Origin: a virus | Taxonomy: Duplodnaviria; Caudoviricetes | Strand: one strand, 5' to 3' | IMG/VR virus record: IMGVR_UViG_3300017754_001906 | Span: 1,366 to 65,365 of that record | Length of the DNA stretch: 64,000 bases | Part shown: positions 1-64,000 of the stretch, in pieces | How positions within the stretch are numbered: position 1 is the stretch's first letter | Layout of the letters: every line of letters begins with the position of its first letter | Position numbers and translations under genes: made by a program | The notes under the pieces: generated by a model | What the model saw: only the letters and a program-made list of their open reading frames with translations | Database searches by the model: none | Told to the model about the DNA's origin: nothing

Positions 1-1
1 G

Positions 2-115
2 CTGCAAGCGTGTGAAATGGCATTGCAAGACATGATTAGATGGAAAATTTTCGGACCAGGAAGAAATGCTGTTGAATCGGCAATCAAGAAAGCAAAAGGT
101 AACGGGGATGAGTAA
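2..115 (+). CDS. 3' end of a hypothetical phage protein (partial, runs off the window)
   Basis: Frame-2 stretch LQACEMALQ...AVESAIKKAKGNGDE* is open from the window edge; its stop overlaps the next start (ATG 108). Confidence 0.55.
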   Translation: MQACEMALQDMIRWKIFGPGRNAVESAIKKAKGNGDE

Positions 116-503
116 TGAACAAATCGAAGGCGTGCCATATGGTTGGCGATTGGTGCGGATTGGATATCCGAAAGCTGGAGAGTGGTTTATGGATGAGGAC
201 GATGGTAGACCGGGTGTGTCCTCTAATGATTGGAATAGAGGTGTTCGCGTAATCATCAAACGCATCGAGCAAGAAAAGCAGTATCGACAATTCGCCAACG
301 CAGCGGAGTTCGAGCCGCATCGGGATCGGTGGGTGGAATACACGTCGCCAAATTACGGTGACTGTTCCATGTATCTCGTGTCTGCATACACATCTGAACG
401 GGTTTGGTTGGGACCAGATAATGTTGGCAAAACATATAAAGAGGCGTTTCATTGTTTGCGGTTTGACGACGGTTCACCATTTGGCGTGGAAGTGACAGAA
501 TGA
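108..503 (+). CDS. hypothetical protein
   Basis: ORF 66..503; ATG 108 follows GGGG and overlaps the upstream stop; ATGA-coupled to the next gene. Confidence 0.7.
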   Translation: MSNEQIEGVPYGWRLVRIGYPKAGEWFMDEDDGRPGVSSNDWNRGVRVIIKRIEQEKQYRQFANAAEFEPHRDRWVEYTSPNYGDCSMYLVSAYTSERVWLGPDNVGKTYKEAFHCLRFDDGSPFGVEVTE

Positions 504-724
504 GCGAGGAAGTCACCAAACAGCGAGCGGAACGCTGCGTCACGCATAGCTACGCATGCGATTGCCGAGAGTATCGCTCGCAACAGATTAAGCGAGCGGC
601 AATTGATTTAGTAAAGCGACTCTATTATTCGGACGAGCGTATTTTTTACGACTGGTCAGAGGTTTCTGAAGTCATGGATGCAGTTGGCGTAACTGTCGAT
701 GATTTAGCGGAGGTTACGGAATGA
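500..724 (+). CDS. hypothetical protein
   Basis: 74-aa ORF with ATGA overlaps at both ends (500-503, 721-724). Confidence 0.7.
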   Translation: MSEEVTKQRAERCVTHSYACDCREYRSQQIKRAAIDLVKRLYYSDERIFYDWSEVSEVMDAVGVTVDDLAEVTE

Positions 725-1284
725 GCAGAACAGAACTTTTTGTTAACGCCTACTATGAAGCTGCATTGATAGAGAAAATGGGAGATCTACTAGACGGGTT
801 TGGGTTTGACTCGAGCAACTCAACGCTTGTTGGTGTATCTTCCGATTACTCTGCGATAGCGTGGCAGATACTTCGCCATAGGCTTAGTTTTGATGGCGAG
901 GTATGCAGTGGATTCTGTGTTGACGTTCCGTACCCTGACGAGCAATGGACTGGCGACACGTCGGAAGCGATACTGCGTGCATTTCGGTCAGGCGACCTGA
1001 AGAAAACCATTATTTTCGTTGAAGCTGGCGTCATTCGTGGATCAAACTATATTGCCCTGTGCGATCTTCTCGCAAACCACAAAGAGTTTGAAAAGCACGA
1101 AATTCGAGCCTCCACGTTGTTTGAAAACATCGGATCAAAATTTAAGTCGGAGTTTGTCTGCGAATACTACGACGACGAGAAGTACGATTTGACCTTTTGG
1201 TGGGAGAGGTTTAACAGACATTGGCGTAATTCAGCCAGTGCGTCTGGCAGGTCTTACTTTGTCGCCGGGAGAAGCTACACATAA
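721..1284 (+). CDS. type I phosphoribosyltransferase-like protein
   Basis: PRPP-loop-like IIFVEAGVIRGSN (cf. vLlVDDvidTG) and C-terminal YYDDEKYDLTFWWE, resembling the F-P/W-W-E ending of HPRT/XPRT-like proteins. Confidence 0.6.
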   Translation: MSRTELFVNAYYEAALIEKMGDLLDGFGFDSSNSTLVGVSSDYSAIAWQILRHRLSFDGEVCSGFCVDVPYPDEQWTGDTSEAILRAFRSGDLKKTIIFVEAGVIRGSNYIALCDLLANHKEFEKHEIRASTLFENIGSKFKSEFVCEYYDDEKYDLTFWWERFNRHWRNSASASGRSYFVAGRSYT

Positions 1285-1371
1285 TGAGCTTATTCGAGTT
1301 CCGTTACATGGTGGAATCCGCCATCCCTTGGTGGGTTCCGTTCGCGGTGGCTGGCGGGCTACTGATTTCTT

Positions 1372-1620
1372 ATGCAAGCTGGAGGCAAGATGGAAGGCGA
1401 TAGCAGCAGTGATAGTGTGCAATTGAGCCCAAAAGGATTTTTTTGCGGTTTGCTTTCAGTGCATTTTGCCATTGGCGATGAGGAAGCAAACGAGGCTTGG
1501 CATCTGCTGGAAGCGTTCTGCGTTAAACGTCTTCAGCAGAATGATCCAGAAGCTACATACCCATGTTTGGTGTTTGATGGAGAAGGCGGAGACATCATCG
1601 GTGCAGAAAGGATTGAGTAG
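1372..1620 (+). CDS. hypothetical protein
   Basis: 82-aa ORF in the same-strand gene run, abutting the next start. Confidence 0.55.
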   Translation: MQAGGKMEGDSSSDSVQLSPKGFFCGLLSVHFAIGDEEANEAWHLLEAFCVKRLQQNDPEATYPCLVFDGEGGDIIGAERIE

Positions 1621-1946
1621 TGTACGAGTATTCATGTTCAATCATTAAGGTCGTTGACGGCGACACAGTGGACGCGCAGGTTGATCTAGGCTTTGACGTT
1701 TCGATTAAGCTGCGGTTCAGGCTGGCAGGGATCAACGCTCCAGAGATGAACACAGAGGAAGGGAAGTCCGCTAGGCTTCGTTTGGTCGAGCTTTTGCCTC
1801 CATCTGCGTTCTGCCACGTAAGAACGCTCAAGGACAAACAAGAGAAATACGGGCGATACTTGGCTGACTTTAGAAAGTCGGGATCCGATCAGTGGGTTTG
1901 CGAAACCCTCGTTAAAGAGGGGTATGCGGTCCGCAAGGATTACTAA
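1620..1946 (+). CDS. thermonuclease (SNase-like) family nuclease
   Basis: Motifs KVVDGDTV, RFRLAGINAPE, DKQEKYGRYLA, LVKEGYA. Confidence 0.9.
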   Translation: MYEYSCSIIKVVDGDTVDAQVDLGFDVSIKLRFRLAGINAPEMNTEEGKSARLRLVELLPPSAFCHVRTLKDKQEKYGRYLADFRKSGSDQWVCETLVKEGYAVRKDY

Positions 1947-2018
1947 AAATCTTCAATCTGGTAAGCTGCTCTAAACCTGGGTCGTTAAAACGCAGTAATT
2001 CAGCAGCAGGGGGCAATT

Positions 2019-2261
2019 ATGCCAGCGGTGATGACTATCAAACAAATTGCCTATCAAGCGTTTATGGATAGCAGGACGGATCGCGAGCTGTTTTCAACGC
2101 TTGTGCGTGCTGACGTTCGTGAGCTCGGCTACGACAAGGCAATAATTTCGCTGGTAAACAGGTTGGCATTGATACTTTTCGATCATTGGACGAAGAATGG
2201 AGTGAAGGCAGAGGGCTTTCCTCAGGAGTTCATGGACATCTACAAAGAGGCTAGCGATTAA
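2019..2261 (+). CDS. hypothetical protein
   Basis: 80-aa ORF with RBS-like AGGGGG upstream. Confidence 0.6.
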   Translation: MPAVMTIKQIAYQAFMDSRTDRELFSTLVRADVRELGYDKAIISLVNRLALILFDHWTKNGVKAEGFPQEFMDIYKEASD

Positions 2262-2263
2262 AG

Positions 2264-2575
2264 ATGATTACCGAAGACATGCTTGCCGACTGGCACAGAG
2301 AGCAGGCAAAAAAATGCAGGAAATCGACAAATTGGCGGCTAGGACTAGAGGGTGAGGACTCAACGCTAGCTAAATTCCATCTCGACGCCGCAAAACTGGT
2401 CGATCGGTTTTCGGAGAAGCAGCAACAAGCTAGGCTCGCCGAGACTGAGCGGGATGTCAAGATTAGGGCTGCAGAGTCGCTGGAACACTTAGCCAAAGCC
2501 GTAGTGACAGAATCCAAAAATTTACGTCACATGCTCCTGGAAAACGTCGTTGACGACATCAAGTCGCCAGTGTAG
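2264..2575 (+). CDS. hypothetical protein
   Basis: 103-aa helical ORF starting 2 nt after the previous stop. Confidence 0.6.
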   Translation: MITEDMLADWHREQAKKCRKSTNWRLGLEGEDSTLAKFHLDAAKLVDRFSEKQQQARLAETERDVKIRAAESLEHLAKAVVTESKNLRHMLLENVVDDIKSPV

Positions 2576-3052
2576 CATTTGACATGCCGAGTGGCTTCGG
2601 CTGACAGAGTTTCGCATTGACTTCTGCTTCGTCTTTGTAGATTAACGCACAAAGGTGACGATGCTCTCTGTCGCACCAGCTCCCCCTCTAAGCCACATCA
2701 GGGGGGGGAGCACGCATATAGCACGAGTCTAATGCCGGGCAACCGGCGCTTGTGCGTGCAATCGTTTGAGCAAGTTGCCCGATCTGTGGAAGACCGCCAA
2801 AGTGCATGGGATTGAGTCGGCAAAGCGCCCTGCGGCGTGGAGAGGCTCTTAACCTCAAGGGTCGTACAGGAGCAGCAGGCTGACGGTGAGTGGACGCTGG
2901 GAGAGGGAACGGCGATAAAGCAGTGCAGGCTGCTCGCCTCTTAACTCTCCCGAATACGCTCGCTGGTCAGTATTACGGGAAAAACCCGTAATTTCCGGCA
3001 ACGAGCGAGATTGCTTACAGTATATGAGCCTGGGGTGCGCCTATTACGTGCG

Positions 3053-3643
3053 TTACTCCGATCGCTGCAAGTAACGTATCACCGTTCGTGTACTAACTCC
3101 CATGATCTTGGCAATTTCAGCGTTCTCTAAGCCTTTGCTGCGCAGCTTAATGGCACGATCAGGTTTCACTCCAGCTTTTACGGCGCCTGGAAGCCTTCCT
3201 CGATAGGCTCCTCTTTCCTTCGCAACTGCGATTCCAGCTGCTTGCCTCTCCTTGATGTTCTGCTTCTCCCACTTCGCCATCGCAAACATGATAGCTGCGA
3301 TCAACTCGCCTATGACGCCTGAGAAGTCGAACTGTTGCGAGGTGCATACGAGGCGAACCTTCTTCTCGCCCCAATCGGCAAGCACTTTAACTCCGTCAGA
3401 CATCGACCTCGATAAACGATCGAGCTTGTAGATCACCACGGTTTTGATAGCACCGTTGAAAATGTCCTTCTGCATCTGCTCGAAGGCTGGTCTCTTGAGA
3501 TCCGATCCATTCGCCTTGTCGATGTACCAGGTGACGCTACTCGGCTTGATACCGTTTCCAGTGAGCCACTTCAAAATCTCTCGCTTCTGGCTAGCCTCAT
3601 TCTGACAATCCGTACTAACTCGAACATACGCTGCTACTGACAT
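3053..3643 (-). CDS. serine recombinase, resolvase/invertase family with C-terminal HTH
   Basis: AAYVRVST (catalytic Ser), VVIYKLDRLSRS, KERQAAGIAVAKERG and HTH AEIAKIMGVSTRTVIRYL; ATG 3643 with AGGAG RBS. Confidence 0.93.
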   Translation of the reverse strand: MSVAAYVRVSTDCQNEASQKREILKWLTGNGIKPSSVTWYIDKANGSDLKRPAFEQMQKDIFNGAIKTVVIYKLDRLSRSMSDGVKVLADWGEKKVRLVCTSQQFDFSGVIGELIAAIMFAMAKWEKQNIKERQAAGIAVAKERGAYRGRLPGAVKAGVKPDRAIKLRSKGLENAEIAKIMGVSTRTVIRYLQRSE

Positions 3644-3687
3644 CGCAAATCTCCTCGCGATAAAAACAATGAACAAACAACAATCGA

Positions 3688-3716
3688 ATGCTACGCTCCG
3701 CAAAAAGTGGTGTCAA
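3688..3716 (-). promoter_or_regulatory. sigma70-type promoter of the resolvase gene
   Basis: Minus strand TTGACA-17 bp-TAGCAT, about 45 bp upstream of ATG 3643. Confidence 0.65.
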
Positions 3717-3744
3717 GTAGGGTGGTAAGCTAAATGTCGCTGAT

Positions 3745-3773
3745 TTGCTGGATTGGGGGAATGCTGGTAAACT
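3745..3773 (+). promoter_or_regulatory. sigma70-type promoter, divergent from the resolvase promoter
   Basis: TTGCTG-17 bp-TAAACT with extended -10 TGn, upstream of ORF 3812. Confidence 0.5.
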
Positions 3774-3811
3774 GGTGATATTGATGTTCCTAACTCGAAG
3801 GTGAACTGTTA

Positions 3812-4108
3812 ATGCGGCGCGTTGAGGTTGTTAAGGGTCAAGAATACGGCTCGTTGTCAGTAATCGAGGAGTTATCCTCTACCGGAAAGCGAAAGTTTCG
3901 CTGCGAATGCTCATGCGGAACGGTAGTCGATGTCAGGCTAGATCACATGAGGAGCGGTCACACGGTGTCGTGCGGCAGGTGCGGAATTGAGCACGCTGGA
4001 AAGAAAATGACGATCAAGGCGTGGGCTGACAAGCATGGAATCAAGGAGTCAACGCTGAGAGCAAGGTTAAAAATCATGGACATGAAGGAAGCTCTTGAGC
4101 GCAAGTAG
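3812..4108 (+). CDS. small Zn-binding/HTH DNA-binding protein related to phage HNH endonucleases but lacking the nuclease core
   Basis: N-terminal GQEYGSLSVI...FRCECSCG...MRSGHTVSCG and C-terminal MTIKAWADKHGIKESTLRARL align by eye with the two ends of the HNH at 5113-5751; no DRIDN...NCRW core. Confidence 0.7.
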   Translation: MRRVEVVKGQEYGSLSVIEELSSTGKRKFRCECSCGTVVDVRLDHMRSGHTVSCGRCGIEHAGKKMTIKAWADKHGIKESTLRARLKIMDMKEALERK

Positions 4109-4118
4109 TCTTGGTTTG

Positions 4119-4148
4119 TTGACACATGTCAACGCTGTGGGGTATAGT
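4119..4148 (+). promoter_or_regulatory. sigma70-type promoter upstream of terminase; -35 lies within a palindrome
   Basis: TTGACA-18 bp-TATAGT; GTTGACA-CA-TGTCAAC inverted repeat at 4118-4133. Confidence 0.55.
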
Positions 4149-4229
4149 TTGGGTGCTCTTCATGAGCAAATCTCCAGGGACTGCGCAGGGTAATAGCTGC
4201 GTGGTCTTTTTTTATGGAATGGTAGCTGG

Positions 4230-7037
4230 ATGGCATCGACTTTTTACGACCTCGCCCCCAAAGACATCATTGAGAACCTCAAGTGGAGGATTCGTTGCCG
4301 CGAAAGAGCGTTGGTGGACGAAAGATTCAGAAACGCCCTGATTCAGGCGTGCGAAACCGATGTGCTGTTCTTCTTTGCGTTTGCGTTGTGGGTGCATGAG
4401 CCTCGAGCAAAGATCAAGATGAGACCGTTTATCCCGTGGAAACACCAGGAAGCGGTGATTCTTGCGATGGACGATGCGATAACAGAGGCAATGGAGAAAG
4501 AGCACCCAGTTTCGGTGACGGTGAAGAAAAGCAGAGCGCAGGGAGGCACGTACACATACCTCGGTGTGCAAATACGTAGGGCTTTGACGGAAAAAGGCTT
4601 CTCCTCTGGACTTGTTACCCGTAACGAAAAGATGATGGACTCCAAGGACCCGTCTGCGGTTATGAACAAGTTGTCAATGATGCTCGATAAGCTGCCGCTC
4701 TGGATGCTAGATGGTTACGATAGGAATATCACCGACCATACGATCCGCATTCCAGAGACAAACTCCGTATGGATTGGGTTTTCCGCTACGGCTGACGTTG
4801 CTCGGGGCGGCAGAACTACGCTTTTCGCATTCGATGAAGTGGGGTCAGAAGAGTTCATCTCTGGCGGAATTGACTACAAGATCATGAGTTCGGTCGCCCA
4901 TGTTACAAATTGTTGCGCGAAGGGGTCAATGGTTGTTACTGATAGAGGGTTGGTTGCAATCGAGGACGTAAACTTGACCGATAGAGTTTGGGATGGTACA
5001 ACATGGATACATCACAGCGGATGTGTGTATCAGGGCCGAAGGGATGTTATTTCGACGTATGGCGTTGGCCTTACCCCTGATCATAAAGTATTCACAGTTG
5101 AAGGGTGGAGAGATGCCAGCGAAGGATTTGACAGGGCAGAAATTCGGCTACCTGACGGTTATCGAGAGGAATGGATCAACTCGACACAATGCTGCAAAAT
5201 GGAAATGCCAGTGCGAATGCGGCAAGGACGTGGACGTGATAGCTGGGGATTTGAGATCTGGGAACACGAAGAGTTGCGGGTGTCGCCACAGGGAGATGTC
5301 GGCAAAGCAGTTCTTCAAGCACGGAAAGTCTCGGACTCCAGAGTATGTCTCGTGGAGGAGTATGGTGTCACGATGCACAGATCCTCGCCACGAAGCGTAC
5401 CATCGTTACGCAGGGAGAGGGGTTACTGTTTGCGATCAATGGATGGATTTCGAGGTGTTTCTTGCGGATATGGGCTTGAAGCAGGAAGGCTTGGAGTTGG
5501 ACAGGATAGACAACAGCAAGGGTTATTATCCTGGGAACTGTCGATGGGTGACGCGACAGGAGAATTGCAACAACAGGAGGAGCAATCGCTTTATGGAAAC
5601 GTCTCGAGGCGCGATGACCGTTGCGGAGATTTCAAGAGAAGCTGGTGTGACTATGGAAGCGATCCTAGGTCGCATCAAGAGGGGTGTTCAAGGGGACGAT
5701 TTACTGAAGCCACGATCGGGCCAGGGCGGATTGCCGTCTACGACCTTCTGAATTGCGGTCCAAAGCGGGCGTTCACTGTCATTGATGACGATGGGCGTCC
5801 GCTTCTTGTCCATAACTGCGTGTTCCTTTGCTCGACCTTCGGCGCCGACACAGGCGTTTTCTACGAATCCGCAATGGATCCAGACAATCCGAGGGTATTT
5901 CCGCTCGATTGGAAAGACAACCCAGAGCATGCAGCTCTCGCTTACGTCAAGCAGGACGGAGTGGTAAAAGCCGTAAATCCAGAAGAGCAGGATGCGGTTG
6001 ATAATTACATTGCAACGCACGAAAGAGAACTGCGAGCCATCGAGCGAAAAGGGCATAAGATCGAAGGCAAGATTCGATCGCCTTGGTACGACTCACACTG
6101 CCTAATCCCTGGTGCGACTCCGCGATACATAGCCAGAGAGCTTGATATGGACGCCAGAGGCTCGGCTGGAAAGGTGTTTGCAGCGGATCTTCTTGATCGC
6201 ATGAAGCGAGAAAACGCTAAAAAGCCTGTCTGGAGAGGCGTTCCTGTATTCGACAATGAGACTCTTGAGCTGAAAGGTTTAATACCTAGAGAGGATGGAC
6301 CGCTGTCCTTGTGGTTCAAGCCTGGGATAGACAACAGTCCTCCTCTTGGTCCGTTTACGATTGCCTGTGACATCGCCTCAGGAGGGGTCGGTGCTTATTC
6401 GTCCAATTCCGTAGCGTCCGGTATCGATAATAGAACCGGTGAGCAGGTATTGGAGTACACGATCAAAGGGTTAGAACCTCGACCGTTTGCCAGGATGGTA
6501 GTTGGATTGTGTCTGTGGATGCGAAAAGCATTGCTAGGGTGGGAGGATTCCGGGGTTTCAGGAGGGTTTGCTAAAGAGGTCGTCGAGGTATGCTATTACG
6601 GAAACGTCTTTTATCGCGACGTGATGCAGCTCGGATCTCAGAAAAAGAGCCGAAAGGCGGGATTTCCATGCCGAGATGCCGACAAGGCTGACATGTTCGA
6701 GCAGTTCGCCCTAGCGATGGAGCAAAAACGTTACATCCCGCGATCCGAAGAAATGATCGTAGAATGCGGGGAATATGAGTGGGACGGGGCAAAAATCATT
6801 CACGCTCCTACTAAGAATAAGGGTGCCACAGAGAAGAATCACGGTGACAGAGCGATATCAGCTGCAGGCGCATGGCTAGTGTTCGCTACAGACAACGCAG
6901 ACACTAAAGTTGACAGCGATATAGAAACAGGTCAGAATCCTGAATATGGAAGCTTTTTATGGAGAGAGCGACAGGAGCGTAAGTTCAATAGTTCTGAGAG
7001 CCCAAGCTACGGAATTAGGGACGTTCTGCGAAAATAG
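4230..7037 (+). CDS. terL: terminase large subunit, intein-containing (935-aa precursor, about 633 aa spliced)
   Basis: Walker A VKKSRAQGGT, Walker B FAFDEVG, coupling motif restored after splicing (VTN|CVFLCST), RNase H-like nuclease TIACDIASG...HGDRAIS; upstream of portal. Confidence 0.93.
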   Translation: MASTFYDLAPKDIIENLKWRIRCRERALVDERFRNALIQACETDVLFFFAFALWVHEPRAKIKMRPFIPWKHQEAVILAMDDAITEAMEKEHPVSVTVKKSRAQGGTYTYLGVQIRRALTEKGFSSGLVTRNEKMMDSKDPSAVMNKLSMMLDKLPLWMLDGYDRNITDHTIRIPETNSVWIGFSATADVARGGRTTLFAFDEVGSEEFISGGIDYKIMSSVAHVTNCCAKGSMVVTDRGLVAIEDVNLTDRVWDGTTWIHHSGCVYQGRRDVISTYGVGLTPDHKVFTVEGWRDASEGFDRAEIRLPDGYREEWINSTQCCKMEMPVRMRQGRGRDSWGFEIWEHEELRVSPQGDVGKAVLQARKVSDSRVCLVEEYGVTMHRSSPRSVPSLRRERGYCLRSMDGFRGVSCGYGLEAGRLGVGQDRQQQGLLSWELSMGDATGELQQQEEQSLYGNVSRRDDRCGDFKRSWCDYGSDPRSHQEGCSRGRFTEATIGPGRIAVYDLLNCGPKRAFTVIDDDGRPLLVHNCVFLCSTFGADTGVFYESAMDPDNPRVFPLDWKDNPEHAALAYVKQDGVVKAVNPEEQDAVDNYIATHERELRAIERKGHKIEGKIRSPWYDSHCLIPGATPRYIARELDMDARGSAGKVFAADLLDRMKRENAKKPVWRGVPVFDNETLELKGLIPREDGPLSLWFKPGIDNSPPLGPFTIACDIASGGVGAYSSNSVASGIDNRTGEQVLEYTIKGLEPRPFARMVVGLCLWMRKALLGWEDSGVSGGFAKEVVEVCYYGNVFYRDVMQLGSQKKSRKAGFPCRDADKADMFEQFALAMEQKRYIPRSEEMIVECGEYEWDGAKIIHAPTKNKGATEKNHGDRAISAAGAWLVFATDNADTKVDSDIETGQNPEYGSFLWRERQERKFNSSESPSYGIRDVLRK
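4911..5816 (+). mobile_element. intein (302 aa) in TerL
   Basis: C1 in CCAKGSMVVTDRGLVAIEDV (block A), LTPDHKVFT (block B TxxH), AVYDL (block F), LLVHN/C (block G His-Asn, +1 Cys). Confidence 0.92.
5113..5751 (+). CDS. HNH homing endonuclease encoded in the +1 frame inside the intein
   Basis: MPAKDLTGQKFGYLTV...WKCQCECG...LRSGNTKSCGC, EYVSWRSMVSRC, LDRIDNSKGYYPGNCRWVTRQENCNNRR, C-terminal HTH; own ATG (5113) and TGA (5749-5751). Confidence 0.9.
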   Translation: MPAKDLTGQKFGYLTVIERNGSTRHNAAKWKCQCECGKDVDVIAGDLRSGNTKSCGCRHREMSAKQFFKHGKSRTPEYVSWRSMVSRCTDPRHEAYHRYAGRGVTVCDQWMDFEVFLADMGLKQEGLELDRIDNSKGYYPGNCRWVTRQENCNNRRSNRFMETSRGAMTVAEISREAGVTMEAILGRIKRGVQGDDLLKPRSGQGGLPSTTF

Positions 7038-7069
7038 TCAATCGAAGGTTAGAACCTGGAGGATGCAAG

Positions 7070-7264
7070 ATGTTTGAAGAGTTGATCGAGAAGTGCGAAA
7101 AATCAATGGCAAAGTGTTTTGATCATGTGTCAGCGCACCCTGATTCGCAAAAGGGGCTGCATTACTCACAGGCGGCATTGAATTTGACGCACGCAAGGGT
7201 TAACCTTGAGGCAATGAAGTCTAGCACGGCTCCAAAAGCATCTTCTGCAAAGAAGACTGATTAG
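7070..7264 (+). CDS. hypothetical protein
   Basis: 64-aa ORF with GGAGG RBS between terminase and portal. Confidence 0.65.
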   Translation: MFEELIEKCEKSMAKCFDHVSAHPDSQKGLHYSQAALNLTHARVNLEAMKSSTAPKASSAKKTD

Positions 7265-7346
7265 CGAAAAATCGTTGGATTACTAGGCTGGAGTTAGAAC
7301 CCAGTCGAAATTGATCGGAAAATATCCGTTTTTATTTCGGCTGTGG

Positions 7347-9137
7347 ATGTTTGATTTAGAAAACCCAGAAAAAAGAGATAGGCTTTATAAAGCGATTCGC
7401 TCTTCGCGAGACGCCCTAGAGCCTTTTCGTCGCGTCAGAAAAGAATTGATCAAGGATTACGTTGGTTCTTGGTACGCGGAGTCTGGCGCTGAGAACAAAA
7501 CTCTGGTTAATCTTATCAACCAGACAGCTCGTATTTATACGGTGGCTCTCGCTGCCAACAACCCTATGGTGTTGGTTTCTACCTCGAGGGCAGACAAGAT
7601 CCCTTTTGCTAGGCGGTTTGAAGTCAACTTGACTAAGTTGATTGGCGATATGTCTTTAGACAAGACGTTCAGATCCATCGTCATGGACGCATTTTTTTGT
7701 CTTGGTTGTGGCGTTGTCATGATGCGAGATACGGATACTCGCTTTCATGGTTTGCTCGAGTCAGAGGAAGACGTGTGGCTTGATCCAGGTGAGCCGTGGT
7801 TCAACCGCGTATCGCTCGACGACTTGATTCTCGATATGCCAGCCAAAGAGCTGAGCAAGATGCGGTATTGCGGACATCGCTATCGCGCCGACTATGAAAA
7901 GATAATGGACGAGCCAGGTTACAATAAAAAGGTCAAAGATAAGCTTGTTCCAACACAACGTCAGCATCACGATTCAGTGGGTTCTGCTCGAGATATCGCA
8001 TCCGAATGGGGAAGTGCTGAAGACGACGATCTGAAGGATATGGTTTGGCTTCAAGACATATGGATTGCCGAAAACAACTCCATTGTGACGATGGCATGCG
8101 ATCAGCAGAACTTGCCGCCACTCATTGAGCGGAATTGGACTGGTTCCCAAGCTGGACCTTACAAGTTCTTGTCGCTTGGCGATACTCCAGACAACATTAT
8201 CCCAACGTCGCCAGCTATCAATCTGAAGGGCATGCACGACCTTCAGAATCGCCTCCACAGGCGAATGGAGGATGATTCAGACGCTCATCGCGTTGTTAAC
8301 GTCTACCCTCCAGGAATGGAAGATGATGCAGAACGATTGAGGACCGCTGAGAGAAACGGATGGTACAGAGGACGAAGCCCTGACCAAATTAAGCAGTTCC
8401 AAAGCGGTGGTATTGACCAAAGAGATATGGCTCTCGCTACGTTCCTTCAAGGAGAGTACGACAGGTTCGCTGGAAACCTTCAGGCAATGGGTGGGCTTGG
8501 GCAGCAAGCATCTACGCTCGGTCAAGAGGAGTTGATCCATGGAAACGTTTCCAAAAACGTAGCCGACATGCGAATGGCTGTTGTATCGTTCGCGTCCGAG
8601 TGCATTCTTGATCTTGGCAGGCTGATGTGGGAGGACACAACGCTCGAGCTCAAAACCTCGATGGAGGTGGAGAACACGGGTATCATGGTGGAATCCGATT
8701 GGACGCCAGACTACCGAGTAGGTGAATTTGAGGACTACGATTTTCGAGTCGAACCGTATTCAATGATTTTTAAGACTCCAGAGCAAAAGCTGCAGGAGTT
8801 GTTTCAAGTGCTTCGCGAGATTGCCCCGCTCTGGCCTATGTTCCAGGCGTCGGGAGCTTCGATTGATGCCGAAGCTATTGTTGACGAAATAGCAAGACTC
8901 AAGAACAGACCTGAGTTCAAGCGGTTTATTACGTTTGCAAATCCGGCTGAGATGCTAGGTGGCGATGAGAACACCATTAGGCAATCTCCAGTGACTAGCA
9001 GAGAAACGATAAGGCGGAATGTTAGCGGCGGTGGAACAGAGCAGGCTCGCAATAACGCTTTGATACAAACGCTTATGGGCGGCAACCCGCAAGTCAATTC
9101 GCAGCAAAGAAACTCGATGTTGCAGGGGATGGAATAA
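7347..9137 (+). CDS. portal protein
   Basis: About 596-aa helical protein following TerL and preceding scaffold/capsid, with a Gln-rich C-terminal tail as in podoviral portals; position- and size-based call. Confidence 0.75.
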   Translation: MFDLENPEKRDRLYKAIRSSRDALEPFRRVRKELIKDYVGSWYAESGAENKTLVNLINQTARIYTVALAANNPMVLVSTSRADKIPFARRFEVNLTKLIGDMSLDKTFRSIVMDAFFCLGCGVVMMRDTDTRFHGLLESEEDVWLDPGEPWFNRVSLDDLILDMPAKELSKMRYCGHRYRADYEKIMDEPGYNKKVKDKLVPTQRQHHDSVGSARDIASEWGSAEDDDLKDMVWLQDIWIAENNSIVTMACDQQNLPPLIERNWTGSQAGPYKFLSLGDTPDNIIPTSPAINLKGMHDLQNRLHRRMEDDSDAHRVVNVYPPGMEDDAERLRTAERNGWYRGRSPDQIKQFQSGGIDQRDMALATFLQGEYDRFAGNLQAMGGLGQQASTLGQEELIHGNVSKNVADMRMAVVSFASECILDLGRLMWEDTTLELKTSMEVENTGIMVESDWTPDYRVGEFEDYDFRVEPYSMIFKTPEQKLQELFQVLREIAPLWPMFQASGASIDAEAIVDEIARLKNRPEFKRFITFANPAEMLGGDENTIRQSPVTSRETIRRNVSGGGTEQARNNALIQTLMGGNPQVNSQQRNSMLQGME

Positions 9138-9460
9138 TGAGCGAAGTAAAGTTTAAGTACAAAGGCAAGTTTGTTTCAGCGGAAGAACTCGACAAGTTGG
9201 TTCCTCGCAAAGCCGACTGGCTATCTGGTCCTCCAATGGTTGCGAACACCTATACCGAGCACGATCCGTGGGTTTCCGAGGGCTGTGGTGTGATGAAAAG
9301 CCAGGTCGGAGAGACGAGGGATCTGATCAAGAAGCATGGCATTCAAGGCGCCGCTGTGTTGGACAGTGGTCAAGTGAGGTGTACAAGCCGTCGCGCAAGA
9401 AATGAATTTCTGAGGATGCGAGGCTTGCACGATATGGATGGTGGATATGGAGATGAGTGA
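9137..9460 (+). CDS. hypothetical head-region protein
   Basis: 107-aa ORF, TAATG-coupled to portal. Confidence 0.65.
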   Translation: MSEVKFKYKGKFVSAEELDKLVPRKADWLSGPPMVANTYTEHDPWVSEGCGVMKSQVGETRDLIKKHGIQGAAVLDSGQVRCTSRRARNEFLRMRGLHDMDGGYGDE

Positions 9461-10433
9461 AATGACGACTGAATTGAACGAAAGCATGACAAGTGAAGAC
9501 ATTGCTGCCTACGCAGATGCTGTAGCGAAAGAGGTTGCAGCAGAGCGTCAGGGAGATGGTGGACACGAACACAACCAGGATTCCGGTCAAGAGCCGGATG
9601 CAAGTGAACAAGCCGAGGTTACATCCGGCAGTAAAGCCGCTGCGAGCGATGCTCAAGGCGAGGATACCGGCGAAGAGTCGAGCACTCCAGATTGGATGAG
9701 TGACGATCTAAAAGCCGAGGTAGCCGCGTATGGAATTGATGATTCCGATTTACAGGAATTTTCCAGCCGCGAGGAGTTGGATAAGTTTGTGCGACTGCTT
9801 GACAAGAAGTCGCTAGAGGCTGGGCGCAAGGCTTTGGCTGAAAGCGATCAGGGCTCGGCTCGAAACGAGAAGGGTCAGTTTAAGAAGCAGGAGCCAGAGC
9901 AGGGCGAGAAGCCGTCATCATCTAGCAATGATGATGATCGGTATGAGATTTCTTTGAGCAAGGATCTCTACGACGACGAAATAGTTGATGAATTTACGCG
10001 AATGCGTGATCATTACGAATCTCGCTTGTCAGCCTTGGAGTCGCGATTCCAAATGGAAAGCGTTAAATCCGAGGAGCAGAGATTTGATGGCTTTGTGGAT
10101 TCTCTCGGGCATTCCGATTTGTTCGGGAAAACCGGAGACGAAACACCAGAGGAGCTCGAAAGGCGAAGGGATCTTCATGTTGCGGTAAAAGCGCAGATGA
10201 TTGGTCTCGAGCGTCTTGGTCGTCCGGCTGAATTTACGGACCAGTTGGTAAAGCGAGTAGCCAACATGGTTTTTTCGGAAGAACTCAGCAAAAAACAACT
10301 AAAGCAACAGACTAAGAAGGTTTTCAAGCAGAATCAGCTTCGTCAGGGTGGAAGCCCAACCAAGCCTTTACCCCCGCGAGATAATCCTCGCGACGAAGCA
10401 GACCGGCTGTATCGAGAGCTGGAAAAGTCGTAA
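9438..10433 (+). CDS. capsid scaffolding protein
   Basis: Highly acidic low-complexity N-terminal half and coiled-coil C-terminal half, directly upstream of the major capsid gene. Confidence 0.7.
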   Translation: MVDMEMSEMTTELNESMTSEDIAAYADAVAKEVAAERQGDGGHEHNQDSGQEPDASEQAEVTSGSKAAASDAQGEDTGEESSTPDWMSDDLKAEVAAYGIDDSDLQEFSSREELDKFVRLLDKKSLEAGRKALAESDQGSARNEKGQFKKQEPEQGEKPSSSSNDDDRYEISLSKDLYDDEIVDEFTRMRDHYESRLSALESRFQMESVKSEEQRFDGFVDSLGHSDLFGKTGDETPEELERRRDLHVAVKAQMIGLERLGRPAEFTDQLVKRVANMVFSEELSKKQLKQQTKKVFKQNQLRQGGSPTKPLPPRDNPRDEADRLYRELEKS

Positions 10434-10451
10434 TCATAAAGGAATTGCCAA

Positions 10452-11570
10452 ATGGCACTATCGATTGAGCAAATTGATGATTTCGTGAACAGCATTCAGC
10501 AAAAGTTTGCTGGTGAAGAAAGGCTGGCAGCGCAGGATCTGTCCTTGCCGCTGCAAAGCTACAAGTATGCCTCGCGGCTTTTTTCGGGCAACCTGAAGAA
10601 AGACACGATGAGCACATCGCAGTGCAAGTGGAAGATCAAGGTTAACACCAACGACAACTTCCAAACTGTCGGTCTTTACCACCGTGACTCTTCGACTCGC
10701 GTCAACACGCTGGACGAAGGCTCGCTGAAGTGGGCATTGACCACCAACAACTACCACTACGACATCGACGAGGAAATCTTCCGAACCGGTGGTCGTCAGA
10801 TTTACGACTACATCGAAGGTCTTGAACAAGATCTTATGACCTCGTTCTACACGGGGATGGAAGATCTCATTTTTGGACCTGGTCCTGTTGGTCCAACCCA
10901 GTCTCCGTTTTCGGTTGCATCCCTGTTGTGGTGGATCACAGCCACTAACGACAGCGTTTCCGAAAACAACGCTCCTGAAGGGTTCAACGGATTTGAGCCA
11001 GTTGGCTGGGGTGCGAACGGCGTTGGTGGTATTTCTTGTACCACCTATCCTCAGTGGAGAAACCGAACGTTCCCTTACACCACGGTGAGCCGAAGCGATT
11101 TCGTCGAGAAGACTATCGTTTCGATGGATTTGTGCCAATTCACTCCTCCTGTTCAGCGACCGGACATCGTTGACCAAACGCGATCGGACTGGGAGTTGCT
11201 GACCACCCACAGCGTCCTTTCGGCTAATCGCCGATTGCTGCAGCTCGGAAACGACAACATTGGAGACGATGTTGCGGCTCGCAGCGGAACTGTCTACATC
11301 CGTGGCGTTCCGTTGAACTGGGTTCCAGCTTGGACGAATCAGTCGAGCGTAAATGCCCGTACTGATGGTATCATTCTCGGAGTCAACTGGGCAACCTTCC
11401 GAGCGTACTATGCTGCTGGTCGGCAAATGCGTAAGCGAAAGGCGTTCCAGCACCCAGAAATGAGCAACGTTCGCGTTCGCTGCATGGATGACTCGGTTCA
11501 GATGGTCTGCTTCAACCGTCGCGGAAACTTCCGTGGCTACAGCACCCAAGCCGTGACCGAAAGTGCATAA
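10452..11570 (+). CDS. major capsid protein
   Basis: 372 aa after the scaffold; AAGGA RBS; strongly biased codon usage (no TTA/CTA/TCA codons after codon 3); followed by a terminator. Confidence 0.8.
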   Translation: MALSIEQIDDFVNSIQQKFAGEERLAAQDLSLPLQSYKYASRLFSGNLKKDTMSTSQCKWKIKVNTNDNFQTVGLYHRDSSTRVNTLDEGSLKWALTTNNYHYDIDEEIFRTGGRQIYDYIEGLEQDLMTSFYTGMEDLIFGPGPVGPTQSPFSVASLLWWITATNDSVSENNAPEGFNGFEPVGWGANGVGGISCTTYPQWRNRTFPYTTVSRSDFVEKTIVSMDLCQFTPPVQRPDIVDQTRSDWELLTTHSVLSANRRLLQLGNDNIGDDVAARSGTVYIRGVPLNWVPAWTNQSSVNARTDGIILGVNWATFRAYYAAGRQMRKRKAFQHPEMSNVRVRCMDDSVQMVCFNRRGNFRGYSTQAVTESA

Positions 11571-11609
11571 GCTTACTGACAATGTGTCAGTAGTTTTTGA
11601 AAACGTCTC

Positions 11610-11645
11610 TGGCGGGCAGACGTAAAATTCGCCCGCCATTTTTTT
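11610..11645 (+). terminator. rho-independent terminator after the major capsid gene
   Basis: TGGCGGGC-13 nt-GCCCGCCA followed by T7. Confidence 0.8.
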
Positions 11646-11708
11646 AACTGGGAAAACGCCCACCCAAGGCTGGGACACTCCTAAAAATTCCTTGAAAGGG
11701 AAAGTGAA

Positions 11709-12554
11709 ATGGATGCGCATTTTGATGAAATTTCTAGTCGTTTGCTGTCGCCTCGTTTGTGGAAAGGGTTTGGTTCACCGACGAGCATGAATCCCACGGG
11801 AAGCTCGTTTCAGACCCCAAGCGGAAACCCAGCTTTTGGTGTATTCGATGACTTCTTCACGTTCAATGCAACAACGCTTGTTGGTCCGTATGCGAATTTG
11901 CTCGCTGCTGGTTGTACGGCTGCTTTGGCGGCTGACACCGCGACCGAAAAGGGAGTTCTTGCTATTGCAACGGACGCTGACGTTGCGAACGAAGACGCAG
12001 TGGTAAAGTGGGGTGGAACAGCAAGTGCGCCGTTCTTCCTTGCTAACAACGATCTGGCTTTTGAATGCCGCTTGTCAGTGTCGTCTATTGTGGCTGCTAA
12101 GTGGTCATACGCAGTTGGTCTCGGAGAGGCTAGTATGATTGCGGCTGATAGTCTTTTTGCAGATGGTGGAGCGTTAGCCGACAAAAATTTCGTTGGGTTT
12201 AACCATTTGGTGGCTGAAGGCGCAGCCATTGATGCGGCTTACAAGGCTGACGGACAGGCGTACCAGGACGGTGCTACTAAGACGAAGCTGAATGCCCTGC
12301 ATAACGCAGTGGCGAGCACCTACGTCAAGCTTGGGTTCCGCTATCGCGCTGCTCCAAAGTCGCTGGAGTTTTATGTCAACGGAAGGCTTGCTGGCTCCGC
12401 TTCATCCCCAGCCCGCTTGACTGCATCGGAACTTGATGCGGTAACGTTCCCTGACGATGTGTTTCTTGCTCCGTTCATTGGTATCAAGACCGTCGCAACC
12501 GGAACACCACTGACCATCAACATCGACTGGCTGGCCTGCGCTCAATACGAGTAG
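11709..12554 (+). CDS. putative capsid decoration/cement protein
   Basis: 281-aa Ala/Gly/Thr-rich beta-type protein right after the capsid gene, with its own RBS and terminator. Confidence 0.5.
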   Translation: MDAHFDEISSRLLSPRLWKGFGSPTSMNPTGSSFQTPSGNPAFGVFDDFFTFNATTLVGPYANLLAAGCTAALAADTATEKGVLAIATDADVANEDAVVKWGGTASAPFFLANNDLAFECRLSVSSIVAAKWSYAVGLGEASMIAADSLFADGGALADKNFVGFNHLVAEGAAIDAAYKADGQAYQDGATKTKLNALHNAVASTYVKLGFRYRAAPKSLEFYVNGRLAGSASSPARLTASELDAVTFPDDVFLAPFIGIKTVATGTPLTINIDWLACAQYE

Positions 12555-12572
12555 CCCGCATCAACGACTGCT

Positions 12573-12605
12573 TGGGGGGCAGGTTTGTCCTGTCCCCCAT
12601 TTTTT
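12573..12605 (+). terminator. rho-independent terminator
   Basis: GGGGGCAGG-TTTGT-CCTGTCCCCC followed by ATTTTTT. Confidence 0.8.
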
Positions 12606-12651
12606 CAGGTCTGTGTGTTCTAGTGCATAGGTAGGCATTGAGGGGTGCGTA

Positions 12652-12849
12652 ATGAGCCAGGAATCATTGTTGGTAATTTTTGGTGGTGCTGTCGTGAGCA
12701 CCCTATCAGGTTGTGTGGCGTTTCTGTTCGCAATCTTCCATCGTGGCTACGACGACTTGAAAAAGCGTTGCGAAGCGTGCGAAGCCGACCGCGAGCAGTT
12801 GTGGCGTGAGCTGGCTAGTATAAAAGTCAAGCTTGGGGAAATTCAGTAG
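12652..12849 (+). CDS. small membrane protein (holin-like)
   Basis: One hydrophobic segment LLVIFGGAVVSTLSGCVAFLFAIF followed by a charged coiled coil. Confidence 0.45.
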   Translation: MSQESLLVIFGGAVVSTLSGCVAFLFAIFHRGYDDLKKRCEACEADREQLWRELASIKVKLGEIQ

Positions 12850-14984
12850 TGGGTATTTCAGCACTGCTGTCCACACAGATCCTCGATTCGTCTGCAACTG
12901 GTCGATCGATATTGACCGGTGCTAATGCTGCGTCGATTCGCACAGTCCTAGGTCTTGAACTCGATGTCGTCAAGACCTGGAACAATGCCGGTACGGTGTT
13001 CACTGGTCTAAAGCTAGACGTTGTAGATACGGCTAGCGATGCATCGTCGTCAGTGATCGACATGCTCGTAGGCGGGTCGAGCAAGTTCAGGGTCAGCAAG
13101 ACGGGTCAGATCACGGCGTTGGCAGGTGGAACAACTTGGCTTTTCCAGTCTGACGTTGCAACGTGGTCGGTATCGACAGCGGGTGTTTCAGGAACTCCAA
13201 GAGCATCGATTAAGTCGGCAGGGTTTCAGTCTCCTGGCGATGGGTACTTCGCCTTCTCCAATGGGACGAACGGGAACGGGACGCTCGATGTCTTGCTCTA
13301 CAGAGATGCTTCAAACGTACTCGCACAACGTAACCTCACAGCGGCACAAACATCGCGAATCTACGGCACGTTCACGGACTCAAGCAACTACGAACGTGGA
13401 TCCTTGCAAGCCGACAGCAATGGATTCACTATCGGGCATGAATCATTAGGAACTGGTACTAAGCGATCCGTAAGGATCCTGGGGCAATCGTTAGCGGGGA
13501 CCGAGGCGGTTAGCGCATTGAATGTTGTTCAGACCTGGAACACCACTGGGACACCAGCAGCGTTTCAAATGAACATTACCGATACGGCTAGCAGCGCAAA
13601 TAGCTTGCTTTGCGATCTGCGAGTCGGCGCTGTGTCGCAGTTTTACGTCTACAAAAACGGGATAGCAAGTCTGACGGGACTTGTGCTTGGTGCGAACATC
13701 GCAGGATACGGAGATGCTAATTCTCCGTGGTGGTCAACTAATGGTTTGAATGTTGGTTCTGGTTACGTTTCGTGGCTAGGCGATACGAGAGTTTTCCGAG
13801 ATGCTGCGGGTGTTGTAGCGCAACGCAACGGAACAGCAGCGCAAACAAAAAGAATCTACGGAACGTACACCGACTCCGGGAACTACGAACGTGGTTTTCT
13901 GCAAGCGGATACGAACGGGTTCACGATAGGGCATGAGGCGTTAGGGACCGGAGTCAAGCGACCGACAAGAATCCTTGGTGCGTCTTTGGCTGGAGCAGAA
14001 GCGGTTTCGTCATTGAACATTGTTCAGACGTGGAACACCTCTGGAACGCCAACGATGTTTCAAATGAACCTAACCGATACCGCATCGAATGCTGCAAGCC
14101 TTCTTGCAGATTGGAAGGTCGGAGCGAACTCATTCTTCACGGTGGCAAAGGACGGATCGCTAACTTCTGGACGATTCGCGACCGCTGGATTCAATGCGAT
14201 TCGATTCACAGCAGGTGCATTGCAAATGTCGCGTGCTAGTGATGGTGGTATGACAATATCACTAGATCTAAACTCGAACTTAATTACGGCTGGAAGTCTA
14301 GCGGCATCTAACGGCAGACTGAATCTATGGGATGCATGGCTATTGCGAGATGCTACCGACATACTAGCGGTGCGAAACGCGAACACTGGGACCAATGCAT
14401 GCGGGTTCAGAGTTTACAACACCTACACCGATGCCAGCAACTATGAACGCGCTAGAATGTCCTGGGAGTCGAATCAGTTCGTAATCGGGCATGAATACGC
14501 TGGAACGGGTTCAGCAAGATCGGTCGCATTGGTCGGAGGTCAAACAGGTACTCAGGGAGTTGTTAAGGCGTTGACGGGCGGAGTGCTGATTGGTGCGCAA
14601 CTCAATCTCAGCAACTCAAGCAATGCATCAGCAGCGACATCTCAGATCGTTCTGTACACTCCAGCAGCGGGGCAATTGCGAATAACCAACGCGACCTCGG
14701 ATGGATTCGACAGGTTGTTCCTTGGACCTGCGACCGCATCGTTTCCAATGCTCAAGCGAAACTCCACGGCGATCAACTTCCGTCTTGGGGACGATTCAGC
14801 AGGCGCGCCAATTACTGCTGCTAGTTTGGAAGTATCGGACGAGGCTTACGGTGGTGGTTGGAACGGTTCGCTGCAAGTCCCAACGAAGAACGCTCTATGG
14901 GATAAGATCGAAACGATTAGCGGTGGTGGTGGTGGTGGTGGTGTTTCGGAGGCGTTCGTAATTGCGATGGCGGTTGCACTATGA
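12849..14984 (+). CDS. tail fibre/virion surface protein with internal repeats
   Basis: Gly/Thr/Asn-rich; three copies of a DA..v.A.RN...riYgTyTD.sNYER module (13305, 13800, 14349); ends in G7-VSEAFVIAMAVAL. Confidence 0.65.
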   Translation: MGISALLSTQILDSSATGRSILTGANAASIRTVLGLELDVVKTWNNAGTVFTGLKLDVVDTASDASSSVIDMLVGGSSKFRVSKTGQITALAGGTTWLFQSDVATWSVSTAGVSGTPRASIKSAGFQSPGDGYFAFSNGTNGNGTLDVLLYRDASNVLAQRNLTAAQTSRIYGTFTDSSNYERGSLQADSNGFTIGHESLGTGTKRSVRILGQSLAGTEAVSALNVVQTWNTTGTPAAFQMNITDTASSANSLLCDLRVGAVSQFYVYKNGIASLTGLVLGANIAGYGDANSPWWSTNGLNVGSGYVSWLGDTRVFRDAAGVVAQRNGTAAQTKRIYGTYTDSGNYERGFLQADTNGFTIGHEALGTGVKRPTRILGASLAGAEAVSSLNIVQTWNTSGTPTMFQMNLTDTASNAASLLADWKVGANSFFTVAKDGSLTSGRFATAGFNAIRFTAGALQMSRASDGGMTISLDLNSNLITAGSLAASNGRLNLWDAWLLRDATDILAVRNANTGTNACGFRVYNTYTDASNYERARMSWESNQFVIGHEYAGTGSARSVALVGGQTGTQGVVKALTGGVLIGAQLNLSNSSNASAATSQIVLYTPAAGQLRITNATSDGFDRLFLGPATASFPMLKRNSTAINFRLGDDSAGAPITAASLEVSDEAYGGGWNGSLQVPTKNALWDKIETISGGGGGGGVSEAFVIAMAVAL

Positions 14985-15544
14985 AAAAACAAGTCGGCGT
15001 TGATATCGCAGGTTCGACCGTGTTCGCTCCAGGTGCAGCGGGGGCAGGTACAATTACGTTTGTTGGTCGAAACTATGCGCTCAATCAAGTGCTTCTGATT
15101 ACCAACGTCACTCGAAATACAATCATTTACAACTTCGCTGATTCCGCGAATGGTGCTGTATCGTTTACGAACAACGTACTAACACTCGATGCCGATACCA
15201 GTACGCATTCCGCAAACGATGTGTTGCAGGTGTTGGTCGATGTTGTCGATGACATGGCAGTTGCAGACGATCAATCTCGAAACACGTTGAGCCGCATCTT
15301 ATCGATGCTCATGGCCCCATTGGGTTTCGACAAGTCGCTACAACGCCAACGTGTGACGGGCATCATCGAAAGCGGTACGGTTACAACTGTTGGTACGGTG
15401 ACAACTGTAACAACGGTTACAACCGTGACCACATGCGCAACGGTGACGAACCTATCAACGATTGATACGCTTCAGGGCAGGATTCAAGTTTATGGTGCGA
15501 ATATGTCTGCATGGTCGGATTGTGTTCGCAGTCGAATCACTTAG
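14981..15544 (+). CDS. virion structural protein (fibre-associated)
   Basis: ATGA-coupled; GTITF...LLITNVTRNTIIYNFAD N-terminus and a TVTTVTT low-complexity segment. Confidence 0.6.
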   Translation: MKKQVGVDIAGSTVFAPGAAGAGTITFVGRNYALNQVLLITNVTRNTIIYNFADSANGAVSFTNNVLTLDADTSTHSANDVLQVLVDVVDDMAVADDQSRNTLSRILSMLMAPLGFDKSLQRQRVTGIIESGTVTTVGTVTTVTTVTTVTTCATVTNLSTIDTLQGRIQVYGANMSAWSDCVRSRIT

Positions 15545-15552
15545 GAAATAAC

Positions 15553-17172
15553 ATGGCAAACACCTTCAAAAAAGTTATCGACAGGCAAATGTGGGTTCAG
15601 GTTCCACCTGCTCCTAGCGTGCATCCATCGGCAATGTCAACGGCCGCTGACATGCGGAACGATTCAACTCGTAATCCGTTTGTTTATCAGTTGATTAGCA
15701 ACGCGATTCTTTATCGTTTCAATTTGATAACAAAGGCATGGCAGTCGGCAGTTGCTACGCCTTTGACAGCGGGGACGTTCGGTGCTGGGTCCACGTCTGC
15801 TTTCGCTCCCTCGCTTGGCGTTGTTGGAACAATCGCGGCAGGTGCAACAACTACGCGAGTGACATTGACAACGGCATTGCCGACAGCGGTTGGTCTCAAC
15901 ATGCTTGCCAACCGTGGTGGTTCGGGTGAACTTGGGTTCAGATTGCGAATAATCGACACGGGAGCAGGAAAGACCGAAGAACGCTGGATTGTTGGGAACA
16001 CTGCGGGAACAACGCCAGCTATCGACGTTGATGTTGCGTTTTCGTTTACTCCCGCAACTGGCGCACGATACGAGTTGCTCTGTGGTGAATTGTTCATGTT
16101 GGGTTCGGGGACACTTGCGACAGGTGCTTTTCGAGCTTTCGAACCGGCAACGAATACACTAGCAAACAAATCGATCACCAACTTGCCAGCAACGCTATCG
16201 ACCGATTCTGCCATGCTTGTTCTTGATGAGCAATACGTTCCATACGACAACAAGCCTGGAGAGGGAATGATCAAGGGCGGGCATGACACGGATACCGCTG
16301 GAGGAACTCGATTCGCAATTACTGCGACTGGCTCAGGCGCATCGACGATTACAGGGCGTGCGAGTGGTGGTGATGCTGCGGTAGCCGCGAACGAGTATCG
16401 GAACTTTCAGATCCGCATTGTCGAAGATACGTTGACCCCAACAGCGGTCGGACAACGGCGAATCATTGCATCGCATACAGCGGGACCGTCGGCGGTTTAT
16501 ACAACCGGAACGGCATGGACTGTTCAGCCTTCAAACTCAGCAAAGTTCGTCATCGAGCAACCGAACTTGATTGTGTTGCGAACAACCGCGAACACTACGA
16601 CCTACACCTACAACTATGGCGATGCGACCGTAAACAATGGGACCAACTCTATCGCGGCTGACGCGTGGAGTACAACCTACTTCGGTGCTGCTCCGGCGGC
16701 AAATGCTGCTGGTTGCTTGTGGTGTCCTTCATTCGGAATCCAACCGGATGTTGGTCGAAATGCAAGGCACTCGTTTAACTACTTTTTCCGTGGTGGTGGA
16801 GTAGTGACGCTCGACTTGCTTGACATTGCTGGTTCAATCACCGGAACATGGACAGGAGCAATCACCTACGACGGAAACGTGGGTGGCATGGGAACTGGTT
16901 CCACTGGATGCTACTCGCCTTATGGAGAACAAGGCCGATACAGCTACATCAATCAGTATGTCGCTTCAACGGTGAACCAGATATTCCGTTTCGATGCGAA
17001 GAATAGGGTCTTGAGTCCTTACACTCCTACCGACTTCCTTCAATCAGGTACAGCGGCACTCGGTTCTCGTATGGCGGCTTATGTCGCAGTCGATGGAACC
17101 GACAAGTACGATGTTGTTTATCTTATGTCGCACCTTTCAGCGGTGAGTCAGGAACTTGTGGTGCTAGTATGA
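15553..17172 (+). CDS. virion structural protein (tail spike/fibre-like)
   Basis: About 539-aa Thr/Gly/Ala-rich protein; ATG 15553 preceded by AGGA. Confidence 0.6.
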   Translation: MANTFKKVIDRQMWVQVPPAPSVHPSAMSTAADMRNDSTRNPFVYQLISNAILYRFNLITKAWQSAVATPLTAGTFGAGSTSAFAPSLGVVGTIAAGATTTRVTLTTALPTAVGLNMLANRGGSGELGFRLRIIDTGAGKTEERWIVGNTAGTTPAIDVDVAFSFTPATGARYELLCGELFMLGSGTLATGAFRAFEPATNTLANKSITNLPATLSTDSAMLVLDEQYVPYDNKPGEGMIKGGHDTDTAGGTRFAITATGSGASTITGRASGGDAAVAANEYRNFQIRIVEDTLTPTAVGQRRIIASHTAGPSAVYTTGTAWTVQPSNSAKFVIEQPNLIVLRTTANTTTYTYNYGDATVNNGTNSIAADAWSTTYFGAAPAANAAGCLWCPSFGIQPDVGRNARHSFNYFFRGGGVVTLDLLDIAGSITGTWTGAITYDGNVGGMGTGSTGCYSPYGEQGRYSYINQYVASTVNQIFRFDAKNRVLSPYTPTDFLQSGTAALGSRMAAYVAVDGTDKYDVVYLMSHLSAVSQELVVLV

Positions 17173-17330
17173 CAATCAGTGACCTAATCGTTCTAGTCGC
17201 AAACAAGCTAGCCTCGCTGAACAATGCGTTGGCAACAGCTACAGCACTTGGAAACCTCGATGACGTTCTGAGATTGCAGGACGAAATCGAAGCAACGGAA
17301 ACAACTCTTGAACAGCTAAGGAGTCTGTAA
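17169..17330 (+). CDS. small helical protein (below the ORF-track cut-off)
   Basis: MTISDLIVLVANKLASLNNALATATALGNLDDVLRLQDEIEATETTLEQLRSL*; ATGA-coupled, fills the gap exactly. Confidence 0.75.
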   Translation: MTISDLIVLVANKLASLNNALATATALGNLDDVLRLQDEIEATETTLEQLRSL

Positions 17331-17332
17331 GC

Positions 17333-17638
17333 ATGGTTGACCTAACAAAATTATCTCAAGAGCAAAAATGGGGTCTGTCCTACGCAACGAAACTTGCTAA
17401 CGATGCGACAACGGCATCAAACCTTGGTAAGCCTAGTGGTGAACAAAAACCCTTGCTGACTGAACAGCAGTATGCTGACAGCGTTTTTCGCGGAGCATGC
17501 GATTCGTACTACGCTTCTCTCTTGGATTTCAAGAAGAAGAATGCACTTCAACTTTTCGATGCGTTGTCTCCACAGCAGCAAGCGGCACTTGTTGCTCAAC
17601 TTCAAATACCTGACGTTTTACCTTCGGCGCAAAAATGA
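17333..17638 (+). CDS. hypothetical protein (possible fibre chaperone)
   Basis: 101-aa ORF with AGGAG upstream. Confidence 0.7.
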   Translation: MVDLTKLSQEQKWGLSYATKLANDATTASNLGKPSGEQKPLLTEQQYADSVFRGACDSYYASLLDFKKKNALQLFDALSPQQQAALVAQLQIPDVLPSAQK

Positions 17639-17796
17639 TCATAGAAATCACCAAAGACGAACAAGTCCAGTTGCTTGCGTGCATTGAGTCGGCAGTTCGT
17701 TCAGCCAACAACGCCCTGCAAGCTGCGGCAATTCTGTTACCACTGGCGGAAAAGATAGGCGAGGCAAAGGAAGAAGATGGCAACGCAAACAGTTGA
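17635..17796 (+). CDS. small hypothetical protein (below the ORF-track cut-off)
   Basis: MIIEITKDEQVQLLACIESAVRSANNALQAAAILLPLAEKIGEAKEEDGNANS*; ATGA-coupled to the previous gene. Confidence 0.7.
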   Translation: MIIEITKDEQVQLLACIESAVRSANNALQAAAILLPLAEKIGEAKEEDGNANS

Positions 17797-18121
17797 GTTC
17801 TTTGCTGCTCCAGGTCAGACCGTAGTTTCTAAGCTTTTCGCTTCGGGAAGCGATACAGAGATTGCAAGCGTCACTGCAACCGAGCAGACCAATCGCAAAG
17901 GTGTCTATCGAGCGGCATACACCGACGTGGCAGCGGGTCTTTATCGCTTGCTTGCCTTGGTAGGCACAACTCCGATTGCATCCTGGTGGACCGACTTGAC
18001 GTTAACGACTGCAACCTTTCAGAGCTACGAGGTTCCGGCAAGCGTGTTTGCAGGAGGTGGTGGAGGTGGAGGCGGTACCGTAAACATTGTTGTCGAGGAT
18101 CGCAGTATAACTGTGGAGTAA
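17777..18121 (+). CDS. virion structural protein (Ig-like beta sandwich?)
   Basis: 114 aa with AAGGA RBS and a Gly-rich C-terminal linker. Confidence 0.6.
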   Translation: MATQTVEFFAAPGQTVVSKLFASGSDTEIASVTATEQTNRKGVYRAAYTDVAAGLYRLLALVGTTPIASWWTDLTLTTATFQSYEVPASVFAGGGGGGGGTVNIVVEDRSITVE

Positions 18122-18123
18122 TT

Positions 18124-19368
18124 ATGTCACGCATCGTCAGAAAAACATTCAAGGTAGATGGCGTCCCGACGAACGTGACGACCGCTAAACTGTCAGACCC
18201 GACTGGCACCTACGGCGTCAAGAGGAACGACACAAATGCCGTGGTTGTTGCTGACAACACGTCAATGACTCTTGTTTCGACAGGAACGTACCAGTATGAG
18301 TTCACTGACCTTCCTGGCGTTGCCTACACGGCGTATGTGGAGTTTGTTTATGACGGAGCAACTTACCACTTCGAGGTCGATTTTGCATCCTATGCGGGCT
18401 CGAACAGCAGCGTTGCGACGTACTCGAACCTGGTGGAGCGAGTCGGACACTACCTGTTTGGGATCGAAAGCGGTTTCGCTTCAGATCAACTGACGAAGAT
18501 AAATTACTGCATTAAGGATGGTCTGGAGAGGGTGTACGCTGCCCATGAGTGGTCGTTCTTTAGACCTTTGGCGGATGTGACAACTACGGCGCCGTATGCA
18601 ACAGGAACGGTGGCTATTTCCTCCGGAGTGGTAACTTTGACTGGCGGTACGTTCCCTGCCTGGGCGGCAAACGGCGTGCTTAGGGCTGGGGACAAGTACT
18701 ATTCCGTTGCCAGCAGGGATAGCGGGACGCAGCTTACGCTTGACGACCTGTCGGCGGCTCTAGCTGCTTCCTCTGGCTACCAGTTGGCTATGCCAGAGGT
18801 TCAGATGGACGTTGCTTTTGACGCGGTGGCAAACGACGGTGATCTTGCCTATTACCCAGGTCCGACATCTTGGTTCCCATCCGTTCGCAATAGGCATGAC
18901 TCGATGATCCGAAAAATGGAGTCTGAGAATCCGGAGTTTGGAAGACCTTTTTTCTATTCGATAAGGACAGATAGATTCGATCCGACAGTGGGAAGCAGGA
19001 AATCTCTGGCTTTTTACCCAGCTCCAGACGCATCCTACGTGCTGCGAGTCCCGATGATTCTTCGCCCTGTGGCGATCGACAACGCAAATCAATACCCGAT
19101 TGGAGCGGAAATGCTCAGTCAGGTGATCTTGCAGGCATGCCTAGCCGCAGCGGAGCATAATTACGAGGAAAGGGAGCATGTGCATGAAAAACGCTTCCTA
19201 GAGCTGATAGCTCTCGCAATACGGAAGGATCAGGAGCGTTCTGGTCCAACTAGCCTCGGTCCAGATTCGCCTTACGGCGCGCGTGGTAAATTTGGCGTTT
19301 TCGATTATGATTATCGTACTCGAGAGCAGAGAATTGGCAGTCTGACCATAGGAGGGACTCCGCAGTGA
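18124..19368 (+). CDS. head-tail adaptor-like protein with extra beta domains
   Basis: TYSNLVERVGHYL...INYCIKDGLERVYAAHEWSFF helical adaptor-like segment and C-terminal LAFYPAPDASYVL; position-based call. Confidence 0.55.
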   Translation: MSRIVRKTFKVDGVPTNVTTAKLSDPTGTYGVKRNDTNAVVVADNTSMTLVSTGTYQYEFTDLPGVAYTAYVEFVYDGATYHFEVDFASYAGSNSSVATYSNLVERVGHYLFGIESGFASDQLTKINYCIKDGLERVYAAHEWSFFRPLADVTTTAPYATGTVAISSGVVTLTGGTFPAWAANGVLRAGDKYYSVASRDSGTQLTLDDLSAALAASSGYQLAMPEVQMDVAFDAVANDGDLAYYPGPTSWFPSVRNRHDSMIRKMESENPEFGRPFFYSIRTDRFDPTVGSRKSLAFYPAPDASYVLRVPMILRPVAIDNANQYPIGAEMLSQVILQACLAAAEHNYEEREHVHEKRFLELIALAIRKDQERSGPTSLGPDSPYGARGKFGVFDYDYRTREQRIGSLTIGGTPQ

Positions 19369-19700
19369 CAAACTCAAGATACACCGCATCAATTCGCAGC
19401 GTGGCAGTCGGGACAACGGCAGCTGCCAGTGCAGCCATTGACTTTTCCAATTCTGACAGGGGAATGATTTTTATTCCTGGTGGGTCAACATTTGCAACGC
19501 TTACTTGGCACGCAAGCACCTCTATAAACGGGGTTTATTCGCCAGTGAAAAACGAGTCTAACGTGGCTGTTACCACAGCTGTTACGGGTATAGGAATCGA
19601 TGGGTTGGCATATCCAGTTCCGGACGTGCTGCGAAATGCCAGCTTTTTGAAAATCACCGGCGATGTCGCGGGCGTCGTTGGTATCACTATGAAAGACTAA
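19365..19700 (+). CDS. hypothetical virion protein
   Basis: GTGA-coupled 111-aa beta-rich ORF. Confidence 0.65.
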   Translation: MTNSRYTASIRSVAVGTTAAASAAIDFSNSDRGMIFIPGGSTFATLTWHASTSINGVYSPVKNESNVAVTTAVTGIGIDGLAYPVPDVLRNASFLKITGDVAGVVGITMKD

Positions 19701-19725
19701 TCCTGTTTATTTGGAAGGAAAGATT

Positions 19726-20136
19726 ATGTCCACATCTGCTACGATTTTGTATGATTTACTGAGGGCGTTCTCAAGCGAAGGACCAGGCGTTGTGTCGTTG
19801 ACAGCAACTCCAAGTGGTGCTCAGATCCCAGACGAGCGGTTCATCATGCTTGTCAGGCCAACCTGGGGATTGGTGGATAACATCCTGATCCTTCCTCCTG
19901 CTGTTCCGGGGCGAATTGTTATTATTGCAGGTGCTGCGACCGGAGGCGAGCTCCGAACGCAATCGCCAAACGCCATTTCCATTAACGGCACTGGTGCTGG
20001 TCAAGGGGTGGGTGCTGAGTCCGCGATTCCGGCTAACGCGATGGTCATCGCTATTTGCGAGTCGCCAACAAACTGGAAGGGCTTTACTCTGGCTCAGGCT
20101 GGAACTCCAGCTGCGCTCCAAGTAGCTGCACCGTAA
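19726..20136 (+). CDS. hypothetical virion protein
   Basis: ATG 19726 after GGAAGG; 136 aa. Confidence 0.65.
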   Translation: MSTSATILYDLLRAFSSEGPGVVSLTATPSGAQIPDERFIMLVRPTWGLVDNILILPPAVPGRIVIIAGAATGGELRTQSPNAISINGTGAGQGVGAESAIPANAMVIAICESPTNWKGFTLAQAGTPAALQVAAP

Positions 20137-20144
20137 CCAATGAC

Positions 20145-21389
20145 ATGGCAAATAAAGAAATACCGTTCCCATCAGGCGTTAATCGACGCTTGTCGTTTCG
20201 GCAAGAAGCGGGCAAGCGTGATCGGTATTTCAGTCCATGGTCGGTAAATGTCAGGGGCGAGGATTTTCAGGGGCGTCTTAGAGGCGGATCTTGGTCGCAA
20301 GGCGGTCCAACAACCGCTCCATCGACACAAGTCCAGTATTTGACAAACAGCTCTGGAGATCGGATCACTGATTCTAGCGGAAACCAGATAGTCGTCAGCT
20401 CTGGTGAGGCTTCTGTCCATAGCGGAGGTACGGTTTACGTGGCTCCTGGACCGAGCGCCCCAGCGAGTCATGCCGCTCAGTGTATTTATCGAGACAGGTT
20501 TGTTCGTCCTTCGGGAAAGTTGATTTTTGCTAGTCGTCAGGGAAACCACACTGACTGGGCGATGAGTGCAGATGTCAGCGATGCTATGCGTCCGTTCGTC
20601 ATTCAGTTGTCAGAAGCTGGGGAGATTGGGGGCGATGTTGTCGCGCTTATTCCGCACAAGGACGCCTACATGCTGGCAGCAACAAGTAGCTCTCTCTGGA
20701 TTGTTCAGGGTGACCCTGTGGCTGACGGGGCAATGCGGAACATCTCTCGGAAGGTTGGGATAATCGGTCCTAAGGCGTGGTGCCGCGACGAGCTCGACCG
20801 GTACTACTTCCTGTCTTCCGATGGCTTGTACGCAGTTTCAGCGGACGGAAGTGGTTTCCAGGCGTTGTCAAACGAAGTGATTCCGGAGCATCTTTCCGGC
20901 GTTGCTGACGTTAATACAGTGCTGCAGTACGACTTGGCGTCAAACGGGGTCTACATTCACATTCCGACTGCTGCTGTGTCATGGATGTACGACGCCGCAC
21001 GCCAAACATTCTGGCCATTCAAAACTGGGCATGCTGGATCGTATGTAGCTATCGGTCCTGTGATGCTCGGGAATGGAAGCAGCTATGGTAGGCTTATTCA
21101 GCTCCATGGCATTACAGCCGCAGGTAGCGTAAACGTGACGTGGAGAGTCATGGTTGCCGATACAGCCGAGCAGGTTAGCGTCAACGCGAAGCTTGCCATA
21201 GAAACGCTTATTGCTGGTGGGACACCCGCGAATGTCCACAGCAGTGGTGTTTGGACCGCTGGAGTTAATCACCGAACGTATCCTCGCGCTCGGGGTAAAT
21301 ACATGATCTTGCTTGTGTCGGCTCCGAGCGGAAGCTGGGCATGGGAAGGTGCAAACGCAGTCATTGAGCCTTCAGGGCAGTGGAGATAA
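20145..21389 (+). CDS. tail nozzle/head-closure (P22 gp10-like beta-propeller) protein
   Basis: About 414 aa; propeller-like segments (LIFASRQGNHTDW, YYFLSSDGLY); located after the adaptor. Confidence 0.5.
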   Translation: MANKEIPFPSGVNRRLSFRQEAGKRDRYFSPWSVNVRGEDFQGRLRGGSWSQGGPTTAPSTQVQYLTNSSGDRITDSSGNQIVVSSGEASVHSGGTVYVAPGPSAPASHAAQCIYRDRFVRPSGKLIFASRQGNHTDWAMSADVSDAMRPFVIQLSEAGEIGGDVVALIPHKDAYMLAATSSSLWIVQGDPVADGAMRNISRKVGIIGPKAWCRDELDRYYFLSSDGLYAVSADGSGFQALSNEVIPEHLSGVADVNTVLQYDLASNGVYIHIPTAAVSWMYDAARQTFWPFKTGHAGSYVAIGPVMLGNGSSYGRLIQLHGITAAGSVNVTWRVMVADTAEQVSVNAKLAIETLIAGGTPANVHSSGVWTAGVNHRTYPRARGKYMILLVSAPSGSWAWEGANAVIEPSGQWR

Positions 21390-21392
21390 ATC

Positions 21393-23546
21393 ATGCCAGA
21401 CGTTCCGTTTTCGACTTGGGTCACTGGACTTACGGTTGATACGCTGCAAGGTGGAGAGAAGCTTCCTTTGCTTGATGTAGACGGCACGACATCAAAGCAT
21501 GTGACAGCCACGTTGCTTGCAGAGTTCGCCGTGGTTCAGCTTCAGGCTGCTGCGGTGTCAACGATCACAACGCTCAATGACGCTGACATGCTGAACGCAT
21601 TCCAGATAGGCGTTGCCAAGAAGTTGACGGCACAGAACTTCTTCAACTGGGTTGTAGACAAGCTCGAGGCTCTTCCTACTGAGACCACAATCGTCAATGG
21701 AGACAAGTTGGTTTTCAATGACGGAGGTGTTCTAAAGCAGATTGACATTGACAACGTTAAGACGTTCCTTAACTCTACGAGCGTCAACTTGGGGGCGGAA
21801 ATAGCAGGTCTCCCTGTGGCGACGTTGGCTGACTCTGATCAGTACGTGGTATCTCAAGGCACTACTGCACGGAAAACCACTTTTACGGCAATCGCCGCTC
21901 GAGTCTATTCGCAGTTTCTTGCTTACGTCACGGGATTGCCTTCCATCGCCGTTCTCGATGACGCAGATACTTTTTATGCAAGTGATAGCGGTGTTGCCAG
22001 TAAGGTGACAGCACAAACGATCGCGACATACGTGCAGGCTGAAGTTGGTGCCGGTATTGTTTCTGCGGCGTGGGACAATTACGCGGCGTTAGGGGCTGCG
22101 GCAAACGCAACCGATGTTTTTCTACTCGAACGCAGCGGAGTCGGGAAGACAGCTACGGGGGCAAATATAGCTACGTATGTAGTCGGCACGCAGAACAGCG
22201 CAGCATCGTCGGGTGCTGCCGTCGCCGGTGACAGCTTTTTGATTTTTCGTGCTGGCACTCAGTACAAAATGGATATCGGGGCGTTGGCGACATACGTTAT
22301 CGCTTCTGGCTTGTCTGCGGCAAGCGGGGATCCTGTCGTCACAGGAGACAAAATCGTCATAGGTCGCGGTGTAACTACCTACAGCGTCACTGTAGATCAG
22401 TTAAAAACTTTCGTCCAAGCTGGTATCCAGGCAAGCACTCTTAATCTCACTGGATTGCCTGTTGCTTCACTAGCCTCCGGATCGCTTCTGTTGATTGGAG
22501 ACGGGGTTACTCCTAAGAAGTCCACGCTTGCGGATCTCGAAACTCAATTATGGACGGATTACAAGGCTTACGTGTCTGGGTTAACGTCAGTGGTGACGCT
22601 TGCTAATGCAGACACGTTCTATGTCATTCAAGGCAGCACTGCAAAGAAGATCGCAAGCTCTGACATAGCTGCGTATGCGGAAACGGAGATGTGGAGCAAG
22701 TCGGTGGTTACGCCGCTCGCCGGGGACAACTTCTGGATGCGAAGAGGCACTACAAGCTATCGCGTCAATATCGGAGATCTTGCAAGTTACGTCAGCACTG
22801 TGGTGGCTGGAACTATCAATATCTCAGCCCTGTCTGCCATAACCACTGTGTCAAACGACGACTTGTTTATCGTTGATGACGGTGCTGTGAATGCTAATAG
22901 GAAAATAACGTTTGCAAATGTCAAGGCGAGCATATTTCCGGCACTTTCTGCATACGTTACAGGGCTGACCGCTGCTGGCTCTGTAGCCGGAACAGAAGAG
23001 CTGTATTCGGTCAACGTCGGCGCTCCGCAAAAAATCACCGTTAGCACGCTGTGGACTCAGAGATACCTAATTGATGCCAAAGCCATCAAGCTTGACGACT
23101 TTGCGACTTGTGACGACAACACAGATCTAAACGCAACGTCGTCTGCTCACGGTCTGATGCCAAAGCTGAGCAATGATACTAGGCAGTTTATGCGAGGCGA
23201 TGGCTCGTGGGCGACATATGCTAGCGTAAATGCTACGCCAACTGCTGCCACTGGAAGTACGCACACAGATGCAGCAGCGTTATCCACGACCAACACGACG
23301 TTTATTACGTGCGATAGTGCTTTGAAGGGGGTTAAGCTTCCTACGGGTGCTGCTGGGGATATCATGGATGTGATCAACAACAGCGCTACGACGGCGAAGC
23401 TGTATCCTTCCTTAGGCGGTTTTTTGAACAATCAAACAGCAAACCTTGGAGTGGTTATTCCGGCAAGCCGAGGTGTTAGGTGTTTTTGTTCCGCTACCAA
23501 CACATGGACTGTGTTTGAAATGTACTCCAAGGCAGCAAACGCTTAG
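21393..23546 (+). CDS. long tail fibre-like protein with repeated D.D.F...KK.T motifs
   Basis: Many degenerate repeats (ADSDQYVVSQGTTARKTT, DADTFYASDSGVASKVT, NADTFYVIQGSTAKKI). Confidence 0.6.
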   Translation: MPDVPFSTWVTGLTVDTLQGGEKLPLLDVDGTTSKHVTATLLAEFAVVQLQAAAVSTITTLNDADMLNAFQIGVAKKLTAQNFFNWVVDKLEALPTETTIVNGDKLVFNDGGVLKQIDIDNVKTFLNSTSVNLGAEIAGLPVATLADSDQYVVSQGTTARKTTFTAIAARVYSQFLAYVTGLPSIAVLDDADTFYASDSGVASKVTAQTIATYVQAEVGAGIVSAAWDNYAALGAAANATDVFLLERSGVGKTATGANIATYVVGTQNSAASSGAAVAGDSFLIFRAGTQYKMDIGALATYVIASGLSAASGDPVVTGDKIVIGRGVTTYSVTVDQLKTFVQAGIQASTLNLTGLPVASLASGSLLLIGDGVTPKKSTLADLETQLWTDYKAYVSGLTSVVTLANADTFYVIQGSTAKKIASSDIAAYAETEMWSKSVVTPLAGDNFWMRRGTTSYRVNIGDLASYVSTVVAGTINISALSAITTVSNDDLFIVDDGAVNANRKITFANVKASIFPALSAYVTGLTAAGSVAGTEELYSVNVGAPQKITVSTLWTQRYLIDAKAIKLDDFATCDDNTDLNATSSAHGLMPKLSNDTRQFMRGDGSWATYASVNATPTAATGSTHTDAAALSTTNTTFITCDSALKGVKLPTGAAGDIMDVINNSATTAKLYPSLGGFLNNQTANLGVVIPASRGVRCFCSATNTWTVFEMYSKAANA

Positions 23547-23564
23547 TCGTAAAGGGGCATACCT

Positions 23565-25580
23565 GTGTCGCACGAAAACTCAAACGAGTTCTCCAACATT
23601 CCTGGAATTAGTTCTGGGCAGGATCAGTTCTGGCTTCCTCCTGTTGTAAATCCCTTCATGGAGCTCGGTCCATGGTGGGCTACGCAAACCGTCACTGACG
23701 TTCCAGAAAACATAATGGGATGGCTGGTTGCCCAGGGTTTTGAGATTACAAACATTCGCCAGGACACCACAACTAAGCCACCTACTAACTACTTTTCGGT
23801 AAAGAAAGAGGGGCTAAGACCGCAGGAGGTTTTGCGAGCCCTGTGCAATTCGTACACTCGCGCCGCCAACGAAGCAAGAGGAGCTAACCAGTACAGATAC
23901 AACGAGGTTCTCGAAGGAATGAACTCGATGGTGGATAGCTCAAATACGCAGTTTGCCGCACAAACCAATGAGCAGAATGCGCAGTCTGGCGTATATTTGG
24001 CAGACCTCGACGACTACATGACAGAAGTTGAGACGATGATCTCGGAAAACCAATCCCAGGTTGTCGCCGACGCAAATGACGCAAAAACAGCTCTCGGTCA
24101 AATGCTTGACAGGCTTGGTGATCTCGAGACGAACGCTACGAATAACGCATCAGAGATAGCGACATTATTTGCTGAGCAAGACTCAAACCTATCCGCGTTT
24201 GTGAACGCTTACGACAGCAAGCTGGCAGAACTGGATCAAAACTTTGCCTCCTATCTTGCCGACATGCTTTCGCAGATTGCGTCTCTTGGCACAACGATGG
24301 ACGGTCACATAGCGGACTACAATCAGCAGTTTGTTACTCTGTCTAACAACTACGTTTCGCACGCTGCTGACATCGAGTCAAAGATGGCTCAGGTTGGTGC
24401 TAACGTAAGCGAATACGTCGCTAGTGTTGCATCTATACTTGATCTTTTGGAGATTGATTACGGGCAGGTTTCTGTCGATCTTGACTTGATAAAAACTCAG
24501 TCGGGAACTCTCGTTAATCAGTATGTCGGCGACTACGACTCCATACTTCAAAAGCTAGAGAGTGACTACTACGGGCATTCTGCTGTCGCCACTGGATTCT
24601 TGACCAATCTTGGGCAAACGGAGCTCGCCAGGATTAACGAGCAGTTTGCCGCGAACCTGTCCGCGCAAATGCAGGTGCTAGTTAGCAGAGGCTTGTACAC
24701 GTCCACCATACCTGCCGATATCACAGCTAGGAATGGGAGAGACAAGGATGAGAACATTCAGACGCTTAATGATCGGTTGAACCGAGAAAAGCTGGACAAT
24801 CAACATAGGCTGTATGAGCAGCAAGTTGGTGTGCGTTCTAGGATGCTTGACGGCACGGACAGGATGCACGCGGTCCAGCAGGAGGTTCTTCGTTATCAAG
24901 CATCGCTGATAAGCAGCGTGTACTCGCTAAGGTCCGAGGCGAGAAACAGGGTGCTGGCTGGTAAGCAAGCGATTTTCTCCGCCAAGGACGCAAATTCAAA
25001 ATACGGAATTGAGGTTAGCTCGAATCTGTATGCAAAGCTTCAGGAAGTAAGGCAGCGAACGATAGAATCTGTTGATAGGGTTTATCAGCTGCGAGACATT
25101 TTCGCCAAGTGGAAAGCTGAAGACACAAGATCGCGGTATCAGCAGATCCAGCAAATCGAGGCTCAGTTCCTAGAAGCGACCCAGCGGCAACTGGCGGCAA
25201 AGCAGGATGTTGTCAAGGTCGAGATCACGGAGCGAGACACTCTTCTTGGTCAGCTTCAGAATGCACTAACGGCGTTGATGTCTGGAAAGGAAAGGTACGC
25301 TGTCCTGCTGATGCAGAACGCAAACACCCTAGCCGAGCACAAGCACAGGGCAATTGTGGAGTTGATGAACACCTCTGTGCAGCGACTCGAAGGGTGGAAG
25401 CTGATTGCCGATCAGAACATGAAGTTGATGATGTACCAGCTGGACGAGAGAAACAAGCTGCTGGTTGGTGTATATGCCTTCGTTGAGCGGCGAGATGACG
25501 TTGCCCCTGAATGGAAGGACATGTCGCAGATGATTGCCGGTCTTGGCGACAGCGGTGGTGGTTGGTTAACTCCAAACTAG
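23565..25580 (+). CDS. internal virion (ejection) protein, coiled-coil
   Basis: 671-aa Gln/Asn-rich coiled coil downstream of tail genes. Confidence 0.55.
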   Translation: MSHENSNEFSNIPGISSGQDQFWLPPVVNPFMELGPWWATQTVTDVPENIMGWLVAQGFEITNIRQDTTTKPPTNYFSVKKEGLRPQEVLRALCNSYTRAANEARGANQYRYNEVLEGMNSMVDSSNTQFAAQTNEQNAQSGVYLADLDDYMTEVETMISENQSQVVADANDAKTALGQMLDRLGDLETNATNNASEIATLFAEQDSNLSAFVNAYDSKLAELDQNFASYLADMLSQIASLGTTMDGHIADYNQQFVTLSNNYVSHAADIESKMAQVGANVSEYVASVASILDLLEIDYGQVSVDLDLIKTQSGTLVNQYVGDYDSILQKLESDYYGHSAVATGFLTNLGQTELARINEQFAANLSAQMQVLVSRGLYTSTIPADITARNGRDKDENIQTLNDRLNREKLDNQHRLYEQQVGVRSRMLDGTDRMHAVQQEVLRYQASLISSVYSLRSEARNRVLAGKQAIFSAKDANSKYGIEVSSNLYAKLQEVRQRTIESVDRVYQLRDIFAKWKAEDTRSRYQQIQQIEAQFLEATQRQLAAKQDVVKVEITERDTLLGQLQNALTALMSGKERYAVLLMQNANTLAEHKHRAIVELMNTSVQRLEGWKLIADQNMKLMMYQLDERNKLLVGVYAFVERRDDVAPEWKDMSQMIAGLGDSGGGWLTPN

Positions 25581-25587
25581 GTGGGCG

Positions 25588-26370
25588 ATGTTTCGAAAAA
25601 GACGCAGACCGACGCCAGAGTTCAAGGTTCCCTCGCCGTATAACGCGATGCGTGGGGACCATGATGACTTGCAGCTATTTGGCGAGTTTCCGTACTGCGC
25701 GATGATGCAGGTGGCGTGCGAAGACATCTACGAGAACTATGTAGTGTGCCGAGGGTTCGACCCAAGAATGCTCAAGTTCATAGATTACGCCGAGAACAAT
25801 GCTGAAAAGCCAGGTATTTCAGTAGCCAAGCCATATGGCTGCAGGGTCACTTCTGGTGGCGCGAAGAGATACCGAAAAGGCGAGATATTCATGGCTGTCT
25901 TGCCCACTCAGGGCATTGCGGAAAACGATGTGCATTACGTTCCTCCGTCCCCAGTGGAGATCGAGTGGCGGCTCGGGCAGAACCCAGGTGTTGTTTCCGG
26001 GGTGAATTATGGCGGACAGCCAAAGTGCTTGACGAACGAAATCAACATCCTTTATGACCACAACGACATAGTCATCAACTGGATGCTGGTTCATGGAGAG
26101 AACAAGCTATTCAGGTTTCAGTCAACAGAGGCGCTCACAGGGACACAGTGTCAGGCGTGCGTTCGGCAAATGTCTGGTTACTGGCCGCACACGGCTACTA
26201 TTTACGATCCTCAAGGCGTGTATCTTGGCATGGTGGCAGGAACGAAGGGTTACGTCATGTTCCAGGAGGGAAAGTACTACATCGTAGACGCGAAGTGCGA
26301 CCCGGACACAATAGAAGCATGCGAATGCACTGCGGTTGGCGACGACTGCGAGTGCGTTGGAGGGGAGTAG
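25588..26370 (+). CDS. hypothetical virion-region protein with Cys-rich C-terminus
   Basis: 260 aa; ends KCDPDTIEACECTAVGDDCECVGGE. Confidence 0.65.
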   Translation: MFRKRRRPTPEFKVPSPYNAMRGDHDDLQLFGEFPYCAMMQVACEDIYENYVVCRGFDPRMLKFIDYAENNAEKPGISVAKPYGCRVTSGGAKRYRKGEIFMAVLPTQGIAENDVHYVPPSPVEIEWRLGQNPGVVSGVNYGGQPKCLTNEINILYDHNDIVINWMLVHGENKLFRFQSTEALTGTQCQACVRQMSGYWPHTATIYDPQGVYLGMVAGTKGYVMFQEGKYYIVDAKCDPDTIEACECTAVGDDCECVGGE

Positions 26371-26382
26371 GTCTAAAAGCAC

Positions 26383-27825
26383 ATGGCGTGGAAAAAGTGT
26401 TGTTGCGGAAACTGCTTGATTTACGAAGACGATTTCAATCGGGCAGCAGAAAACAAACTGAATGGATCGTGGTGCGAGAGACCTGGGAGCTGGAGGATTG
26501 AGCCAGGGGAGAGCAAGGCTGCGTCTATTACTGCTGGCGCTCCGGCGATGGTTAGCATTCCTCATCCAGCTCCAGATGGATCGATGATTGTGCAGTTTTT
26601 TATTACGTGGAACGCACTCATAGATCCAATCCCAGAGGGGGATCCTAATTTACCAATACCTGCATCGACCGGTCAGCGATGGAGGATTATTGTTAACTCG
26701 CAAAAGCAAGATGTTACGGAGACGATCGGTGGTGTCTCAGTGACGTACTGCGCTCCATTGAGCTACTACTACGCAGAAGCCGAGGCTACAAGCTCAACTA
26801 CGTACACGATTCGGCTTGGAATGTCAGCGTGGAGTGCAGGGACTAGGACAGAGACGGAGCTGAAGAGTAGAGTTTACACATACGACCCGCTTACCGAGCA
26901 TCCTCCTTTTGGGGCGTGGATGACGGCAAGGATATCTGACGGCGAGTTTTGCGTGAACCTTGGGTTGATGTACGAAAGCTGCGGGAGTGTTGACTTTGCT
27001 GAAGATCCTGAAGAAAAGGGCTTAGTCTGGCTGTCTGTGGTTCACCCTGGTTTGTTCGCTAATGGCTACTACTGTGGAATGCAGATGAGCCAGACAGATA
27101 TGTACGTCACTCAGTTTTCGTTCCGAGAGCATTTTAAGACTCTTGTAAATTCTCCTTCGGTTCGGAACGCATGTCCTGAGGTGACGGAAAACCCAAGGTG
27201 TGACTACTGCTTCTGCACTTGCGGGAATGAAGTCACTGGGGACGTTGAAATACTTCCAGACATCATTAACTACAGGATTCGACCGGCAGACGCAAGTTAC
27301 TATTGCTCGTTCGTTAGCTATCTGAACGACTGGCACTGCTACGGGCAGCTGGTGCTAGACTCGGAGAACGCTAGATGGATCCAGGTGCCGATAGACGGGA
27401 AAAACAGGAAGGTTTGCTGCTACAGAGAGGACAACCCAGTGCCTCAAGAGTTTATTATCTCATTCCACTGCCCAGCCGTGTTCCAGGACGACCCAGAGAA
27501 ATGCCCGAGGTGGTACTTGAAGGTTTCTGGTGGTGGCGTTTGGCCGCCTCCTGTTGGTGATAAGCCTGGCGTCGTTGGAGGGTGCTGCCTCGTTGGAGGA
27601 AACATTATTGGGAGCATCGAGGAATGCATAATCCCTGACACCATGTGCAATTGGGAGCGAGCTGGAAGCAATGGAACTTGCCGAAGCTGGACATTCTGTT
27701 ATCCGTCTGCGGGCTGCAGTTGCCCAAAGCTTCCGGACGAGCCTGATCCTCCGCCTCAGCCGCCAGATGCGCCTCCTCCACCTCCCCCCTTGATATGTAC
27801 TATTTGCGTTGATATTTGGTGGTAG
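26383..27825 (+). CDS. very Cys-rich protein (CCC N-terminus, Pro-rich C-terminus)
   Basis: MAWKKCCCGNC...; about 30 Cys in 480 aa by my count; poly-Pro tail. Confidence 0.7.
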   Translation: MAWKKCCCGNCLIYEDDFNRAAENKLNGSWCERPGSWRIEPGESKAASITAGAPAMVSIPHPAPDGSMIVQFFITWNALIDPIPEGDPNLPIPASTGQRWRIIVNSQKQDVTETIGGVSVTYCAPLSYYYAEAEATSSTTYTIRLGMSAWSAGTRTETELKSRVYTYDPLTEHPPFGAWMTARISDGEFCVNLGLMYESCGSVDFAEDPEEKGLVWLSVVHPGLFANGYYCGMQMSQTDMYVTQFSFREHFKTLVNSPSVRNACPEVTENPRCDYCFCTCGNEVTGDVEILPDIINYRIRPADASYYCSFVSYLNDWHCYGQLVLDSENARWIQVPIDGKNRKVCCYREDNPVPQEFIISFHCPAVFQDDPEKCPRWYLKVSGGGVWPPPVGDKPGVVGGCCLVGGNIIGSIEECIIPDTMCNWERAGSNGTCRSWTFCYPSAGCSCPKLPDEPDPPPQPPDAPPPPPPLICTICVDIWW

Positions 27826-29006
27826 GGAAAAGCATGAGTGCAATTTGGACGGTTTGGACATGCAGCGTTTGCGGATATACATCCAACGACCCTGATTTGA
27901 ATTTTCCGACGATATGTCCGTCATGCAAGCTTATCTATTCTTCTCCAGACAGGGTTTTCGATCCATCTCGTCGCAATAACGATCCAGATCGCAAGATCGT
28001 GGGTGCGAAGTTGATGCAGCGCGAGTTTGTTGAGCGAAAGAACAAGTGGGCGAATAGTCCTGTAGAGGCTGGACGCGCCGCGTGGGATAAATTGCATTCA
28101 TACACTGGTTGCGACCCTAGCTTCCTTGTGGAGTGGGAGAAAACCATTCCGTCATCATCCTGCAGCTGCAAAGAGTCGTATAACGTTTACAAGGCAGAGG
28201 ATCGTCCAGACTTCTCGAGCCCAATGGCGTTTTTCCGATGGGGCTGCAGAATACACAACCGAGTTAACGCAAAACTTGGGAAACCAGTGTTTGCGTTCTG
28301 GGAGGCAATCAAGCAATGGAAGCCGCAGCAGTCGCAGATAAGTGATCTGGTTGTCGTCACGTCAATGTCCTGTCTTCCGAAGCACTTGGAGGTTCAAGGG
28401 GAGAGTTTGAGGACTTGGAAGTCGCTTGGGTTGACGGTGATTTCTGGAAACACTCCGGAAGAGATACCCATCCTTCGAGAGTTGTACGACATCGAGTTTT
28501 TCGAGGTGCGACCATCATTGAGTTACGACAGACCAAACCCTCGCGTGTACGATTTACTGCAGCTCGGAGGAGATCGAGCTAGGCTTATGATCAACTCCGA
28601 CATTGCTATTTACGGAGATCAGAGAATGCTTATTGACGCTGTGAAGAACCAGGAAAACCTTTTGGGATTGCGGCAGAACTGGGTTGGATCGATAAGCAAT
28701 CTAAAGGTGGAAAGGTGGGGGATAGACGCTTTCATTATCCACCCGGAGCAAGCGGCAACGTTCCCAAATCTGGACTTCGCGATCGGACAAACCATGTGGG
28801 ACTACTGGGTTCCGTATCACCTGCAAAAGATTGGCGGTAAGTTGCGATGGTATGGCGATCCGTTTTTCTTCCATGAAGCACACCCGATTCACTGGAAAGA
28901 AGAGTCCACAAGTATTGGGCAGGGGATGATCGCGTCTCATTACGGAGAGACCATCGACTGGGAGGGTTGGAGGAGAAGCCTTCCGTTTGGGGAGCCTAGA
29001 CGATGA
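27816..29006 (+). CDS. Zn-ribbon + Erv1/ALR-like sulfhydryl oxidase + glycosyltransferase-like fusion
   Basis: CSVC/CPSC; WDKLH...IPSSSCSC...PDFSS...FFRWGCRIHNRVNAKLGKP (ERV/ALR signature); C-terminal LMINSDI...WGIDAF...IGQTMWDYW resembles GT-A-like phage proteins. Confidence 0.75.
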   Translation: MVVGKSMSAIWTVWTCSVCGYTSNDPDLNFPTICPSCKLIYSSPDRVFDPSRRNNDPDRKIVGAKLMQREFVERKNKWANSPVEAGRAAWDKLHSYTGCDPSFLVEWEKTIPSSSCSCKESYNVYKAEDRPDFSSPMAFFRWGCRIHNRVNAKLGKPVFAFWEAIKQWKPQQSQISDLVVVTSMSCLPKHLEVQGESLRTWKSLGLTVISGNTPEEIPILRELYDIEFFEVRPSLSYDRPNPRVYDLLQLGGDRARLMINSDIAIYGDQRMLIDAVKNQENLLGLRQNWVGSISNLKVERWGIDAFIIHPEQAATFPNLDFAIGQTMWDYWVPYHLQKIGGKLRWYGDPFFFHEAHPIHWKEESTSIGQGMIASHYGETIDWEGWRRSLPFGEPRR

Positions 29007-29563
29007 GGCACGCATCCAAGAAAAGCGTCTTTAGGGTGCTTCGCAACCTGAGGATCTCGGTGGTGATCGACATAGGCGCGGAGCGTTGCACAGAAAGTCT
29101 GATCGAGGCATTTCCGGACGCCCATCATGTTTTGATCGAATCCAACCCCACATGGATCCCGCTGCACAAAGACGTTTACAGCGAGATCTCATTCGAATCC
29201 CACAATTTCGCGGCAAGCTCCCAGAATAGAGTCGATGAGCTGAAATTCAGCGATTGCGGTGGTCCTGTGCTTCTAAAAATCGATGTGGACGGTCAGGAAC
29301 TGGATTGTCTGCATGGATGCTCAGGGCTATTTGAGAGGGTGTCTGCGGTGGTTGTTGAGGCTACAACGGACAGGCTTTCCGGGATAGTGGATTTTCTTGA
29401 GCGGCACAACTTTCGACTGTTTGACATAGTTGATCTTTGTTACTGTGGTCCGCAGCTTCACCAAGTTGACCTAGTGTTTGTCCACGCCTCGGCAGAGGGG
29501 CATGTCAGGGTGGCGTGGGACATAAACTTGTTCCAGGACAGCAGTTTGCTAGCCACAGACTGA
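29003..29563 (+). CDS. FkbM-family SAM-dependent methyltransferase
   Basis: VIDIGA, LIESNP, LLKIDVDGQELDCLHG, VVVE, LHQVDLVF. Confidence 0.85.
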   Translation: MRHASKKSVFRVLRNLRISVVIDIGAERCTESLIEAFPDAHHVLIESNPTWIPLHKDVYSEISFESHNFAASSQNRVDELKFSDCGGPVLLKIDVDGQELDCLHGCSGLFERVSAVVVEATTDRLSGIVDFLERHNFRLFDIVDLCYCGPQLHQVDLVFVHASAEGHVRVAWDINLFQDSSLLATD

Positions 29564-29665
29564 CGCTAAGCAGCAAGAAGTCCTGCTAATAATCGGTTTT
29601 GGTAGGAATTTGCGGAAAAACGGATATCATAAGCAAAGTCGATCTAATTCAAGGAAAATCATAAA

Positions 29666-31351
29666 ATGCCAATCACATTCCGACATGACGCTGCAGGGAT
29701 TCCGCTTGGAAAGGGTGATGGTGAGGCGAAAAAGTATGGCATGAGCTTGGTAGCTCAGCAGCAGAAAACTGACGCCGAGACTAGGCAGAGAGCCGAGACT
29801 CAAAAGTACGAGACGATGCAACAGGCGAACATGCAGGCGTTTCAGTGGCAGCGAGACAGAGCCCAGGATGTCAACCGAGCGGGCATGTTCAATGCGGAGC
29901 TACAAAACAGAAACAAGATGGCTGAGGACGACCGCAAGTTTCAGCAGGCTGAAGCAGAGGCAAGACGCAATCAAGCCATGATGGATAGGGCGCAGCAGCA
30001 AGAGCAGGGATTCATCATTCAGGGTATTGAGAATGGCGAGTACGACCAAGCCACATCTAGGGCTTTGCAGCAAAATATCCTGGCTGAGTCAAGGGCGATG
30101 ACGGCTCCTGGGCTAGATGCAACTCAAAGAGCTGCAGCATTGCAGAAGGTTATGGACGAAAGGGCTAAGCTAACTGCGCTTAGAAGAGATCCGCCACCTA
30201 AGCCTACGCCGCAACCAGTGACGTATGTAGACGACAAAGGCAGGGAGTGGGTCCAGTCTGGAAAGGATAAATGGGAGCAGATTAAGCCACAGGCAGAGCC
30301 CCAGCAAGGTCCGATAGATTCTAGCGTTGGCTTGCAAGATACGAAGAACAGAGATAGATATTTGGATCAAGCTGAAAAGATGCTAGTGGATCCTGAAGAC
30401 CCCACTAAAAAGCCCAGTCGGGATCAGGTCTGGGCAAAGGCAAGGGAGCTTTGGAATACTGATGAGTACGAAAGAACTCGAGGGTTCATACCACGGAATG
30501 ATGGTCCAATGGGGCCTCCTAGTCCTGTATCTACCAGCGATATCCAAAGCAGTCAGCCTGCATTGCCGTCTGGAGGAATGGCTACTCCTCCATCTCAACC
30601 ACAGCAGCCGCCTGTTGCCGCACCTTCTGGCAACGTGGCTTCGCCTCCTTACATGCCAGAACCTTCAGCGACCGCTCCTGCTCCGTCACCTTCGCCGTCT
30701 GGCGGTGTAGCTCAGCCCCCCAGTGGATATTTGCCTGGATATGAGCCAAAACCTAAGCCAGGAGTTGCGACCGGTGGTCAGGGTCAGCCTGTAGGCGGGC
30801 AAGGCATTTACAAGCCAACATGGGGTGACATGGATCCCGGAGTAATCGCCACTCTCCCAGCTCCTGCTGGAAGTCGTACCGTAGATCCCATAATAGCTCT
30901 CCCAGCTCCTGCTGGAAGTCGTGCCGTAGATCCCATGATAGCTCTCCCAGCTCCTGTAAGAACGCCGACTGCTCAAGGGTATGCAACAACAGATGATTTT
31001 GTTAAAGGCAGAGATGATCAAAAGCCTGCAGAGATAGTAAACGAACCTGCTCGGGCTGGAGCGACTAATCAGTACCCTGGGATGGATTATGAGGCTGTGC
31101 AAAGCTTTGCAAGAAGCCAGTCTCCGGGCATCAAGAAAGCGATAGAAATTGCTATGGATAATACGCTTCCTTCTGGTAACAGAAAACAGGCGATTGATTT
31201 TCTTTTGACAAATAAAGTTGACTTGAGAGCAATAGGTCGAAAGCCGCGTGATCCAGTAGGAGGCGTAATACCTATCGGAAACGACGCTGATAGGTTCCAG
31301 TCCGGAGCCTATGGAACTTGGAATCAGGGTGTGCGCGGTCCTAAGTACTAG
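29666..31351 (+). CDS. internal virion (ejection) protein, Gln/Pro-rich
   Basis: 561 aa; Gln-rich coiled N-terminus and Pro-rich centre; precedes the giant protein. Confidence 0.6.
   Translation: MPITFRHDAAGIPLGKGDGEAKKYGMSLVAQQQKTDAETRQRAETQKYETMQQANMQAFQWQRDRAQDVNRAGMFNAELQNRNKMAEDDRKFQQAEAEARRNQAMMDRAQQQEQGFIIQGIENGEYDQATSRALQQNILAESRAMTAPGLDATQRAAALQKVMDERAKLTALRRDPPPKPTPQPVTYVDDKGREWVQSGKDKWEQIKPQAEPQQGPIDSSVGLQDTKNRDRYLDQAEKMLVDPEDPTKKPSRDQVWAKARELWNTDEYERTRGFIPRNDGPMGPPSPVSTSDIQSSQPALPSGGMATPPSQPQQPPVAAPSGNVASPPYMPEPSATAPAPSPSPSGGVAQPPSGYLPGYEPKPKPGVATGGQGQPVGGQGIYKPTWGDMDPGVIATLPAPAGSRTVDPIIALPAPAGSRAVDPMIALPAPVRTPTAQGYATTDDFVKGRDDQKPAEIVNEPARAGATNQYPGMDYEAVQSFARSQSPGIKKAIEIAMDNTLPSGNRKQAIDFLLTNKVDLRAIGRKPRDPVGGVIPIGNDADRFQSGAYGTWNQGVRGPKY
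30852..30956 (+). repeat. 45-bp in-frame tandem repeat (about 2.3 copies; LPAPAGSRxVDPxIA)
   Basis: ctctcccagctcctgctggaagtcgt(a/g)ccgtagatcccat(a/g)atag units starting at 30852, 30897 and 30942 (partial). Confidence 0.9.
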
Positions 31352-31360
31352 GGGTTTAAT

Positions 31361-34300
31361 ATGAGCGATGTTTTTAGTTTGTTCGATGAAGTTGAAAATG
31401 AGCAAAGCAATAAAGGCGCGTCAACCCCAAGCATTGATCCGCGAGAGCAAGAAATTAGAGATCGCAACAAAATTTCCGCGTATGACGGAAATGAGTTGTT
31501 TAGTCTGTTTGACGAAGTCGCAGGAGACAGAGAGGTAGAGGCTCGTCGTCAGCAGCGAGCCTACGCCGAAAAAGCCTCGCTTACTGACCCGGATACTTAC
31601 ATAGCAACAACGAAGATGTTGCTAACCACTGGAGGTCGAGATCAGCAGCTCGAAGTCCTTCGCAAACTGACGCCTGAGCAGCGAGAAGCGGCGTTGAAGC
31701 TAGCCCCCGGCATAGCGCAGCAGTTAGGAGACGAACGCGGCGGGGCTGTTATGCGAACTATCGATGCTGTTAGTCGTGGTGCAGCTGGCGTTCTGCAACC
31801 TGTCATGGAGCTTACGGGTCTGGGTGGAACACCGGAGGAAATCGATTACCTTCGTAAGTTGAACTCGGCGTCTCAAGAGTTTGCTCCTGCGCGTCCAGAC
31901 GACCCTTGGTATCAGCAGGGAGCATTACAAGCTGCTGAAATGACTCCTGGGATGGTGATGATGGGGCAGGGCGGTGTTCTTGGCGGAGCTGTTGGTAAGG
32001 CTGCTGGCACAGCTCTCGGGAGGGCAGCTGCTGCTGGTGTTCCTGGAGCTAAGACAGCTTTCCAAGCCGCAGGCGCAATTGGAAAAGTTCCGGCTGCCGT
32101 TGGTCTTAAGGGCGCGACGACGAAGGGTGTGTTTGAGGGAATCGGGAGCGCTGCTGGTGTTACGGCTACATCATGGGCTCCTCAGTATGCTCAGGAGGTG
32201 GATGCGCTAAAAGAGCTTGGTATGCAGGATGGATTGGTTCTTAGGGCTCTTGCTGGCACAACCGCTGCCGCTGTGGGACTGATCGAGAGCATAGTCCCAA
32301 ATCCGTGGAAGGCTGGTAACGTTTCATTTAAGCAGGGTGCTATCAAAGCTGCTCGCCAATACTTATGGCAGGCTTCAAAAAACCTACCAGGGGAAATAAC
32401 CGAAGAAGGTCTTCAGGGTGTCGCAAGTGGTGTCGGCGAGCATGTGGCTCAATACCTCGACAAAGATGCCAAGAAGAAGACGATAGGAGAGGCTTTTAGC
32501 AAGGGATGGCAGCAAGCAAGTGACTCCGTGTTGCCGCTGGTGTTCATGCTTGGTGCGCCCGGTGTTGCAGGTGCCGCATCTGTGGCGATCAGGGCGAGGC
32601 GAGAGCAGCTGGAGCAATTGCGATCCAAGGGCTTTGTCTCTAAGGATGACGCGAAGAAGGCTGGGATCGAGGTCGGAACTCGCAAGGAAATAGCGGCTAA
32701 CGTTGATGCAGAAATTGAAGACCTGAAATCGCGGGAGTTAATTGCCAGCGTCAATGAGAGTGGCGCAGCCGCAGAGTCGCCGCAGGCGAGTCCTGGGCAA
32801 GCTGGAGTGTCCGTTGAGTCGCAGCAGGAAAATGTTGTTGCTCCTCCGCCACTTCCGCCACAGCCCCAAGGTGAAGTTCCTCCGCCTATTCCACCACAGC
32901 AGCAGGGTGCAGCTACTCCTCCGCCGATTCCGCAACCTCAGGAGCAGGCTCCTCCCCCAGTACCACCTCAACCACAAGAGCAGGTGCCGCCTTCATTGCC
33001 GCCTCAGCAGGCGGATCAGCCAGAGCCACAGTCTGCAAACTTTGATGCATACACCAATGCCGCATGGAAAGCAGCCGGGAAGGAAGGTCCAGTTTCCGAA
33101 AACTACAAGGCTAGCCAGAAGCAATTCGTTGGCAGCGCGGCAGACTACGGTATTCAGCAAGGGCGAGTAATTGCCTTTGATAGGAAGGATGGTTCCTCGG
33201 AGTTGCAATTCGCAGCAATAGCAGATGAGCTAAATCAGCGAGGTTATGAAGCTGGTCCAGTCAAAAAGTCCAGAAGCAATGGTATCGACAACATTGAGTT
33301 TTCCGTAACTAAAAAAGCGACAGTTGCGACTCCACCTGACACAACGTCAGTAGGCATGAAGTCGCCTGATCAACAGCCAGTCTCGTCGCCAGTCGCAGAA
33401 AAAGATGTTGCTGCTCCGCAGGCTGATGTCACGCCTCCAAGTAAGTTTGCAAGCTGGACTGTTCAGCAAGGCAGTGACGGGAAGCTGTATCGCGTTGATC
33501 CAAAAGCGAAAACAAAATACGAAAAGGCAAAGACTCGACAGCCAGTTGATCCAGCGGAAGTTGTCGTTGCCACACAAGATCAGTTTGGAAATCCGATAGA
33601 CAGAAAACTTGTCGGCGTTCGTCAAGAGTTTGCAAAGAATGCCAAGCCAGGAGCTGAATTTACGTGGTCGTCCTATCCAACGGCTAAGTTTAAGGTTCAG
33701 TCCAATGGCGATATTTTGGATGTCACCACTGGCAGGAGGATGGGGACGGTTCAGTCTACGTCCAACAACGCTGCCCTTAAGGCGAATAGCATTAAGTGGA
33801 CTTCACTGCCAGCTCCTGCTGCTCAACCTGCAACCGCTGCTCCGCAAGCCACTGAGCAGCCTGCCGTTATTGCGACACCAGTAGCCAAGCAACCGCAAGT
33901 TCCGCCTCAGCCGCAGGCTCAGGAAGTACGAAGTCGGGGCGAGAAGACAGCAACGGATATCTCAAAGGCTCTAGATGGGCTAGGTAAGGGTGCTGTTGAC
34001 GGGTTGTACACCAAGGTATGGAATGATGCGCAGTCTGGGCAGCTTCAAAAAATGGACAAGCCTCCATTGTTTGAGCAATTGGTTTTGAGGGGTTATGAAA
34101 AAGGTGTTGTTCGATCGCTTGAGGACGTTCGTTCTATCACAGAGGGGATGACGGGTGATTTTGAGGCTGACAAGGTGGTTGGGGTCAACAACCTAAACAA
34201 ACTGGCAAGCAAATACCAGGGACAGCAGCCGGTCGCAAAGCAACCGCAAGTCCAATCGCAATCAAAGTCCCAGGATCAAGCCGTTTCTGTGCCAACTGCG

Positions 34301-37300
34301 AAGCCCGCTCCGCAGGCACCGAGTCAGCAGGTTGCTCCTGTCGTGCCATCACAAGAAGTGTCCTCAGCTGTTGAAGAGCCATCGACGGCAAAGCCCAAGT
34401 CGGAACCAGCGAAGGTTGAGGGAGAAGAACAGAAGAAGCCTCTCAGCCAGCCGGTAGCGGATGAAGCAGGCACTAAGAAGCCAAAGTCGTCAGCGAAGCA
34501 AATGACTCCAAGAAGCTACTTGGAGAGCAAAACTGATCGTCAGCTAAAAACACTGGCAAAAGACTTAGGATTGAAAGCTGACAGCCGCGAGGGCGTTATT
34601 GAATCGCTTTTGCAGAACCCTGATGTTGTCGATTCGCTGAACAGCGCTCTGCAGAAAGCAAAGCCTTCAAAGCCTCGCAAGAAAAAGCCTGCTCCAGCTA
34701 AAGATGCTGCAAAAGGCAAAGAGCCTATACCAGTGAAGATGAGATCTTCGATGGGTACGACTAGAGAGTTGTTGCCGAGCGAGCTAACAGCGGCTGAGAA
34801 GAAGCAGAAAAGCATTCTCGAGAAAATGGGAGTCACTCTGCGATTGATTGAAGGAGGTAGCTTCAATACACCTGGGGCTTTCAATCCTGAGTCTATGACT
34901 GTTTGGCTCGATCGGTCTTACATAGAGCACATGGATTCCTTGTGGCAAAAGCAAGGTCGTCCTCCAGAGTCAATGACGTGGGGGTTGTTTTTGCATGAGA
35001 TGTTCCATGCGATAAAGAAGATTGACCCAGAGGCATGGAATGGTCTGCGTGATTGGATCAATGCGAATCCTAATGAAAAAGAACTACTGGACAAGGCAAC
35101 GAGCGATTACGTTCGTGATTCAATTAACGCGCTAAAAGAAAGACTCTCGAAAGATTCCAGGAACTCAGGAAAAACAGTCAATATCAAGGGAAGGCTTTCA
35201 ACAGCAGACCATGTCAGGTCGGCTATAAAAGCAGCGAAAGCCGCTGGTGTTGAAATCAGCGACGGCACAATAGCTGCTGCCGAATACACTATTAAAGTGC
35301 TTAGCAACGAGGACGTGAGGAACGAAGAAGGGCTCTCAAGGTATTTGGAAGACAAGGCTGGAGACTTCGATTTTTGGGACGATCTTGGAAACGACAATCC
35401 GAGCTTATTGGCAAAGATCGGTCGCTGGTTGCTCAGGGCGTTGCGACTTGCCGATTCAGATACTCTCGCTGGGCAGACGCGAGCTGCTATCGAGAAGGCG
35501 ATGAAGCGAAACAGTCTTGCAACTGGAGAAGATCTAGGGATTCGTGCTGCTGTAAGCAAGGGTGATTTCTCTGTAGGCGACATCAATGTCGATGAAGTCA
35601 GAGCGAAGGACAGGAAGGGCAACCGCGTATCAAAAGGTCTCGCTGTAAAATCCGTAAAAGGCACAAAGGTTTACGAGGAGACAGACGATCTGTCATTCGA
35701 TTACGTCAAGAAAAACGCTCCAGATGTGTTTATTAAGAACGCCAACACGATTGCTGATTACCCATTAGTGCGTGGAAAGAGGGTGTTTGAAAAGGCTCGC
35801 ACAGTAGAACAGGCACAAGAGATATACGATGTGTTCGTCAGGGAGGTAGCCGACAACCTAAACTACCTATATTCAGAGTACGACAGTGAATTTAGAATGC
35901 CATCTACTCTCTGGTATGACGGCGCAAACGCGATAGCTAACAGGCTGGCTGATGATTACAAAGTATCTCCAGAGCAGGTGGCTGGAATTATTGCTGCCAT
36001 GTCTCCGCAAAAAGACTGGTATCAGAATGTAAGACTTGCCGAACTGCTGCTTGAAGCGTTCAGGGTCAACCCGGTGATGACTCCGGAAATGATTGCCCAT
36101 CAGAGGGACGTAGTTAGGGTTGATGGTCTCAAAGGATACAGCAGGAAGGTTAGACTTGCTGAGAGTGCGCTCGCTAAAGCAAACCTCGAGTATAAGGGAA
36201 CCACGCTAGAAAATTATCGCAAGATTGAATCGGTGCTTTCTTCTGGGGCATTTCTGCAAGAAGGTGGTAAGACCTCTTCCGAGTTGCAGAAGCTTGCCTC
36301 ACAAGCAGGTGTTGGTTTCGCAAAAGCGACTGGACAGTTAAAGTCAAAAATGAGCCCAGACGAAAAGGCGTCTCTGCAAAAAATAGCGAATTGGGCTATC
36401 ACGATTTTTAAGGAAGGTGCAGCAGCATCTCCTGGAGAGTCGCTTTCTGACAGTGATCTGAAGAAATTGGTTAGCGAGCATCGCAGGGAAGTTAAATCCG
36501 CAATTGATGACAGTGCAGCGTCGTTAGTGGCTGCTAAAGCCAAGCTGGCTAAGTCTACAACAAAAGCCGATGCCGTAGTGAGCAAACTCGAAAGCCATTT
36601 AGGCAAAACTCTTGACAGTGTTCCAGAAGAAATCCAGTCCTTCATGGTAAGGTTGTATCATGAGGTAAACACGACCAAGGACTACAACGTAATTGCTCCC
36701 GACGGACGTGCTGTAGGCGTAGCTAAAAATGATAACGGAGAGAACGCGAGACTAGCGTGGGGATCCTATGGAGAGATTGGGAAGGGCGTTTCGATTAGGA
36801 ACAATGGAAGCCCAAGAAATATTACGAGGCGACTAGGGCAGCAGCACAAGATCCGAAACTTTTACAACAACATCATTGATCCGATGAGCGAGGATGGTGA
36901 TGTGACGATGGATACCCATGCGATTGCAGCAGCACTGCTGATGCCTTTGTCGGGGAAGTCGACCCAGGTCACTCAGAACTTCGGTGGCAGCGGGGCTAAA
37001 AACGCGGGAGCTTTTGGAATCAAGGGGCTATACTATGCGTTTGCTGAAGCATATAATGTATCCGCAAAAGAAAACGGATTGCTGCCAAGGCAGATGCAGA
37101 GCGCGACTTGGGATCCAGTTCGCGGCTTGTTCACGGACGTGTTTAAGAGCGTCAAGAAGAACGTAACAAAAGTCAACGATATTTGGGAAAGTTACGCAGA
37201 TGGCAAAATATCAGTCGAAGAAGCAAGAGAACAAGTCTTTGAAGCAGCCGGTGGAATCGACACTCCCACCTGGGCCAGACCCGCTCGAGAAGATGTTGGA

Positions 37301-40300
37301 GGATCTGTACGGAAGAAACGTGACAGAGGACGAGTACGAGGAGATGGACAGGCTTCTGTCGGGGCTACCGATGGAGGAGGAGATGGAGGACGAAGATACT
37401 CTCCAGGACGAAGCGGACGAGACGCAACCGTTGCCGTCCGGGGAAGTCTCGGCGTTGATGAAAGAGTTTGGAGTCGATCGACAGACAGCCGAAAAGTGGG
37501 CGGATATGATCTAACTGCTAGGTATGTAGCTGACGTTGCAGAATGGGCGGAATCTGGCGTCAGTGCTCCAGCCTTTATTGAGCTAAAAGCATCGGATAAA
37601 TCGGCGAGGCAATTTTCCGAAGCGATTACTTCGGCACGCGAAAGCCAAGGAAAGCTAGGGGCGTCAGTTTATGTTTATCCCGACCAAGACTACCGGGATA
37701 TGCGGCTGTTTCTGACGGAGGACGGCAAGGCTGGGTTTGCGTTGAAGGCGACCGACGACCCCAGTATTACGGATATCGTATCGGTGTTTAATACGGCTGG
37801 TAGCCTTCATCGCGGCGTAAGTTACGCGATGATACGACTGGCGGTCGAAGAGGGCGGTAATACGCTTGATGCGTTCGACACATTCCTGCCGGTGGTTTAT
37901 TCAGCAAACGGATTCCGAGCGATTTCCCGCATTAAGTGGGACGACGACTTCGCTATGGAAGGCTGGGACAAGAAAGCTTATTCGGATTTCAATAATGGTG
38001 AGCCGGACATCGTCTTCATGGCGTATGATCCGCAGCAAACAGAGATCTATCGCGTTGACAGCAGAGAAGGTGACGTATTTGATACGTACGACGAAGCCGT
38101 CGCATCACAACGATTGGTGGCGAAGAAGAATTACCTGGAGTTACAAGAAAGGAAAAAGCAGAATGCCAAAGCAAAGCAAGGTGGAAAACGATATTCGCCT
38201 GGACGACGACCCGAATCGACCGGAGACGGAAGAGGACGAAAAGGCATTGGGAAGACGGAGGCTCTTGCAGGCTCGCCATCGGTCCCAGGCATTAACGGGC
38301 CGGATCCCGAGGTCGTTGCGGTTGCCGAGCGATACGCCAAAGAGTATGGGATCGATCTCAAGCGACAAGCCGAATACGTCCAAGTAGACGAGGATCGGGC
38401 AAGAAGGATAGCCGATGCGTATGCGCAGATGCCGCATGATCCGCAGGATCCTAAGGTCAAAGAGGCGTACCAAGAGCTTATTAAGCAAACCACGGATCAG
38501 TACAGGGCGTTAGAGGACGCTGGATATAAGTTCTGGTTTATGGATCTAGGGATTCCTAGCAACCTCGAGTACGCATCGAGCCCGTATAATGCTTTGCGAG
38601 ATTTGCGAAGTAATAAGCAGATGGGTGTATTCCCGACAACAGACGGCTTCGGGACAAGCGACCTTGATGTAAACGACAATCCTCTGCTTGCGGATACAGG
38701 AATTTTGTGGGCGTCAGGAGGGCTAGATGGGGAAATGAAGCCCGTCTTGGCTAACGATCTGTTTCGGGCTGTTCATGACGCTTTTGGACACAGCCTAGAA
38801 GGTGCAGGGTTTAGAGCGAGGGGTGAAGAAAATGCTTGGCAGGCGCATGTGCGTTTGTTTTACGGGTCAGCAGTAGGTGCTATCACTAGCGAGACCCGTG
38901 GGCAGAACTCTTGGTTGAATTACGGACCTCACGGAGAAGCGAACCGTAATGCAAAAGTCGAAGACACGATTTTTGCGGACCAGAAAACCGGCTTGATGCC
39001 CGAGTGGACGTGGACCGAGGGTCGTGCTGCAGACATGGAAGATGTTGGCGATGCCGACATGAATGGTCCTGATCTGGAGTCTGGACTGCAATATGCAGTT
39101 GCAAGACCGCAGTTGGCTAAGAAGCTCAACTCTGGGAAGAAGGTTAAGCTGTACCGTGCGATGCTCCTAATTGACGGAAAGCTTTATCCTCCCATGTCGT
39201 CTCGAAGCAAGAGCGACGAAGGCAGGCTAGCTATGCGTCCAGGAGAACCTATTGGTCAGTGGATGCAATCGGAGGAGAGACCGGAACTCGTTCCCAAGAC
39301 AGGAAAGAACGCAGGGAAGTTTCCTCTGCAAAAGCCAAAAGGTGTTACGTGGGCTGCTTATGCTCCGTACTTCCATGCGTCTCCTATGCCTCTTAATGAT
39401 CAGTTTACGGCATCATGGCTCAACGATGGTATTAGACGACCACGCATGGTGATCGTCGAGGTTGAAGTCCCAGAAAGCGAAATGACGAGCGGCTATCAAG
39501 CCGAGGGATCAAGCAAGAAGGTGGGTTCGAATAAGTGGAGGGCTGGCGTTGTTGCTTCCAAGCTTCCAGGCGGCAGGGAGGTTGTTCTCTCCAGGTACTT
39601 GCGTATCAAGCGAATAGTCCCAGATGCTGAAGTGGCGAAGAAGATCGCCGACATTGTTAATCCGGCGAGGCTTTCTGTACCAGAGAACGTTATTACGCCA
39701 CAGCTACGTGCAGAGCTTGAGAAAAATGGAGTTCGCATTTCTGCAAAGGGTACGAAGGGCGAAGGAATCCGCTATTCTCCCGGTCGCCGCGTAGACGAAA
39801 AGTATCTTGCTGCGGTCAAGGACGGTGACAAGAAGCTTGCGCAGAGATTGGTGAACAAGGCTGCTCAGAAAGCAGGAGAGTTTGCTGGCGGTGTTTCTCC
39901 GGTGGTTTATCACGGAAGTCCGCATGCTGCGTTTTACAAGTTCCAGATTCCTAGCAAGGGTTTCAATAGCACGGTATTTGGATCTTACGAGGTAAGCAGG
40001 AATGCTGCGTTCTTCACTCCAGATAAGACCGCTGCCTCCAATTACCAGACCCAAGGTGGTCGCACAAGCGGCAGCACTCGCAAGTTTAGGATCTTTGGCG
40101 AGATGCTGGACTGGAGAAACGGCATATCAGACGCTCAGTTCAATACGCTTGTTGATAACGGCGTGAACTCGAGATGGCTAGGTCAGAAGGGTGCTTCTTG
40201 GGAGTTGTTCGATAAAGAGCAGGATCCTGAAGGTACTCTTGTAAAAGCCATCAAGAAGATGGGGTACGATGGGGTGATTATCCGCGACACGGATGGAGAA

Positions 40301-43300
40301 AATGATTTTGATGCTTACGTTGCGTTCTCTCCTTCTCAAATCAAATCTTCAGATCCCGTCACTTACGATGACGCCGGAAACGTCATTCCGTTGAGCAAGC
40401 GGTTTGACGACCTCCAGAGCGATGTGCGTTATTCCCCAGGTCGCAAGAAAGATGCCATTCTTGCAGCGTTGTACAAGCAGCTGGAAGAGAAAGGTGCGAT
40501 CAAGCCGAAGGCGGCAGGAGATAGAACAACTAGCATCAAGAACCGCAAGACCGACGAATTGCGAGCAGAGTCTGGGTTCCCTCCGAGAGTGCGTCCATCC
40601 AGCGAGTCTTTTGAAGAATGGGAGGAGCGAGCTCGACAACAGTACCCAACTGCAAAGGATCGCCTGAAGCTCATAGCAGAGGCGGAACGCTATCCAGAGA
40701 AAATTGGCAAGATAGAGAGCGCAGCGATTGGGCAGCACATTACATATCTCGACAATCAGCGAATCGCTGGGAAGAATGTCGTAGATGAACTGCGAAGAAC
40801 AATCAAGGTTGCCAATACTGTTGGAACCGAAGCGGGTCGTGCATTGGTTAGTCGCAAGGTTGAGAGATATGGCGACTTCTCTTTGGCTGGTCTTATCAGC
40901 GAACACATGCGAGTTGCTGGCACCGATCCCACCGACAGTCAGATTCAGGATTACGCTGAACTTGCCGATCGCATTAAGCAATTGGAAGCAGACAAGGTGG
41001 AGCTAGCGGAAAAGCTTGCTAAGGAAACCATAGCGAGGATAAAGGCGGAAGCAGAAGCGAAGCCAGCAATTGAGCCGACAAAGCCGAAAAAAGGCACCAA
41101 GCGAGCTGCATTGCTTAAGAAAGTTGCTGACAGCTTTGCAGCGTTTCAGAACGCATGGGGACAAGAAAGATTCTCTGTAGGCAGAACTCCAGCATTGGAA
41201 GCCATTGCTGACTTTGGGTTTGGAACTGAAACACTTCCGGATCCTGCAACGGTGTCTCGCAGTGAATGGTTGCGAGCGTACATGCCTCTAGTAATGCAGG
41301 GGGTTCCTGACGCAGACATCAGCGAAAAGGACATGAATGTGTTGGCGTCTGCTTTTGGCGACGACAATCCATTCGCTCCAGATAGCAAGCTGATGAAGAT
41401 GCTTGGCAAATGGGCTATCCAGTCTGATTTGCATGAGGCAAACTGGGGGGATGGAGTGCGTGTTCTTTTCGAAGATAAGTCTCCAGCAACTCGCATGATG
41501 TTAGAGCAGATTTCTAAAGAGTCTGGGGTGAGTGCAAATCGAGACGACTTCTATGATCCAGCGGATTACAAGTCGCTTGCTAAGGCTTTTGTGAAGTATC
41601 TTCCGAAGCACCTCGCAAAGAAACCGGAAGGTTATTCGTATGGCTATTCGGACACGAAGCGATTGCTCGAGACATCTAAGGCGCTGCTAGATCCGCTCGA
41701 GTACGCCATCAACGTATGGGAGGGGTCACAGCAAGCCGCATCTGTCGATGTAAATCCTGACATTCGATACTCTCCAGGAAGACAAGATGACGCCGCACAA
41801 ACTGCTGCAGCTAATCTGGTCAAGTTGCTTCGCGAGATGGGCGTTAGTTCTACGCTTGAGTTTGAGCTTCAGATCAAGGCGAACTTGAAGAACGCTTCAC
41901 CAGAGCAGATGCAGGCTTTGATGGATGCGTGGAACGCAAGTAGTGAAAAAACGGATGTGGTGTCTCCTTTAGGCGATGATCCTGACAACGCTGACATCGG
42001 CGCTAGAGCTAAGGAGTTGATGAGACTGGCTATCGAAGCTGGATATGGTGCTAATCCTGAAACGTGGATGGAGGTTGTTGATGTAGTTCATGAACAACTT
42101 TCGCTCGATGTTCCAGGTATCGATAAATACGACACCATGCAAGCCATGAGTGACTATGGCGTCTGGCGGAAGCTTTCTGGAGAAGAAGTCGCAGTCAAGA
42201 CTCGGGCTATTCGCGGCAAGGCAAGGCAATCATTAAAAATAGAGGACACGCTAAAGGCGATTGCACAAAGCGAAGCATGGCTGAAGGATGGCGTAAGCCC
42301 GGAGGAGGTAGCACGTCGTTTGAGAGAGAAGAATCTTCTTCCGAAAGCAACTGGTAGGGAGCAGGCGACTCCCGACAGCATTGAGCGAGAGCTAATTGCG
42401 GAGTTCAACAAGCTGAAGAAAACATTGCCAGTTCCTGCTGAATCTCGAGAGGGGCAGTTGAAGTCGGCTTTGAGTACGGCAAAGACCTCCGCGAAGAATA
42501 GGCTAGAGATGCTCGACAACGACATCTCGGCATTAGAGGATGCGGTCAAAAACAGAAAAGAGCTCGTCAAGCCAGTTGCTGAGAAAACTCGTCTGGAGCC
42601 GGATGCAGAGCTTGAAGACCTTCGCAGCCAGCTAGACGCAAAGCGGCGGCAGCGGGATGAATTGAAAGCCGCGTACAGCGAGATATTCCCGTCTGCCAAA
42701 GCAAAGCGAGGGCGAAAGCCACTTACTGATGAACAGCGGCTAGAGGCATCTATGAAGCTGCTTGCCCGTCAGATTGACGCAGTGAAGGCGGACATACAGG
42801 CGTTAAACAGCGGGTCATGGGCGCCTGCGGCAAAGAACGCTGAGCTTACATCTGCAAGGAAGGAGCAGCTGAAGTCGGATCTGGCATCGCTACGAGAAAC
42901 CCAGAAGAGGGCGAGAAAAGCAAGTCCTTTGTATCAGGCTCTTCAGGAGACGAAATACTGGGAAAGGTATCGGAAGACCCAGGAGAAGCGACTGGCGTTT
43001 TGGGAGAATCGCCGCGACGAAGCAAAAGCCGGAAGACTCCCTGTGCCACTGCAGAAGCGTACTATTGTTGAGAAGGACATCCTCGAGAAAAACCTGGAGA
43101 TCGAGGAAAAGAAATATGAGGCAATGATCGCGATCGAGAAGGCTACTCGAGCAAACTGGAACGCTGGGCAGTGGATAGGGCAAGGCTTGCTTGAGGCTAC
43201 GTCACTGATACCTAAGACGTTGATGCTTGGGCTCGAGATGTCATTTGTACTGCGACAAGGATTTTTCTACACCTACTCGCAGCCGATGAAGGCTTTCCGT

Positions 43301-44854
43301 GCGCTAACCGAAGCCATGCCAGCAGTGTTTAGTCAGCGACTTGCACTGGCATCTATGGAGAGCATCGAGAATAGACCAAACGCCGATGAGTACCTTGATG
43401 CGAAGGTGGACTTTACAAAAGCAACCGGTCCGCAAGCAAAACTAGAGGAGTTGTACCAGTCGGCTGTTATTCAATGGCTCGAGAGAACAGAGACAAAGCT
43501 TTTGCTGCCTTTAAGAGCGTGGGCAAAGGTTTATCAGATGTTTGAGCGTGGCAACAGAACGTTCTCGAACATCATGAAAGCCGACATGTACGATATCCAA
43601 AAGCGGGATACACTGGCTGCGCGTGAGTTCTTCGGATTGAGTACTGAATGGACAAATAATGACATCAAGGAAACCGGACGAATAACGAACATCTTCAGCG
43701 GAAGAGGCACTGGAATAAAAGGCGGAAGCCCGTGGCTTGATTGGCTGTTCCTAGCTAGACGCTGGACGTGGTCGCGAATCCAGGCAGACTTCATTGTTCC
43801 TTTCCAGCTCGTTACTCCAGAATGGATCGGTCAGTGGAACGCGGATCGCGGAATGCGAGTGGCGTTGGCTAAGTTGTACATTCAATCTTTGGTTGGTCAT
43901 GCAGCGAAAATGGCTGCAGCTTACTTTGCGTATTCCGTTTTGGCGGGAGACGACGAAGAGAAGAAACCAACAATGGAGTTTGATTTGCGATCTAGCGATG
44001 CATTGGCACTCAAGGTCGGCGAGACGAGATTCAAAGACGAAGGCGGTATGATGCCAGCCATCGTTTTGGCTGCAAGGATTGCAACCGGCAAGATCAAAAC
44101 TGGCAAAGGGGAGATCAAGTCGATTTATGGAGAGGACGTTCAGCACGGAGGAAAAACCGCTGCCGACTTCTTGATCAATTACGGTCGGTACAAGCTAGGC
44201 ACAGCGCCATCTGCGATACTCGAATGGATTTCTGGCAGAGATGCGGTTGGTACGGTTATAGAGGACAAGGACGATCCGACAGCAATATACAGAAATATAG
44301 CTTCCAGCCGATTAACTCCGCTGACGTACCGAGAAATATATGCGGCAGAAAGCGAGCTTGGTCTTAAGAGAGGCACGCTGGCTGCACTCGAAGCGTTTTT
44401 TGGTGTTTCCGTTTCAACGCATGGTGACCGTACCAAGTACAAGAAGGGTAGCGAGGCAGATCGCAAGAAGCAATTCGACAACGATCTGAAGGCTATGCAA
44501 TGGAATAGTCCAGATCCCGCCTACAGCGACTTGCTTTCCAGCGAACAGATGGAGGGGGTTAGCAAGAGAAGAGAGGCAAAACGGCAGGGGCTTATCTTCG
44601 CAGCTGGAGCGAATCCCCAGAGGAAGGATTACAAAAACGCTGAGAATTATGACAAAGCCGTTGCGGAGAGAGATAAGGCGAGACAGGAAATGGCTGAATC
44701 TGGCATAACGCTTCCTGAAGCTCGATCGCTCCTCATTGAGTATTACAAGGATAACTATGGATCAGCCTACGAATTGAAGGGTGGATCCTACGTTATGAAG
44801 GGCTCAGCAGTTGCTAGATTGCGAGAAATCAAGCGGCAATTTAGTGGTAAATAG
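31361..44854 (+). CDS. giant polyvalent internal virion protein (4497 aa; zincin MPTase-like, HhH-glycosylase-like, GNAT-like and ADP-ribosyltransferase-like domains)
   Basis: HEMFH at 34994; WYDGA...AMSPQKDW...KIRNFY...VTMDTHA; GKAGFALK...GGNTLDAFD; VYHGS...FFT...GYDGVII...DPVTYDDAGNVIPLSKRF; RYSPGR linkers. Confidence 0.8.
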   Translation: MSDVFSLFDEVENEQSNKGASTPSIDPREQEIRDRNKISAYDGNELFSLFDEVAGDREVEARRQQRAYAEKASLTDPDTYIATTKMLLTTGGRDQQLEVLRKLTPEQREAALKLAPGIAQQLGDERGGAVMRTIDAVSRGAAGVLQPVMELTGLGGTPEEIDYLRKLNSASQEFAPARPDDPWYQQGALQAAEMTPGMVMMGQGGVLGGAVGKAAGTALGRAAAAGVPGAKTAFQAAGAIGKVPAAVGLKGATTKGVFEGIGSAAGVTATSWAPQYAQEVDALKELGMQDGLVLRALAGTTAAAVGLIESIVPNPWKAGNVSFKQGAIKAARQYLWQASKNLPGEITEEGLQGVASGVGEHVAQYLDKDAKKKTIGEAFSKGWQQASDSVLPLVFMLGAPGVAGAASVAIRARREQLEQLRSKGFVSKDDAKKAGIEVGTRKEIAANVDAEIEDLKSRELIASVNESGAAAESPQASPGQAGVSVESQQENVVAPPPLPPQPQGEVPPPIPPQQQGAATPPPIPQPQEQAPPPVPPQPQEQVPPSLPPQQADQPEPQSANFDAYTNAAWKAAGKEGPVSENYKASQKQFVGSAADYGIQQGRVIAFDRKDGSSELQFAAIADELNQRGYEAGPVKKSRSNGIDNIEFSVTKKATVATPPDTTSVGMKSPDQQPVSSPVAEKDVAAPQADVTPPSKFASWTVQQGSDGKLYRVDPKAKTKYEKAKTRQPVDPAEVVVATQDQFGNPIDRKLVGVRQEFAKNAKPGAEFTWSSYPTAKFKVQSNGDILDVTTGRRMGTVQSTSNNAALKANSIKWTSLPAPAAQPATAAPQATEQPAVIATPVAKQPQVPPQPQAQEVRSRGEKTATDISKALDGLGKGAVDGLYTKVWNDAQSGQLQKMDKPPLFEQLVLRGYEKGVVRSLEDVRSITEGMTGDFEADKVVGVNNLNKLASKYQGQQPVAKQPQVQSQSKSQDQAVSVPTAKPAPQAPSQQVAPVVPSQEVSSAVEEPSTAKPKSEPAKVEGEEQKKPLSQPVADEAGTKKPKSSAKQMTPRSYLESKTDRQLKTLAKDLGLKADSREGVIESLLQNPDVVDSLNSALQKAKPSKPRKKKPAPAKDAAKGKEPIPVKMRSSMGTTRELLPSELTAAEKKQKSILEKMGVTLRLIEGGSFNTPGAFNPESMTVWLDRSYIEHMDSLWQKQGRPPESMTWGLFLHEMFHAIKKIDPEAWNGLRDWINANPNEKELLDKATSDYVRDSINALKERLSKDSRNSGKTVNIKGRLSTADHVRSAIKAAKAAGVEISDGTIAAAEYTIKVLSNEDVRNEEGLSRYLEDKAGDFDFWDDLGNDNPSLLAKIGRWLLRALRLADSDTLAGQTRAAIEKAMKRNSLATGEDLGIRAAVSKGDFSVGDINVDEVRAKDRKGNRVSKGLAVKSVKGTKVYEETDDLSFDYVKKNAPDVFIKNANTIADYPLVRGKRVFEKARTVEQAQEIYDVFVREVADNLNYLYSEYDSEFRMPSTLWYDGANAIANRLADDYKVSPEQVAGIIAAMSPQKDWYQNVRLAELLLEAFRVNPVMTPEMIAHQRDVVRVDGLKGYSRKVRLAESALAKANLEYKGTTLENYRKIESVLSSGAFLQEGGKTSSELQKLASQAGVGFAKATGQLKSKMSPDEKASLQKIANWAITIFKEGAAASPGESLSDSDLKKLVSEHRREVKSAIDDSAASLVAAKAKLAKSTTKADAVVSKLESHLGKTLDSVPEEIQSFMVRLYHEVNTTKDYNVIAPDGRAVGVAKNDNGENARLAWGSYGEIGKGVSIRNNGSPRNITRRLGQQHKIRNFYNNIIDPMSEDGDVTMDTHAIAAALLMPLSGKSTQVTQNFGGSGAKNAGAFGIKGLYYAFAEAYNVSAKENGLLPRQMQSATWDPVRGLFTDVFKSVKKNVTKVNDIWESYADGKISVEEAREQVFEAAGGIDTPTWARPAREDVGGSVRKKRDRGRVRGDGQASVGATDGGGDGGRRYSPGRSGRDATVAVRGSLGVDERVWSRSTDSRKVGGYDLTARYVADVAEWAESGVSAPAFIELKASDKSARQFSEAITSARESQGKLGASVYVYPDQDYRDMRLFLTEDGKAGFALKATDDPSITDIVSVFNTAGSLHRGVSYAMIRLAVEEGGNTLDAFDTFLPVVYSANGFRAISRIKWDDDFAMEGWDKKAYSDFNNGEPDIVFMAYDPQQTEIYRVDSREGDVFDTYDEAVASQRLVAKKNYLELQERKKQNAKAKQGGKRYSPGRRPESTGDGRGRKGIGKTEALAGSPSVPGINGPDPEVVAVAERYAKEYGIDLKRQAEYVQVDEDRARRIADAYAQMPHDPQDPKVKEAYQELIKQTTDQYRALEDAGYKFWFMDLGIPSNLEYASSPYNALRDLRSNKQMGVFPTTDGFGTSDLDVNDNPLLADTGILWASGGLDGEMKPVLANDLFRAVHDAFGHSLEGAGFRARGEENAWQAHVRLFYGSAVGAITSETRGQNSWLNYGPHGEANRNAKVEDTIFADQKTGLMPEWTWTEGRAADMEDVGDADMNGPDLESGLQYAVARPQLAKKLNSGKKVKLYRAMLLIDGKLYPPMSSRSKSDEGRLAMRPGEPIGQWMQSEERPELVPKTGKNAGKFPLQKPKGVTWAAYAPYFHASPMPLNDQFTASWLNDGIRRPRMVIVEVEVPESEMTSGYQAEGSSKKVGSNKWRAGVVASKLPGGREVVLSRYLRIKRIVPDAEVAKKIADIVNPARLSVPENVITPQLRAELEKNGVRISAKGTKGEGIRYSPGRRVDEKYLAAVKDGDKKLAQRLVNKAAQKAGEFAGGVSPVVYHGSPHAAFYKFQIPSKGFNSTVFGSYEVSRNAAFFTPDKTAASNYQTQGGRTSGSTRKFRIFGEMLDWRNGISDAQFNTLVDNGVNSRWLGQKGASWELFDKEQDPEGTLVKAIKKMGYDGVIIRDTDGENDFDAYVAFSPSQIKSSDPVTYDDAGNVIPLSKRFDDLQSDVRYSPGRKKDAILAALYKQLEEKGAIKPKAAGDRTTSIKNRKTDELRAESGFPPRVRPSSESFEEWEERARQQYPTAKDRLKLIAEAERYPEKIGKIESAAIGQHITYLDNQRIAGKNVVDELRRTIKVANTVGTEAGRALVSRKVERYGDFSLAGLISEHMRVAGTDPTDSQIQDYAELADRIKQLEADKVELAEKLAKETIARIKAEAEAKPAIEPTKPKKGTKRAALLKKVADSFAAFQNAWGQERFSVGRTPALEAIADFGFGTETLPDPATVSRSEWLRAYMPLVMQGVPDADISEKDMNVLASAFGDDNPFAPDSKLMKMLGKWAIQSDLHEANWGDGVRVLFEDKSPATRMMLEQISKESGVSANRDDFYDPADYKSLAKAFVKYLPKHLAKKPEGYSYGYSDTKRLLETSKALLDPLEYAINVWEGSQQAASVDVNPDIRYSPGRQDDAAQTAAANLVKLLREMGVSSTLEFELQIKANLKNASPEQMQALMDAWNASSEKTDVVSPLGDDPDNADIGARAKELMRLAIEAGYGANPETWMEVVDVVHEQLSLDVPGIDKYDTMQAMSDYGVWRKLSGEEVAVKTRAIRGKARQSLKIEDTLKAIAQSEAWLKDGVSPEEVARRLREKNLLPKATGREQATPDSIERELIAEFNKLKKTLPVPAESREGQLKSALSTAKTSAKNRLEMLDNDISALEDAVKNRKELVKPVAEKTRLEPDAELEDLRSQLDAKRRQRDELKAAYSEIFPSAKAKRGRKPLTDEQRLEASMKLLARQIDAVKADIQALNSGSWAPAAKNAELTSARKEQLKSDLASLRETQKRARKASPLYQALQETKYWERYRKTQEKRLAFWENRRDEAKAGRLPVPLQKRTIVEKDILEKNLEIEEKKYEAMIAIEKATRANWNAGQWIGQGLLEATSLIPKTLMLGLEMSFVLRQGFFYTYSQPMKAFRALTEAMPAVFSQRLALASMESIENRPNADEYLDAKVDFTKATGPQAKLEELYQSAVIQWLERTETKLLLPLRAWAKVYQMFERGNRTFSNIMKADMYDIQKRDTLAAREFFGLSTEWTNNDIKETGRITNIFSGRGTGIKGGSPWLDWLFLARRWTWSRIQADFIVPFQLVTPEWIGQWNADRGMRVALAKLYIQSLVGHAAKMAAAYFAYSVLAGDDEEKKPTMEFDLRSSDALALKVGETRFKDEGGMMPAIVLAARIATGKIKTGKGEIKSIYGEDVQHGGKTAADFLINYGRYKLGTAPSAILEWISGRDAVGTVIEDKDDPTAIYRNIASSRLTPLTYREIYAAESELGLKRGTLAALEAFFGVSVSTHGDRTKYKKGSEADRKKQFDNDLKAMQWNSPDPAYSDLLSSEQMEGVSKRREAKRQGLIFAAGANPQRKDYKNAENYDKAVAERDKARQEMAESGITLPEARSLLIEYYKDNYGSAYELKGGSYVMKGSAVARLREIKRQFSGK

Positions 44855-44917
44855 GCTGTTTGGCAGTACAATACGGTTTTGTGCTGCCCAGTATGTGGTT
44901 TTCTTGAAAGGGTTTAT

Positions 44918-45328
44918 ATGTCTCAGGCAATCTTGCTAATTGTTCAGCTTTTGACGCTACTTCTTCGAACTGTCGCAGCTCACGAAGACTGCCCAGACGG
45001 TGCGTGCCGTGCTCCACTTGACGCAGCCGAGGAGCTTTCGGTCCAGCTGAAATCGCCCGCTGTAACTGTGGGTATCTTCGATCTGTTCCGCTTCTTGCGC
45101 TGCTTCCCGATGGATCGCGTTCTAGCCGTTGGAAAGCGTATTGTGGCTCTGTTTGGCAATTGTGATAAATGCCCAGACGGGGAGTGCAGTTTTTCTGACA
45201 TCCTGAAATGTCTCGATCTACAGGAGGTCATCTCGATTGTCAAGGAAATCATTGACATCATTCGAGACAGTCAAATCTGCGACGGCAACAGCCGAAACGA
45301 AATCACGCTAGGCGAAGCTGTTTCGTAG
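44918..45328 (+). CDS. exported/membrane Cys-rich protein
   Basis: Hydrophobic N-terminus MSQAILLIVQLLTLLLRTVAA; CPDGAC and CPDGEC motifs. Confidence 0.65.
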   Translation: MSQAILLIVQLLTLLLRTVAAHEDCPDGACRAPLDAAEELSVQLKSPAVTVGIFDLFRFLRCFPMDRVLAVGKRIVALFGNCDKCPDGECSFSDILKCLDLQEVISIVKEIIDIIRDSQICDGNSRNEITLGEAVS

Positions 45329-45362
45329 TGGAAGTCAACTTGACCATACTGGGGGGGTGAGC

Positions 45363-46049
45363 ATGATACGAACCGCTGTAATGTCTCTTTTCATGGTTTT
45401 GGCGTCTTTGGCTGTGGTGATCCCGCAGGAGACGCTTACGGACAAGGCGTTCGTGCAATCCCCCTCGGTGGTCAAGCGAGACCGCCCAATTAGGATTAAC
45501 CACCCCGAGGGAGTGAAGATCCAGGCGATCTACGCCAGGGTGGATCAAGGGACCGTAGTGTGGTCATATCTTTCAGACGACCACTTTGAGCGATCTGGAG
45601 CTTTCACGGTTTTTGTTGCTCCTCCGGGCGATTACTTCATCACCACAGGCGAATCCACCATCATCAAGATTGTGGATGACGGCAGTGTGCCTCCAGAGCC
45701 GCCTAAGCCAAAGCCGGAGCCAAAGCCCGATCCGAACGTGAATCCGAAGCCGAAGCTGAAGGTTAACTGGGCTGTGTGGGTTTACGAGCAAGCTGATGCG
45801 GTTAATCAGGTACCACAAACAAACACGCGACTGTCATTGGAGACTCGTCGCTATCTCGAATCTCGAGGCATCAAGATGTCGGCTTACGACGACGACCAGG
45901 ATTCGGCTAAAGCAAAGCCATTCCTGGATGTTGCGTCCGGACTGCCTGCGTTGTTCCTGATCCAGGACTCCAATAGGTATTCGGTTTACAAGGCGCCTGC
46001 ATCGCTAGACGAATTGAAAGCTATCGTAAAGGAGGCGACAGGTGAGTGA
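45363..46049 (+). CDS. exported protein with signal peptide, Pro-rich linker and thioredoxin-like C-terminal domain (no CxxC)
   Basis: MIRTAVMSLFMVLASLA signal-like segment; PPEPPKPKPEPKPDP; GLPALFL cis-Pro-like motif. Confidence 0.6.
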   Translation: MIRTAVMSLFMVLASLAVVIPQETLTDKAFVQSPSVVKRDRPIRINHPEGVKIQAIYARVDQGTVVWSYLSDDHFERSGAFTVFVAPPGDYFITTGESTIIKIVDDGSVPPEPPKPKPEPKPDPNVNPKPKLKVNWAVWVYEQADAVNQVPQTNTRLSLETRRYLESRGIKMSAYDDDQDSAKAKPFLDVASGLPALFLIQDSNRYSVYKAPASLDELKAIVKEATGE

Positions 46050-47193
46050 TTGCGAAGTCATCATCGAAGACGGCAAGGAGGCTGTTATTACACCGGATGG
46101 AGTTAAGGTTTCTCTCGGCTTAATTCCAGATCCAAATCCCCCTCGGCTCACGACCATGGGAAGATTGCTCGGATCCCTGCCAAGCAGATCAGAGCTTATC
46201 AGCTTGATCGAGTCGCAGGAGTATCAGAACAGTGTAGGAGGCATGGCTCACTATGATTCCTCCTGGACGAAGTTTCAGAACGGCTGGGGGAAGTGTGCGT
46301 CCAGTGCGGCGACATATGCTATTGAGAAAGCGAGATATCGCAGCGGACAGCCCAGGATTGTCCTGAGCGATGATTATCTCTACTCGCTCGTTAACGGCGG
46401 CGCCGATCAGGGTGGGACGCTAGGCGACAACCTTCGAGCCATCACCGAGCGAGGGATCGCTACAAGGAATACCGTCGCGGAGGGCAATATCTACCGAAAG
46501 ATGTACAGCACCGACAAGGCTGACAAGGAGGCTCTTCGCTTTCGTGCTCACGAAGGTTTCGGAACCCCGTCCGAGCAGGAAGTGGTGGTTGCCTTGGCGA
46601 CTGGCAGTCCCGTTGTGATCGCCATTCATGTTGGTCGCAACTGGCGTAAGTTCGATAGTAATGGCGTCCTGATTGGCGACCGAGGTCCAGGAAATCATTC
46701 CGAGCACCTCGATCACGTTCGATACAACCGCGAGAAGGGACGGTTCGAGTTTCGAGAGCACTCGAGCCATGGAACAGGGCAGGGAGAAGGCGGGTTCTTC
46801 TGGGTGACTTGGGATCAGCATCTCGCCACCGTACACCCCTCTCACACGTTCTACGCTGTGCCAAATGCTATCCAGGATCCGTTTGGGCTATCTCCGTTTG
46901 GTCAGGGGCAAGAAGAGGGCGGGGACAACAAGCCTAGCCCTGTGGCTACAGCAACGCTTGTAGTGGTTTCTAGCGAGTTCTGCTCTTGGTGCAAGCAGTG
47001 GAACGCAAAGGATAGACCGGTGCTGCAAAAGGCTGGCGTCAACATCTTTGCGGGTGAAGTGCCTGGAAACGGCGTGCCGAGATTCCGGCTTGAAGTTGGT
47101 GGTAGATCAACTGAAAAGGTCGGCTATTGGGAAGCTGACGCTATTCTTCGAGAAATCGCCAGTCTGAGAATGGACGCTGCTTATCAGATGTAG
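46042..47193 (+). CDS. papain-like (C1) cysteine peptidase with C-terminal thioredoxin CxxC domain
   Basis: QNGWGKCA (Q...C spacing as in papain), LSDDYLY, GNHS, HSSHGTGQGEGGF; C-terminal SEFCSWCKQW...GVPRF...GY. Confidence 0.8.
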   Translation: MSDCEVIIEDGKEAVITPDGVKVSLGLIPDPNPPRLTTMGRLLGSLPSRSELISLIESQEYQNSVGGMAHYDSSWTKFQNGWGKCASSAATYAIEKARYRSGQPRIVLSDDYLYSLVNGGADQGGTLGDNLRAITERGIATRNTVAEGNIYRKMYSTDKADKEALRFRAHEGFGTPSEQEVVVALATGSPVVIAIHVGRNWRKFDSNGVLIGDRGPGNHSEHLDHVRYNREKGRFEFREHSSHGTGQGEGGFFWVTWDQHLATVHPSHTFYAVPNAIQDPFGLSPFGQGQEEGGDNKPSPVATATLVVVSSEFCSWCKQWNAKDRPVLQKAGVNIFAGEVPGNGVPRFRLEVGGRSTEKVGYWEADAILREIASLRMDAAYQM

Positions 47194-47265
47194 CTTCGCA
47201 GGTCGCTTTCCATGTAAAGGAGCTGGGCGATGGGATGGAGTCTGAGACGGATAAGCAGGAACGTG

Positions 47266-48111
47266 ATGGAGATTAAGGTTGATCTCTGGCGTAACCAGGA
47301 TTGGGAGCAGTGGGTGTTGCTGCGAAGCGATGTCCATCATGACAATCCAAAATGCAAGCAGGATCTTGAGAAGAAGCATCTCGAAGAAGCTGTCGAGTAC
47401 GATGCTCCAATCATCGATAACGGAGACTTATTTTGCGCAATGCAGGGCAAGTGGGATAAGCGAGCCGACAAGCACTCTCTGCGACCCGAGCACCAGGGCA
47501 ATAACTATCTTGATTTGCTTGTGGACACGGCGGCTGAGTTTTACCAGCCATACAAGGATCACTTTGCTGTTTTAGGTCGAGGGAACCACGAAACAGCAAT
47601 CACGAATAGGCACGAAACAGATCTCACCGACAGACTCGCTGCAAGGATGCGACAATACGGATCCAAGGTTGAAGCGAGTGGCTACGGAGGCTGGGTGATA
47701 TTTCGCTTCATTGATAAAAATCAAAAAGGCGGTAAGGGTGCGCAAAAAGACCAGAAAATGCTTTATCACTACCACGGATCAGGTGGAGGCGGCGTAATAA
47801 CCCGAGGAACCCTTCAGCCATCTCGAATCGCAATCTGGTCGCCCGATAGCGATGTTGTTCTCACCGGTCACACCCATGACGAATGGTCGTTTACGATTCC
47901 CCGCCAGAGATGCAGTTCGAAGGGTGTTTTGTACCATGATGAGCAGTTGCACATTCGCTGCCCTGGGTACAAGGACGCCTGGGGTGACGGTGCATCAGGA
48001 TGGGAGGTCGAACGAATGCTCGGACCAAAAGCTTTGGGGTCCGCTTGGTTAAAATTCACCTGGAGTCACAAGCATGATAGAGTCTTGTTGGACTCGGTGA
48101 GGTGCAAGTGA
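47266..48111 (+). CDS. calcineurin-like metallophosphoesterase
   Basis: SDVH, NGDL, GNHE, HYHGSG, GHTH motifs. Confidence 0.88.
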   Translation: MEIKVDLWRNQDWEQWVLLRSDVHHDNPKCKQDLEKKHLEEAVEYDAPIIDNGDLFCAMQGKWDKRADKHSLRPEHQGNNYLDLLVDTAAEFYQPYKDHFAVLGRGNHETAITNRHETDLTDRLAARMRQYGSKVEASGYGGWVIFRFIDKNQKGGKGAQKDQKMLYHYHGSGGGGVITRGTLQPSRIAIWSPDSDVVLTGHTHDEWSFTIPRQRCSSKGVLYHDEQLHIRCPGYKDAWGDGASGWEVERMLGPKALGSAWLKFTWSHKHDRVLLDSVRCK

Positions 48112-48377
48112 TGCGATGCCGACTTCGAGGTCGCTATTGGAAAATCATGCGAGGCAAGCTAGACGCCAAGCTGGACGGGCTGTGTGATGCTGACGCAAGG
48201 ACGATCACAATCCGCCGATCACTTGCCGGGGAACGCGAGCTGGAAGTGCTAATTCACGAGATGCTGCATGCCTGCCACTGGGATCTCGGCGAGGAAGCGA
48301 TCACCGAAACCAGCGAGGATCTAGCTCGGGTGCTATTCCGGCTGGGATATCGCTACATCAAGGAAGCAGGCTCTTAA
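48108..48377 (+). CDS. small zincin-like (HExxH) metallopeptidase
   Basis: LDGLCD...ITI...LEVLIHEMLHA...EE. Confidence 0.75.
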   Translation: MMRCRLRGRYWKIMRGKLDAKLDGLCDADARTITIRRSLAGERELEVLIHEMLHACHWDLGEEAITETSEDLARVLFRLGYRYIKEAGS

Positions 48378-48403
48378 TCTTGGGAATTTTTCCCACCATG
48401 CTA

Positions 48404-48431
48404 TTGCACGCTGGGGTGCGGTCGCTATGAT
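48404..48431 (+). promoter_or_regulatory. sigma70-type promoter for the recombination/replication block
   Basis: TTGCAC-16 bp-TATGAT in the intergenic gap, 60 bp upstream of ATG 48491. Confidence 0.5.
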
Positions 48432-48490
48432 TGGTGCGTCCTGGCAACGGTCAGGCTGACATATTTCGAGAGCATATTGGGAGATTTGCT

Positions 48491-49315
48491 ATGAGTGCTG
48501 ACATTCCGTCAGTGAAGTTCCGTGCCTCCTCCGTGGGCAATCTTTTAGTCGGCGGGAACGCCATCACCGACAAGCAGCTGGCTCGCATTCATGAACTGCA
48601 GCAGAGGCAGAGAGAGGGCTCGAAGCCTCTCACCGCTAACATGCAGGAGGAACTGAGTGAGTTGATTGCCAAGCGAGACGGAGAGTTTGAGTTTGGCGCT
48701 ACCGCCCTCAAGTACATTCGTGACGTGTGGTTGAAGAACACTTTCGAATACGAGGAGCCCGTGGTCACAAACGAGATGCTGAAGGGCTTGATGTGCGAGG
48801 AAGAGGCGATCGGCGTCCTGGTTCGCCATGTTCCAGGGGGCTTTCGGATCAAGAACGAAGAGTCTTGGTCGGACGATCATTTTGCAGGCACGCCCGATAT
48901 CGTTCTCGATGACATTGTGGAGGACATCAAGTGCTCTTGGTCCCTGCGAACGTTTGTAGAGACTACCAAGCCCGATTCTATGTACCGCGCCCAAGGGCAG
49001 GTTTACATGGCTCTCACCGGTGCATCGAAGTTCCGGCTGGCTCACGTGCTGCTTGATACTCCTCATGAGATTGTGGAGGAGGAGAAGAAGCGGTTTTACT
49101 TCCGATTCAATTGTGATGAGGAGAACAAGTACTACAAGGATGCCGTGAGCAAGGTGATGAAAATGCACACGGCGAGTCGCTTGATTCCGGAAGAGCACCG
49201 AGTCAAGACGTTTGAGTTTGATCGCGACGAACGGTTCATCGACAAGCTGCGGGAGCGAGTTGAGCTCGCTCGCAAGGTGTACGCATCAATGACTCTTGGA
49301 GGTGAAAATGAGTAG
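48491..49315 (+). CDS. PD-(D/E)xK exonuclease (lambda Exo/YqaJ-like)
   Basis: KGLMCEEEAI, GTPDIV, EDIKCSW, YRAQGQVYM. Confidence 0.85.
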   Translation: MSADIPSVKFRASSVGNLLVGGNAITDKQLARIHELQQRQREGSKPLTANMQEELSELIAKRDGEFEFGATALKYIRDVWLKNTFEYEEPVVTNEMLKGLMCEEEAIGVLVRHVPGGFRIKNEESWSDDHFAGTPDIVLDDIVEDIKCSWSLRTFVETTKPDSMYRAQGQVYMALTGASKFRLAHVLLDTPHEIVEEEKKRFYFRFNCDEENKYYKDAVSKVMKMHTASRLIPEEHRVKTFEFDRDERFIDKLRERVELARKVYASMTLGGENE

Positions 49316-49964
49316 CACTCTTAATCTGCATCAACGCATTGTTCAAATCATGGCTACTATGGGAGCTATTGGAAAAGGCGGGAAGGCGAATTACGGCGAT
49401 CGCTTCGAGTACCATCGCATCGACGATATCGACGAGAGGTTGCGAGAAGCATTGATATTGCACGGAGTGGTCGCAACGGTTGTTGATGTCATCGATGACT
49501 ATCTCGAGAGCTTTGAAGAGGTTGACAAATACGGCAAGCCGAGAACAACGTGGTCCGCTAAGTGCAAGATCAAGATAGAGCTGGTTAACGCTGACGATCC
49601 AACAGACAGAGCTTCCTTCATCGGCTGGGGTCATGGTTTGGATTACAGCGACAAAGCTACAGGAAAAGCTTTCAGTTATGCGGCGAAGGCTGCATATCTT
49701 TCAGCGTTCCACCTTCGAGGTCAGCCAGACAACGAGCAAGACAACATTACTCGCGGTGCATCCCCTGCGGAGCGTCCAGCAGCGTTTCACGTGACCGCAG
49801 AGCAGTCTCAAGAGATCGCTAAGTGGCAAGATGCTCTGGTTAAGTGCGAAACGCTCGATCAGCTCAATAAGATTGCTTTGGATTTAGTGAATAAGGAGGC
49901 ATGGCTGAAGAATCCGATGTATGCGGTGTATGCAGCGCGAAAGCGTGAAATCGAAAAGAAGTAG
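49308..49964 (+). CDS. ERF-family ssDNA annealing protein
   Basis: FEYHRIDDI...L...HG; GHGLDYSDKATGKAFSYAAKAAYLSAF; adjacent to the exonuclease. Confidence 0.82.
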   Translation: MSSTLNLHQRIVQIMATMGAIGKGGKANYGDRFEYHRIDDIDERLREALILHGVVATVVDVIDDYLESFEEVDKYGKPRTTWSAKCKIKIELVNADDPTDRASFIGWGHGLDYSDKATGKAFSYAAKAAYLSAFHLRGQPDNEQDNITRGASPAERPAAFHVTAEQSQEIAKWQDALVKCETLDQLNKIALDLVNKEAWLKNPMYAVYAARKREIEKK

Positions 49965-50003
49965 TGGTTTTTGAGAATCTGTTTTCATCTACTGGAGATT
50001 GAT

Positions 50004-50297
50004 ATGTCTGAAGAAGTATCTCAAGAAGTCGTCGAAGACAAGAAGGTCTACAACGAGGACGGGAGCCTGACGGTGGACAAGCGAGTGGAGATTTCCATCG
50101 CGGCATCGCGTTTTATTCGCGACATGAAGCGGTACGAAGAAGCCGTAAAAAACATGCACGATTCAGAGGCGGAATTAGAGTTAGCCTTTGAGGGCGTCGA
50201 GAATGATGTAGTCGTCAAGGTCGATTACGTCGCATATCTGGTTGGCGTTGATGAGTTCGGCGATTGTAGCGCCGAAAAGATTGAGTTCTTAGGTTAA
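50004..50297 (+). CDS. hypothetical protein
   Basis: GGAG RBS; acidic 97-aa ORF. Confidence 0.65.
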   Translation: MSEEVSQEVVEDKKVYNEDGSLTVDKRVEISIAASRFIRDMKRYEEAVKNMHDSEAELELAFEGVENDVVVKVDYVAYLVGVDEFGDCSAEKIEFLG

Positions 50298-50311
50298 GGA
50301 GTTGGTGGGTT

Positions 50312-50620
50312 ATGTCGGAAGATAGAAGAGCAGTGGTCTACGAAGACGAGTTGGCAGCAATAAAGGACAGTCGTGACCGCGACATGCCTATCTTTGCGTC
50401 GAAGTCGGAGTGCGGAAACCTGCATATTTGGATCGTTGCTGTAAGCGATCACCAAGCAAAACTGGCGATGCTAGATCATGTTTGGCCGATGGTGAAGCAC
50501 ACCAAGCGATCGCGGGACGAGCGTTACACAGAGCTTCTGGAGCGGGAGTACGCCTCTGCTTTAGTGCCGAAGCCCTCGGTTGACGGGGCATCGCCTGTTG
50601 AATTGCCAGTGTCGGCGTAG
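50312..50620 (+). CDS. hypothetical protein
   Basis: AAGGAG RBS; 102 aa. Confidence 0.65.
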   Translation: MSEDRRAVVYEDELAAIKDSRDRDMPIFASKSECGNLHIWIVAVSDHQAKLAMLDHVWPMVKHTKRSRDERYTELLEREYASALVPKPSVDGASPVELPVSA

Positions 50621-50686
50621 TAGAAGCTGAAGTTACTTTTACAGCCCTAGCCGCAAGGCGGGGCTTGTTCGGCAAAACAAAGGAGG

Positions 50687-51001
50687 ATGATTATGCCAGT
50701 GGCAGTAAATAGACCTACAGCAAAGCTGACCGAGCTGGAGCAGCATCTGGTCAAACTCGGCTTCAAGTCAGACGATAGAAAGCGATTCGACGAGGAATGC
50801 AAGCGTGATACCACACAGTCGAAACACAAGACGCCTCCTCGTTTTGCGTATCAGAGCGGACCAGTGAGGTTTATCACGGAGTCACGCGACTCACCGTTTT
50901 GGACCGTCCAGCGAAAGTCTGGTTCAAGCGTTTTGTGGTTCGTTGATTTCCCGCTCGACATCGGGCTCGAAATAGTCCTGAAGTTTATACAGATGGTTTA
51001 G
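50687..51001 (+). CDS. hypothetical protein
   Basis: AGGAGG RBS; 104 aa. Confidence 0.65.
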   Translation: MIMPVAVNRPTAKLTELEQHLVKLGFKSDDRKRFDEECKRDTTQSKHKTPPRFAYQSGPVRFITESRDSPFWTVQRKSGSSVLWFVDFPLDIGLEIVLKFIQMV

Positions 51002-51005
51002 GTGA

Positions 51006-52577
51006 TTGATGTTTGAGTTGCCAACACTGAGACCCTACCAAGAAGAATTGGTCAAGGAACTGCGAGCCAAGATCGTGGAGCACAAGAGCATCATTGCCTG
51101 CATGCCTCCAGGAGCTGGGAAAACTGTGGTCGCGAAGTATATCCTCGGATCGTATGCGAACAGGCAGAAGATGCTTAACGAGTCTGGACACGCTGCGTTC
51201 ATGGTTCACAGGAGAGGCTTGGTGCAGAATGCTGCAGATTCTTTTACGAGTCACCCAAGCCTTTCTCACGGGATCATCATGTCTGGTTGCGACACGGCTC
51301 CAGGTCGAGCGATCCAAGTGGCATCGATCGATACGGTGAACAGCTGGTATGTCAACCGCGACAAGTACACCACCAACTACACCTACGACTTTCTGGTGTT
51401 CGACGAGATCCACTCGCAGGTGAGCAAGTTCGTAAACTTCCTGAAAGCGCACAATGCGAAGAGGAATGAGCTTGGGTTGCGAGAACCGTTTGTGCTCGGG
51501 CTTTCCGCTACTCCTCAACACGAAGAGCTCAATCAGGTCTTCAAGGCGATAGTAAACGGACCATCCCCAGAGTGGTTAATCGGAAACGGCTTCCTGGCTC
51601 CGTTTCGGTACTTCCAAGCCACGCAAGGCAATCTTAGCCTCCTGGTCAAAAAAGGCGACGAGTACACGGAGGACAGCGTTGCGAAGGCTATGGAGGGGCT
51701 AGCCGGGGATCTCATCCGCGACTGGAAGAATTTGGGTGAAGGTCGCGCCACCGTGGGTTTCTTCCCCCGGAGAACGCACGCCTACGAAGCCATGAACTTA
51801 CTGAGAGCGAACGGAGTTGATGCTCATTACGTGGACGGAGAGACCGAGGACGAGGAGCGGCAAAAGTTGTTCCGCTGGCTGAACGATGGTCATATCGACT
51901 ATTTGTGCAATGTCGGGGTGATCGAGCGGGGTACGGATATCCCTCGGGTCGGTTGTGTCCAGCTTTGCACTGCCATTGGGTCTGTTGTTCGCTATCGCCA
52001 GATGGTTGGACGGGGATCCCGAGTTCACCCAGCAGTAGCGGATTGCATCGTACTCGATCATGCCAATAACATTCGTCGGCATGGTTTTTTTGAGGATGAG
52101 ATCGAGTGGTCACTGGATTGGGGTGAGCGTCCATCGAAAACACACGAACCGAGAGCGACTGTCGAATGCCCGAGCTGCGGAGCTGTCTATCGCGGTGGAA
52201 AGTGCAGTGCCTGCGGATACGAGCCAACCAAAAAGGAGTTGGAGTCGCAAAATCTAGAGTTTGTCGGCGGCGAGATGGTTGAGATAAAACGCGAGACGAA
52301 AGAGAAAAGGCTTACGTGCGAGCAGATGTTCGTGCAAGCGTTGTACATCGCTGGGTCGAGGGGCAAGAACTTCAAACAAGCGTGGGGTATTGCGAAGGGA
52401 TTGGCTACCAAGCAAGGCACGATGCTTCGCACGCCATCGCACATCACTGTCGCTGAAAGGCGATACCGCATGATTCCGTATGGTCACAGCGATGCCGAAA
52501 AACCAGTGCGTTACACGTATGGATTTACCGTTGGTGATTTCTCAAGAGAAGCGAACCCTTGGAGGACCAGTTCATGA
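51006..52577 (+). CDS. superfamily 2 (DExH) helicase with C-terminal Zn finger
   Basis: PGAGKT, VFDEIH, LSATP, GTDIP, QMVGRGSR; CPSC...CSAC. Confidence 0.92.
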   Translation: MMFELPTLRPYQEELVKELRAKIVEHKSIIACMPPGAGKTVVAKYILGSYANRQKMLNESGHAAFMVHRRGLVQNAADSFTSHPSLSHGIIMSGCDTAPGRAIQVASIDTVNSWYVNRDKYTTNYTYDFLVFDEIHSQVSKFVNFLKAHNAKRNELGLREPFVLGLSATPQHEELNQVFKAIVNGPSPEWLIGNGFLAPFRYFQATQGNLSLLVKKGDEYTEDSVAKAMEGLAGDLIRDWKNLGEGRATVGFFPRRTHAYEAMNLLRANGVDAHYVDGETEDEERQKLFRWLNDGHIDYLCNVGVIERGTDIPRVGCVQLCTAIGSVVRYRQMVGRGSRVHPAVADCIVLDHANNIRRHGFFEDEIEWSLDWGERPSKTHEPRATVECPSCGAVYRGGKCSACGYEPTKKELESQNLEFVGGEMVEIKRETKEKRLTCEQMFVQALYIAGSRGKNFKQAWGIAKGLATKQGTMLRTPSHITVAERRYRMIPYGHSDAEKPVRYTYGFTVGDFSREANPWRTSS

Positions 52578-52777
52578 ACGTCAAATTTCCGCTCAAGTGC
52601 GAAGAATGCAGCATGGAGGCGATCAAAGGTGAGCGTTATTGCAAATCTTGCAGGAGGGGCAAGATTACGGAGATGGTTGCCTCTGGATACTTTACGCCGA
52701 TAGTTCGAAGAGGTCCACGGAGAACACCAGACATGATGGAACTTCGGCACGAAACAGCATTTGGAATCGACAGATAA
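52574..52777 (+). CDS. small Zn-finger protein
   Basis: CEEC...CKSC; ATGA-coupled to the helicase. Confidence 0.6.
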   Translation: MNVKFPLKCEECSMEAIKGERYCKSCRRGKITEMVASGYFTPIVRRGPRRTPDMMELRHETAFGIDR

Positions 52778-52778
52778 A

Positions 52779-53645
52779 ATGGGCAAATGGAAACGAGTCA
52801 GTAGGCGAGAGCCGTGTCCCATCTGCGGCAAGCCAGACTACTGCGGTAGAACGGCAGACGGATCTGCTGTGAGATGCATGCGAGTCGAAAGCGAGAAGCC
52901 CGTCGAGGACTCGCAGGGAGGTCTTGGATGGCTCCACATGCTGTCATCCCCTCTACCACCGGTCGTGGTAACGAAGGAAGCAGAGAAGAAGCCTGACTGG
53001 ACAAAGGAGTGCAAAGCCATGTATGAGCACGCAGAAGCGCACGACAAGCGTTGCGAGCTGGGTGACCAGCTTCAAGTTAGCGTTGACGCACTAGACTCCA
53101 TGCGGGTCGGTGTAGGCTGGGACGAATGGAACAAGGCTGAGTTTTCGAGCTGGCCGAGCAGGGACTCGAACGGCGTTTGCATTGGTTATGTCCGCCGGTA
53201 TGCCGATGGAACAAAGCGAACTAACCCTGGTGGCTCAACCGGCGTATTCTACACTTCGGACTGGTTCACTAGAAAGGGACCACTGTGGATCGTCGAAGGC
53301 GGAAGTGACGTTGCCGCATGCGAATCCTCAGGTCTTTCGGCAGTCGGTCGCGCGTCAAATACGCACGGAGGTCAGTATATCAAGCGAATGATAAAACAAT
53401 GCTGTCCAGAAAAGCGGGTGATCGTGGTGGGAGAACGCGACGAGCGTCCGGATCGCCGGGGAATGGTGCCGAGTTGCACAGCCAATTGCCGGGGCTGTTC
53501 TTTCTGCTGGCCTGGACTATACGGTGCGAAGAAAGTAGCGGCAGAGCTAAATGCGGCTTGGGTTATGATCCCAGAGCCCTTTAAGGATATGAGGGAATTG
53601 CTGGCTGCGGGCGGTCTGTGGTTGGATTTGGTGGAGTTGTTCTAG
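52779..53645 (+). CDS. DNA primase-like protein (Zn-binding + TOPRIM)
   Basis: CPICGKPDYC; WIVEGGSDVAAC; FKDMRE. Confidence 0.8.
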   Translation: MGKWKRVSRREPCPICGKPDYCGRTADGSAVRCMRVESEKPVEDSQGGLGWLHMLSSPLPPVVVTKEAEKKPDWTKECKAMYEHAEAHDKRCELGDQLQVSVDALDSMRVGVGWDEWNKAEFSSWPSRDSNGVCIGYVRRYADGTKRTNPGGSTGVFYTSDWFTRKGPLWIVEGGSDVAACESSGLSAVGRASNTHGGQYIKRMIKQCCPEKRVIVVGERDERPDRRGMVPSCTANCRGCSFCWPGLYGAKKVAAELNAAWVMIPEPFKDMRELLAAGGLWLDLVELF

Positions 53646-53657
53646 GGGAAAGCTATT

Positions 53658-54962
53658 ATGCTTGTTGAAACAAAGGGGCGGATTATCCCGACTAAAATCG
53701 ATATTCAAGTCGAGAGTGGATGGGAGGTGTTCTGCCAAGAGGAAGCAAAACGACGCCAAGACCGCGACAATGCAAGAGCCGATGAGTGGGGCAAGGGGTT
53801 GTCTAAGGAAGCTCACATGGTGGGGCTAATTGGAGAATGCGCATTTGCGAAATACATGGGCAAGCACGTTGATTTCGGGAAAAACTATGACAACGGTTTT
53901 GATTTTGTGTGCGGAGGTATAAAAGTTGATGTTAAATCTACGGCATCTCAAAATATGCCTCTTGTAAAACAACTGAAAAAAAAGAAATGCCATAGATTTG
54001 TAATGGCTGTTGTGCGATCTGGGGTGGTGTCGCTACTCGGTTGGATAAGCTGGGAGGATGTGCAATCCAAGCCGCTAGTTAAAGCTTTGAAAGGAGAACA
54101 CATGAACCATGAGATTGCACCAGAAGACCTGCAGCCCATGTCTGAGATGAAACGCAGCAAACCCGGAGCGAATCTGCTTAGGTATCCAGGTGGGAAATCG
54201 AAGCTGTGGAACGGAAAGCTAGAGAAGGTGATGCCATCCGGAGGAGGGTTGTTTTCTCCAGAGCGGTATGTTGAACCTTTTGTCGGAGGCGGATCAGTCG
54301 CAATTAGGAATTTGATGAGAACCCGATTTCAATCAGTGTTGCTAGCAGATAAGGACTTCTCTCTAATTGAACTATGGAAGTGCGTTCGGGACAATCCATT
54401 GCTTCTCGCCGCAAAGGTCAGCTCATGGACACCAAATGTTGAGGACTGGTACAAGGCTAAGGAGCTTGATGGTGTTGCGGGAGACCTAGTTTCTATCGCA
54501 ATGAATAAGCTTATCCTGCAATACTGTTCGCATGGAGGCATTGGTTATTTGGCTGGTGGTCCTCAGGGAGGAAAAGAACAGAACAGCGACTATTTGATTG
54601 GCTGCAGATGGAACGCTGATAGGATCATACGAACCGTAATTGAGTTTTCCAAATTGCTCAAAGGCGTTGAGATAATTCATTGCGACTTCGAAGAAATCGA
54701 ACTTAAGAGCAAAGACTTCGTGTTTGCAGATCCTCCATACGCTGGTGCAGGTGAGGGCTTATATCGGCACGCCTTTTCAGTGAGCGACCATAAGCGACTG
54801 AAGGATTGGATCACATGCGGCGATCAAGATTGGGTAGCAACATATGACGACTGCACTTTGATTCGAGATCTTTACGCAGATCACGCCATATCGGAAATAG
54901 TGAACTCAACAGGCAACAACAATTCAAAGGTAGAATTGATTATCACGAAAGCCGCCACATAA
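53658..54962 (+). CDS. PD-(D/E)xK-like domain fused to a Dam/D12-class DNA adenine methyltransferase
   Basis: N-terminal GLIGECAFA...DFVCGGIKVDVKST; C-terminal LRYPGGKS, YVEPFVGGGSV, FADPPY. Confidence 0.85.
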   Translation: MLVETKGRIIPTKIDIQVESGWEVFCQEEAKRRQDRDNARADEWGKGLSKEAHMVGLIGECAFAKYMGKHVDFGKNYDNGFDFVCGGIKVDVKSTASQNMPLVKQLKKKKCHRFVMAVVRSGVVSLLGWISWEDVQSKPLVKALKGEHMNHEIAPEDLQPMSEMKRSKPGANLLRYPGGKSKLWNGKLEKVMPSGGGLFSPERYVEPFVGGGSVAIRNLMRTRFQSVLLADKDFSLIELWKCVRDNPLLLAAKVSSWTPNVEDWYKAKELDGVAGDLVSIAMNKLILQYCSHGGIGYLAGGPQGGKEQNSDYLIGCRWNADRIIRTVIEFSKLLKGVEIIHCDFEEIELKSKDFVFADPPYAGAGEGLYRHAFSVSDHKRLKDWITCGDQDWVATYDDCTLIRDLYADHAISEIVNSTGNNNSKVELIITKAAT

Positions 54963-55351
54963 TGCGAAAGCAACCGAGCAACAAACGGGTTCCAAGAACC
55001 AGAGCCGGAAACACATTAACAGAGGCTCAGTTCTGGGGATTCCTGCGTAGCAATTTGCGGCTGGCGTCTCGGAAGTGGGCTCCACGTAGAATGGTGCTAC
55101 AAGGGGCTAGGAGACCAAGCCAGAGCGACAATAAAAGGTTAAAGTGGGAGTTCCAGTGCGCTGAATGCAATCACTGGTTCCCGCAATCGGAAGTCGAGGT
55201 CGATCACATTGTTCCAGCTGGATCGCTTCGTTCATTTGAGGACATCGCCGGTTTCGTAGAGCGTTTATTCTGCGAACCGGAAGGGCTAGTGGTGCTATGC
55301 GAGCAGTGCCATCGAGCCAAAACTAACAGCTCGTCGGAGGATGTGATATGA
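54962..55351 (+). CDS. HNH endonuclease
   Basis: CAECNHW...VEVDHIVP...LVVLCEQCHRAKT. Confidence 0.85.
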   Translation: MRKQPSNKRVPRTRAGNTLTEAQFWGFLRSNLRLASRKWAPRRMVLQGARRPSQSDNKRLKWEFQCAECNHWFPQSEVEVDHIVPAGSLRSFEDIAGFVERLFCEPEGLVVLCEQCHRAKTNSSSEDVI

Positions 55352-55602
55352 GTGGGCAACAGCAACGTGACAATAGTGGAGTGCTTTTTAAGAACGACAA
55401 GAAAGGTGTGGAGAACAGACCAGACTACACCGGGAAAGCGACGATCAATGGGCAAGAGCTTCAGATCTCTGCGTGGATCAAAGCAGGGCAGAATGGATCG
55501 TTCATGAGTTTATCGTTCAGTGAACCAAGGCAGCGAGCCGAAGGCGCTCCTGGTGCAAATCGAGAGCGACCTCGCGTTGATCCAAAGGATATGCCGTTTT
55601 AA
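55348..55602 (+). CDS. small ssDNA-binding-like phage protein (DUF736-like)
   Basis: NSGVLFKNDKK...PDYTG...ISAW...FMSLS; ends in an acidic/aromatic tail DMPF. Confidence 0.6.
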   Translation: MSGQQQRDNSGVLFKNDKKGVENRPDYTGKATINGQELQISAWIKAGQNGSFMSLSFSEPRQRAEGAPGANRERPRVDPKDMPF

Positions 55603-56174
55603 TGCGAAACATGTCTGCTAAGGCTAGGGCGAGGTTCACTGAAGCCAAGCCCATCAGGGACAATCTTCGGCAGTCCGTTGGTCGATGCGAGGTTTGCGAC
55701 CGCGTATACTTCACTGGATCAGTGACTCCGCTCGATGTTCATGAGATATCAAGAGGGGTGCATCGCCAAAAAAGCCTCGACAAGCTGTTTGCCCTGCTCA
55801 TTGTATGCCGTTGGTGTCACGATCAACTCGGTGACGCTAGGCAGTGGTCCGAAGCTAAGCAGCTAGCATTGCTTGCCGAGCGAAGACTTTGCGACTGGGA
55901 TCTGGAAGCGTACCTAATGTTGACTTCACCGAGAGCAATGAAGCGAATCGAGATAGAGGAGGTGATCGCACACATGAAACCAGAACTGCTCAAAGTCGAT
56001 GAGGTTGCTGTTAGGATGCAAGTTAACCGGCGCACGGTGCAGAGCTGGATCGATAGCGGTGATCTGTCAGCAATCGACGTTCGACCAGACAAGGCGCAGC
56101 GTGCAATGTGGCGGGTTCAGCCGGGGGATCTACTCAAATTTGTACAACGACGAAAGTCAGCTGCGAGAGAGTAG
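55602..56174 (+). CDS. HNH-like Zn domain fused to an excisionase-type (HTH_17) DNA-binding domain
   Basis: CEVC...DVHEI...CRWCH; LLKVDEVAVRMQVNRRTVQSWIDSGDLSA. Confidence 0.7.
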   Translation: MRNMSAKARARFTEAKPIRDNLRQSVGRCEVCDRVYFTGSVTPLDVHEISRGVHRQKSLDKLFALLIVCRWCHDQLGDARQWSEAKQLALLAERRLCDWDLEAYLMLTSPRAMKRIEIEEVIAHMKPELLKVDEVAVRMQVNRRTVQSWIDSGDLSAIDVRPDKAQRAMWRVQPGDLLKFVQRRKSAARE

Positions 56175-56177
56175 CAG

Positions 56178-56220
56178 AAAAAGAAAAAGCCGGTGACGCT
56201 TCTAGTAGTGCCACCGGCTT
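56178..56220 (-). terminator. terminator between convergent gene blocks
   Basis: AAGCCGGTG...CACCGGCTT stem; on the minus strand followed by TTTTTCTTTTT. Confidence 0.7.
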
Positions 56221-56225
56221 GTGGG

Positions 56226-56681
56226 TTAAGCCATCTGCTCACTGTAAGTGAACAGGTAGGCGTCTTCATCGGTATCGCGGTAGAGATTCGGATTGATTCC
56301 TATCGCCTTGCAGTCCACGGCACGGAAGAACAACTGTGCTGGAAGGTTCGTCTCTCGCACGTCAAACACGATTTCTCTGCGTTTGATGTGATTCAGCTTC
56401 GACTTCAGCTTCGTCATCATTGCGGTGCCAACTCCAAGCCTTCTGAGATTTGGGTCTACCGCGATTGATAGCAGCTTGATGTGGTTCCTACACAGTTCGT
56501 AAACCATGTAGCCAGCGATCACGCCGTGCAACTCAGCGACCATGCCGATGCAGTTTCGTTGCCGCAGGCACTCGATGAAGTCCCGTTCGCCCCAAGGGAA
56601 CTCGAAACTCCCATGCTCGATAGCCATTACTTCGCGCATGTCGCGGCGTATTAACCAACGGATATGGATGTCACTCCTCAT
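56226..56681 (-). CDS. rimI: ribosomal-protein-alanine N-acetyltransferase (GNAT)
   Basis: HIRWLIRRDM..V.AIE..SFEFPW..DF..CLRQRNCIGMVAE, AVDP..RRLGVG, VRETNLPAQLFF, Y.DT.EDAY, matching Planctomycete RimI as I recall it. Confidence 0.85.
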   Translation of the reverse strand: MRSDIHIRWLIRRDMREVMAIEHGSFEFPWGERDFIECLRQRNCIGMVAELHGVIAGYMVYELCRNHIKLLSIAVDPNLRRLGVGTAMMTKLKSKLNHIKRREIVFDVRETNLPAQLFFRAVDCKAIGINPNLYRDTDEDAYLFTYSEQMA

Positions 56682-56850
56682 CTTTGCCCTCCGCAGCGAT
56701 CCTCAGCTCTAGTTCTTCTCGGTTGACGCTCACGTCTTTCGGCGCGTCAATCGCGAGGCGTATGGTATTGCCGATGACCTGATGCACCGTGACCCTTACG
56801 TTGTGATTGATTATAATCGACTCGCCTACTTTTCGTCGTAAAACTAACAT
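56671..56850 (-). CDS. csrA: carbon storage regulator CsrA/RsmA
   Basis: MLVLRRKVGESIIIN...VRVTV...IRLAIDAPKDVSVNREE. Confidence 0.93.
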   Translation of the reverse strand: MLVLRRKVGESIIINHNVRVTVHQVIGNTIRLAIDAPKDVSVNREELELRIAAEGKDEE

Positions 56851-56896
56851 TCCTTGCTCCTTCAACTTTAGTCCAACAAACCAAGCTCTCTAAATT

Positions 56897-57055
56897 CTAC
56901 CTAGCAATGCTCTTGGCATCATCACCAGATGGTTTCCTTGATTCCTCAATTTCAAACGAGATCGCGGGTTCACCGTTAACTCGCGTTATCGTAACCCTAG
57001 CTTTTTGCCCTGCGCATCCACAGCACAGCAGCAGCACAACAATCCATCTTGCCAT
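56897..57055 (-). CDS. small lipoprotein (below the ORF-track cut-off)
   Basis: MARWIVVLLLCCGC|AGQK... with a lipobox-like xxGC; GAGGG RBS; 52 aa. Confidence 0.65.
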   Translation of the reverse strand: MARWIVVLLLCCGCAGQKARVTITRVNGEPAISFEIEESRKPSGDDAKSIAR

Positions 57056-57078
57056 CTTGAGATCCCTCTAATTAAATT

Positions 57079-57252
57079 TTAGCGTGCAGAAACAACAGCA
57101 ACCTTGATTATGCCCTCGATTGCTTCGCGCTTGTGAATATAGATCACACGCAGCGAATACAATCCTAGTTCTTCGGGCAGGGTATCTAAGATCGCGCGGA
57201 TATCCAAGCCGATCTTGTTTCGCAGTGACTCAATCAACACTGCCTCGCTCAT
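57079..57252 (-). CDS. hypothetical protein
   Basis: MSEAVLIESLRNKIGLDIRAIL...VVSAR*, 57 aa filling the gap; start uncertain. Confidence 0.4.
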   Translation of the reverse strand: MSEAVLIESLRNKIGLDIRAILDTLPEELGLYSLRVIYIHKREAIEGIIKVAVVSAR

Positions 57253-57363
57253 CGGGTTGCATATTAGTTGCCCGTGATCGTCACAGAACTCGGCAATCTC
57301 GATTGGAATGGTGTTGACAATCGAACTCGCCTCATCGGCTTCAACTTGCTTAGTTCCCCGTAT

Positions 57364-57555
57364 CTAATCTTTCGCCTTCGGTGGGCGGTTTGCTGGCGGT
57401 CGCTCCGTCAGCTTCTTAGCCACCTTCGGCGGCAATTTTGCTTTGGCGGCTTCGCCTAGCCAAGCGGCTAGCGTCAAGCCTTCGGCTTTCGCTGCTTCTT
57501 CGAATGCTGCCCACCAATCGGCAGGCTGGGTTATGTTTTTACGTTCGTTCGTCAT
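57364..57555 (-). CDS. small DNA-binding protein (ribbon-helix-helix-like)
   Basis: RKNITQPADWWAAFEEAAKAEGLTLAAWLGEAA; basic Pro-rich tail. Confidence 0.65.
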   Translation of the reverse strand: MTNERKNITQPADWWAAFEEAAKAEGLTLAAWLGEAAKAKLPPKVAKKLTERPPANRPPKAKD

Positions 57556-57785
57556 TCGCTCGTTTCCTCATCGCAAAACGACATATACTCCATCCAAAGT
57601 CCTTCAATCAGGCTATCGGCACATGTAGGATCAGAGCAAATCGTATTTAGCGATTGTGCAATCAAACTAGCTTCTTGCTCTCCGTTTGCCGAGGCAATCG
57701 AAATGTAACTATCACCGTAAGCAACTCGAACAACCCAATCTCCGGTGTTTCGATCTTCGTGCGCTGTGAACGACAGGTTTTGCAT
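57552..57785 (-). CDS. hypothetical early protein
   Basis: ATG 57785 after GAGG; ATGA-coupled downstream. Confidence 0.55.
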   Translation of the reverse strand: MQNLSFTAHEDRNTGDWVVRVAYGDSYISIASANGEQEASLIAQSLNTICSDPTCADSLIEGLWMEYMSFCDEETSE

Positions 57786-57963
57786 TTGAATCCTCTTTAG
57801 TAAACTCATTCAGTATGTACTTTGCCGGAGCGTAACATCGATTAAGCAACACTCCGCTTTTATGGTAAAACCGGCCCAGAACACTAGAACCGTTTTCTAA
57901 TTTCTCGCTTTCCTCAAACTCCACCCAGCGGGTGGAGTCCTCTTTGTCGATCCATCTTTGCAT
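57712..57963 (-). CDS. hypothetical early protein
   Basis: TAATG-coupled to the upstream small ORF; C-terminus overlaps the next gene. Confidence 0.5.
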   Translation of the reverse strand: MQRWIDKEDSTRWVEFEESEKLENGSSVLGRFYHKSGVLLNRCYAPAKYILNEFTKEDSNAKPVVHSARRSKHRRLGCSSCLR

Positions 57964-58091
57964 TATTCCACCGTGTACTTGTGAACGTATCCGCCGATTT
58001 GTGATGCAATCGTTTCTGCCATCTTCTTGGTTGATACTCGTGCGATTTCTTTTTCATCTTTTGTTACGATCCAGGTTACTTTTTTGGTCAT
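57963..58091 (-). CDS. small hypothetical protein (below the ORF-track cut-off)
   Basis: MTKKVTWIVTKDEKEIARVSTKKMAETIASQIGGYVHKYTVE*; AAGGA RBS; first gene after a promoter. Confidence 0.65.
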   Translation of the reverse strand: MTKKVTWIVTKDEKEIARVSTKKMAETIASQIGGYVHKYTVE

Positions 58092-58134
58092 TTTTCGTTT
58101 CCTTGTTTGTGGTTATCGTTGCCGTGATGTAGTT

Positions 58135-58163
58135 ACTATACACACACTTATCGACTAGGGCAA
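58135..58163 (-). promoter_or_regulatory. sigma70-type early promoter
   Basis: Minus strand TTGCCC-17 bp-TATAGT with AT-rich upstream sequence. Confidence 0.6.
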
Positions 58164-58433
58164 GAACTCTACACACACTTTCTGGAAATTATTTGGAAAA
58201 TCTTTTGGCGGTTCAGAACGGGGAACAAAGTCATGCATCGAAGTCCGCCTTAGGCCGTTTCCTGATGGTGAATCAACTAGTGCGGACTCGATGATGACAT
58301 ACGTTATGTGCAGTGCCAGCTCGTTTTCAAGATCGAGAATTTTCAGGATCAACTCGAGGCGACCGTGTGTATTCTCCAGAGTTTTCGCCAACTGAAGTCC
58401 TCGAACGGAAAGTGAAACGGGTACATTAGACAT
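58155..58433 (-). CDS. hypothetical protein
   Basis: ATG 58433 preceded by GAGG; 92 aa. Confidence 0.45.
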   Translation of the reverse strand: MSNVPVSLSVRGLQLAKTLENTHGRLELILKILDLENELALHITYVIIESALVDSPSGNGLRRTSMHDFVPRSEPPKDFPNNFQKVCVEFLP

Positions 58434-58464
58434 ATCGTAAAACCTCAAAAAAGTTACATCGAAA

Positions 58465-58510
58465 CTGCGAAATTGCAGACTTTCAGGGGCTCGGGCAAAC
58501 CCCCCTCGAG
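58465..58510. repeat. intergenic repeat family 2, copy E
   Basis: ctgcgaNNNtgcagactYtcaggggc-N10-ccccctcgag; 35/46 identical to 62705-62750. Confidence 0.85.
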
Positions 58511-58522
58511 CTCGCAATCTGA

Positions 58523-58861
58523 TCAGGATGGCAATCGATAAACTGCTGAATACCAGCAAGTGCATTGCTCGTAATAATATCCAGCCTTCGTCAGTGCTTC
58601 GTCGAGCTGATCACTCAACGAGTACTGCCCGTAATCCCAATTGCAGAACTTCGCCAAGTCGCCTCCGTCATGCACCAGTATCAGCAGAGAATCGGTGCCG
58701 TACTCCTCCTTGCGAGCCTGCCATTCTTCTGGCGTCCAGAACGCTCGGCAACCACCACCGAAAGCATCTTCTCCGATAACTCGCCTTACAATCTCAGCGA
58801 CCTTGAGTGCCTCACCACTCAAGTGCTCTGTCCGAAAATCGTCTAGTCTCGTCGTGCTCAT
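58523..58861 (-). CDS. hypothetical early protein
   Basis: MSTTRLDDF...LVHDGGDL...; ATG 58861 after GGAG. Confidence 0.7.
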   Translation of the reverse strand: MSTTRLDDFRTEHLSGEALKVAEIVRRVIGEDAFGGGCRAFWTPEEWQARKEEYGTDSLLILVHDGGDLAKFCNWDYGQYSLSDQLDEALTKAGYYYEQCTCWYSAVYRLPS

Positions 58862-58947
58862 GCTAATCTCCCTGTGTTGTTGAAACCTGCGACGTTGCAG
58901 GGGCTCGCCCACTGACCTGACGACAGTGAGCGATGCCCGCAAAACGT

Positions 58948-59205
58948 CTAATCTCCGTACACGGAAAGGCTTTTGCCGCACTGATCGCACTGGCACTCGC
59001 CTTCCCACACAATGCCCACGCCTTCGAACTTCCAGCCGTCTCCGATGTTTCTCTTCGTCGAGTCCACGATGTTGCGGAAGTTGTCTTTGCAGCACTGAAG
59101 GCAGAGCGAGCCACCATCGGACATCAACGCCGACTTCTCGTAGCCTCCTGGCCACGCATACGGGTGTCGGATCGCTTCCTTGAGTTGCTTGATGCTACTT
59201 GGCAT
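58948..59205 (-). CDS. hypothetical early protein
   Basis: YAWPGGY...DGGSLCLQC...CQCDQCG; AGGAG RBS. Confidence 0.75.
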   Translation of the reverse strand: MPSSIKQLKEAIRHPYAWPGGYEKSALMSDGGSLCLQCCKDNFRNIVDSTKRNIGDGWKFEGVGIVWEGECQCDQCGKSLSVYGD

Positions 59206-59434
59206 TGCTTAATCTCCTGTTCCTCTTCCTTACCACTTGAAACACGCACTCGAAATCTCCAGCTGCACCACTGATCAGCTTGAATGTCCATTCCGCTGGT
59301 ACGCAATAGAGCTTAGCCCTCTCTCTTGCTTCGTCGATTGCAAGTGAGCCCAATTGCTGGATTGCATCGTCCCCGTCAAATGCATCGCCTGGGACGGCTA
59401 TTTCGTAGTAGTCATAAACACACTTACTGCCCAT
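59195..59434 (-). CDS. hypothetical early protein
   Basis: 79-aa ORF overlapping both neighbours by 11 nt. Confidence 0.6.
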   Translation of the reverse strand: MGSKCVYDYYEIAVPGDAFDGDDAIQQLGSLAIDEARERAKLYCVPAEWTFKLISGAAGDFECVFQVVRKRNRRLSNAK

Positions 59435-59768
59435 AGATCAAGCCCTCCACTTCGTAAAGATCGAAACTGCCGTATGGTTTGCATGCAGAGGTTAGCTTGT
59501 CGCCAACCTCGCCGAGTCCGCGATCCCAAAACCCAGCACCGTGACCATTGCGGGTCAGCCAAAAGTCATGACCGGATTGCTCATCGTCAAGACCGTCAAG
59601 CAATGTCGCATTGGCTTCTAGGAAGTCCTTGCAGTCGCCTCGCATTGCCTCGAGTGTTTTTGGGTCGATGTCCTCGATTGAGTACATGTCTAGTGGTTCA
59701 CTGTTGTCGTCGGTCGATGACCACAGGGCGCATGCAACGTATGCATTGAAGAATTGCTCGAGGTTCAC
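59424..59768 (-). CDS. hypothetical early protein
   Basis: FFNAYVACALWSS...GHDFWLTRNGHGAGFWDRG, a recurring phage early-protein pattern; GTGA-coupled start. Confidence 0.75.
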   Translation of the reverse strand: MNLEQFFNAYVACALWSSTDDNSEPLDMYSIEDIDPKTLEAMRGDCKDFLEANATLLDGLDDEQSGHDFWLTRNGHGAGFWDRGLGEVGDKLTSACKPYGSFDLYEVEGLIYGQ

Positions 59769-60001
59769 GATACCACCTCCGCCCATGCTCCAACGCATCC
59801 ATCTCTCCAGCACAGCTCATTCGCTGCCCATGAATCCTGCCTCCAACCCTGAATGCCAAGTGCCTTCTTGACTCGGCGAGCGATCTGCAGATCTGTTGCG
59901 GTGTCTGGCAACTCGATCTCGACTCGTCGCACCCATGCATAATTGCCTGACCAGCCACCTTCGTCAGCCCAAAGGTCCGTCATCTCTGCTCTGATCTTCA
60001 T
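59765..60001 (-). CDS. hypothetical early protein
   Basis: EMTDL...GNYAWVRR pattern; GGAG RBS; first gene after the 60048 promoter. Confidence 0.7.
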   Translation of the reverse strand: MKIRAEMTDLWADEGGWSGNYAWVRRVEIELPDTATDLQIARRVKKALGIQGWRQDSWAANELCWRDGCVGAWAEVVS

Positions 60002-60047
60002 CGCTAATCTCCAATCAATTTGTACGGAACGTAAAACCGAAGCAACC

Positions 60048-60076
60048 AATGTATCGACCACTCATGCGTGTGTCAA
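60048..60076 (-). promoter_or_regulatory. strong sigma70-type early promoter
   Basis: Minus strand TTGACA-17 bp-TACATT with an AT-rich UP-like tract (60077-60120). Confidence 0.7.
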
Positions 60077-60234
60077 TTAGGGTTTAATGGAATTTTTCTA
60101 TTTGTCACTTAAAATCTTAAAAGCCCCCCGAATACGCATCGGGAGAACCGCGCCGCACTTCGTGAGACTTTCTGATAGTAGTGCGGAAACTATCGGGAGA
60201 ACCAAGTGCTATCGCTTGAGCAGTCGAGTTCTAG

Positions 60235-61092
60235 TCATGGCAAGCCGTCATAGCCAACCCAACCCATGGCTCGAGGATCGTTGTCCTCGTAATACCCTTC
60301 GCTTTCTTTGTGCAATTCGTTGTAAAGGTCATCAAGACTCTTGTCGGTATCTGCCCAGTTTTCAGCAATCGGGTCGATGCACTTTTCTGCTGCTCTAATA
60401 ATGCGTCGAGCGGTCTTGTCGTAATCGACTACATTCTTACTGTGAACAACAAGTACTTTGATTGTTTCGCTGAAACTGGCGCACCAGTCATCTCCTGTCC
60501 ACTCGCAGTCAGTTCCGCATTCGCAAACGATGCTGTGAGCACACCAGTCGCTATCTGACATCTCTGACCCACTGCCTTCGTCTTGGCAAGGGTCGCAAAA
60601 AGTCTTGTGTCCACTGACTGTTAAAACAACACGCTTGCCCTCAACACAATCAAGCGATTTGATACCAGTGCAACCTGACGGTTCTAGATCGGCATCTTTC
60701 CATCCGAATGATACGATATCGAAACAACTGTCTAAGTTGCGACCTTCGTTCATGCTTCGAAGGACATCCCGTAGTTTTTTTAGGTCAACATCAATCGCGG
60801 CAGGTTTTTGTGCCTTTGTCTCATTGACCTTGAAATCGACCACCAACCAACCACGATAGAAATGCGTCTCTGGCGCGCACTCTGCGTGCATCTTCTCAAT
60901 AGAGGTCCAGTCGCGTTGGTAGTATCGTCTGCCTGCGCCCTGAGCTAGTTCCAGGTGGAGGTAATCTCGGACTTCCTGCGGTACCTCATCGCCTCTCAGC
61001 CACTTGCCTCGCCCTCGTCGTCGTGCGCCGAAGAACATGATCCCGCCGATGCTGTTTCGAAACCTTGCTTGCCATCGTCTTTCGGTCTTCAT
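60235..61092 (-). CDS. hypothetical early protein
   Basis: 285 aa; AGGAG RBS. Confidence 0.65.
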   Translation of the reverse strand: MKTERRWQARFRNSIGGIMFFGARRRGRGKWLRGDEVPQEVRDYLHLELAQGAGRRYYQRDWTSIEKMHAECAPETHFYRGWLVVDFKVNETKAQKPAAIDVDLKKLRDVLRSMNEGRNLDSCFDIVSFGWKDADLEPSGCTGIKSLDCVEGKRVVLTVSGHKTFCDPCQDEGSGSEMSDSDWCAHSIVCECGTDCEWTGDDWCASFSETIKVLVVHSKNVVDYDKTARRIIRAAEKCIDPIAENWADTDKSLDDLYNELHKESEGYYEDNDPRAMGWVGYDGLP

Positions 61093-61164
61093 CTATTCAC
61101 TCCTGTGCCGTATGGGCTCGGCTTGCCACCACGAAGATTGCGTCATGGTTCACATCCACAAACT

Positions 61165-61213
61165 GGGGACGCGAGCCCTAAGACTCGCCGCACTAGCCCT
61201 AACCCCTGCTAGT
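61165..61213. repeat. structured intergenic repeat family 1, copy A
   Basis: GGGGAC-GCGAG[8]CTCGC-CGC-ACTAGC[CCTAACCCCT]GCTAGT. Confidence 0.9.
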
Positions 61214-61681
61214 AACCTTGACTTTCTTTACCTTGCCCTGCTTCGTAAGGGTTGCTTGGTACTCCATTGCCGTCACCAGTCGTTCGGCAATAATCGATTC
61301 CGACTCAAGCTTTCTGACTGTGTCCCCGTGGAAATGATGTGCATGCAGTTTTCCATGTTTTGTGTTGATTACGAGGATGACTGTTGGGAGTTCGTACGGA
61401 ACGCCGTTTGAGGATCCAACCTGAACTCCAGTCGACACCTCTAAGACCTTGGCTTTTGAGTACCCTGTGAGTCGCACCCAATCGCCGATCACAATTGACT
61501 CCACGGGAACCTCAAAAAGCGAGAGATAGAAGCGATTTGCCTCACCTCCACGCTTGGTGAACCGCCGACCGGCGCCGCCACACTTAAAACACTTCGTCCC
61601 GTACATTGTGCAGTACGAATACTCGCCGGATCCACCGCAGCGACTGCATGTCTCAACTTCAAAACCGTGCGCGTCAAACAT
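61199..61681 (-). CDS. protein with DnaJ-type CxxCxGxG Zn-finger N-terminus
   Basis: CSRCGGSG...CFKCGGAG; GGAG RBS. Confidence 0.75.
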   Translation of the reverse strand: MFDAHGFEVETCSRCGGSGEYSYCTMYGTKCFKCGGAGRRFTKRGGEANRFYLSLFEVPVESIVIGDWVRLTGYSKAKVLEVSTGVQVGSSNGVPYELPTVILVINTKHGKLHAHHFHGDTVRKLESESIIAERLVTAMEYQATLTKQGKVKKVKVTSRG

Positions 61682-61704
61682 TTCGCAATCTCCTATGTTG
61701 TGTG

Positions 61705-62091
61705 TTAGTTATAGTTTCCACGTTCTACTAGATCGCCCCAGCAACCGAGCCGGAAACGCCCGTTGACGTACAGCAACGTCAGGTCGTACGTGTCGCCGGT
61801 GTTTAGGTACGTGATCTCAGGCGATCGCTCGCCATTCGCTGCGATGTGCTCTACACCGAAAGTGCCGAGATCGACAAATACCGATTCTACGTTAAGGAGG
61901 GTATCGCGAACCAAGAACGATTCGTGGCAATGACGATACTCTCCAGTTGCCTCGAGTTTCTTGCGCACTACAGAACAGAATCGGTGCGCGCGGTTCAGGT
62001 ACATACGTCGATTTTCCACGCCGCCCTCGTACGTTTTTGTACCCTGTTTTCGAGGCTTTAGCCTGGAAAGCCTAACGATTGGACAATGCAT
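61705..62091 (-). CDS. hypothetical early protein
   Basis: ATG 62091 after AGGAG; YLNTGDTYDLTL...F.LGCWGD motif. Confidence 0.7.
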   Translation of the reverse strand: MHCPIVRLSRLKPRKQGTKTYEGGVENRRMYLNRAHRFCSVVRKKLEATGEYRHCHESFLVRDTLLNVESVFVDLGTFGVEHIAANGERSPEITYLNTGDTYDLTLLYVNGRFRLGCWGDLVERGNYN

Positions 62092-62112
62092 CTTCAATCT
62101 CCTGTTGTTTTC

Positions 62113-62133
62113 GCCCCGTCTCACTGGGGCTGG
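62113..62133. repeat. hairpin repeat family 3, copy 1
   Basis: GCCCC-gtctcact-GGGGC-tgg; second copy at 62680-62700. Confidence 0.8.
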
Positions 62134-62156
62134 TTCCGTTGTGACACTGTGTCAGC

Positions 62157-62207
62157 GGGGACGCAGGGGGGAAACCCCCTGCCGCACTAGACCTAACCCC
62201 TTCTAGT
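62157..62207. repeat. structured intergenic repeat family 1, copy B
   Basis: GGGGAC-GCAGGGGG[GAAA]CCCCCTGC-CGC-ACTAGA[CCTAACCCCT]TCTAGT. Confidence 0.9.
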
Positions 62208-62661
62208 CGCGATCTACGAGCGCCTGTACCCATTCCTGCGAGTAGCCGTATCGTCCCGCTTGCTCGCGAGCTTGCGTCACCTGCCCGTTTTCAACGGAAG
62301 CTCTCACAATTTCAGCGTGCTCGTACTCCGCCGCTCTTTCGTCGTCGCCGACTTCAAGGTTTCCGTTGGCGATATCAATCCTCATCGCATCGATATCATG
62401 ATTGTCGTCATCGTGTTTCGCGAGCCATTCTTCTCGCTCGCAATCGGTGCAGGTGCCTTCTTCGATGTTTTCGCCACCGCAATCTATGCAAACCTCTTCG
62501 TCGAATCTTGGGGAGAGTTCGTTCGCGTCGAGCATTTCGCGAACATCGTCATTGCTCATGTACTTGAGTGCGCAGAGCAGCAGGTAATCAGCGGAAACCA
62601 CTTGGTTTTCTACCAAATTGATCGCGAAACTGCGGGGGTCGGTCTTGAAATCGTTACTCAT
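62203..62661 (-). CDS. hypothetical acidic early protein with a Zn knuckle
   Basis: CIDCGG...CTDC; ATG 62661 after AAGGAG. Confidence 0.7.
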   Translation of the reverse strand: MSNDFKTDPRSFAINLVENQVVSADYLLLCALKYMSNDDVREMLDANELSPRFDEEVCIDCGGENIEEGTCTDCEREEWLAKHDDDNHDIDAMRIDIANGNLEVGDDERAAEYEHAEIVRASVENGQVTQAREQAGRYGYSQEWVQALVDRD

Positions 62662-62679
62662 TATCAATCTCCTTGGTGT

Positions 62680-62700
62680 GCCTCGTCTCACTGAGGCTGG
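62680..62700. repeat. hairpin repeat family 3, copy 2
   Basis: GCCTC-gtctcact-GAGGC-tgg (compensatory pair change versus copy 1). Confidence 0.8.
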
Positions 62701-62704
62701 TGTT

Positions 62705-62750
62705 CTGCGACAGTGCAGACTCTCAGGGGCAGGGCGTTTGCCCCCTCGAG
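62705..62750. repeat. intergenic repeat family 2, copy D
   Basis: 35/46 identical to 58465-58510. Confidence 0.85.
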
Positions 62751-62769
62751 TGCGTACTGCCTAGGGGGT

Positions 62770-63324
62770 CTAGTACGAGCCGAATCCGTTGAAGACACCT
62801 ACGCAGTACAACGAGGCATCACTGGGGACAGGGCATCCACGGCGTGTTAACTCGGCGATGATCGCGTCAGCAATCCACTGGTTTCGATCAGCCTTGTAGT
62901 GACCGATCGCCCGTGCGCCTGTCACTCTCGCGTTGGCGAGCCACTGGAGCAAAGAATCAGTGTCGAAGCTTAGGAGCGCCTCGATCTTTGATCGCGGTTT
63001 GGTCGCTACGATTCTTCGCTTAAGCACTTTTGCGAGGCGCTTGCACACCTCGTCGTTCTCGGCTAGCCAGTCGCACTGCCAAGCGCCGCTCGCTGCTGCC
63101 CTGTTGGTCACAGTGACAAGACGGCATGTCTTGTCGGTGGAATGTGAAAACCAGGAAATCCACAACACTTCGCGGTGTGAGTGAGCGTGAGCAAATGTGA
63201 CAGCTTCTCTCAGGGTGTCGAAGGTCTTCGCCTTCCGGTCTCCCGCTCCTCCTGCGTCCATCGCACCTGCGATAAAGGATTCGTGGGCAACTTCGACACC
63301 TGCTCGATTAACGACTTTCGTCAT
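62770..63324 (-). CDS. hypothetical early protein
   Basis: ATG 63324 after GAGAGGAG. Confidence 0.65.
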   Translation of the reverse strand: MTKVVNRAGVEVAHESFIAGAMDAGGAGDRKAKTFDTLREAVTFAHAHSHREVLWISWFSHSTDKTCRLVTVTNRAAASGAWQCDWLAENDEVCKRLAKVLKRRIVATKPRSKIEALLSFDTDSLLQWLANARVTGARAIGHYKADRNQWIADAIIAELTRRGCPVPSDASLYCVGVFNGFGSY

Positions 63325-63373
63325 GTTCGGAACTCCTCTCCAGAAAAAAAATTCCAGTGACACTGTGCCACCT

Positions 63374-63427
63374 GGGGACGCTAGGGAATAAAATTCCCTA
63401 GCCGCGCTTGCCCTAACCCCTGCAAGC
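63374..63427. repeat. structured intergenic repeat family 1, copy C
   Basis: GGGGAC-GCTAGGGAAT[AAA]ATTCCCTAGC-CGC-GCTTGC[CCTAACCCCT]GCAAGC. Confidence 0.9.
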
Positions 63428-63682
63428 AACCCAACGAGGATGCAGATTCCAGTGAGAAGTCTGCAAATAAACGATTTCTACGCCACAAGAGTCGTCGACC
63501 ACTAAAACATCTTTCTTGACCAGCGATCCGATCACACCGCGAAAGATTTTCATCGGGATGCCGGTCGCCCGGGCTAGGTCACGGGTTGAAACATCTGAAT
63601 ACCCTGGCTCGTTATCAAGCAAAGGGATCAGCGTGTTTATGCAAGATCGTTCCAGTTCTGTCAGTGTTGCGATCATCCTCAA
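63413..63682 (-). CDS. winged-helix-like DNA-binding protein
   Basis: STRDLARATGIPMKIFRGVIGSLVKKDVLVVD. Confidence 0.6.
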   Translation of the reverse strand: MRMIATLTELERSCINTLIPLLDNEPGYSDVSTRDLARATGIPMKIFRGVIGSLVKKDVLVVDDSCGVEIVYLQTSHWNLHPRWVACRG

Positions 63683-63686
63683 TCTC

Positions 63687-63941
63687 CTAGATCAGTTCAA
63701 AAAGTGTTGCGGTTGCTAGGGTGAATCGCTCTCGAGCGTTTGCCACCTCGCTAGCGGTGAATCCAGCTTCTTCGGTGATACCGAGATCCAAGCAGGTGTC
63801 CGATCCGTTGGTGTAGCAAGACCACTTGCAGACCCCGTTGAGTCCCACGGCGTTATCTGGCAGGCAGACAAAGCTAGTGAGCCGTTTCGAATCAGCCTCG
63901 TTTAGATCGGCGATCGCTTCGATCTGCTCTTCGGTTCGCAT
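63687..63941 (-). CDS. hypothetical early protein
   Basis: ATG 63941 after GGAG. Confidence 0.6.
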   Translation of the reverse strand: MRTEEQIEAIADLNEADSKRLTSFVCLPDNAVGLNGVCKWSCYTNGSDTCLDLGITEEAGFTASEVANARERFTLATATLFELI

Positions 63942-64000
63942 CGTTTTCAATCTCCAAAAGGTTTTTCGTTCCCGGCAACGTTGCCGTGCATACACGGTAT

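Follow-up and report, generated by a model that had tools for sequence, protein, structure and literature searches.

The terminase-like gene of an uncultured freshwater phage very probably carries a composite selfish element, in which a class-1-type Hint intein is combined with a separately translated nuclease gene of the HNH superfamily, which occupies the +1 frame of the segment separating splicing blocks B and F. The element was found in a 64,000-nucleotide stretch of the virus record IMGVR_UViG_3300017754_001906 (positions 1,366 to 65,365 of that record, hereafter the window), and all the features described here are on the + strand. The host open reading frame extends from 4230 to 7037 (935 aa with the intein counted), the intein (302 aa) from 4911 to 5816, and the nested gene, encoding a 212-aa HNH-like (His-Me finger) putative homing endonuclease, from 5113 to 5751. 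An initial annotation of the window had proposed a terminase intein with a dual-coding interior, and its coordinates proved exact.

Regarding the host gene, profile searches gave weak matches to the terminase large subunit family phrog_5989 with the host protein (E 6.7e-06) and with an intein-less relative (E 3.9e-05), and tblastn aligned the host protein with the TerL of an Acinetobacter phage (E 7e-12). A portal-like gene is found at 7311, 3' of the host gene (SU10_portal, a weak match, E 2.7e-05). Searches of Pfam and NCBIfam with the host protein and its intein yielded zero matches, and a search of the PDB gave no match for the terminase identity. The profile and tblastn matches, together with gene order, are suggestive of a terminase large subunit. 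The N-extein (4230-4910, 227 aa) ends in …VAHVTN and shares as much as 91% identity with the uninterrupted genes L006-L009, the match stopping exactly at residue 227; the C-extein (5817-7037, 406 aa) begins with the nucleophile Cys+1 (CVFLCSTFGA…) and is 89% identical to uninterrupted relatives. The insertion site lies about 25 residues past the Walker B-like motif LFAFDE, inside the ATPase core.

The boundaries of the intein are set by about 70 homologous genes without it, in which residue 227, the last of the N-extein, is followed at once by the first C-extein residue (…IMSSVAHVTN|C(V/I/A)…); around the junction, the empty site of one of them (L008) reads …GTCACAAAC|TGTGTCTTT…. Because these empty alleles carry a Cys directly after residue 227, the +1 Cys is native. 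The intein is of the class-1 type (Cys1 … His-Asn, then Cys+1), and its splicing motifs, which the initial annotation had described as intact, are invariant in an alignment of 37 family members: C1, T55/H58 (TPDH), V276-Y277-D278, H301-N302 and Cys+1, and likewise N281 and G283 of the C-terminal lobe. The N-terminal splicing lobe (4911-5165, intein residues 1-85) comprises block A with Cys1 and block B with TPDH at 5073-5084, and was modelled with a pLDDT of 92-97. The C-terminal lobe (5718-5816, pLDDT 91-94) comprises block F, VYDLLNCGP, at 5736-5762 and block G, VHN, at 5808-5816. Between them, the intein frame encodes a stop-free linker (5190-5714, intein residues about 94-268) that is predicted to be disordered (pLDDT below 50, without secondary structure). 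In the AF2 model the lobes form a Hint fold, with the Mtu RecA intein 2imz as best structural match (Z 13.2, 112 residues aligned, rmsd 2.5); the 27 best PDB matches comprise only inteins and further autoprocessing domains with the Hint fold (hedgehog, BIL, Vint), and each of these alignments extends from residue 1 to residue 302 of the model. At the sequence level, phmmer against PDB sequences returned a marginal match to block B of the RecA intein (E about 0.07). These sequence and model data suggest that the intein would splice itself out.

The stretch of the intein frame that is open and structureless contains, between the splicing blocks, a second open reading frame in another frame. The +1 frame is open from 4993; the ATG of the nested gene at 5113 lies just past block B and its TGA (5749-5751) inside block F. 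Its product matches phage "HNH endonuclease" families (phrog_374) with an E of 4.8e-70, and weakly phrog_1035 (endonuclease VII, 3e-06), and its AF2 model has a pLDDT of 93.1. The start codon occupies the same position in most relatives examined. It is preceded by a Shine-Dalgarno-like purine-rich stretch, GGGTGGAGAG (5103-5112), which encodes a conserved G-W-R in the intein frame; the spacer between GGAG and the ATG is only 2 nt, and contexts resembling GGNTGGAAR-ATG were found in many family members. This motif may act as the start signal of the nested gene, its sequence being partly dictated by the intein G-W-R codons. In the window as a whole, GGAG, GAGG or AGGA occurs in 7/33 first-start contexts, many of these starts being uncertain. 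Three domains can be recognized in the nested protein. The N-terminal one (5113-5283) is a small CapR-like beta domain with a cluster of invariant Cys residues (C34, C36, C55 and C57), for which PF21817 (CapR) scored below cutoff (E 6.7e-05) and structural matches were to small barrels (Z at most 5.8). The central nuclease-like domain (5320-5589, residues 70-159) is marked by LDRIDN…Y138…NCRW…EN..N and was recognized from a PacI fold match and an I-HmuI motif alignment. The C-terminal domain (5590-5706) resembles a helix-turn-helix, with model helices at residues 170-177, 181-189 and 194-198 and a weak match to HTH_AsnC (E 0.042).

To assess frame-specific selection, the intein region of the window was compared with that of the relative L086 (906 nt in each, zero indels, 82% nucleotide identity). 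In the N lobe upstream of the HNH start (4911-5112), substitutions at intein codon positions 1/2/3 amount to 5/5/29, and in the C lobe to 1/1/5. By contrast, the overlap shows 76/23/17, so that the third position of the HNH codons takes 76 of its 116 substitutions. Over the overlap (5113-5748), the HNH frame shares 84% of its amino acids with L086, whereas the intein frame, at 59%, is about level with the non-coding third frame at 57%. The same substitution pattern was seen again in five other pairs. The HNH frame, as judged from these substitutions, is under purifying selection, and so are the splicing residues of the intein. The earlier proposal that selection holds the host frame open was borne out as well: synonymous shuffling that kept the HNH protein and its codon composition constant predicts 12.1 stops for the intein frame, which in fact contains none (0 of 20,000 shuffles). 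The earlier figure of roughly 4e-5 for an unselected frame to remain open is of the right order or conservative. Stops are likewise avoided in 7 other elements, and the third frame of the same stretch contains 12. In keeping with this, an NNT codon precedes an AA, AG or GA codon in 0/61 cases in the overlap versus 46/151 elsewhere. Both frames are under selection, and the homologues conserve both, not one alone.

Whether the nested protein is an HNH nuclease in the strict sense was addressed by sequence and structure comparisons. The initial annotation had read it as a complete HNH endonuclease; a free-standing-type nuclease gene is indeed present, but the canonical catalytic His is absent family-wide, and none of the HNH, HNH_3 and Endonuclease_7 models of Pfam and NCBIfam matched the protein at E<=0.1. 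In an alignment with the I-HmuI motif (E 0.17, a marginal match from phmmer against PDB sequences, on which a profile of 68 HNH sequences did not improve), Arg131 is aligned with the catalytic His75 of I-HmuI, the general base at the end of strand beta-1. This Arg does not vary here or among about 120 free-standing homologues, nearly all of which have an Asp/Glu-Arg pair. N142 (NCRW) and N154 (EN..N), both aligned with the I-HmuI motif, are invariant, as is Tyr138, located between two core strands, and the D130-like position is conserved family-wide. The best fold match of the central domain is PacI (3m7k), with a middling Z of 6.5 over 76 residues at 21% identity. Foldseek with the whole model returned nothing from the PDB at E<=0.001, probably because of the extended three-domain shape of the protein. 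With blastn, phage genomes yielded no more than 83 nt of similarity to HNH genes of Staphylococcus phages. By analogy with PacI, Tyr138 may be the catalytic residue of this putative nuclease.

The absence of the His, replaced by Arg throughout the family, and of any Pfam HNH match would also fit a DNA-binding derivative of the His-Me finger that is not a nuclease but a regulator or site-recognition factor, in an element that is immobile or moved by another enzyme; His-less groups that have lost activity were described by Jablonska et al. 2017 (PMC5714182). We consider this unlikely, since PacI, the top structural match, is active as a nuclease with an omega-loop Tyr in place of the His, Tyr138 lies in the equivalent loop and is invariant together with the D130-like, N142 and N154 positions, and the family behaves like a homing one, with sporadic occupancy and 1,087 phage records that are mostly free-standing and scattered. 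Even less probable is a relic in which the intein still splices, only the host frame is maintained and the nuclease gene is decaying or untranslated. The weak ribosome-binding site and the existence of decayed relatives (L094, with a stop in the HNH frame, and L149 and L143, with remnants) and of mini-intein relatives devoid of a nuclease gene speak for it, but the concentration of substitutions at the third position of HNH codons, the higher identity in the HNH frame, the presence of every family-invariant residue and the confident model all speak against it.

Two further readings concern the intein frame itself. Out-of-frame HNH insertions of the ShiLan type, which have no splicing domains, exist (PMC11855218), and the present insert might similarly be kept unspliced, as a tolerated loop in the mature terminase. 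This is very improbable, as the splicing residues are invariant and under purifying selection, the lobes fold as a Hint domain, and a 302-aa loop would be unlikely to be tolerated in the ATPase core near LFAFDE. Lastly, the window being a single metagenomic viral contig, two compensating indels due to sequencing or assembly error could in principle mask an ordinary in-frame intein-HNH fusion. However, Logan contigs from four other freshwater metagenome studies cover both frame transitions with 0 gaps, L086 has the same length and frames, and the nuclease is out of frame in all of more than 60 independent loci and in frame in none, cultured phages having the same layout. Since the contigs of independent studies are free of indels, the two-frame layout is not an assembly artefact, and we give the indel reading practically no credence.

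The composite of intein and nested nuclease gene is widespread. Homologous elements were detected in more than 60 viral contigs and in 4 bacterial or MAG contigs, and 1,385 cluster representatives match the intein at E<=1e-10, most of the 150 best-scoring ones across the whole 302 residues. The family has several insertion sites, which are located in the genes of terminases, family-A DNA polymerases and SNF2 helicases. The 1,326 homologues of the nuclease are mostly free-standing. In-frame fusions of intein and HNH were sought among proteins of more than 371 aa and none with Hint motifs was found, a weak negative; the search turned up nothing but proteins in which the HNH protein or its N-terminal domain is repeated in tandem. 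At the VTN|C site, for which homologues both with and without the intein could be found, the occupants appear on the extein tree as tips dispersed among relatives that are empty (the 6 occupied rows require 6 changes, of which 4 or more are forced; the placement of L093, L098, L099, L105 and L109 was ignored because of long branches that stem from imperfect intein removal). Empty alleles are up to 90% identical. On the N side of the junction, flank identity to L086 climbs toward the insertion from 67% to 85%, which could reflect a co-conversion tract or plain conservation of the site and was given no weight as evidence. HK97-type terminases have HNH partners in packaging, and a role of this kind was considered for the nuclease and rejected, as the same element resides in polymerase and helicase genes and is absent in close relatives.

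From these data, the following scheme can be proposed. The host gene would be translated straight through, with the approximately 175 intein-frame residues over the nuclease gene predicted to form a disordered tether between the lobes. The lobes would fold together and the intein excise itself to leave …VTN-CVF…, as suggested by the intact catalytic residues and Hint fold, and because the host gene is likely to be essential. Ribosomes would also initiate at the internal ATG at 5113 and produce the 212-aa nuclease, a step to which the start position in relatives and the selection on the HNH frame point. In a mixed infection, the nuclease might then cut the empty allele near VTN|C and repair would copy the whole element, a homing cycle that would account for the scattered distribution.

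Several cultured phages carry homologues of this element, all with a family-A DNA polymerase as host instead of a terminase-like protein: the DNA polymerase P45 intein of the Hamiltonella phage APSE-1, with its nested ORF P46, which is annotated as an HNH endonuclease inside P45, and the polymerase inteins of the Caulobacter phages GB2A, RW, RLK and KcrB and of the Shewanella phage SFCi1. Their intein frames match over all 302 residues (28-33% identity, E down to 6e-30), and their nucleases, 39-44% identical to the nested protein, lie in the +1 frame. Because the start and stop placement is the same in these polymerase inteins and in dozens of viral contigs, the sequences indicate an old composite element that moves as a unit. 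The earlier idea that a free-standing HNH gene invaded a mini-intein is retained insofar as a free-standing-type gene resides in the intein, but not as a recent local invasion of this terminase. A literature search found no paper presenting the APSE-1, Caulobacter and Shewanella elements as two-frame inteins, and the APSE comparative paper mentions only differential loss of the intein.

The novelty that the initial annotation had presumed is lower, given the out-of-frame intein endonucleases published in 2025-26 with other nuclease types, work that the present element extends. Gosselin, Arsenault & Gogarten (bioRxiv 10.1101/2025.01.02.630785) described inteins of actinobacteriophages whose homing endonuclease, resembling endonuclease VII, is encoded out of frame on the same strand. 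The design is the same, with a splicing domain in the extein frame and an endonuclease ORF over a structureless stretch; terminase is among the host proteins of their non-canonical inteins, and they propose the origin proposed here, invasion of an intein by a free-standing endonuclease gene. By contrast, their nuclease belongs to InterPro endonuclease VII and is read in 'frame 3', whereas here a phrog_374, PacI-like His-less protein is read in +1, and their hosts are actinobacteria whereas the present phage is an uncultured freshwater one; tblastn of our intein against phage genomes gave no actinophage match. In a cyanobacterial dnaX intein, to which Gorbalenya 1998 first drew attention, the out-of-frame endonuclease is of the LAGLIDADG type (bioRxiv 10.64898/2026.09.14.751524). 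This intein likewise has overlapping frames, a disordered in-frame stretch and frame-dependent selection, its empty, mini and full alleles co-exist, and it is proposed to have arisen when a mini-intein was invaded secondarily; it differs in its nuclease type, its cellular host gene and its intein family. The ShiLan domain (Arsenault et al. 2025, PMC11855218), a hidden out-of-frame HNH in actinophage DNA methylases, shares an HNH-type gene in an open host frame, Zn-finger flanks and an I-HmuI-like extended architecture, but is without a splicing domain and thought to be retained in the protein, unlike the insert here, which is flanked by a complete Hint domain. As for the nuclease, PacI (PDB 3m7k/3ldy) also lacks a catalytic His and has a conserved loop Tyr; the nested protein shows no significant sequence similarity to PacI and, unlike it, bears additional N-terminal Zn/beta and C-terminal HTH domains. 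With I-HmuI (1u3e) it shares an alignable beta-beta-alpha-Me motif.

Taken together, these comparisons raise the prospect, which we put at an even chance, of a very large and not formally described family of two-frame mobile elements, in which a Hint intein overlaps a gene whose product is a nuclease that is His-less and possibly, like PacI, Tyr-dependent. The family would have spread through phages of several bacterial phyla, in their genes for terminase, DNA polymerase A and SNF2 helicase and, as a mini-intein devoid of the nuclease, in a portal gene too; the nuclease would be in +1 in some lineages and +2 in others. If true, the two frames would imply that a mini-intein repeatedly captured a free-standing homing gene or that this gene hopped from frame to frame. 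Such elements escape both gene callers and surveys of inteins, the nuclease ORF being nested and the stretch in the intein frame resembling a decayed endonuclease. The family offers a clean example of overprinting in nature, in which selection acts on the sequence of one frame and merely keeps the other open, and the Caulobacter phages on CB15 and Shewanella SFCi1 offer cultured test systems. The nuclease may represent a new class of site-specific enzymes whose active site has no His, and the arrangement favours the view of intein origins in which the splicing domain came first and the endonuclease was captured later.

The sequence under study belongs to an uncultured, complete-looking viral contig of 65 kb, and the matching stretch also occurs in freshwater and lake metagenomes, in at least seven other studies. 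The host gene is an ORF of 935 aa (4230-7037, + strand) that we describe as terminase-large-subunit-like with modest support: it matches phrog_5989 (E 6.7e-06) and, by tblastn, the TerL of an Acinetobacter phage (28% identity, E 7e-12), a portal-like gene is located downstream, and searches of Pfam and of PDB sequences gave no match. A divergent serine-recombinase-like ORF (3053-3703, - strand), with …AYVRVSTDCQ… at its N-terminus and a C-terminal HTH, lies upstream of the packaging genes.

On every available test, the insert at 4911-5816 (+ strand) is an intein, reading C-C-A-K-G … T-P-D-H … V-Y-D-L-L-N-C-G-P … V-H-N and then Cys. About 70 of 80 homologous genes from viral contigs are uninterrupted. 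In these, residue 227 of the N-extein is followed at once by the Cys of the C-extein (…IMSSVAHVTN|C(V/I/A)…), which sets the insert at exactly 302 codons and shows the +1 nucleophile to be native. C1, T55, H58, V276-Y277-D278, N281, G283, H301 and N302 are invariant across the 37-member alignment of the intein family, whose shorter members (107-135 residues) are devoid of precisely the intein middle. In the AlphaFold2 model run on this alignment, both ends are confident (residues 1-85, pLDDT 92-97; residues 270-302, pLDDT 91-94), and residues 94-268 had values below 50 and no secondary structure. The 27 best matches of the model among 48,161 PDB representatives are inteins or other Hint-fold autoprocessing domains, the Mtu RecA intein being the top one (Z 13.2, 112 residues aligned, rmsd 2.5); since all 27 alignments span model residues 1-302, the two lobes are predicted to fold together. 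Empty alleles, invariant splicing residues and the predicted Hint fold thus bear out the intact intein of the initial annotation, and its coordinates, like those of the +1 ORF, are exact.

This +1 ORF (+ strand) is open from 4993 and runs from ATG 5113 to TGA 5749-5751, encoding 212 aa. That it is a gene is supported by its match to PHROG 'HNH endonuclease' families (phrog_374, E 4.8e-70) and by a confident predicted fold (mean pLDDT 93.1) in three parts: residues 1-57 form a small beta domain containing a cluster of Cys, residues 70-159 the central domain (best PDB match PacI, Z 6.5, 76 residues aligned, 21% identity), and a helix-turn-helix lies at the C-terminus. To call it a complete HNH endonuclease, as was done initially, says too much: no Pfam HNH model matched and the catalytic His is replaced; when LDRIDN…GY…NCRW…EN..N is aligned with VDHKDG…NLRW…IN..N of I-HmuI, Arg131 falls at the catalytic His75, and all members of the nested clade, like about 120 free-standing homologues, have this Arg. 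The same His is missing from PacI, where a Tyr of the omega loop is used instead (His-Me finger classification, PMC5714182). Because Tyr138, located between the two core strands of the nested nuclease, is invariant, our working inference is that the active site may be PacI-like. Homologues of similar length number 1,326, mostly unannotated, and relatives are found in 1,087 phage records, mostly as free-standing genes such as orf78 of Pseudomonas phage D3.

Some long proteins (P0126, P0140, P0136 and others) contain arrays of 5-11 tandem copies of the N-terminal Cys-rich (CapR-like) domain, and others (P0124, P0125) contain 2-3 tandem copies of the whole nuclease; this domain looks like a modular DNA-binding unit. 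A 98-aa ORF immediately 5' of the terminase-like gene (3812-4108, + strand) is 45% identical to this domain over residues 6-65 (E 5e-10) and matches phrog_374 (E 2.4e-12), the nuclease core being absent. Similar ORFs are present upstream of many intein-less relatives (L006, L008, L015 and others), which makes it a resident gene outside the mobile element, possibly a small-terminase-like DNA-binding protein.

Three tests at the sequence level indicate that both overlapping frames are under selection. The intein of L086, a relative from a different metagenome, is 82% identical over 906 nt with no indels. Substitutions at intein codon positions 1/2/3 are 5/5/29 in the N lobe, 76/23/17 in the overlap and 1/1/5 in the C lobe; since intein position 1 is HNH position 3, purifying selection acts on the intein frame in both lobes and switches to the HNH frame between them. 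Over the overlap, the HNH-frame translations share 84% amino-acid identity, compared to 59% for the intein frame and 57% for the third, and the frame switch was repeated in five other pairs with terminase and polymerase hosts. When synonymous codons were permuted without changing the HNH protein or its codon composition, an average of 12.1 stops was expected in the intein frame and none is observed, a value reached in 0 of 20,000 shuffles; the same shuffles gave 10.3 expected third-frame stops for 12 observed. NNT codons precede codons starting with AA, AG or GA in 0 of 61 cases, compared to 46 of 151 elsewhere, and stops are likewise avoided in seven other elements, APSE-1 included. The frame-switched substitutions and the absent stops are those of dual coding with the host frame kept open, as initially proposed. 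Compensating indels, the assembly artefact that could create an out-of-frame layout, were looked for in independent Logan contigs from four other studies; across 4700-6000, including both frame transitions, these showed 0 gaps and 0-8 substitutions, which excludes this explanation.

The distribution of the layout points to a family and not to a local event in this terminase-like gene. A tblastn search with the whole precursor, intein-frame middle included, retrieved DNA polymerases (33-28% identity, E down to 6e-30) of Caulobacter phages GB2A, RW, RLK and KcrB, Shewanella phage SFCi1 and APSE phages. Each carries a 213-224-aa nuclease homologue in the +1 frame, starting right after block B and stopping inside the VYD(L/I)LN codons of block F; that of APSE-1 is annotated as P46 within P45. 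With phmmer, the intein-frame sequence matched 1,385 cluster representatives of the full library at E<=1e-10, and most of the best-scoring 150 match over all 302 residues. Such matching is expected only among elements that have the overlapped nuclease DNA in common, read in the same relative frame.

When the intein alignment was used to scan viral and prokaryote contigs, 85 loci were found, with a +1 nuclease in about 45, a +2 phrog_374-type nuclease in about 20 and an in-frame nuclease in none. The +2 nucleases (L145, L147-L158, L160-L164, L169-L171; about 3001-3867 in most; E 1e-20 to 1e-27 against the HNH profile, phrog_374 E 4e-33) are in family-A DNA polymerase genes, and the two frames suggest independent capture or frame-hopping. 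Several loci are mini-inteins (107-135 aa in L142, L138, L165 and L167), L149 (3001-3540) and L143 have internal deletions that leave nuclease remnants, and in L094 (1381-2283) a stop codon interrupts the nuclease frame, the intein frame being still open; together these form an apparent decay series. Family hosts are terminase-like genes (four sites), family-A polymerases (several sites) and one SNF2 helicase, and a P22-type portal gene holds a mini-intein version. Bacterial genome records also contain the two-frame intein (L173, the Parapusillimonas sp. JC17 chromosome; L172, L175 and L176, MAGs), in polymerase-like genes that presumably belong to prophages. The terminase-like gene of L093 harbours two family inteins (1762-2514 and 3001-3906), both containing a nuclease ORF in +1; the second occupies VTN|C, like the intein of the window.

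In the extein tree, the six VTN|C occupants are isolated tips among empty relatives. They require 6 changes, of which well-supported branches force at least 4, a pattern in better agreement with several gains by homing than with several exact losses. What the data show are constraints on the sequence. Most likely, the precursor would be translated straight through the overlap, which would act as a disordered tether, and the lobes would associate and splice. Ribosomes may additionally initiate at ATG 5113: most relatives examined have a start codon at the equivalent position, preceded in many by GGNTGGARR, which doubles as the intein G-W-K/R codons; here the GGAG-to-ATG spacing is only 2 nt, and evidence for ribosome binding is therefore weak. 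The nuclease would then cut empty alleles in co-infections, and repair would copy the element in.

Elements of this kind were already described in 2025-26, and novelty is therefore lower than initially assumed. Terminase is among the host protein types of the non-canonical actinobacteriophage inteins, whose out-of-frame endonuclease is endonuclease VII-like (10.1101/2025.01.02.630785), a comparable selection analysis was reported in 2026 for a cyanobacterial dnaX intein with an out-of-frame LAGLIDADG gene (10.64898/2026.09.14.751524), and the P45 intein of APSE-1 has been known since 1999, with P46 annotated. The hidden HNH of ShiLan is without a splicing domain (PMC11855218). Our literature search found no paper on the present family, which combines Hint with a His-less HNH. 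Taken together, these results support well that the two-frame intein of the window is real, and it differs from the elements of this kind described in 2025-26 in its nuclease family, its frame and its host group.

Follow-up and report, generated by a model that had tools for sequence, protein, structure and literature searches.

A minimal Erv/ALR domain with a CxC motif, fused to a glycosyltransferase-like domain, follows the gene of a cysteine-rich tail protein in an uncultured tailed phage

An uncultured tailed phage, whose host is probably a member of the Planctomycetes, encodes a protein in which a minimal Erv/ALR domain is joined to a glycosyltransferase-like domain. The gene lies directly after that of a cysteine-packed tail protein of the receptor-binding type, and we therefore suggest that the phage probably uses the fusion protein to cross-link and glycosylate its tail protein within the host cell. 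The Erv/ALR homology of the middle domain was confirmed; that the domain binds FAD, that its CxC site works as an oxidase, which protein is the substrate, and that the second domain transfers a sugar, and to what, are inferred. The carrier is a complete 65-kb IMG/VR phage genome, of which a stretch of 64,000 nucleotides (the window) was analyzed. A tRNA scan across the window found none.

Results

The maximal open reading frame of the fusion gene (27816..29006, plus strand) encodes 396 amino acids from a TTG codon. The ATG at 27834, which would give 390 amino acids, appears to be the likelier start. It lies 9 nt past the stop of the upstream gene and is preceded by the purine-rich GGGAAAAG; database clusters of the protein are also 390 amino acids long. 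The gene is located in the late structural block, on the same strand as the tail gene and at most 10 nt from it or overlapping it. An AF2 model of the protein (pLDDT 85) showed an Erv fold (residues 81-172) and a GT-A fold (residues 173-396), with no signal peptide or membrane segment evident. The motifs singled out in a preceding sequence-only reading were found where they had been placed, with W90 at 28083, C116-S-C118 at 28161-28169, W168 at 28317-28319, and H147-N148 and KLGK in between.

The same reading had described a Zn ribbon ahead of the Erv domain. Two CxxC knuckles (C16xxC19 and C34xxC37, 27855..27959, plus strand) are indeed present and were modeled by AF2 as beta hairpins (pLDDT about 82), but the Pfam match to RUBY_RBDX (E 1.9e-4, 21 bits) was below the 26.5-bit cut-off. 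Because this rubredoxin-like match does not reach the cut-off, we refer to the four-cysteine element as a probable Zn ribbon. It was missing from 8 of 20 aligned homologues.

The middle domain (residues 80-172, 28053..28331, plus strand) was modeled as a five-helix bundle. Its assignment to the ERV/ALR pattern, for which HMM searches and structure prediction had been proposed as checks, was borne out by both. Pfam Evr1_Alr (PF04777) gave 36 bits (cut-off 27.6; E 9e-9), covering profile positions 41-93 only. A phmmer search of the PDB retrieved ALR, Erv1 and Erv2 with E values down to 2e-7, and the profile of the phage family matched ALR over the whole domain (profile positions 6-95, E 7e-13). 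The best Erv structural match of the model (pLDDT 80-94) was to ASFV pB119L (3gwl, Z 11.3, rmsd 1.9 A over 90 residues), with Z scores of 10.2 for both Erv1 (4e0i) and Erv2 (1jr8). The Erv resemblance is far beyond chance.

In an alignment of 20 homologues, W90, H94, H147, N148 and N151 were invariant, and K153 and W168 were at least 90% conserved. These conserved flavin-site residues align with the same residues in ALR (W/H in helix 1, HN..N..K in helix 4, W in helix 5). The domain is homologous to cellular Erv1/ALR and Erv2 over its whole length and has the W..LH and HN.VN.KLGK motifs and the C-terminal W in common with them. However, it is about 12 residues shorter between helices 1 and 2 and contains neither a conserved shuttle arm nor the Cx16C structural disulfide of Erv1/ALR (C144 is unconserved, and a Phe occupies the partner position). 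A predicted homodimer of the domain with FAD scored 0.11, against a mark of 0.42, which weighs neither for nor against the assignment.

The redox motif had been read as CxC rather than CxxC, and the alignment agreed. The literal CxxC is absent, and C116-S-C118, at the N-terminus of helix 3 (28161..28169, plus strand), was kept as CxC in all 20 aligned homologues. In the profile comparison with ALR, C118 aligned with the second, flavin-proximal cysteine of the ALR CxxC, while the column of the first cysteine was Ser or variable. Among the best 150 representatives of the clade, 132 had CxC, whereas in 16 a canonical CxxC was found whose last cysteine falls on the column of C118; CxxC also occurs in the fused relatives L015-L017. 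The invariance of C116 and C118, together with the common end column of the two motifs, indicates that the site is under selection as a redox pair. As the motif departs from the canonical CxxC, we class the domain as a divergent Erv variant and not as a typical member. We know of no characterized Erv enzyme with a flavin-proximal CxC. The shuttle disulfide of Erv2 is a CxC (CGC), but it is located in the tail and not next to the flavin. A conserved shuttle disulfide was not found in the phage family, because the N-terminal ribbon is missing from several homologues.

The lack of the canonical CxxC would also be expected if the Erv-like domain were dead or non-redox, serving in FAD or nucleotide binding or as a scaffold. 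The protein would then be a tail-protein glycosyltransferase, and the cysteines of the neighbor would bind metal or become oxidized spontaneously after lysis. This explanation gains some ground from the glycosyltransferase domains without Erv in L018 and L019, which adjoin proteins with N-terminal cysteine clusters, and from the poor modeling of the cysteine-rich half of the neighbor (see below). Against it, the 813 clusters show little or no variation at the CxC cysteines and at the residues of the flavin site, CxC and CxxC alternate on one column, and CxC disulfides are redox-active elsewhere, as in Mia40 (CPC) and the Erv2 tail (CGC). Moreover, most members of the clade are standalone proteins of 100-200 amino acids that have no glycosyltransferase domain, yet keep the cysteine-rich neighbor. 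We therefore consider a dead domain unlikely and continue to favor a working oxidase.

The sequence-only reading had pointed to cysteine-rich virion proteins in the neighborhood, and two such proteins are encoded just upstream. The presumed substrate is a 480-amino acid tail protein with 30 cysteines (6.2%; 26383..27825, plus strand). It begins with a CCCxxC cluster in its N-terminal part, has a lectin/ConA-like fold at residues about 12-250, and is rich in Cys and Pro throughout the C-terminal half. The confidently modeled N-terminal half resembled phage proteins of the receptor-binding and baseplate kinds, with Z scores of 18.6 for TM4 gp23 and 18.0 for Douge, and BFVD matches were to minor tail and tail fibre proteins. 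Cysteines accounted for 11 of the 32 invariant columns in the family alignment. The paired cysteines could not be seen, since the C-terminal half was modeled at low confidence (AF2 pLDDT <50). The second, a late protein of 260 amino acids with 12 cysteines (4.6%; 25588..26370, plus strand), keeps its place in the gene order of close relatives and may be another substrate. The remaining structural proteins are Cys-poor, and one of 4497 amino acids contains no cysteine. Cysteines of Cys-rich cytoplasmic proteins can bind metals rather than form disulfides.

Co-occurrence of the Erv domain with cysteine-rich genes had been named as a check and was strongly borne out. In all 65 standalone-Erv IMG/VR loci, which were gathered with an alignment of standalone relatives, the gene directly upstream was the most cysteine-rich of the locus and had 5.9-9.6% Cys. 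In the fused lineages, the upstream gene was the most cysteine-rich of the genes of at least 150 amino acids in eight of nine; over both sets, these upstream genes had 4.4-10% Cys. A very cysteine-rich gene likewise precedes the Erv gene in the loci from Planctomycetota MAGs and in two loci with a GT4 fusion. Among background genes, a content of 4.4% Cys is attained by just 4.9%. Related phages share this gene order by descent, and the independent observations are therefore fewer than the loci counted. The GT-only relatives L020 and L021 do not have the cysteine-rich neighbor.

This pairing also bears on the possibility that the targets are host molecules and not the virion. The enzyme would then oxidize thiols of the host, or proteins of its envelope, and attach sugars to host surface structures; a temperate phage might in this way mask receptors or exclude superinfecting phages, to name two examples. 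Relatives are carried on Planctomycetota MAG contigs, one of them near a serine-recombinase-like gene, suggesting that some carriers are temperate, and modification of the host surface by phage glycosyltransferases is well documented. However, the position of the fusion gene in the late structural block beside the tail gene, its pairing with Cys-rich tail-like genes across the loci listed above, and the AF2 model without export or membrane signals all speak against this possibility, as does the requirement that an Erv-type oxidase and its substrate come together in the cytoplasm. We regard host targets as very unlikely and return to the tail protein as the presumed substrate.

The N-terminal CCCxxC was conserved even among neighbors without other detectable sequence similarity. 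Such conservation would fit a different cysteine chemistry performed jointly by the two domains, for example S-glycosylation of some cysteines with disulfides in the rest, similar to glycocins, or an inter-chain cystine knot at CCCxxC that locks the fibre oligomer. A GT-A enzyme of the SunS type is known to S-glycosylate a disulfide-containing, prophage-encoded peptide, but the top fold matches of the phage domain showed no specific similarity to S-glycosyltransferases. We think these variants improbable and prefer disulfide formation with sugar transfer to the tail protein.

The C-terminal domain (residues 173-396, 28332..29003, plus strand) had been called GT-A-like, with INSDI, WGIDAF and IGQTMWDYW as marks. 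The alignment and fold matches supported this assignment, and these three blocks were the best conserved of the domain. Invariant residues were T182-S183, N212, S261-D262, E299, W301-G302, D304, H353 and H356. GT-A matches of the model spanned Z 12-13.7, the highest being to CHSY3-CHPF (9q8z, Z 13.7, rmsd 2.8, 174 residues), and WrtF (9omh) was matched with Z 13.3 and, by Foldseek, with E 4.3e-8. Nucleotidyltransferases that share the GT-A fold also matched (Z 10-11.7). At the DxD position, following the strand 255-259, there is a single Asp (N-S-D), with S261-D262 invariant and N260 nearly so; the invariant H353 and H356 could act as further ligands. Residues 174-396 matched no Pfam family at E<=0.01, and the nearest Atlas clusters were unnamed viral proteins.

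The GT-A domain was present in 11 of 37 long representatives. Among 10 other long relatives tested, the mini-Erv was joined to Glycos_transf_1 (GT4, GT-B fold) in seven and weakly to GT8 in one; for the extra domain of the 610-amino acid relatives (L004 group), GT8 is a possible identity with a weak match (E 0.03). A link to glycosylation had been postulated from the single fusion in the window. The independent fusions of the mini-Erv to unrelated glycosyltransferase families support this link, and disulfide formation and glycosylation therefore appear to be functionally coupled.

The fusion gene is followed by an FkbM-type methyltransferase gene (29003..29563, plus strand), whose start overlaps the fusion-gene stop by 4 nt. 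L002, the closest relative, has a class I SAM methyltransferase there instead. The FkbM methyltransferase was dismissed as a conserved third partner, since it is not conserved past the nearest relatives. The gene downstream of the standalone Erv was considered as a split-off glycosyltransferase, but it encodes a metallophosphoesterase without a match to the profile of the glycosyltransferase domain.

A tblastn search of 50,697 deposited phage genomes with the fusion protein gave no match, and PHROGs contains no family for the protein or for its glycosyltransferase domain. The clade is large and unannotated, comprising 813 clusters (E<=1e-10), and the fused relatives that were found in genomes were all from Planctomycetota MAGs. 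Erv oxidases had been described as foreign to standard tailed-phage biology. This agrees with the literature searched, which gave no account of a phage-encoded Erv oxidase but left most subscription journals outside its coverage; among uncultured phages, however, the domain is not rare.

Discussion

We hold with moderate confidence that a late-expressed cytoplasmic enzyme matures the Cys-rich receptor-binding tail protein of the phage, the Erv domain introducing disulfides and the glycosyltransferase domain a sugar. The middle domain would act as a minimal FAD sulfhydryl oxidase of the Erv/ALR type. The C116-C118 disulfide would be reduced by substrate thiols, C118 would hand the electrons to the flavin, and O2 or a different acceptor would finally receive them. 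In this way, disulfides would enter the 30-Cys tail protein, and perhaps the 12-Cys protein as well, in the reducing planctomycete cytoplasm prior to lysis. The GT-A domain, which probably requires a metal, would place a sugar on the same tail protein, and the adjoining methyltransferase may methylate the glycan.

Other viruses encode a minimal Erv fold as well, namely ASFV (pB119L), vaccinia virus (E10R), baculovirus (P33) and mimivirus (R596), and their presumed role is the same, the oxidation of virion proteins to the disulfide form where the surroundings are reducing. These enzymes have a CxxC and operate in eukaryotic hosts, with assembly in the cytoplasm or nucleus, whereas the phage protein has a CxC, a bacterial host and a fused glycosyltransferase domain. 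In poxviruses, the relay partner is thioredoxin-like (E10R-A2.5L-G4L), while the partner of the phage Erv would be a tail protein resembling receptor-binding proteins. Mimivirus R596 also has an extra fused domain (PMC3509050). In QSOX, too, a single polypeptide contains Erv and another functional module, but this module is a thioredoxin-fold relay; the phage protein has a glycosyltransferase fold and no thioredoxin domain.

Sublancin maturation in prophage SPbeta relies on the GT-A S-glycosyltransferase SunS and the thiol-disulfide oxidoreductases BdbA/BdbB. As proposed for the phage fusion, a phage-borne GT-A enzyme and disulfide formation there converge on one Cys-rich product. The product is, however, a small secreted bacteriocin, and the oxidoreductases are separate, extracytoplasmic proteins of the Dsb type. 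In its place 3' of a receptor-binding gene and its presumed role in maturation, the fusion gene also resembles tail-fibre assembly chaperones (Tfa, T4 gp38/gp57A type), which are encoded directly after fibre genes. These chaperones are non-catalytic, whereas the fusion protein comprises two enzyme folds.

Phage particles assemble in the bacterial cytoplasm, which is reducing, and how heavily disulfide-bonded phage proteins are made was not addressed in the literature found. Erv oxidases encoded by viruses are regarded as characteristic of the large DNA viruses of eukaryotes. If our proposal is true, viral oxidative folding would extend to bacteriophages, with the same solution in a large clade, and gene fusions that arose repeatedly and independently would tie disulfide formation to the glycosylation of proteins. 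The flavin-proximal CxC would provide a new natural active-site variant for studies of the Erv mechanism, and the compact enzymes could be of use for producing disulfide-rich proteins in the bacterial cytoplasm. Only tentatively do we go further and suggest that tailed phages of Planctomycetes bring their own machinery with which a disulfide-knotted receptor-binding protein is oxidatively folded and glycosylated in the cytoplasm, that their enzymes form an unrecognized CxC subfamily of Erv, and that the clade may be the source or a sister of the giant-virus and eukaryotic Erv proteins. The finding also bears on where the Erv family, known elsewhere almost exclusively from eukaryotes, came from.

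Domain structure of the fusion protein

The fusion gene lies in an ORF at 27816-29006 (+), which encodes 396 aa when counted from TTG. The ATG at 27834 is the likelier start; it is preceded by the purine-rich GGGAAAAG and lies 9 nt past the stop of the upstream gene. All database copies of the protein are 390 aa long. Pfam placed Evr1_Alr on residues 117-169 (36 bits against a cut-off of 27.6, E 9e-9), and a rubredoxin-like match to residues 14-38 stayed below threshold. In a phmmer search of PDB sequences, the protein matched ALR, Erv1 and Erv2 (best E 2.3e-7).

An AF2 model built with 20 homologues as input (mean pLDDT 85) was compared with known structures in a fold search independent of Foldseek. 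Residues 81-172 matched ASFV pB119L (3gwl) with Z 11.3 and an rmsd of 1.9 A over 90 of 102 residues, and yeast Erv1 and Erv2 with Z 10.2 each. It is near certain that the fusion protein has an Erv fold with an intact flavin site. Residues 173-396 resembled GT-A enzymes in the same kind of search (CHSY3-CHPF, Z 13.7; WrtF fucosyltransferase, Z 13.3; heparosan synthase, Z 12.8), and Foldseek also matched this domain to WrtF (E 4.3e-8). The domain matched no Pfam family and no PHROG, and the closest clusters by language model consist of unnamed viral proteins about 220 aa long. Judged from the model, the C-terminal domain therefore has a GT-A fold but belongs to an undescribed sequence family.

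The CxC site and the family of phage Erv domains

In the alignment of the fusion protein with 20 homologues (down to 37% identity), W90, H94, I111-P112, C116, C118, H147, N148, V150 and N151 are invariant, and K153 and W168 nearly so. Over its full length, a phage Erv profile made from ten domains aligned with ALR (E 7e-13), placing C118 on the second cysteine of the ALR CxxC, known to be the one adjoining the flavin, and C116 on the first x position. The column of the first ALR cysteine is variable in the phage domains. Three related loci (L015-L017) carry P-G-C-x-x-C ending on the C118 column, and among the best 150 representatives of the wider clade the site is CxC in 132 and canonical CxxC in 16. 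An invariant CxC, together with CxxC relatives ending on the same column, suggests that selection maintains a redox pair here, with the interchange cysteine displaced by one residue.

Compared with ALR, the phage domain lacks the ALR-type structural disulfide, and it has about 12 residues fewer in the loop that joins helices 1 and 2. An inactive Erv module, with CxC standing where Erv enzymes carry their redox-active CxxC, seems improbable given this pattern of conservation; we consider the CxC site fairly likely to be redox-active.

A search of 1.84 billion proteins with the phage Erv profile yielded 4425 cluster representatives with E<=1e-3; under the stricter limit of E<=1e-10 there were 813. 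Among the 150 best, 113 are standalone and no longer than 200 aa, with N-terminal extensions that vary and mostly lack Cys, and at least 134 stretches of IMG/VR viral contigs encode proteins of this type. None of the source databases of the matched proteins had a name for them, and our full-text literature search, incomplete in coverage, turned up no account of an Erv oxidase encoded by a phage.

The cysteine-rich tail protein

The two genes directly upstream of the fusion gene encode 12 Cys (4.6%) and 30 Cys (6.2%), compared with 0-1.5% Cys in most other structural genes of the window. Among genes of at least 150 aa in IMG/VR loci of fused lineages, the upstream gene was the most Cys-rich in 8 of 9 and third in the remaining one; only 4.9% of the other genes reach 4.4% Cys. 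In all 65 standalone-Erv loci with an ORF recovered, the gene directly upstream encodes 363-880 aa with 24-55 Cys (5.9-9.6%). The upstream gene is likewise Cys-rich in the Planctomycetota MAG loci and in two loci with an Erv-GT4 fusion (6.2% and 6.4%). No Cys-rich neighbour was found at L020 and L021, two relatives with the GT domain alone. A modification directed at the host instead of this neighbour is, in our estimate, very unlikely.

The neighbours of different loci are mostly too diverged to be linked by BLAST. Of the 32 columns that are invariant in the alignment of the window neighbour (26383-27825 (+)) with relatives down to 26% identity, 11 are Cys. The AF2 model of this neighbour reaches good confidence only at residues of about 12-250, which form a concanavalin-like sandwich. 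The fold search matched this part best to the TM4 gp23 receptor-binding domain (Z 18.6), a baseplate protein of mycobacteriophage Douge (Z 18.0) and the CBM2 of phage J-1 Dit (Z 16.3). In BFVD it resembled minor tail proteins, tail fibres and receptor-binding proteins. Because the best matches of this fold are phage receptor-binding, baseplate and tail proteins, the model identifies the partner as a tail protein, probably a carbohydrate-binding one. The Erv gene takes the usual position of tail-fibre chaperone genes.

An N-terminal cluster of the form M-x(2-5)-C-C-C-x-x-C is common to the Cys-rich tail proteins even where the remainder cannot be aligned. It is found at 26383-26420 in the window and, in related loci, at L004 8620, L010 5372, L012 6213, L014 8548, L015 8805, L104 6845, L105 6815 and L112 3943; in several of these proteins a DDFNR-like lectin-domain start follows. 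The cluster could serve as a metal site, carry a modification or form an inter-chain cystine knot. That the enzyme performs other cysteine chemistry, such as S-glycosylation or formation of an N-terminal cystine knot, is unlikely in our view. We regard the upstream tail protein as the rather probable substrate.

Three further window ORFs are Cys-rich and matched no Pfam family: 44879-45328 (+), with 11 Cys (7.4%), 52761-53645 (+), with 14 (4.8%), and 60235-61092 (-), with 12 (4.2%). They may encode Zn-binding regulators or further oxidase substrates.

Enzymes fused to or adjoining the Erv domain

The GT-A domain of the window type is present in 11 of 37 Erv representatives longer than 200 aa. 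Ten other long representatives were tested; seven carry Glycos_transf_1 (GT4, GT-B fold), one a weak GT8 match and one a phosphoribosyltransferase domain. Relatives of 610 aa (L004 group) contain one more domain, an insertion that matches GT8 weakly, and at L019 (9686-11365) the GT-A domain is joined to a sulfotransferase-like C-terminus. Two Erv/GT relatives, P0032 and P0147, are fused to a phosphoribosyltransferase domain. Fusions of the Erv domain to glycosyltransferases have arisen with different GT folds. That one small oxidase domain has been joined to glycosyltransferases of at least two unrelated folds speaks for a single process served by both activities.

An FkbM-type methyltransferase gene (29003-29563 (+)) overlaps the 3' end of the fusion gene by 4 nt. 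In the closest relative, L002, the same position is taken by a class I SAM methyltransferase (Methyltransf_9/23, 11201-12022) that is not homologous to it, which points to replacement by a non-orthologous enzyme and to methylation having a role, perhaps on the glycan; relatives beyond L002 have no methyltransferase at the corresponding position. Directly 3' of the standalone Erv gene, most of the loci L022-L101 encode a calcineurin-like metallophosphoesterase (phrog_221 or phrog_7339; for example L084 8215-9249), and L002 has a weak match of this kind two genes downstream.

Phage genome and probable host

The window covers bases 1366-65365 of its source, an IMG/VR virus record of 65,365 bp that was rated complete by CheckV. 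From its sequence, the window is organised like a tailed-phage genome. The terminase large-subunit match is weak and the portal match is SU10-type, a long run of late genes lies on one strand, and a tRNA scan of the window found none. Near 56000 the sign of the GC skew is reversed and genes pass from the + to the - strand; the late (structural) block probably meets the early one here. The run of late genes includes a 4497-aa ORF (31361-44854 (+)) with zero cysteines and six [RK][YF]S[PV]GR motifs (residues 2012, 2277, 2804, 3023, 3270 and 3469), five of them exactly RYSPGR. The ORF may encode a polyprotein-like virion protein, internal or ejected, in which these motifs serve as protease cleavage sites or delimit modules.

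In GTDB, with one genome per species, all eight loci with both the Erv and GT parts were in Planctomycetota MAGs (Pirellula, Pirellulaceae, Planctomycetaceae and one unclassified), and two GT-only matches were in a Kuenenia and a Burkholderiales MAG. Planctomycetota are the probable host of the Erv-GT carriers, and only probable because the MAG loci could be binned phage contigs. On L105, a Planctomycetaceae MAG contig, about 4 kb separates the Cys-rich/Erv-GT pair from a 529-aa ORF (2113-3702 (-)) with a large-serine-recombinase-like N-terminus, a hint that some carriers are temperate.

Proposed role

Among known systems, the window protein comes closest to the Erv oxidases that large DNA viruses of eukaryotes encode (pB119L, E10R, P33 and R596) and to cellular ALR, Erv1 and Erv2; it differs from them in its CxC site, bacterial host, fused glycosyltransferase and tail-protein partner. 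The reading that we favour is that of a cytoplasmic maturase. The Erv domain, through its CxC-flavin centre, would oxidise the cysteines of the upstream tail protein in the cytoplasm, and the GT domain would add a sugar to that same protein. Glycosylation of the tail protein is the more tentative step, and we hold it with slightly less than even confidence; the chain as a whole seems to us a reasonably likely account of the fusion protein.

Follow-up and report, generated by a model that had tools for sequence, protein, structure and literature searches.

A recurring RYSPGR peptide marks the module joints of a giant phage polyvalent protein and is a possible processing signal

The window analysed here, a stretch of 64,000 nucleotides from a 65-kb virus record, contains an open reading frame (31361-44854, plus strand, as all features below) encoding P0001, a 4,497-aa polyvalent protein of an uncultured phage. 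The gene lies 3' of those for the terminase, the portal and other virion proteins, with the terminase and a SU10-like portal (a weak match) upstream on the same strand. The first 2,000 aa or so of P0001 form an N-terminal part with an HExxH zincin-like domain and a DUF7178 domain (92 bits in Pfam, best stretch aa 1493-1574, 35837-36082); a cargo array of six modules of 190-300 aa each follows, and some 1,000 aa make up the C-terminal part. The 1,023 aa past the last motif (41783-44851) are coiled-coil and hydrophobic, conserved within the clade, and presumed to be a structural or ejection part. Containing an ART-PolyVal domain, DUF7178, the HExxH domain and at least five more modules bounded by homology breakpoints, P0001 has the composition of a polyvalent protein. 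From the position of its gene, and by analogy with phi24B gp47, which was detected in virions, we infer that virions carry it and deliver it along with the DNA.

Within the cargo array, module 1 (259 aa, 37412-38188) is called GNAT-like from the names of its relatives alone, while module 2 (294 aa, 38207-39088) is highly conserved, carries an HDAFGH motif and is also present in cyanophages. The recurring peptide LEGA, tried as a junction peptide, was rejected, as it belongs to module 2. Module 3 (221 aa, 39107-39769), module 5 (241 aa, 40445-41167) and module 6 (193 aa, 41186-41764) are delimited by homology breakpoints. Between modules 3 and 5 lies the ADP-ribosyltransferase module of the ART-PolyVal type with its conserved tail, DPVTYDDAGNVIPLSKRF (39788-40426), recognised by Pfam and modelled with AF2. 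The original prediction placed several motif copies after recognisable domains, and this held for ART-PolyVal (PF18760, aa 2847-2997), which scored 46 bits against a Pfam cut-off of 31.2, but the GNAT-like and glycosylase-like labels found no support when P0001 was searched with Pfam, and come solely from the names and Pfam matches of relatives. In Foldseek, the ART model gave weak matches to tankyrase/PARP catalytic domains (E 5e-3 and above, TM about 0.3), its best match being a cyanophage A4 pre-ejectosome chain, also weak.

The HExxH zincin-like domain (aa 1121-1388, 34721-35524) holds the previously noted HEMFH at nt 34994-35008 (aa 1212). Its topology comprises a helix, three strands, the HExxH helix, a helical insert and a helix with the conserved N-[DE]-EGLSRYLE. 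In the AF2 model (pLDDT 75.7), helix 31-42 and strands 46-51, 59-62 and 67-71 precede helix 91-108 with HEMFH, i.e., an N-terminal helix and a three-stranded sheet come before the HExxH helix, as in zincins. The invariant N-x-EGLSRYLE sits on a helix about 107 aa past HExxH and offers a Glu as candidate third zinc ligand. The domain had no Pfam match at E<=1, received no name from PHROGs and no match in a PDB profile search, and its match lists in Foldseek and VIA-align wide were dominated by the helical insert and named no zincin. Its Atlas neighbours, LPD23, LPD1 and MuF_C, serve as leads only, and the HExxH clusters of related proteins resemble each other only around the motif (hhalign). 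The domain is treated as a candidate zincin, on the strength of HExxH, the modelled topology and the conserved downstream Glu.

Five exact copies of RYSPGR are found in P0001, and re-reading of the ORF returned them with the positions and codons originally reported. The first (aa 2012, 37394-37411) opens the cargo array, the second follows at aa 2277 (38189-38206), the third (aa 2804, 39770-39787) stands directly before the first ART helix, the fourth (aa 3023, 40427-40444) is where the ART model loses order, and the fifth lies at aa 3469 (41765-41782). The two variants first noted with them are also present and occupy positions conserved in relatives: QYAVAR (aa 2577, 39089-39106), whose counterpart at this joint in relatives is R[YF]A[VI]AR, and RFSVGR (aa 3270, 41168-41185), whose orthologous site reads RSSVGR, RAAVGR or RPAVGR. 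By composition 1.4e-4 copies of RYSPGR would be expected (P of at least five about 5e-22), and in 200 shuffles no hexamer exceeded two copies. The looser pattern [RQE]-x-[SA]-[PVIA]-[GSATR]-R matches P0001 eight times, against 0.8 in shuffles; it does not cover RAAVSK (aa 1395, 35543-35560), which ends in K. RAAVSK stands right after the zincin-like domain and adjoins a homology breakpoint at aa 1400, where relatives have RASVGR, RAAVGK or RAAPAR. EFAPAR (aa 173-178, 31877-31894) is a low-confidence N-terminal variant whose context, ASQ-EF[AS]PAR-PDDPWY, is kept in five clade proteins (P0001 and four relatives). By sequence, RAAVSK joins the junction family of the clade and EFAPAR possibly does, and the looser form of this family is best written R-x-[SA]-[PV]-[GSA]-R.

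What is conserved in these copies is the peptide. Compared in pairs, the five agree at just 12-16 of 18 nucleotides, with differences at synonymous sites, which shows selection on the peptide rather than on DNA, as had been proposed, and on the same grounds a DNA-level repeat or recombination seam was rejected. An internal ribosome-binding or restart site was likewise discarded, since three copies contain GGA and two GGT, and a start codon is not consistently found downstream. YSPGR occurs nowhere else in the window in any other frame, and RYSPGR is confined to the P0001 ORF.

The placement of the motif at domain boundaries, claimed in the original prediction, is borne out by homologues, of which about 8,000 were counted. 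The BLAST match ends of 253 of them cluster at or adjoining all seven sites (five exact copies and the two variants), and this pile-up of match ends identifies the sites as module boundaries; modules are visibly exchanged between proteins at these points. The signal is present at every joint of the cargo array and directly after the zincin-like domain. The suggested survey of junctions in homologues gave the same picture: in 13 proteins of the clade, as well as in loci L001-L005, RYSPGR-type motifs lie between differing pairs of domains, so that the position at joints is independent of which domains flank it. The consensus over 48 sites is [IV]-R-Y-S-P-[GS]-R-[QKR]. Two standalone homologues of module 2 have no clear motif. 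The AF2 models place the motifs where order ends: RAAVSK falls in the tail of the zincin model with pLDDT<50, and the ART model drops below 50 from the third residue of the downstream RYSPGR onward. The RYSPGR upstream of ART may be less accessible, since this copy directly adjoins a helix and has fair model confidence.

Other giant proteins from phages have their own version at these joints, either I-L-x-Q or a DIR[YF]S that is extended differently in each lineage. Orthologous joints of other lineages read RFSVAPR, RYSL, FSRQE, SRRQ, KFQK, SYARP or L-x-Q, uniformly within each protein. In an independent IMG/VR set of 20 lineages, in which the upstream motif of the ART domain was compared with the downstream motif of the same protein, the two match each other (mean BLOSUM 15.6 vs 6.4 +/- 0.8; none of 5,000 permutations reached this value). 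RYSPGR is this clade's form of a wider inter-module junction signal, and its concerted, lineage-specific change fits a recognition site co-evolving with a phage factor. A tblastn search of GenBank phages with the ART tail found two uncultured records only, and thus identified no cultured model phage by that route.

The class of the motif also goes with the family of the HExxH domain in the same polypeptide, in 47 of 47 cases and with no mismatches: the 35 x-x-S tails occur with HExxH clusters 0 or 2, and the 12 L-x-Q tails with cluster 1. Tail class switches 11 or more times along the ART tree. The class-HExxH association has only four well-supported independent contrasts (p=0.125) and may therefore in part reflect shared ancestry; the module-2 tree is too poorly resolved for independent contrasts. 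Furthermore, in several complete relatives whose ART tail is followed by DIRFS, no HExxH lies within 20 kb, and motif copy number and HExxH presence in IMG/VR ORFs are not significantly associated (Fisher p=0.4). Taken with the occurrence of the motif at joints whatever their neighbours and its concerted change between lineages, the class association shows the motif, as far as comparison can tell, to be a selected recognition signal, and it favours a cleavage reading in which the zincin-like domain would be the partner.

We therefore consider RYSPGR a junction signal of a virion-type polyvalent protein and, with about even confidence, most likely a cleavage site read by the in-chain zincin. 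A phage protease, for which the zincin-like domain of the same polypeptide is the best candidate, would recognise the junction peptide in an exposed linker and cut there, and cutting would free the cargo enzymes, either in the capsid or after injection, by analogy with viral polyproteins and MARTX toxins. The scissile bond possibly lies before Arg, because zincin specificity is usually set by the residue that follows the cut, and the two motif classes differ chiefly in having Arg or Leu. Cleavage as the outcome of recognition, the identity of the protease, the bond and the timing are thus the inferred parts of this scheme. Its extension to a general, hitherto undescribed junction code, in which each lineage labels the joints of its injected effector array with its own peptide (of the DIR[YF]S or I-L-x-Q type, here RYSPGR), to be cut by a matching in-chain zincin, is plausible, if held with somewhat less confidence. 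The earlier proposal of either a proteolytic release site or a chaperone/ejection signal is accordingly narrowed to a selected recognition signal that favours cleavage by the zincin, while fold searches did not confirm the zincin and HExxH is missing from some relatives that carry the motif.

The same observations can be read differently. The modules could show the peptide to a phage partner, such as a packaging or scaffold factor, the portal, or an unfolding or ejection chaperone, with the chain staying intact. Concerted lineage-specific change requires a partner, which need not be a protease, HExxH is absent from some proteins with the motif, and large ejection proteins of other podophages have been modelled as long unbroken chains inside the capsid (cyanophage A4, PMC12002296). 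Such docking, however, does not account for a signal placed exactly on each joint and also right behind the zincin-like domain, leaves the link to the HExxH family unexplained, and sits poorly with the two standalone module-2 homologues, so that we consider it rather unlikely. Cutting by some other protease, either of the host or an unrecognised phage (prohead) enzyme, would account for relatives that retain DIRFS without HExxH and for fold searches that did not confirm the zincin. Prohead proteases of T4 and phiKZ-like phages are indeed known to cut packaged proteins at short motifs. Here, neither Pfam nor PHROGs recognised a prohead protease in the window, the motif is found in no other window ORF, so capsid or scaffold proteins are not substrates, and motif class follows the in-chain HExxH family. 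The papain-thioredoxin gene (46042-47193) is unlikely to encode the protease, as two RYSPGR-carrying relatives (CheckV 100% complete) lack it. An outside protease is thus improbable.

Since modules are clearly exchanged at the motif points, the peptide could also be a passive linker or module cap, i.e., an exchange seam kept by cassette shuffling with no protein reading it. Yet the 12-16 shared nucleotides, with their synonymous differences, are too few for homologous recombination, and the lineage-specific extension shared by non-homologous modules of one protein needs selection by a common reader, which leaves this explanation with only a slight chance. Modification, whether phosphorylation of Ser in S-P-x-R or ADP-ribosylation of Arg by the in-chain ART, is suggested by sequence resemblance only and is very improbable, as equivalent joints elsewhere use L-x-Q, RAAVGR or KFQK, which lack Ser or lack Arg.

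For the cleavage reading, the closest precedent comes from polyvalent proteins with zincin-like MPTase hubs, likewise giant chains of unrelated effector-type domains encoded among virion genes. Iyer, Burroughs, Anand, de Souza and Aravind (2017, PMC5512222) predicted that zincins process such proteins, with autoproteolytic release of domains by the MPTase. The accessible text names no cleavage or junction motif, whereas the present analysis supplies exact candidate sites, with the forms they take in different lineages and their association with the HExxH family; P0001 differs from the proteins described there in that its HExxH domain fits no Pfam model. The same source lists zincin-bearing virion or transfer proteins that are delivered uncut (N4 vRNAP, ArdC and TraC1), which counts against cleavage. 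Searches of the literature for the strings RYSPGR, DIRFS, DIRYS and IRFSR retrieved no relevant paper, and nothing was found on processing of such proteins in virion proteomics. Polyvalent proteins are among the largest and commonest accessory proteins of phages and conjugative elements, and the cutting of these chains into separate effectors by their zincins, predicted in 2017 when no sites were known, becomes simple to approach by experiment with exact candidate sites whose lineage versions track the zincin family. By the junction motifs, the limits of unknown effector modules can also be drawn in thousands of giant proteins from metagenomes, and the motifs would, if cleavage is confirmed, yield matched pairs of protease and site.

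Giant ejection proteins of podophages resemble P0001 in being very large, and they are packaged in the capsids of short-tailed phages, as P0001 is predicted to be in its own. They include phi24B gp47, a polyvalent protein with LPD and metallopeptidase domains detected in virions (bioRxiv 10.64898/2026.04.10.717836), and the cyanophage A4 pre-ejectosome (PMC12002296); in the available text of these sources no processing is reported, and any homology to P0001 appears limited. The head and ejection proteins processed by prohead proteases parallel the proposed scheme, being packaged chains that are cleaved within the capsid at a short consensus. T4 gp21 cuts at L/I-x-E and the phiKZ/SPN3US prohead protease at S/A/G-x-E; these consensus sequences are unrelated to RYSPGR, no such protease was recognised here, and the window ORFs in capsid or scaffold positions lack the motif.

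P0001 also resembles viral polyproteins in layout, in which picornavirus 3C and coronavirus Mpro (L-Q|S/A/G) cut their own chain. There, too, a short motif stands at every domain joint; it co-evolves with an in-chain protease, as the junction peptide of P0001 may with its candidate zincin, and the Mpro site resembles, in sequence only, the L-x-Q-[SGA] class of the relatives. Those are chymotrypsin-like cysteine proteases acting on a replicase, whereas P0001 would combine a candidate metallopeptidase with accessory cargo in a DNA phage. In MARTX toxins, a cysteine protease domain cuts after Leu in the linkers between arrayed effector domains. These toxins share with P0001 a swappable effector array between conserved delivery parts, and in-chain release at short linker sites after delivery would be a further likeness; they differ in protease class, in the lack of homology and in secretion as opposed to delivery from a phage capsid. 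Under a general junction code, effector cassettes would be freely swappable and yet still released, which would give phages an equivalent of the processing seen in MARTX toxins and viral polyproteins.

The virus record is 65,365 bp long, nearly all of it covered by the window, and its plus strand carries a terminase, a weakly SU10-like portal and unnamed virion-type genes, followed by the ORF of the polyvalent protein P0001 (31361..44854, +; 4,497 aa). The protein consists of an N-terminal part of 2,011 aa, six modules of 199-300 aa (region 2012-3469) and a C-terminal part of 1,029 aa. DUF7178 (aa 1493-1574) and ART-PolyVal (aa 2847-2997) are its only Pfam-named domains, and PHROGs gave no further naming. 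Within the first 53 residues FSLFDEV occurs twice (aa 5-11 and 47-53; window 31373-31393 and 31499-31519), a pair that may be a targeting or packaging repeat.

The five RYSPGR copies stand, codons included, exactly where the original prediction placed them (aa 2012, 2277, 2804, 3023 and 3469; window 37394, 38189, 39770, 40427 and 41765), as do the variants QYAVAR (aa 2577; 39089) and RFSVGR (aa 3270; 41168), while YSPGR was found in no other frame of the window. Composition predicts 1.4e-4 copies against the five observed, no hexamer exceeded two copies in 200 shuffles, and at the DNA level any two of the five copies agree at only 12-16 of 18 bases. Such base sharing rules out a DNA repeat as the explanation and, together with the rarity, means that the peptide is under selection, so the claim of conservation at the peptide rather than the DNA level is upheld.

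In regard to domain boundaries, P0001 was matched to 253 homologues pooled from two database searches. Local-match boundaries cluster on or immediately next to all seven sites (for example, 110 starts at aa 2280-2289 and 208 ends at aa 2550-2569), which bears out the proposed placement of the motif. Immediately downstream of the HEMFH domain (the zincin-like HExxH domain, HEMFH at aa 1212) comes RAAVSK (aa 1395), a K-ending junction variant outside the looser pattern [RQE]-x-[SA]-[PVIA]-[GSATR]-R; structure-model confidence drops there, and a homology breakpoint lies nearby.

The proposed survey of homologues' junctions covered 13 proteins (P0002-P0012, P0014 and P0122) and five IMG/VR loci (L001-L005) of the same clade, whose HExxH domains are 44-73% identical to that of P0001. 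R-Y-S-P-[GS]-R was present at joints in all of them, with varying module order and identity, and 48 sites gave the consensus [IV]-R-Y-S-P-[GS]-R-[QKR]. The looser pattern occurs 5-10 times per clade protein versus about once in shuffles. Where P0001 has QYAVAR at the module 2/3 joint, relatives have R[YF]A[VI]AR, and RFSVGR aligns with RSSVGR, RAAVGR or RPAVGR; judging from these alignments, the two variants are not accidental. The RYSPGR observation is real and general beyond P0001.

Module 2 (aa 2283-2576; window 38207-39088) is exceptionally well conserved, with 65-82% identity over about 280 aa among otherwise unrelated giant proteins. With aa 2277-3474 (1,198 aa) as query, 2,523 cluster representatives matched at E<=1e-30, and module 2 was the matched stretch in nearly all of the matches listed. 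It contains an HDAFGH..GFRARGEENAWQAH motif, belongs to no Pfam family and is variously labelled 'glycosylase', 'lysin' or 'crystallin motif protein' in public records.

The model of the ART module (mc628e8b25ba4; window 39740-40492) was built from 26 sequences and has a pLDDT of 71. The conserved tail is packed onto the domain (pLDDT 85-89), the upstream RYSPGR, next to the first ART helix, has fair model confidence, and the downstream copy falls below pLDDT 50 from its third residue on (model residues 232-240). Foldseek returned only weak ART-fold matches (TM about 0.3), led by a cyanophage A4 pre-ejectosome chain (9k3a chain B, E 6e-4); tankyrase/PARP catalytic domains came next, none with an E below 5e-3. 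The pre-ejectosome match suggests that ART-like domains are also present in solved ejection complexes; excerpts from the A4 paper do not mention ADP-ribosylation (PMC12002296).

An independent sample comprised 48 IMG/VR loci retrieved with the ART domain, their ART cores being 25-35% identical to that of P0001. The tail ..DPVTYDDAGNVIPLSxRF.....DI is followed almost everywhere by R[YFW]S, and the motif is repeated up to seven times after other domain types in these ORFs. The tail itself (aa 3002-3019 in P0001; window 40364-40417) is nearly invariant across L006-L053, for ART cores only 25-35% identical. In other, more distant lineages the equivalent joints, including the ends of module 2 (..WTWTEGR..) and of ART-type domains (..QIKS..GN.GTFDP.NPDI), carry different motifs, uniform within each protein (RFSVAPR, RYSL, FSRQE, SRRQ, SYARP, KFQK), which can be broadly sorted into an x-x-S class (mostly [DN]-I-R-[YF]-S) and an [IV]-L-x-Q-[SGAE] class. 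In the IMG/VR loci, the motif 6-8 residues upstream of ART has the same lineage-specific extension as that downstream (RYSVSPE/RYSVSPE, NYSIGK/NYSIGM, RFSLEE/RFSLED, NYHPG/RYHPG, RFQPV/RFQPD, RMSKAE/RWSKAD). Across 20 IMG/VR lineages the within-protein match score was 15.6 versus 6.4 +/- 0.8 for permuted pairs, reached in 0 of 5,000 permutations. Non-homologous neighbours thus carry one lineage-specific signal, which calls for a common reader co-evolving with it. We regard RYSPGR, with fair certainty, as a junction recognition signal.

As to the reader, a papain-like peptidase fused to thioredoxin (window 46042-47193) also occurs, at 81% identity, in the nearest relative and is missing from two RYSPGR-carrying clade relatives rated 100% complete by CheckV; it is therefore an accessory gene and was rejected. 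No prohead protease was recognised in the window. The leading candidate protease, a tentative one, is the in-chain zincin-like domain. The AF2 model of aa 1114-1420 (pLDDT 75.7) has a helix, a three-strand sheet and the HExxH helix, which is the zincin order, then a helical insert and an invariant N-x-EGLSRYLE helix; PDB profile search, Foldseek and VIA-align returned no zincins. Homologues' HExxH segments fall into a few BLAST clusters, alike only around HExxH. All 35 x-x-S ART tails are in proteins with cluster 0 (including the MTWGLFLHEMFHAIK type of P0001) or cluster 2 domains, and all 12 L-x-Q tails in proteins with cluster 1 (ADLSTFLHExGHFFLE), with no mismatches. The ART tree shows at least 11 switches of tail class, with only four well-supported contrasts, all agreeing (p=0.125); the module-2 tree was too poorly resolved to add any. 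Two observations count against cleavage by the in-chain domain: no HExxH lies within 20 kb for several complete ORFs in which one DIRFS follows the ART tail, and motif copy number, roughly counted, showed no significant relation to HExxH presence (p=0.4). In L-x-Q homologues (such as P0072, P0074 and P0115) the cluster 1 zincin starts right after a junction with G-P-R-G-T-F-[DN]-P-x-x-L-x-I, resembling the pre-junction ART tail G-N-R-G-T-F-D-P-x-x-P-N-I, and P0001 has PGAFNPESMTVW at the equivalent place; this likeness could reflect substrate mimicry or common descent.

That the recognition signal is also a cleavage site is, in our estimate, somewhat probable. Excerpts from Iyer et al. 2017 predict zincin processing of polyvalent proteins and name no site (PMC5512222), and a literature search with the motif strings gave no relevant paper containing them. 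According to the same excerpts, N4 vRNAP, ArdC and TraC1 bear zincin-like metallopeptidases (MPTases) yet are delivered uncut, which counts against putative cleavage in P0001. So do the A4 ejection proteins, which form long continuous chains in the pre-ejectosome, with no processing described in excerpts from that paper (PMC12002296).

Follow-up and report, generated by a model that had tools for sequence, protein, structure and literature searches.

Three elements at one end of the genome

The window, the whole 64,000-nt stretch of phage DNA that was analyzed, comes from a freshwater phage genome, and three intergenic gaps at one end of this genome are occupied by copies of a small element. 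The public sequencing runs listed for the phage are freshwater metagenome DNA runs, with no RNA run among them. The copies lie at 61165–61213, 62157–62207 and 63374–63427, exactly where the first-pass annotation had placed a repeated two-hairpin layout, and are read here as RNA on the minus (gene-sense) strand. Their parts are named after those of the pistol ribozyme, to which they are matched below.

Copy A (61165–61213, minus strand; 49 nt) begins with the 5' strand of the pseudoknot helix (61213–61208), a single-nucleotide spacer (61207), the P2 5' strand GGGG (61206–61203) and UUAGG (61202–61198). The 3' strand of the pseudoknot helix (61197–61192), GCG (61191–61189) and the P3 hairpin (61188–61171) come next. 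The predicted cut lies between G61170 and U61169, and the P2 3' strand CCCC (61168–61165) closes the element. The UAG at 61201–61199, inside UUAGG, is the stop codon of the ORF at 61199–61681, and the next start codon, the ATG at 61092, is 77 nt past the predicted cut.

Copy B (62157–62207, minus strand; 51 nt) has the same order: pseudoknot 5' strand (62207–62202), spacer (62201), P2 5' strand (62200–62197), UUAGG (62196–62192), pseudoknot 3' strand (62191–62186), GCG (62185–62183), P3 (62182–62163), predicted cut at G62162/U62161 and P2 3' strand (62160–62157). Here the stop codon of the upstream ORF (62203–62691) is the UAG at 62205–62203, in the 5' strand of the pseudoknot helix. The likely next start is the ATG at 62091, which is preceded by AGGAG and lies 70 nt past the predicted cut.

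Copy C (63374–63427, minus strand; 54 nt) consists of the pseudoknot 5' strand (63427–63422), spacer (63421), P2 5' strand (63420–63417), UUAGG (63416–63412), pseudoknot 3' strand (63411–63406), GCG (63405–63403), a 10-bp P3 (63402–63380), the predicted cut at G63379/U63378 and the P2 3' strand (63377–63374). As in copy A, the UAG in UUAGG (63415–63413) is a stop codon, that of the ORF at 63413–63682; the next ATG (63324) is 54 nt past the predicted cut. With model R1, copies A and C scored 63.1 and 57.7 bits.

Each copy in the window thus begins at or contains the stop codon of the upstream gene and ends 54–77 nt ahead of the next start, and the overlap with stop codons proposed in the first-pass annotation was borne out. 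The variable hairpin, P3, also paired in all three copies as described there, but its lengths, given as 5, 8 and 10 bp, were 7, 8 and 10 bp when the G-C closing pairs were counted. In copy A, P3 read on the sense strand contains a U.G pair and is capped by a UUAG loop.

Exact matches to the 10-mer CCTAACCCCT number three in the window, all of them on the plus strand. Allowing one mismatch gave nine matches versus 1.9 expected, and the other six had no flanking stems. A full descriptor was also used (6-bp helix, 1 nt, 4 nt, UUARG, 6 nt, GCG, hairpin, GU and 4 nt complementary to the first 4). It matched three times in the window versus none in 200 dinucleotide-preserving shuffles. A covariance model built from the family found exactly these three copies in the 65.4-kb genome. 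Of the hits from the pattern searches, three (L056, L059 and L067) had the 6-bp helix but no P3 or P2, and were dismissed as chance.

Folding energy alone was not significant (z = −0.5 to −2.1), and copies A and B were indistinguishable from shuffles. The support for the element is covariation, not thermodynamics.

A further hairpin follows some copies. That directly 3' of copy B (62142–62154, minus strand; UGACA CAG UGUCA) lies near the 5' end of the predicted downstream cleavage product. That 3' of copy C (63346–63372, minus strand; GGUGGCA CAG UGUCACU, then GGAAUUUUUUUU) is terminator-like. Among 47 copies, such a hairpin was present 0–6 nt past P2 in 31; the other 16 lack it, which makes it a facultative addition to the element. 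The element as an intrinsic (rho-independent) terminator was rejected: P3 is followed by GUCCCC, with no run of U, and such a run was found only at the separate hairpin after copy C.

Covariation in related phages and the strand that folds

A blastn search of window positions 60000–64000 against deposited phage genomes gave no match. Loose-pattern scans of prokaryote genomes and metagenome contigs returned mostly chance matches, from which at least 21 true copies remained after filtering; in all, related contigs of freshwater phages yielded at least 47 copies. Among 29 distinct copies, every cell paired (100%), with changes on both sides at 11 of the 16 pairs, and none of 500 shuffles reached the score.

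A set of 45 distinct sequences was then gathered with a model that did not encode P2. In this set 99.7% of cells paired, with compensatory changes at 14 of the 16 pairs, P2 included; sliding the partners by one column lowered pairing to about 50%. The 6-bp helix was 99.6% paired, with both-side changes at five of its six pairs. All six counted pairs of P3 covaried, while its length ranged from 14 to 55 nt and its loops were UUCG, GNRA or longer inserts. Covariation across relatives has kept the pairing, as expected of the selected RNA structure envisaged in the first-pass annotation.

P2 itself was 100% paired in the 45 sequences, with compensatory changes at three of its four pairs. The variants included GGGA/UCCC (six times), AGGG/CCCU (twice), GUGG/CCAC, GGGU/ACCC and GACC/GGUC. 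The earlier suggestion that the GGGG of the loop might pair with the downstream CCCC as a pseudoknot was thereby upheld in the relatives.

The strand that folds was settled by two features. The first pair of the pseudoknot helix was G.U in 19 of the 45 sequences, where the other strand would have an A.C mismatch. P3 loops of RNA type were found in 17 of 30 copies (UUCG in nine, other YNCG in three and GNRA in five). Both the G.U pairs and the UUCG and GNRA loops occur on the sense strand only, in agreement with the first-pass choice of the transcribed minus strand.

These features bear on a reading at the level of DNA, by which the element would serve a phage RNA polymerase (like that of the N4 virion) as a hairpin promoter, or would be a recombination site or an operator. 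Coliphage N4 has three early promoters, hairpins that serve its virion polymerase. The three sites here likewise sit close to one end of the genome, and each precedes a gene; palindromes occur in some of the 3' flanks. The genome also encodes a 4497-aa ORF of unknown function. On the other hand, the only domains of this ORF were DUF7178 and ART (ADP-ribosyltransferase), with no polymerase domain, and it had no meaningful match to a solved structure and none to a solved N4 polymerase. Pairing was complete on the gene-sense strand only, the template (plus) strand having A.C mismatches in the 19 copies at that one pair alone, and UUCG and GNRA loops are RNA motifs. A protein reading the duplex would not select for covariation in P2. 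On the strand evidence, an N4-type hairpin promoter on the template strand was rejected, and the single-stranded DNA and recombination-site options of the first-pass annotation found no support; we regard the DNA-level reading as a whole as barely credible.

Correspondence with the pistol ribozyme

The canonical pistol ribozyme is the subject of Weinberg 2015 and of Harris 2015 (PMC4604425), and the crystal structures of its env25 and env27 forms (5K7C and 5KTJ) are reviewed in PMC6154101.

At the gathering thresholds of Rfam, zero matches were found in the whole window, and the pistol match was visible only with E-value reporting. Pistol (RF02679) was then the sole family with a notable match in the region of the copies. 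Copy B aligned at 27.5 bits (E 0.021; per-genome E 1.3e-4) with model positions 23–68, in the order P2 5' strand, UUAGG, pseudoknot 3' strand, GCG, P3, GU and P2 3' strand. This in-register alignment supplied the ribozyme match that the first-pass annotation had been unable to name. Copy A reached 21.5 bits (per-genome E 0.003), and copies in related phages 21.6–32.9 bits. All the scores (21.5–32.9 bits) miss the gathering cut-off, 34.5 bits, for lack of stem P1 and of the A-rich linker between P1 and P2. The alignment begins at model position 22–24 in most copies.

The "6-bp stem" of the first-pass annotation is the pistol pseudoknot helix, and its "loop", NGGGGUUAGG, combines the 5' strand of P2 with the catalytic UUAGG. 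GCG has its counterpart in G40-C41-G42 of the env25 pistol, and P3 is what the annotation called the variable hairpin. GU is the dinucleotide where the cut is predicted, and CCCC supplies the 3' strand of P2. Rather than an unknown two-hairpin motif, the element has the catalytic core known from the pistol ribozyme, with one module, P1 plus its linker, missing.

In pistol ribozymes, the residues reported to matter for function are purine-32, G33, G40, C41, G42 and a G-U junction with a fixed length of 2 nt (PMC6154101, PMC6101554, PMC4604425). All of these are kept as UUAGG...GCG...GU in every copy, and UUAGG agrees with the Rfam consensus UUAgG; the searches demanded UUAGG (TTAGG) and GCG, so that their invariance is partly by design. 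The GU junction is exactly 2 nt in all copies; GU was demanded by the filters, and the covariance-model alignment concurs. In the pseudoknot, xCUxGG/CCxAGx is similar to UCUGGG/CCCAGA, the consensus of the pistol family in Rfam.

The element thus shares with the canonical pistol a P2 that encloses the core, the UUARG internal loop, a 6-bp pseudoknot helix formed by the six nucleotides after this loop, GCG (G40-C41-G42), a P3 of variable length and a strictly 2-nt G-U junction at the cut site, which is predicted here. Association with phage genes and a similar sequence preference in the pseudoknot are also common to both.

On the other hand, the phage element has neither P1 nor the 7-nt linker bearing the conserved AAA. 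Its pseudoknot 5' strand is not supplied by a P1 loop; it lies outside a hairpin loop, directly 5' of P2 and separated from it by one nucleotide (U in 22, A in 17, G in eight and C in none). The "pseudoknot" helix is therefore a plain hairpin, and P2 is the crossing helix. The core is only 45–54 nt long, with a P2 of only 4 bp and scores under the Rfam cut-off.

A relocated P1 was sought upstream, as a helix closing the flanks and as a hairpin shifted to the 3' side, and none of these was constant. No consistent hairpin was found in the 45 nt upstream of the copies, and no closing helix between the flanks (mean 4.03 versus 4.14 in controls). A literature search found no description of a pistol form without P1.

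Disruption of P1 in the canonical pistol caused substantial loss of activity (PMC4604425), and the conserved A19–A21 of its linker make A-minor contacts to P1 (PMC6101554). By this comparison, the absence of P1 and of the A19–A21 contacts would count against self-cleavage of the shortened form, as would the short P2 (4 bp) and the Rfam scores under the cut-off. The element could then be a fold of pistol descent that has kept its shape and given up self-cutting. It would serve as a stable structure between cistrons, where it might hinder 3' exonucleases, offer a host RNase its site or uncouple the translation of neighbouring genes. The module lost, P1 with the A-rich linker, is the one whose disruption was costly in the canonical ribozyme (PMC4604425); the two hairpins are stable by themselves, and the Rfam scores are under the cut-off. 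However, a stability element needs no invariant unpaired UUAGG and GCG, no 2-nt GU junction and no 4-bp P2 maintained by compensatory changes across 45 sequences. It is precisely from UUAGG, GCG, GU and P2 that the active site of the pistol is built (PMC6154101, PMC6101554). We consider a fold that has ceased to cut unlikely.

The invariant unpaired nucleotides within a covarying scaffold could also be read by a protein, which would make the element an RNA binding site for a protein of phage or host, such as a translational repressor, an antiterminator or the CsrA homologue of the phage itself. Ribosome-binding sites follow the elements closely, and a CsrA-family RNA-binding protein is encoded by the phage at 56674–56850. 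CsrA recognizes GGA motifs, but the element contains GGA only in copies with A directly after UUAGG. The invariant nucleotides, moreover, coincide with the pistol core position for position, and a hairpin-binding protein would leave the covarying long-range pairing of P2 unexplained. A protein-binding site is, in our view, highly unlikely.

We interpreted each repeat as probably a self-cleaving ribozyme of the pistol type, naturally shortened to 45–54 nt and devoid of P1 and the A-rich P1–P2 linker, that likely divides a polycistronic message. Among the options listed in the first-pass annotation, self-cleavage or processing is the best supported, with UUAGG, GCG, GU and P2 as parts of the pistol active site and self-cleavage as a prediction.

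Placement and predicted processing of the messages

In the related phages, the copies number two to five per genome, on a single strand and clustered within 3–4 kb. One genome has terminal repeats, and there the cluster sits close to one of the ends. Counted from the first base of the element, the upstream stop codon is at −29 to +31 nt (−5 to +12 in 26 of 30 copies), and the next start is mostly 34–77 nt past the predicted cut site. PHROGs and Pfam searches gave almost nothing for the small flanking genes, and for that reason no link to gene function was drawn.

Catalysis and its consequence for the messages are inferred by analogy with solved pistol ribozymes. On the gene-sense RNA, the first six nucleotides pair with the six that follow UUAGG to form the 6-bp helix, a local hairpin. 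Four nucleotides within the loop of this hairpin pair with the last four of the element, and this P2 pairing brings the G-U junction between P3 and P2 beside the conserved UUAGG and GCG. If the mechanism of the solved ribozymes applies, the 2'-OH of the junction G would be activated by the first G of GCG, and the strand would be cut between the junction G and its U.

Cutting would leave the upstream message with a compact structure and a 2',3'-cyclic phosphate at its end, and the downstream message with a 5'-OH at UCCCC, 54–77 nt ahead of its start codon. At this end of the genome, the polycistronic transcript that spans the first six or seven genes would be split by the three sites into messages of one or two genes. 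In copies A and C, ribosomes that terminate at the UAG within UUAGG would unfold the ribozyme, so that cutting would have to occur before or between rounds of translation.

Coliphage T7 has RNase III processing sites between its early genes. There too, structured RNA in the gaps of an early operon yields separate messages that end in a stable hairpin. T7, however, needs the host RNase III and a long double-stranded stem, whereas self-cutting is predicted for the phage element, with a 2',3'-cyclic phosphate and a 5'-OH at the resulting ends.

Clusters of hammerhead ribozymes in prophages (Perreault 2011, PMC3088659) are likewise arrays of small self-cleaving ribozymes between phage genes, and were proposed to cut long transcripts into gene-length mRNAs. 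Clustered hammerheads flank single phage genes and cut polycistronic RNAs of about 2 kb in vitro (PMC3088659). They belong to another ribozyme class, and were shown to cut both in vitro and in vivo (PMC3088659), whereas cutting by the pistols here is predicted.

Standard annotation misses such variants, the curated Rfam threshold being silent across the whole window. This phage lineage supplies dozens of natural variants of the shortened design, at sites where cutting would have a predictable consequence, namely separate messages for neighbouring genes. Two questions become testable: whether pistol catalysis needs P1, and whether phages use self-cleaving RNAs as T7 uses RNase III sites.

We lean slightly toward a natural pistol of about 45 nt that is fully active without P1 and the A-minor linker, P1 being dispensable where the pseudoknot is a local hairpin. 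Two to five of these would punctuate the early operon of each phage. If so, with the stop codon often inside the catalytic loop, translation and self-cleavage would compete. We know of no natural role assigned to the pistol ribozyme, the chemistry of which is well understood. If the reading is true, the pistol class would have a natural minimal version and, for the first time, a clear biological task.

Three pistol-like elements between minus-strand genes

The window covers bases 1366-65365 of a 65,365-bp IMG/VR virus record, rated complete by CheckV, and its genes beyond about 56 kb lie on the minus strand as far as the right end. Inspection of the window sequence confirmed the three repeats that the first-pass annotation had placed at 61165-61213 (copy A), 62157-62207 (copy B) and 63374-63427 (copy C), each read on the minus, gene-sense strand. 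The 5' part of each copy consisted of a 6-nt segment, 1 nt, GGGG and UUAGG, and the 3' part of 6 nt complementary to the first segment, GCG, a hairpin of variable sequence, GU and CCCC. A descriptor of this layout matched three times in the window and not once in 200 dinucleotide-preserving shuffles. A family covariance model run on the genome matched exactly copies A, B and C.

The element is an H-type pseudoknot, with the 6-bp helix as stem 1 and the 4-bp P2 (GGGG/CCCC) as the second stem. The 1-nt first loop crosses P2, and UUAGG lies at the junction. From general pseudoknot geometry, we judged a loop of this length over P2 to be sterically reasonable.

With reporting by E-value, the sole notable Rfam match in the region was the Pistol ribozyme (RF02679): copy B, read on the minus strand, aligned to model positions 23-68 with 27.5 bits and E 0.021. 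Calculated per genome, E was 1.3e-4 for copy B and 0.003 for copy A. Related loci gave ten matches to Pistol, of 21.6-32.9 bits. A default Rfam search was empty because no score reached the curated 34.5-bit cut-off.

All parts of the element were in register in the Rfam alignment. GGGG corresponded to the P2 5' strand, UUAGG to the conserved internal loop (consensus UUAgG), the next six nucleotides to the pseudoknot 3' strand, GCG to G40-C41-G42, the variable hairpin to P3, GU to the 2-nt junction that is the pistol cut site, and CCCC to the P2 3' strand. The pistol active site is built by purine-32, G33, G40, C41 and G42, with G40 in a triple with G33-C41, and the length of the G-U junction is strictly conserved (PMC6154101, PMC6101554, PMC4604425). 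The element kept all five of these nucleotides and the junction, and its pseudoknot, xCUxGG/CCxAGx, resembled the Rfam pistol consensus UCUGGG/CCCAGA. The best reading of these sequences is a pistol-type self-cleaving ribozyme without stem P1, with cleavage predicted at G-U.

Covariation and strand of the structure

Pattern and whole-record scans of this genome and of viral and metagenome sequences brought the total to at least 47 copies. In a MAFFT alignment of 29 distinct copies, 464 of 464 cells paired, 11 of 16 pairs changed on both sides, and no shuffle reached the covariation score. Since the filter for this set itself demanded pairing, the count was repeated on 45 distinct sequences from a covariance model that encoded the 6-bp helix and P3, but not P2. 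Here 99.7% of the cells were paired, and both-side changes occurred at 14 of 16 pairs. Sliding the partners by one column lowered pairing to about 50%. Shuffle tests are inflated by related sequences, and the case therefore rests on pair-type diversity and the slid-partner control.

P2 was 100% paired in the 45 sequences, although it was unencoded in the model, and three of its four pairs showed compensatory changes, as expected from the GGGG-CCCC pairing suggested in the first-pass annotation. The variants were GGGA/UCCC (6), AGGG/CCCU (2), GUGG/CCAC, GGGU/ACCC, GACC/GGUC and GGGG/CCUC. One copy contained a branched P3 of 55 nt, which fits the length variability known for pistol P3.

Only the gene-sense strand paired completely. 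In 19 of the 45 distinct sequences the 6-bp helix had G.U as its outer pair, where the other strand would have an A.C mismatch, and P3 contained additional U.G pairs. RNA tetraloops capped P3 in 17 of 30 copies: UUCG (9), other YNCG (3) or GNRA (5). The G.U pairs and tetraloops on the sense strand indicated a transcript structure, not a DNA hairpin of the template strand, in agreement with the earlier drawing on the transcribed minus strand. The single-stranded DNA or recombination-site option fails on this evidence, and DNA-level readings were rejected.

The phage encodes a CsrA-family RNA-binding protein of 59 aa (56674-56850, minus; Pfam PF02599, E 7.5e-20), and CsrA proteins recognise GGA. 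We consider it very improbable that the element is a protein-binding site, for example for this homologue, as this explains neither the long-range pairing nor the agreement, position by position, with the pistol core.

Absence of P1 and the linker

The canonical pistol has the pseudoknot 5' strand in its P1 loop, and a 7-nt linker leads from there to P2, with a conserved AAA docking in the P1 minor groove (PMC4604425, PMC6101554). In the element, by contrast, one nucleotide joins this strand to P2 (U 22, A 17, G 8, C 0 in 47 copies). Formally, the canonical consensus minus about 12 nt, taken out between the pseudoknot 5' strand and the A before P2, gives the present form.

No consistent hairpin representing a displaced P1 was found in the 45 nt 5' of the copies, nor P1 as a helix between the flanks (4.03 versus 4.14 in controls). 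A hairpin 0-6 nt 3' of P2 was present in 31 of 47 copies; the 16 without it included most of those with a variant P2. Relocation of P1 to the 3' end was rejected, this hairpin being facultative. Together, these results showed that P1 and the linker are absent as a module.

The facultative hairpin, of the type CUGACA-nnn-UGUCAG, occurs at 63346-63372 and 62142-62154 (both minus) and in relatives. That 3' of copy C is followed by eight U, with the look of an intrinsic terminator. The hairpin may shield the new 5' end, stack against the short P2 or, as DNA, be a palindromic operator.

Disruption of P1 substantially lowered the activity of the canonical pistol (PMC4604425), as would suit an inactive, pistol-derived structural element. 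We regard this as unlikely, for it leaves the conserved unpaired core and the covarying 4-bp P2 unexplained. The pistol class and its association with phage genes are already known. No published description of a natural pistol without P1, or of a permuted pistol, was found in the literature searched, and a 2023 survey of RNA permutations reported circular permutation only in hammerhead and twister ribozymes (PMC10085705).

Distribution, placement and proposed role

Five other complete-looking phage contigs (61-73 kb) contained two to five copies each, all on one strand within a 3-4 kb cluster. More copies occurred in further viral contigs and, among the matches listed, in metagenome contigs. 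The distance to the right contig end was 0.6-2.8 kb for the copies of this genome. Only one genome had direct terminal repeats, and there the copies pointed inward, 4.3-7.0 kb from its left end. The DNA runs containing the stretch were all freshwater metagenomes.

A 29-kb viral contig (L080, IMGVR_UViG_3300020049_004190) carries three ribozymes at 3824-8354 (minus), each with a different compensatory P2 (GUGG/CCAC, AGGG/CCCU, GGGU/ACCC) and none with the 3' hairpin. This trio is a useful natural test set. Two true copies lie at 2551-2597 and 3496-3542 (plus) on a 9-kb scaffold (L123), one with the pseudoknot variant GCAGAG/CUCUGU. The scaffold, binned in a Lake Mendota Crocinitomicaceae MAG, was the sole prokaryote-genome record with true copies among the matches listed; this is a weak hint at the host, unless the scaffold is a mis-binned phage contig.

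Several further features were noted. A second repeat family, CUCGAGGGGG..GCCCCUGARAGUCUGCA.U.UCGCAG (62700-62772 and 58470-58530, minus), forms a hairpin of a G-run and a C-run; it had no match in the Rfam search of the region with E-value reporting, and one copy fills the pistol-free gap between genes 3 and 4. The hairpin GCCYC-AGUGAGAC-GRGGC (62113-62130 and 62680-62697, minus) directly precedes two ribosome-binding sites and shows a compensatory C-G to U-A change. The loop motif GUGAGAC recurs 3' of ribozymes in related phages, where many ribosome-binding sites read ACAGGAG, containing GGA. At 60048-60076 (minus), 3' of the last ribozyme-preceded gene and after a terminator-like hairpin and U run, TTGACA and TACATT at a spacing of 17 nt match a sigma-70-type promoter well; the sequence suggests that a separate transcription unit begins there. 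The minus-strand block ends with a GNAT-family acetyltransferase gene (56226-56681; Pfam PF00583, E 1.6e-13). On the plus strand, a giant ORF of 4497 aa (31361-44854), with DUF7178 and a polyvalent-protein ADP-ribosyltransferase domain, had no meaningful sequence match to solved structures; its product may be an injected multi-domain protein.

The three sites come after genes 2, 4 and 6 counted from the contig end. Each overlaps the upstream stop codon, as first noted: UAG within UUAGG in copies A and C, and a stop in the pseudoknot 5' strand in copy B. Overall, the upstream stop codon lay -5 to +12 nt from the first base of the element in 26 of 30 copies. The start codon followed the predicted cut by 54-77 nt in the window and mostly by 34-72 nt in relatives.

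By analogy, we infer catalysis and its consequences for the messages. Self-cleavage at the predicted G-U would give upstream messages ending in a compact structure and a cyclic phosphate, and the first nucleotides of the downstream messages would be 5'-OH UCCCC, in many cases with a small hairpin next. RNase III sites of the T7 early region do the same job. The job predicted for the pistol-type sites is also that proposed for the hammerhead arrays flanking single phage genes, which cut 2-kb transcripts in vitro (PMC3088659).
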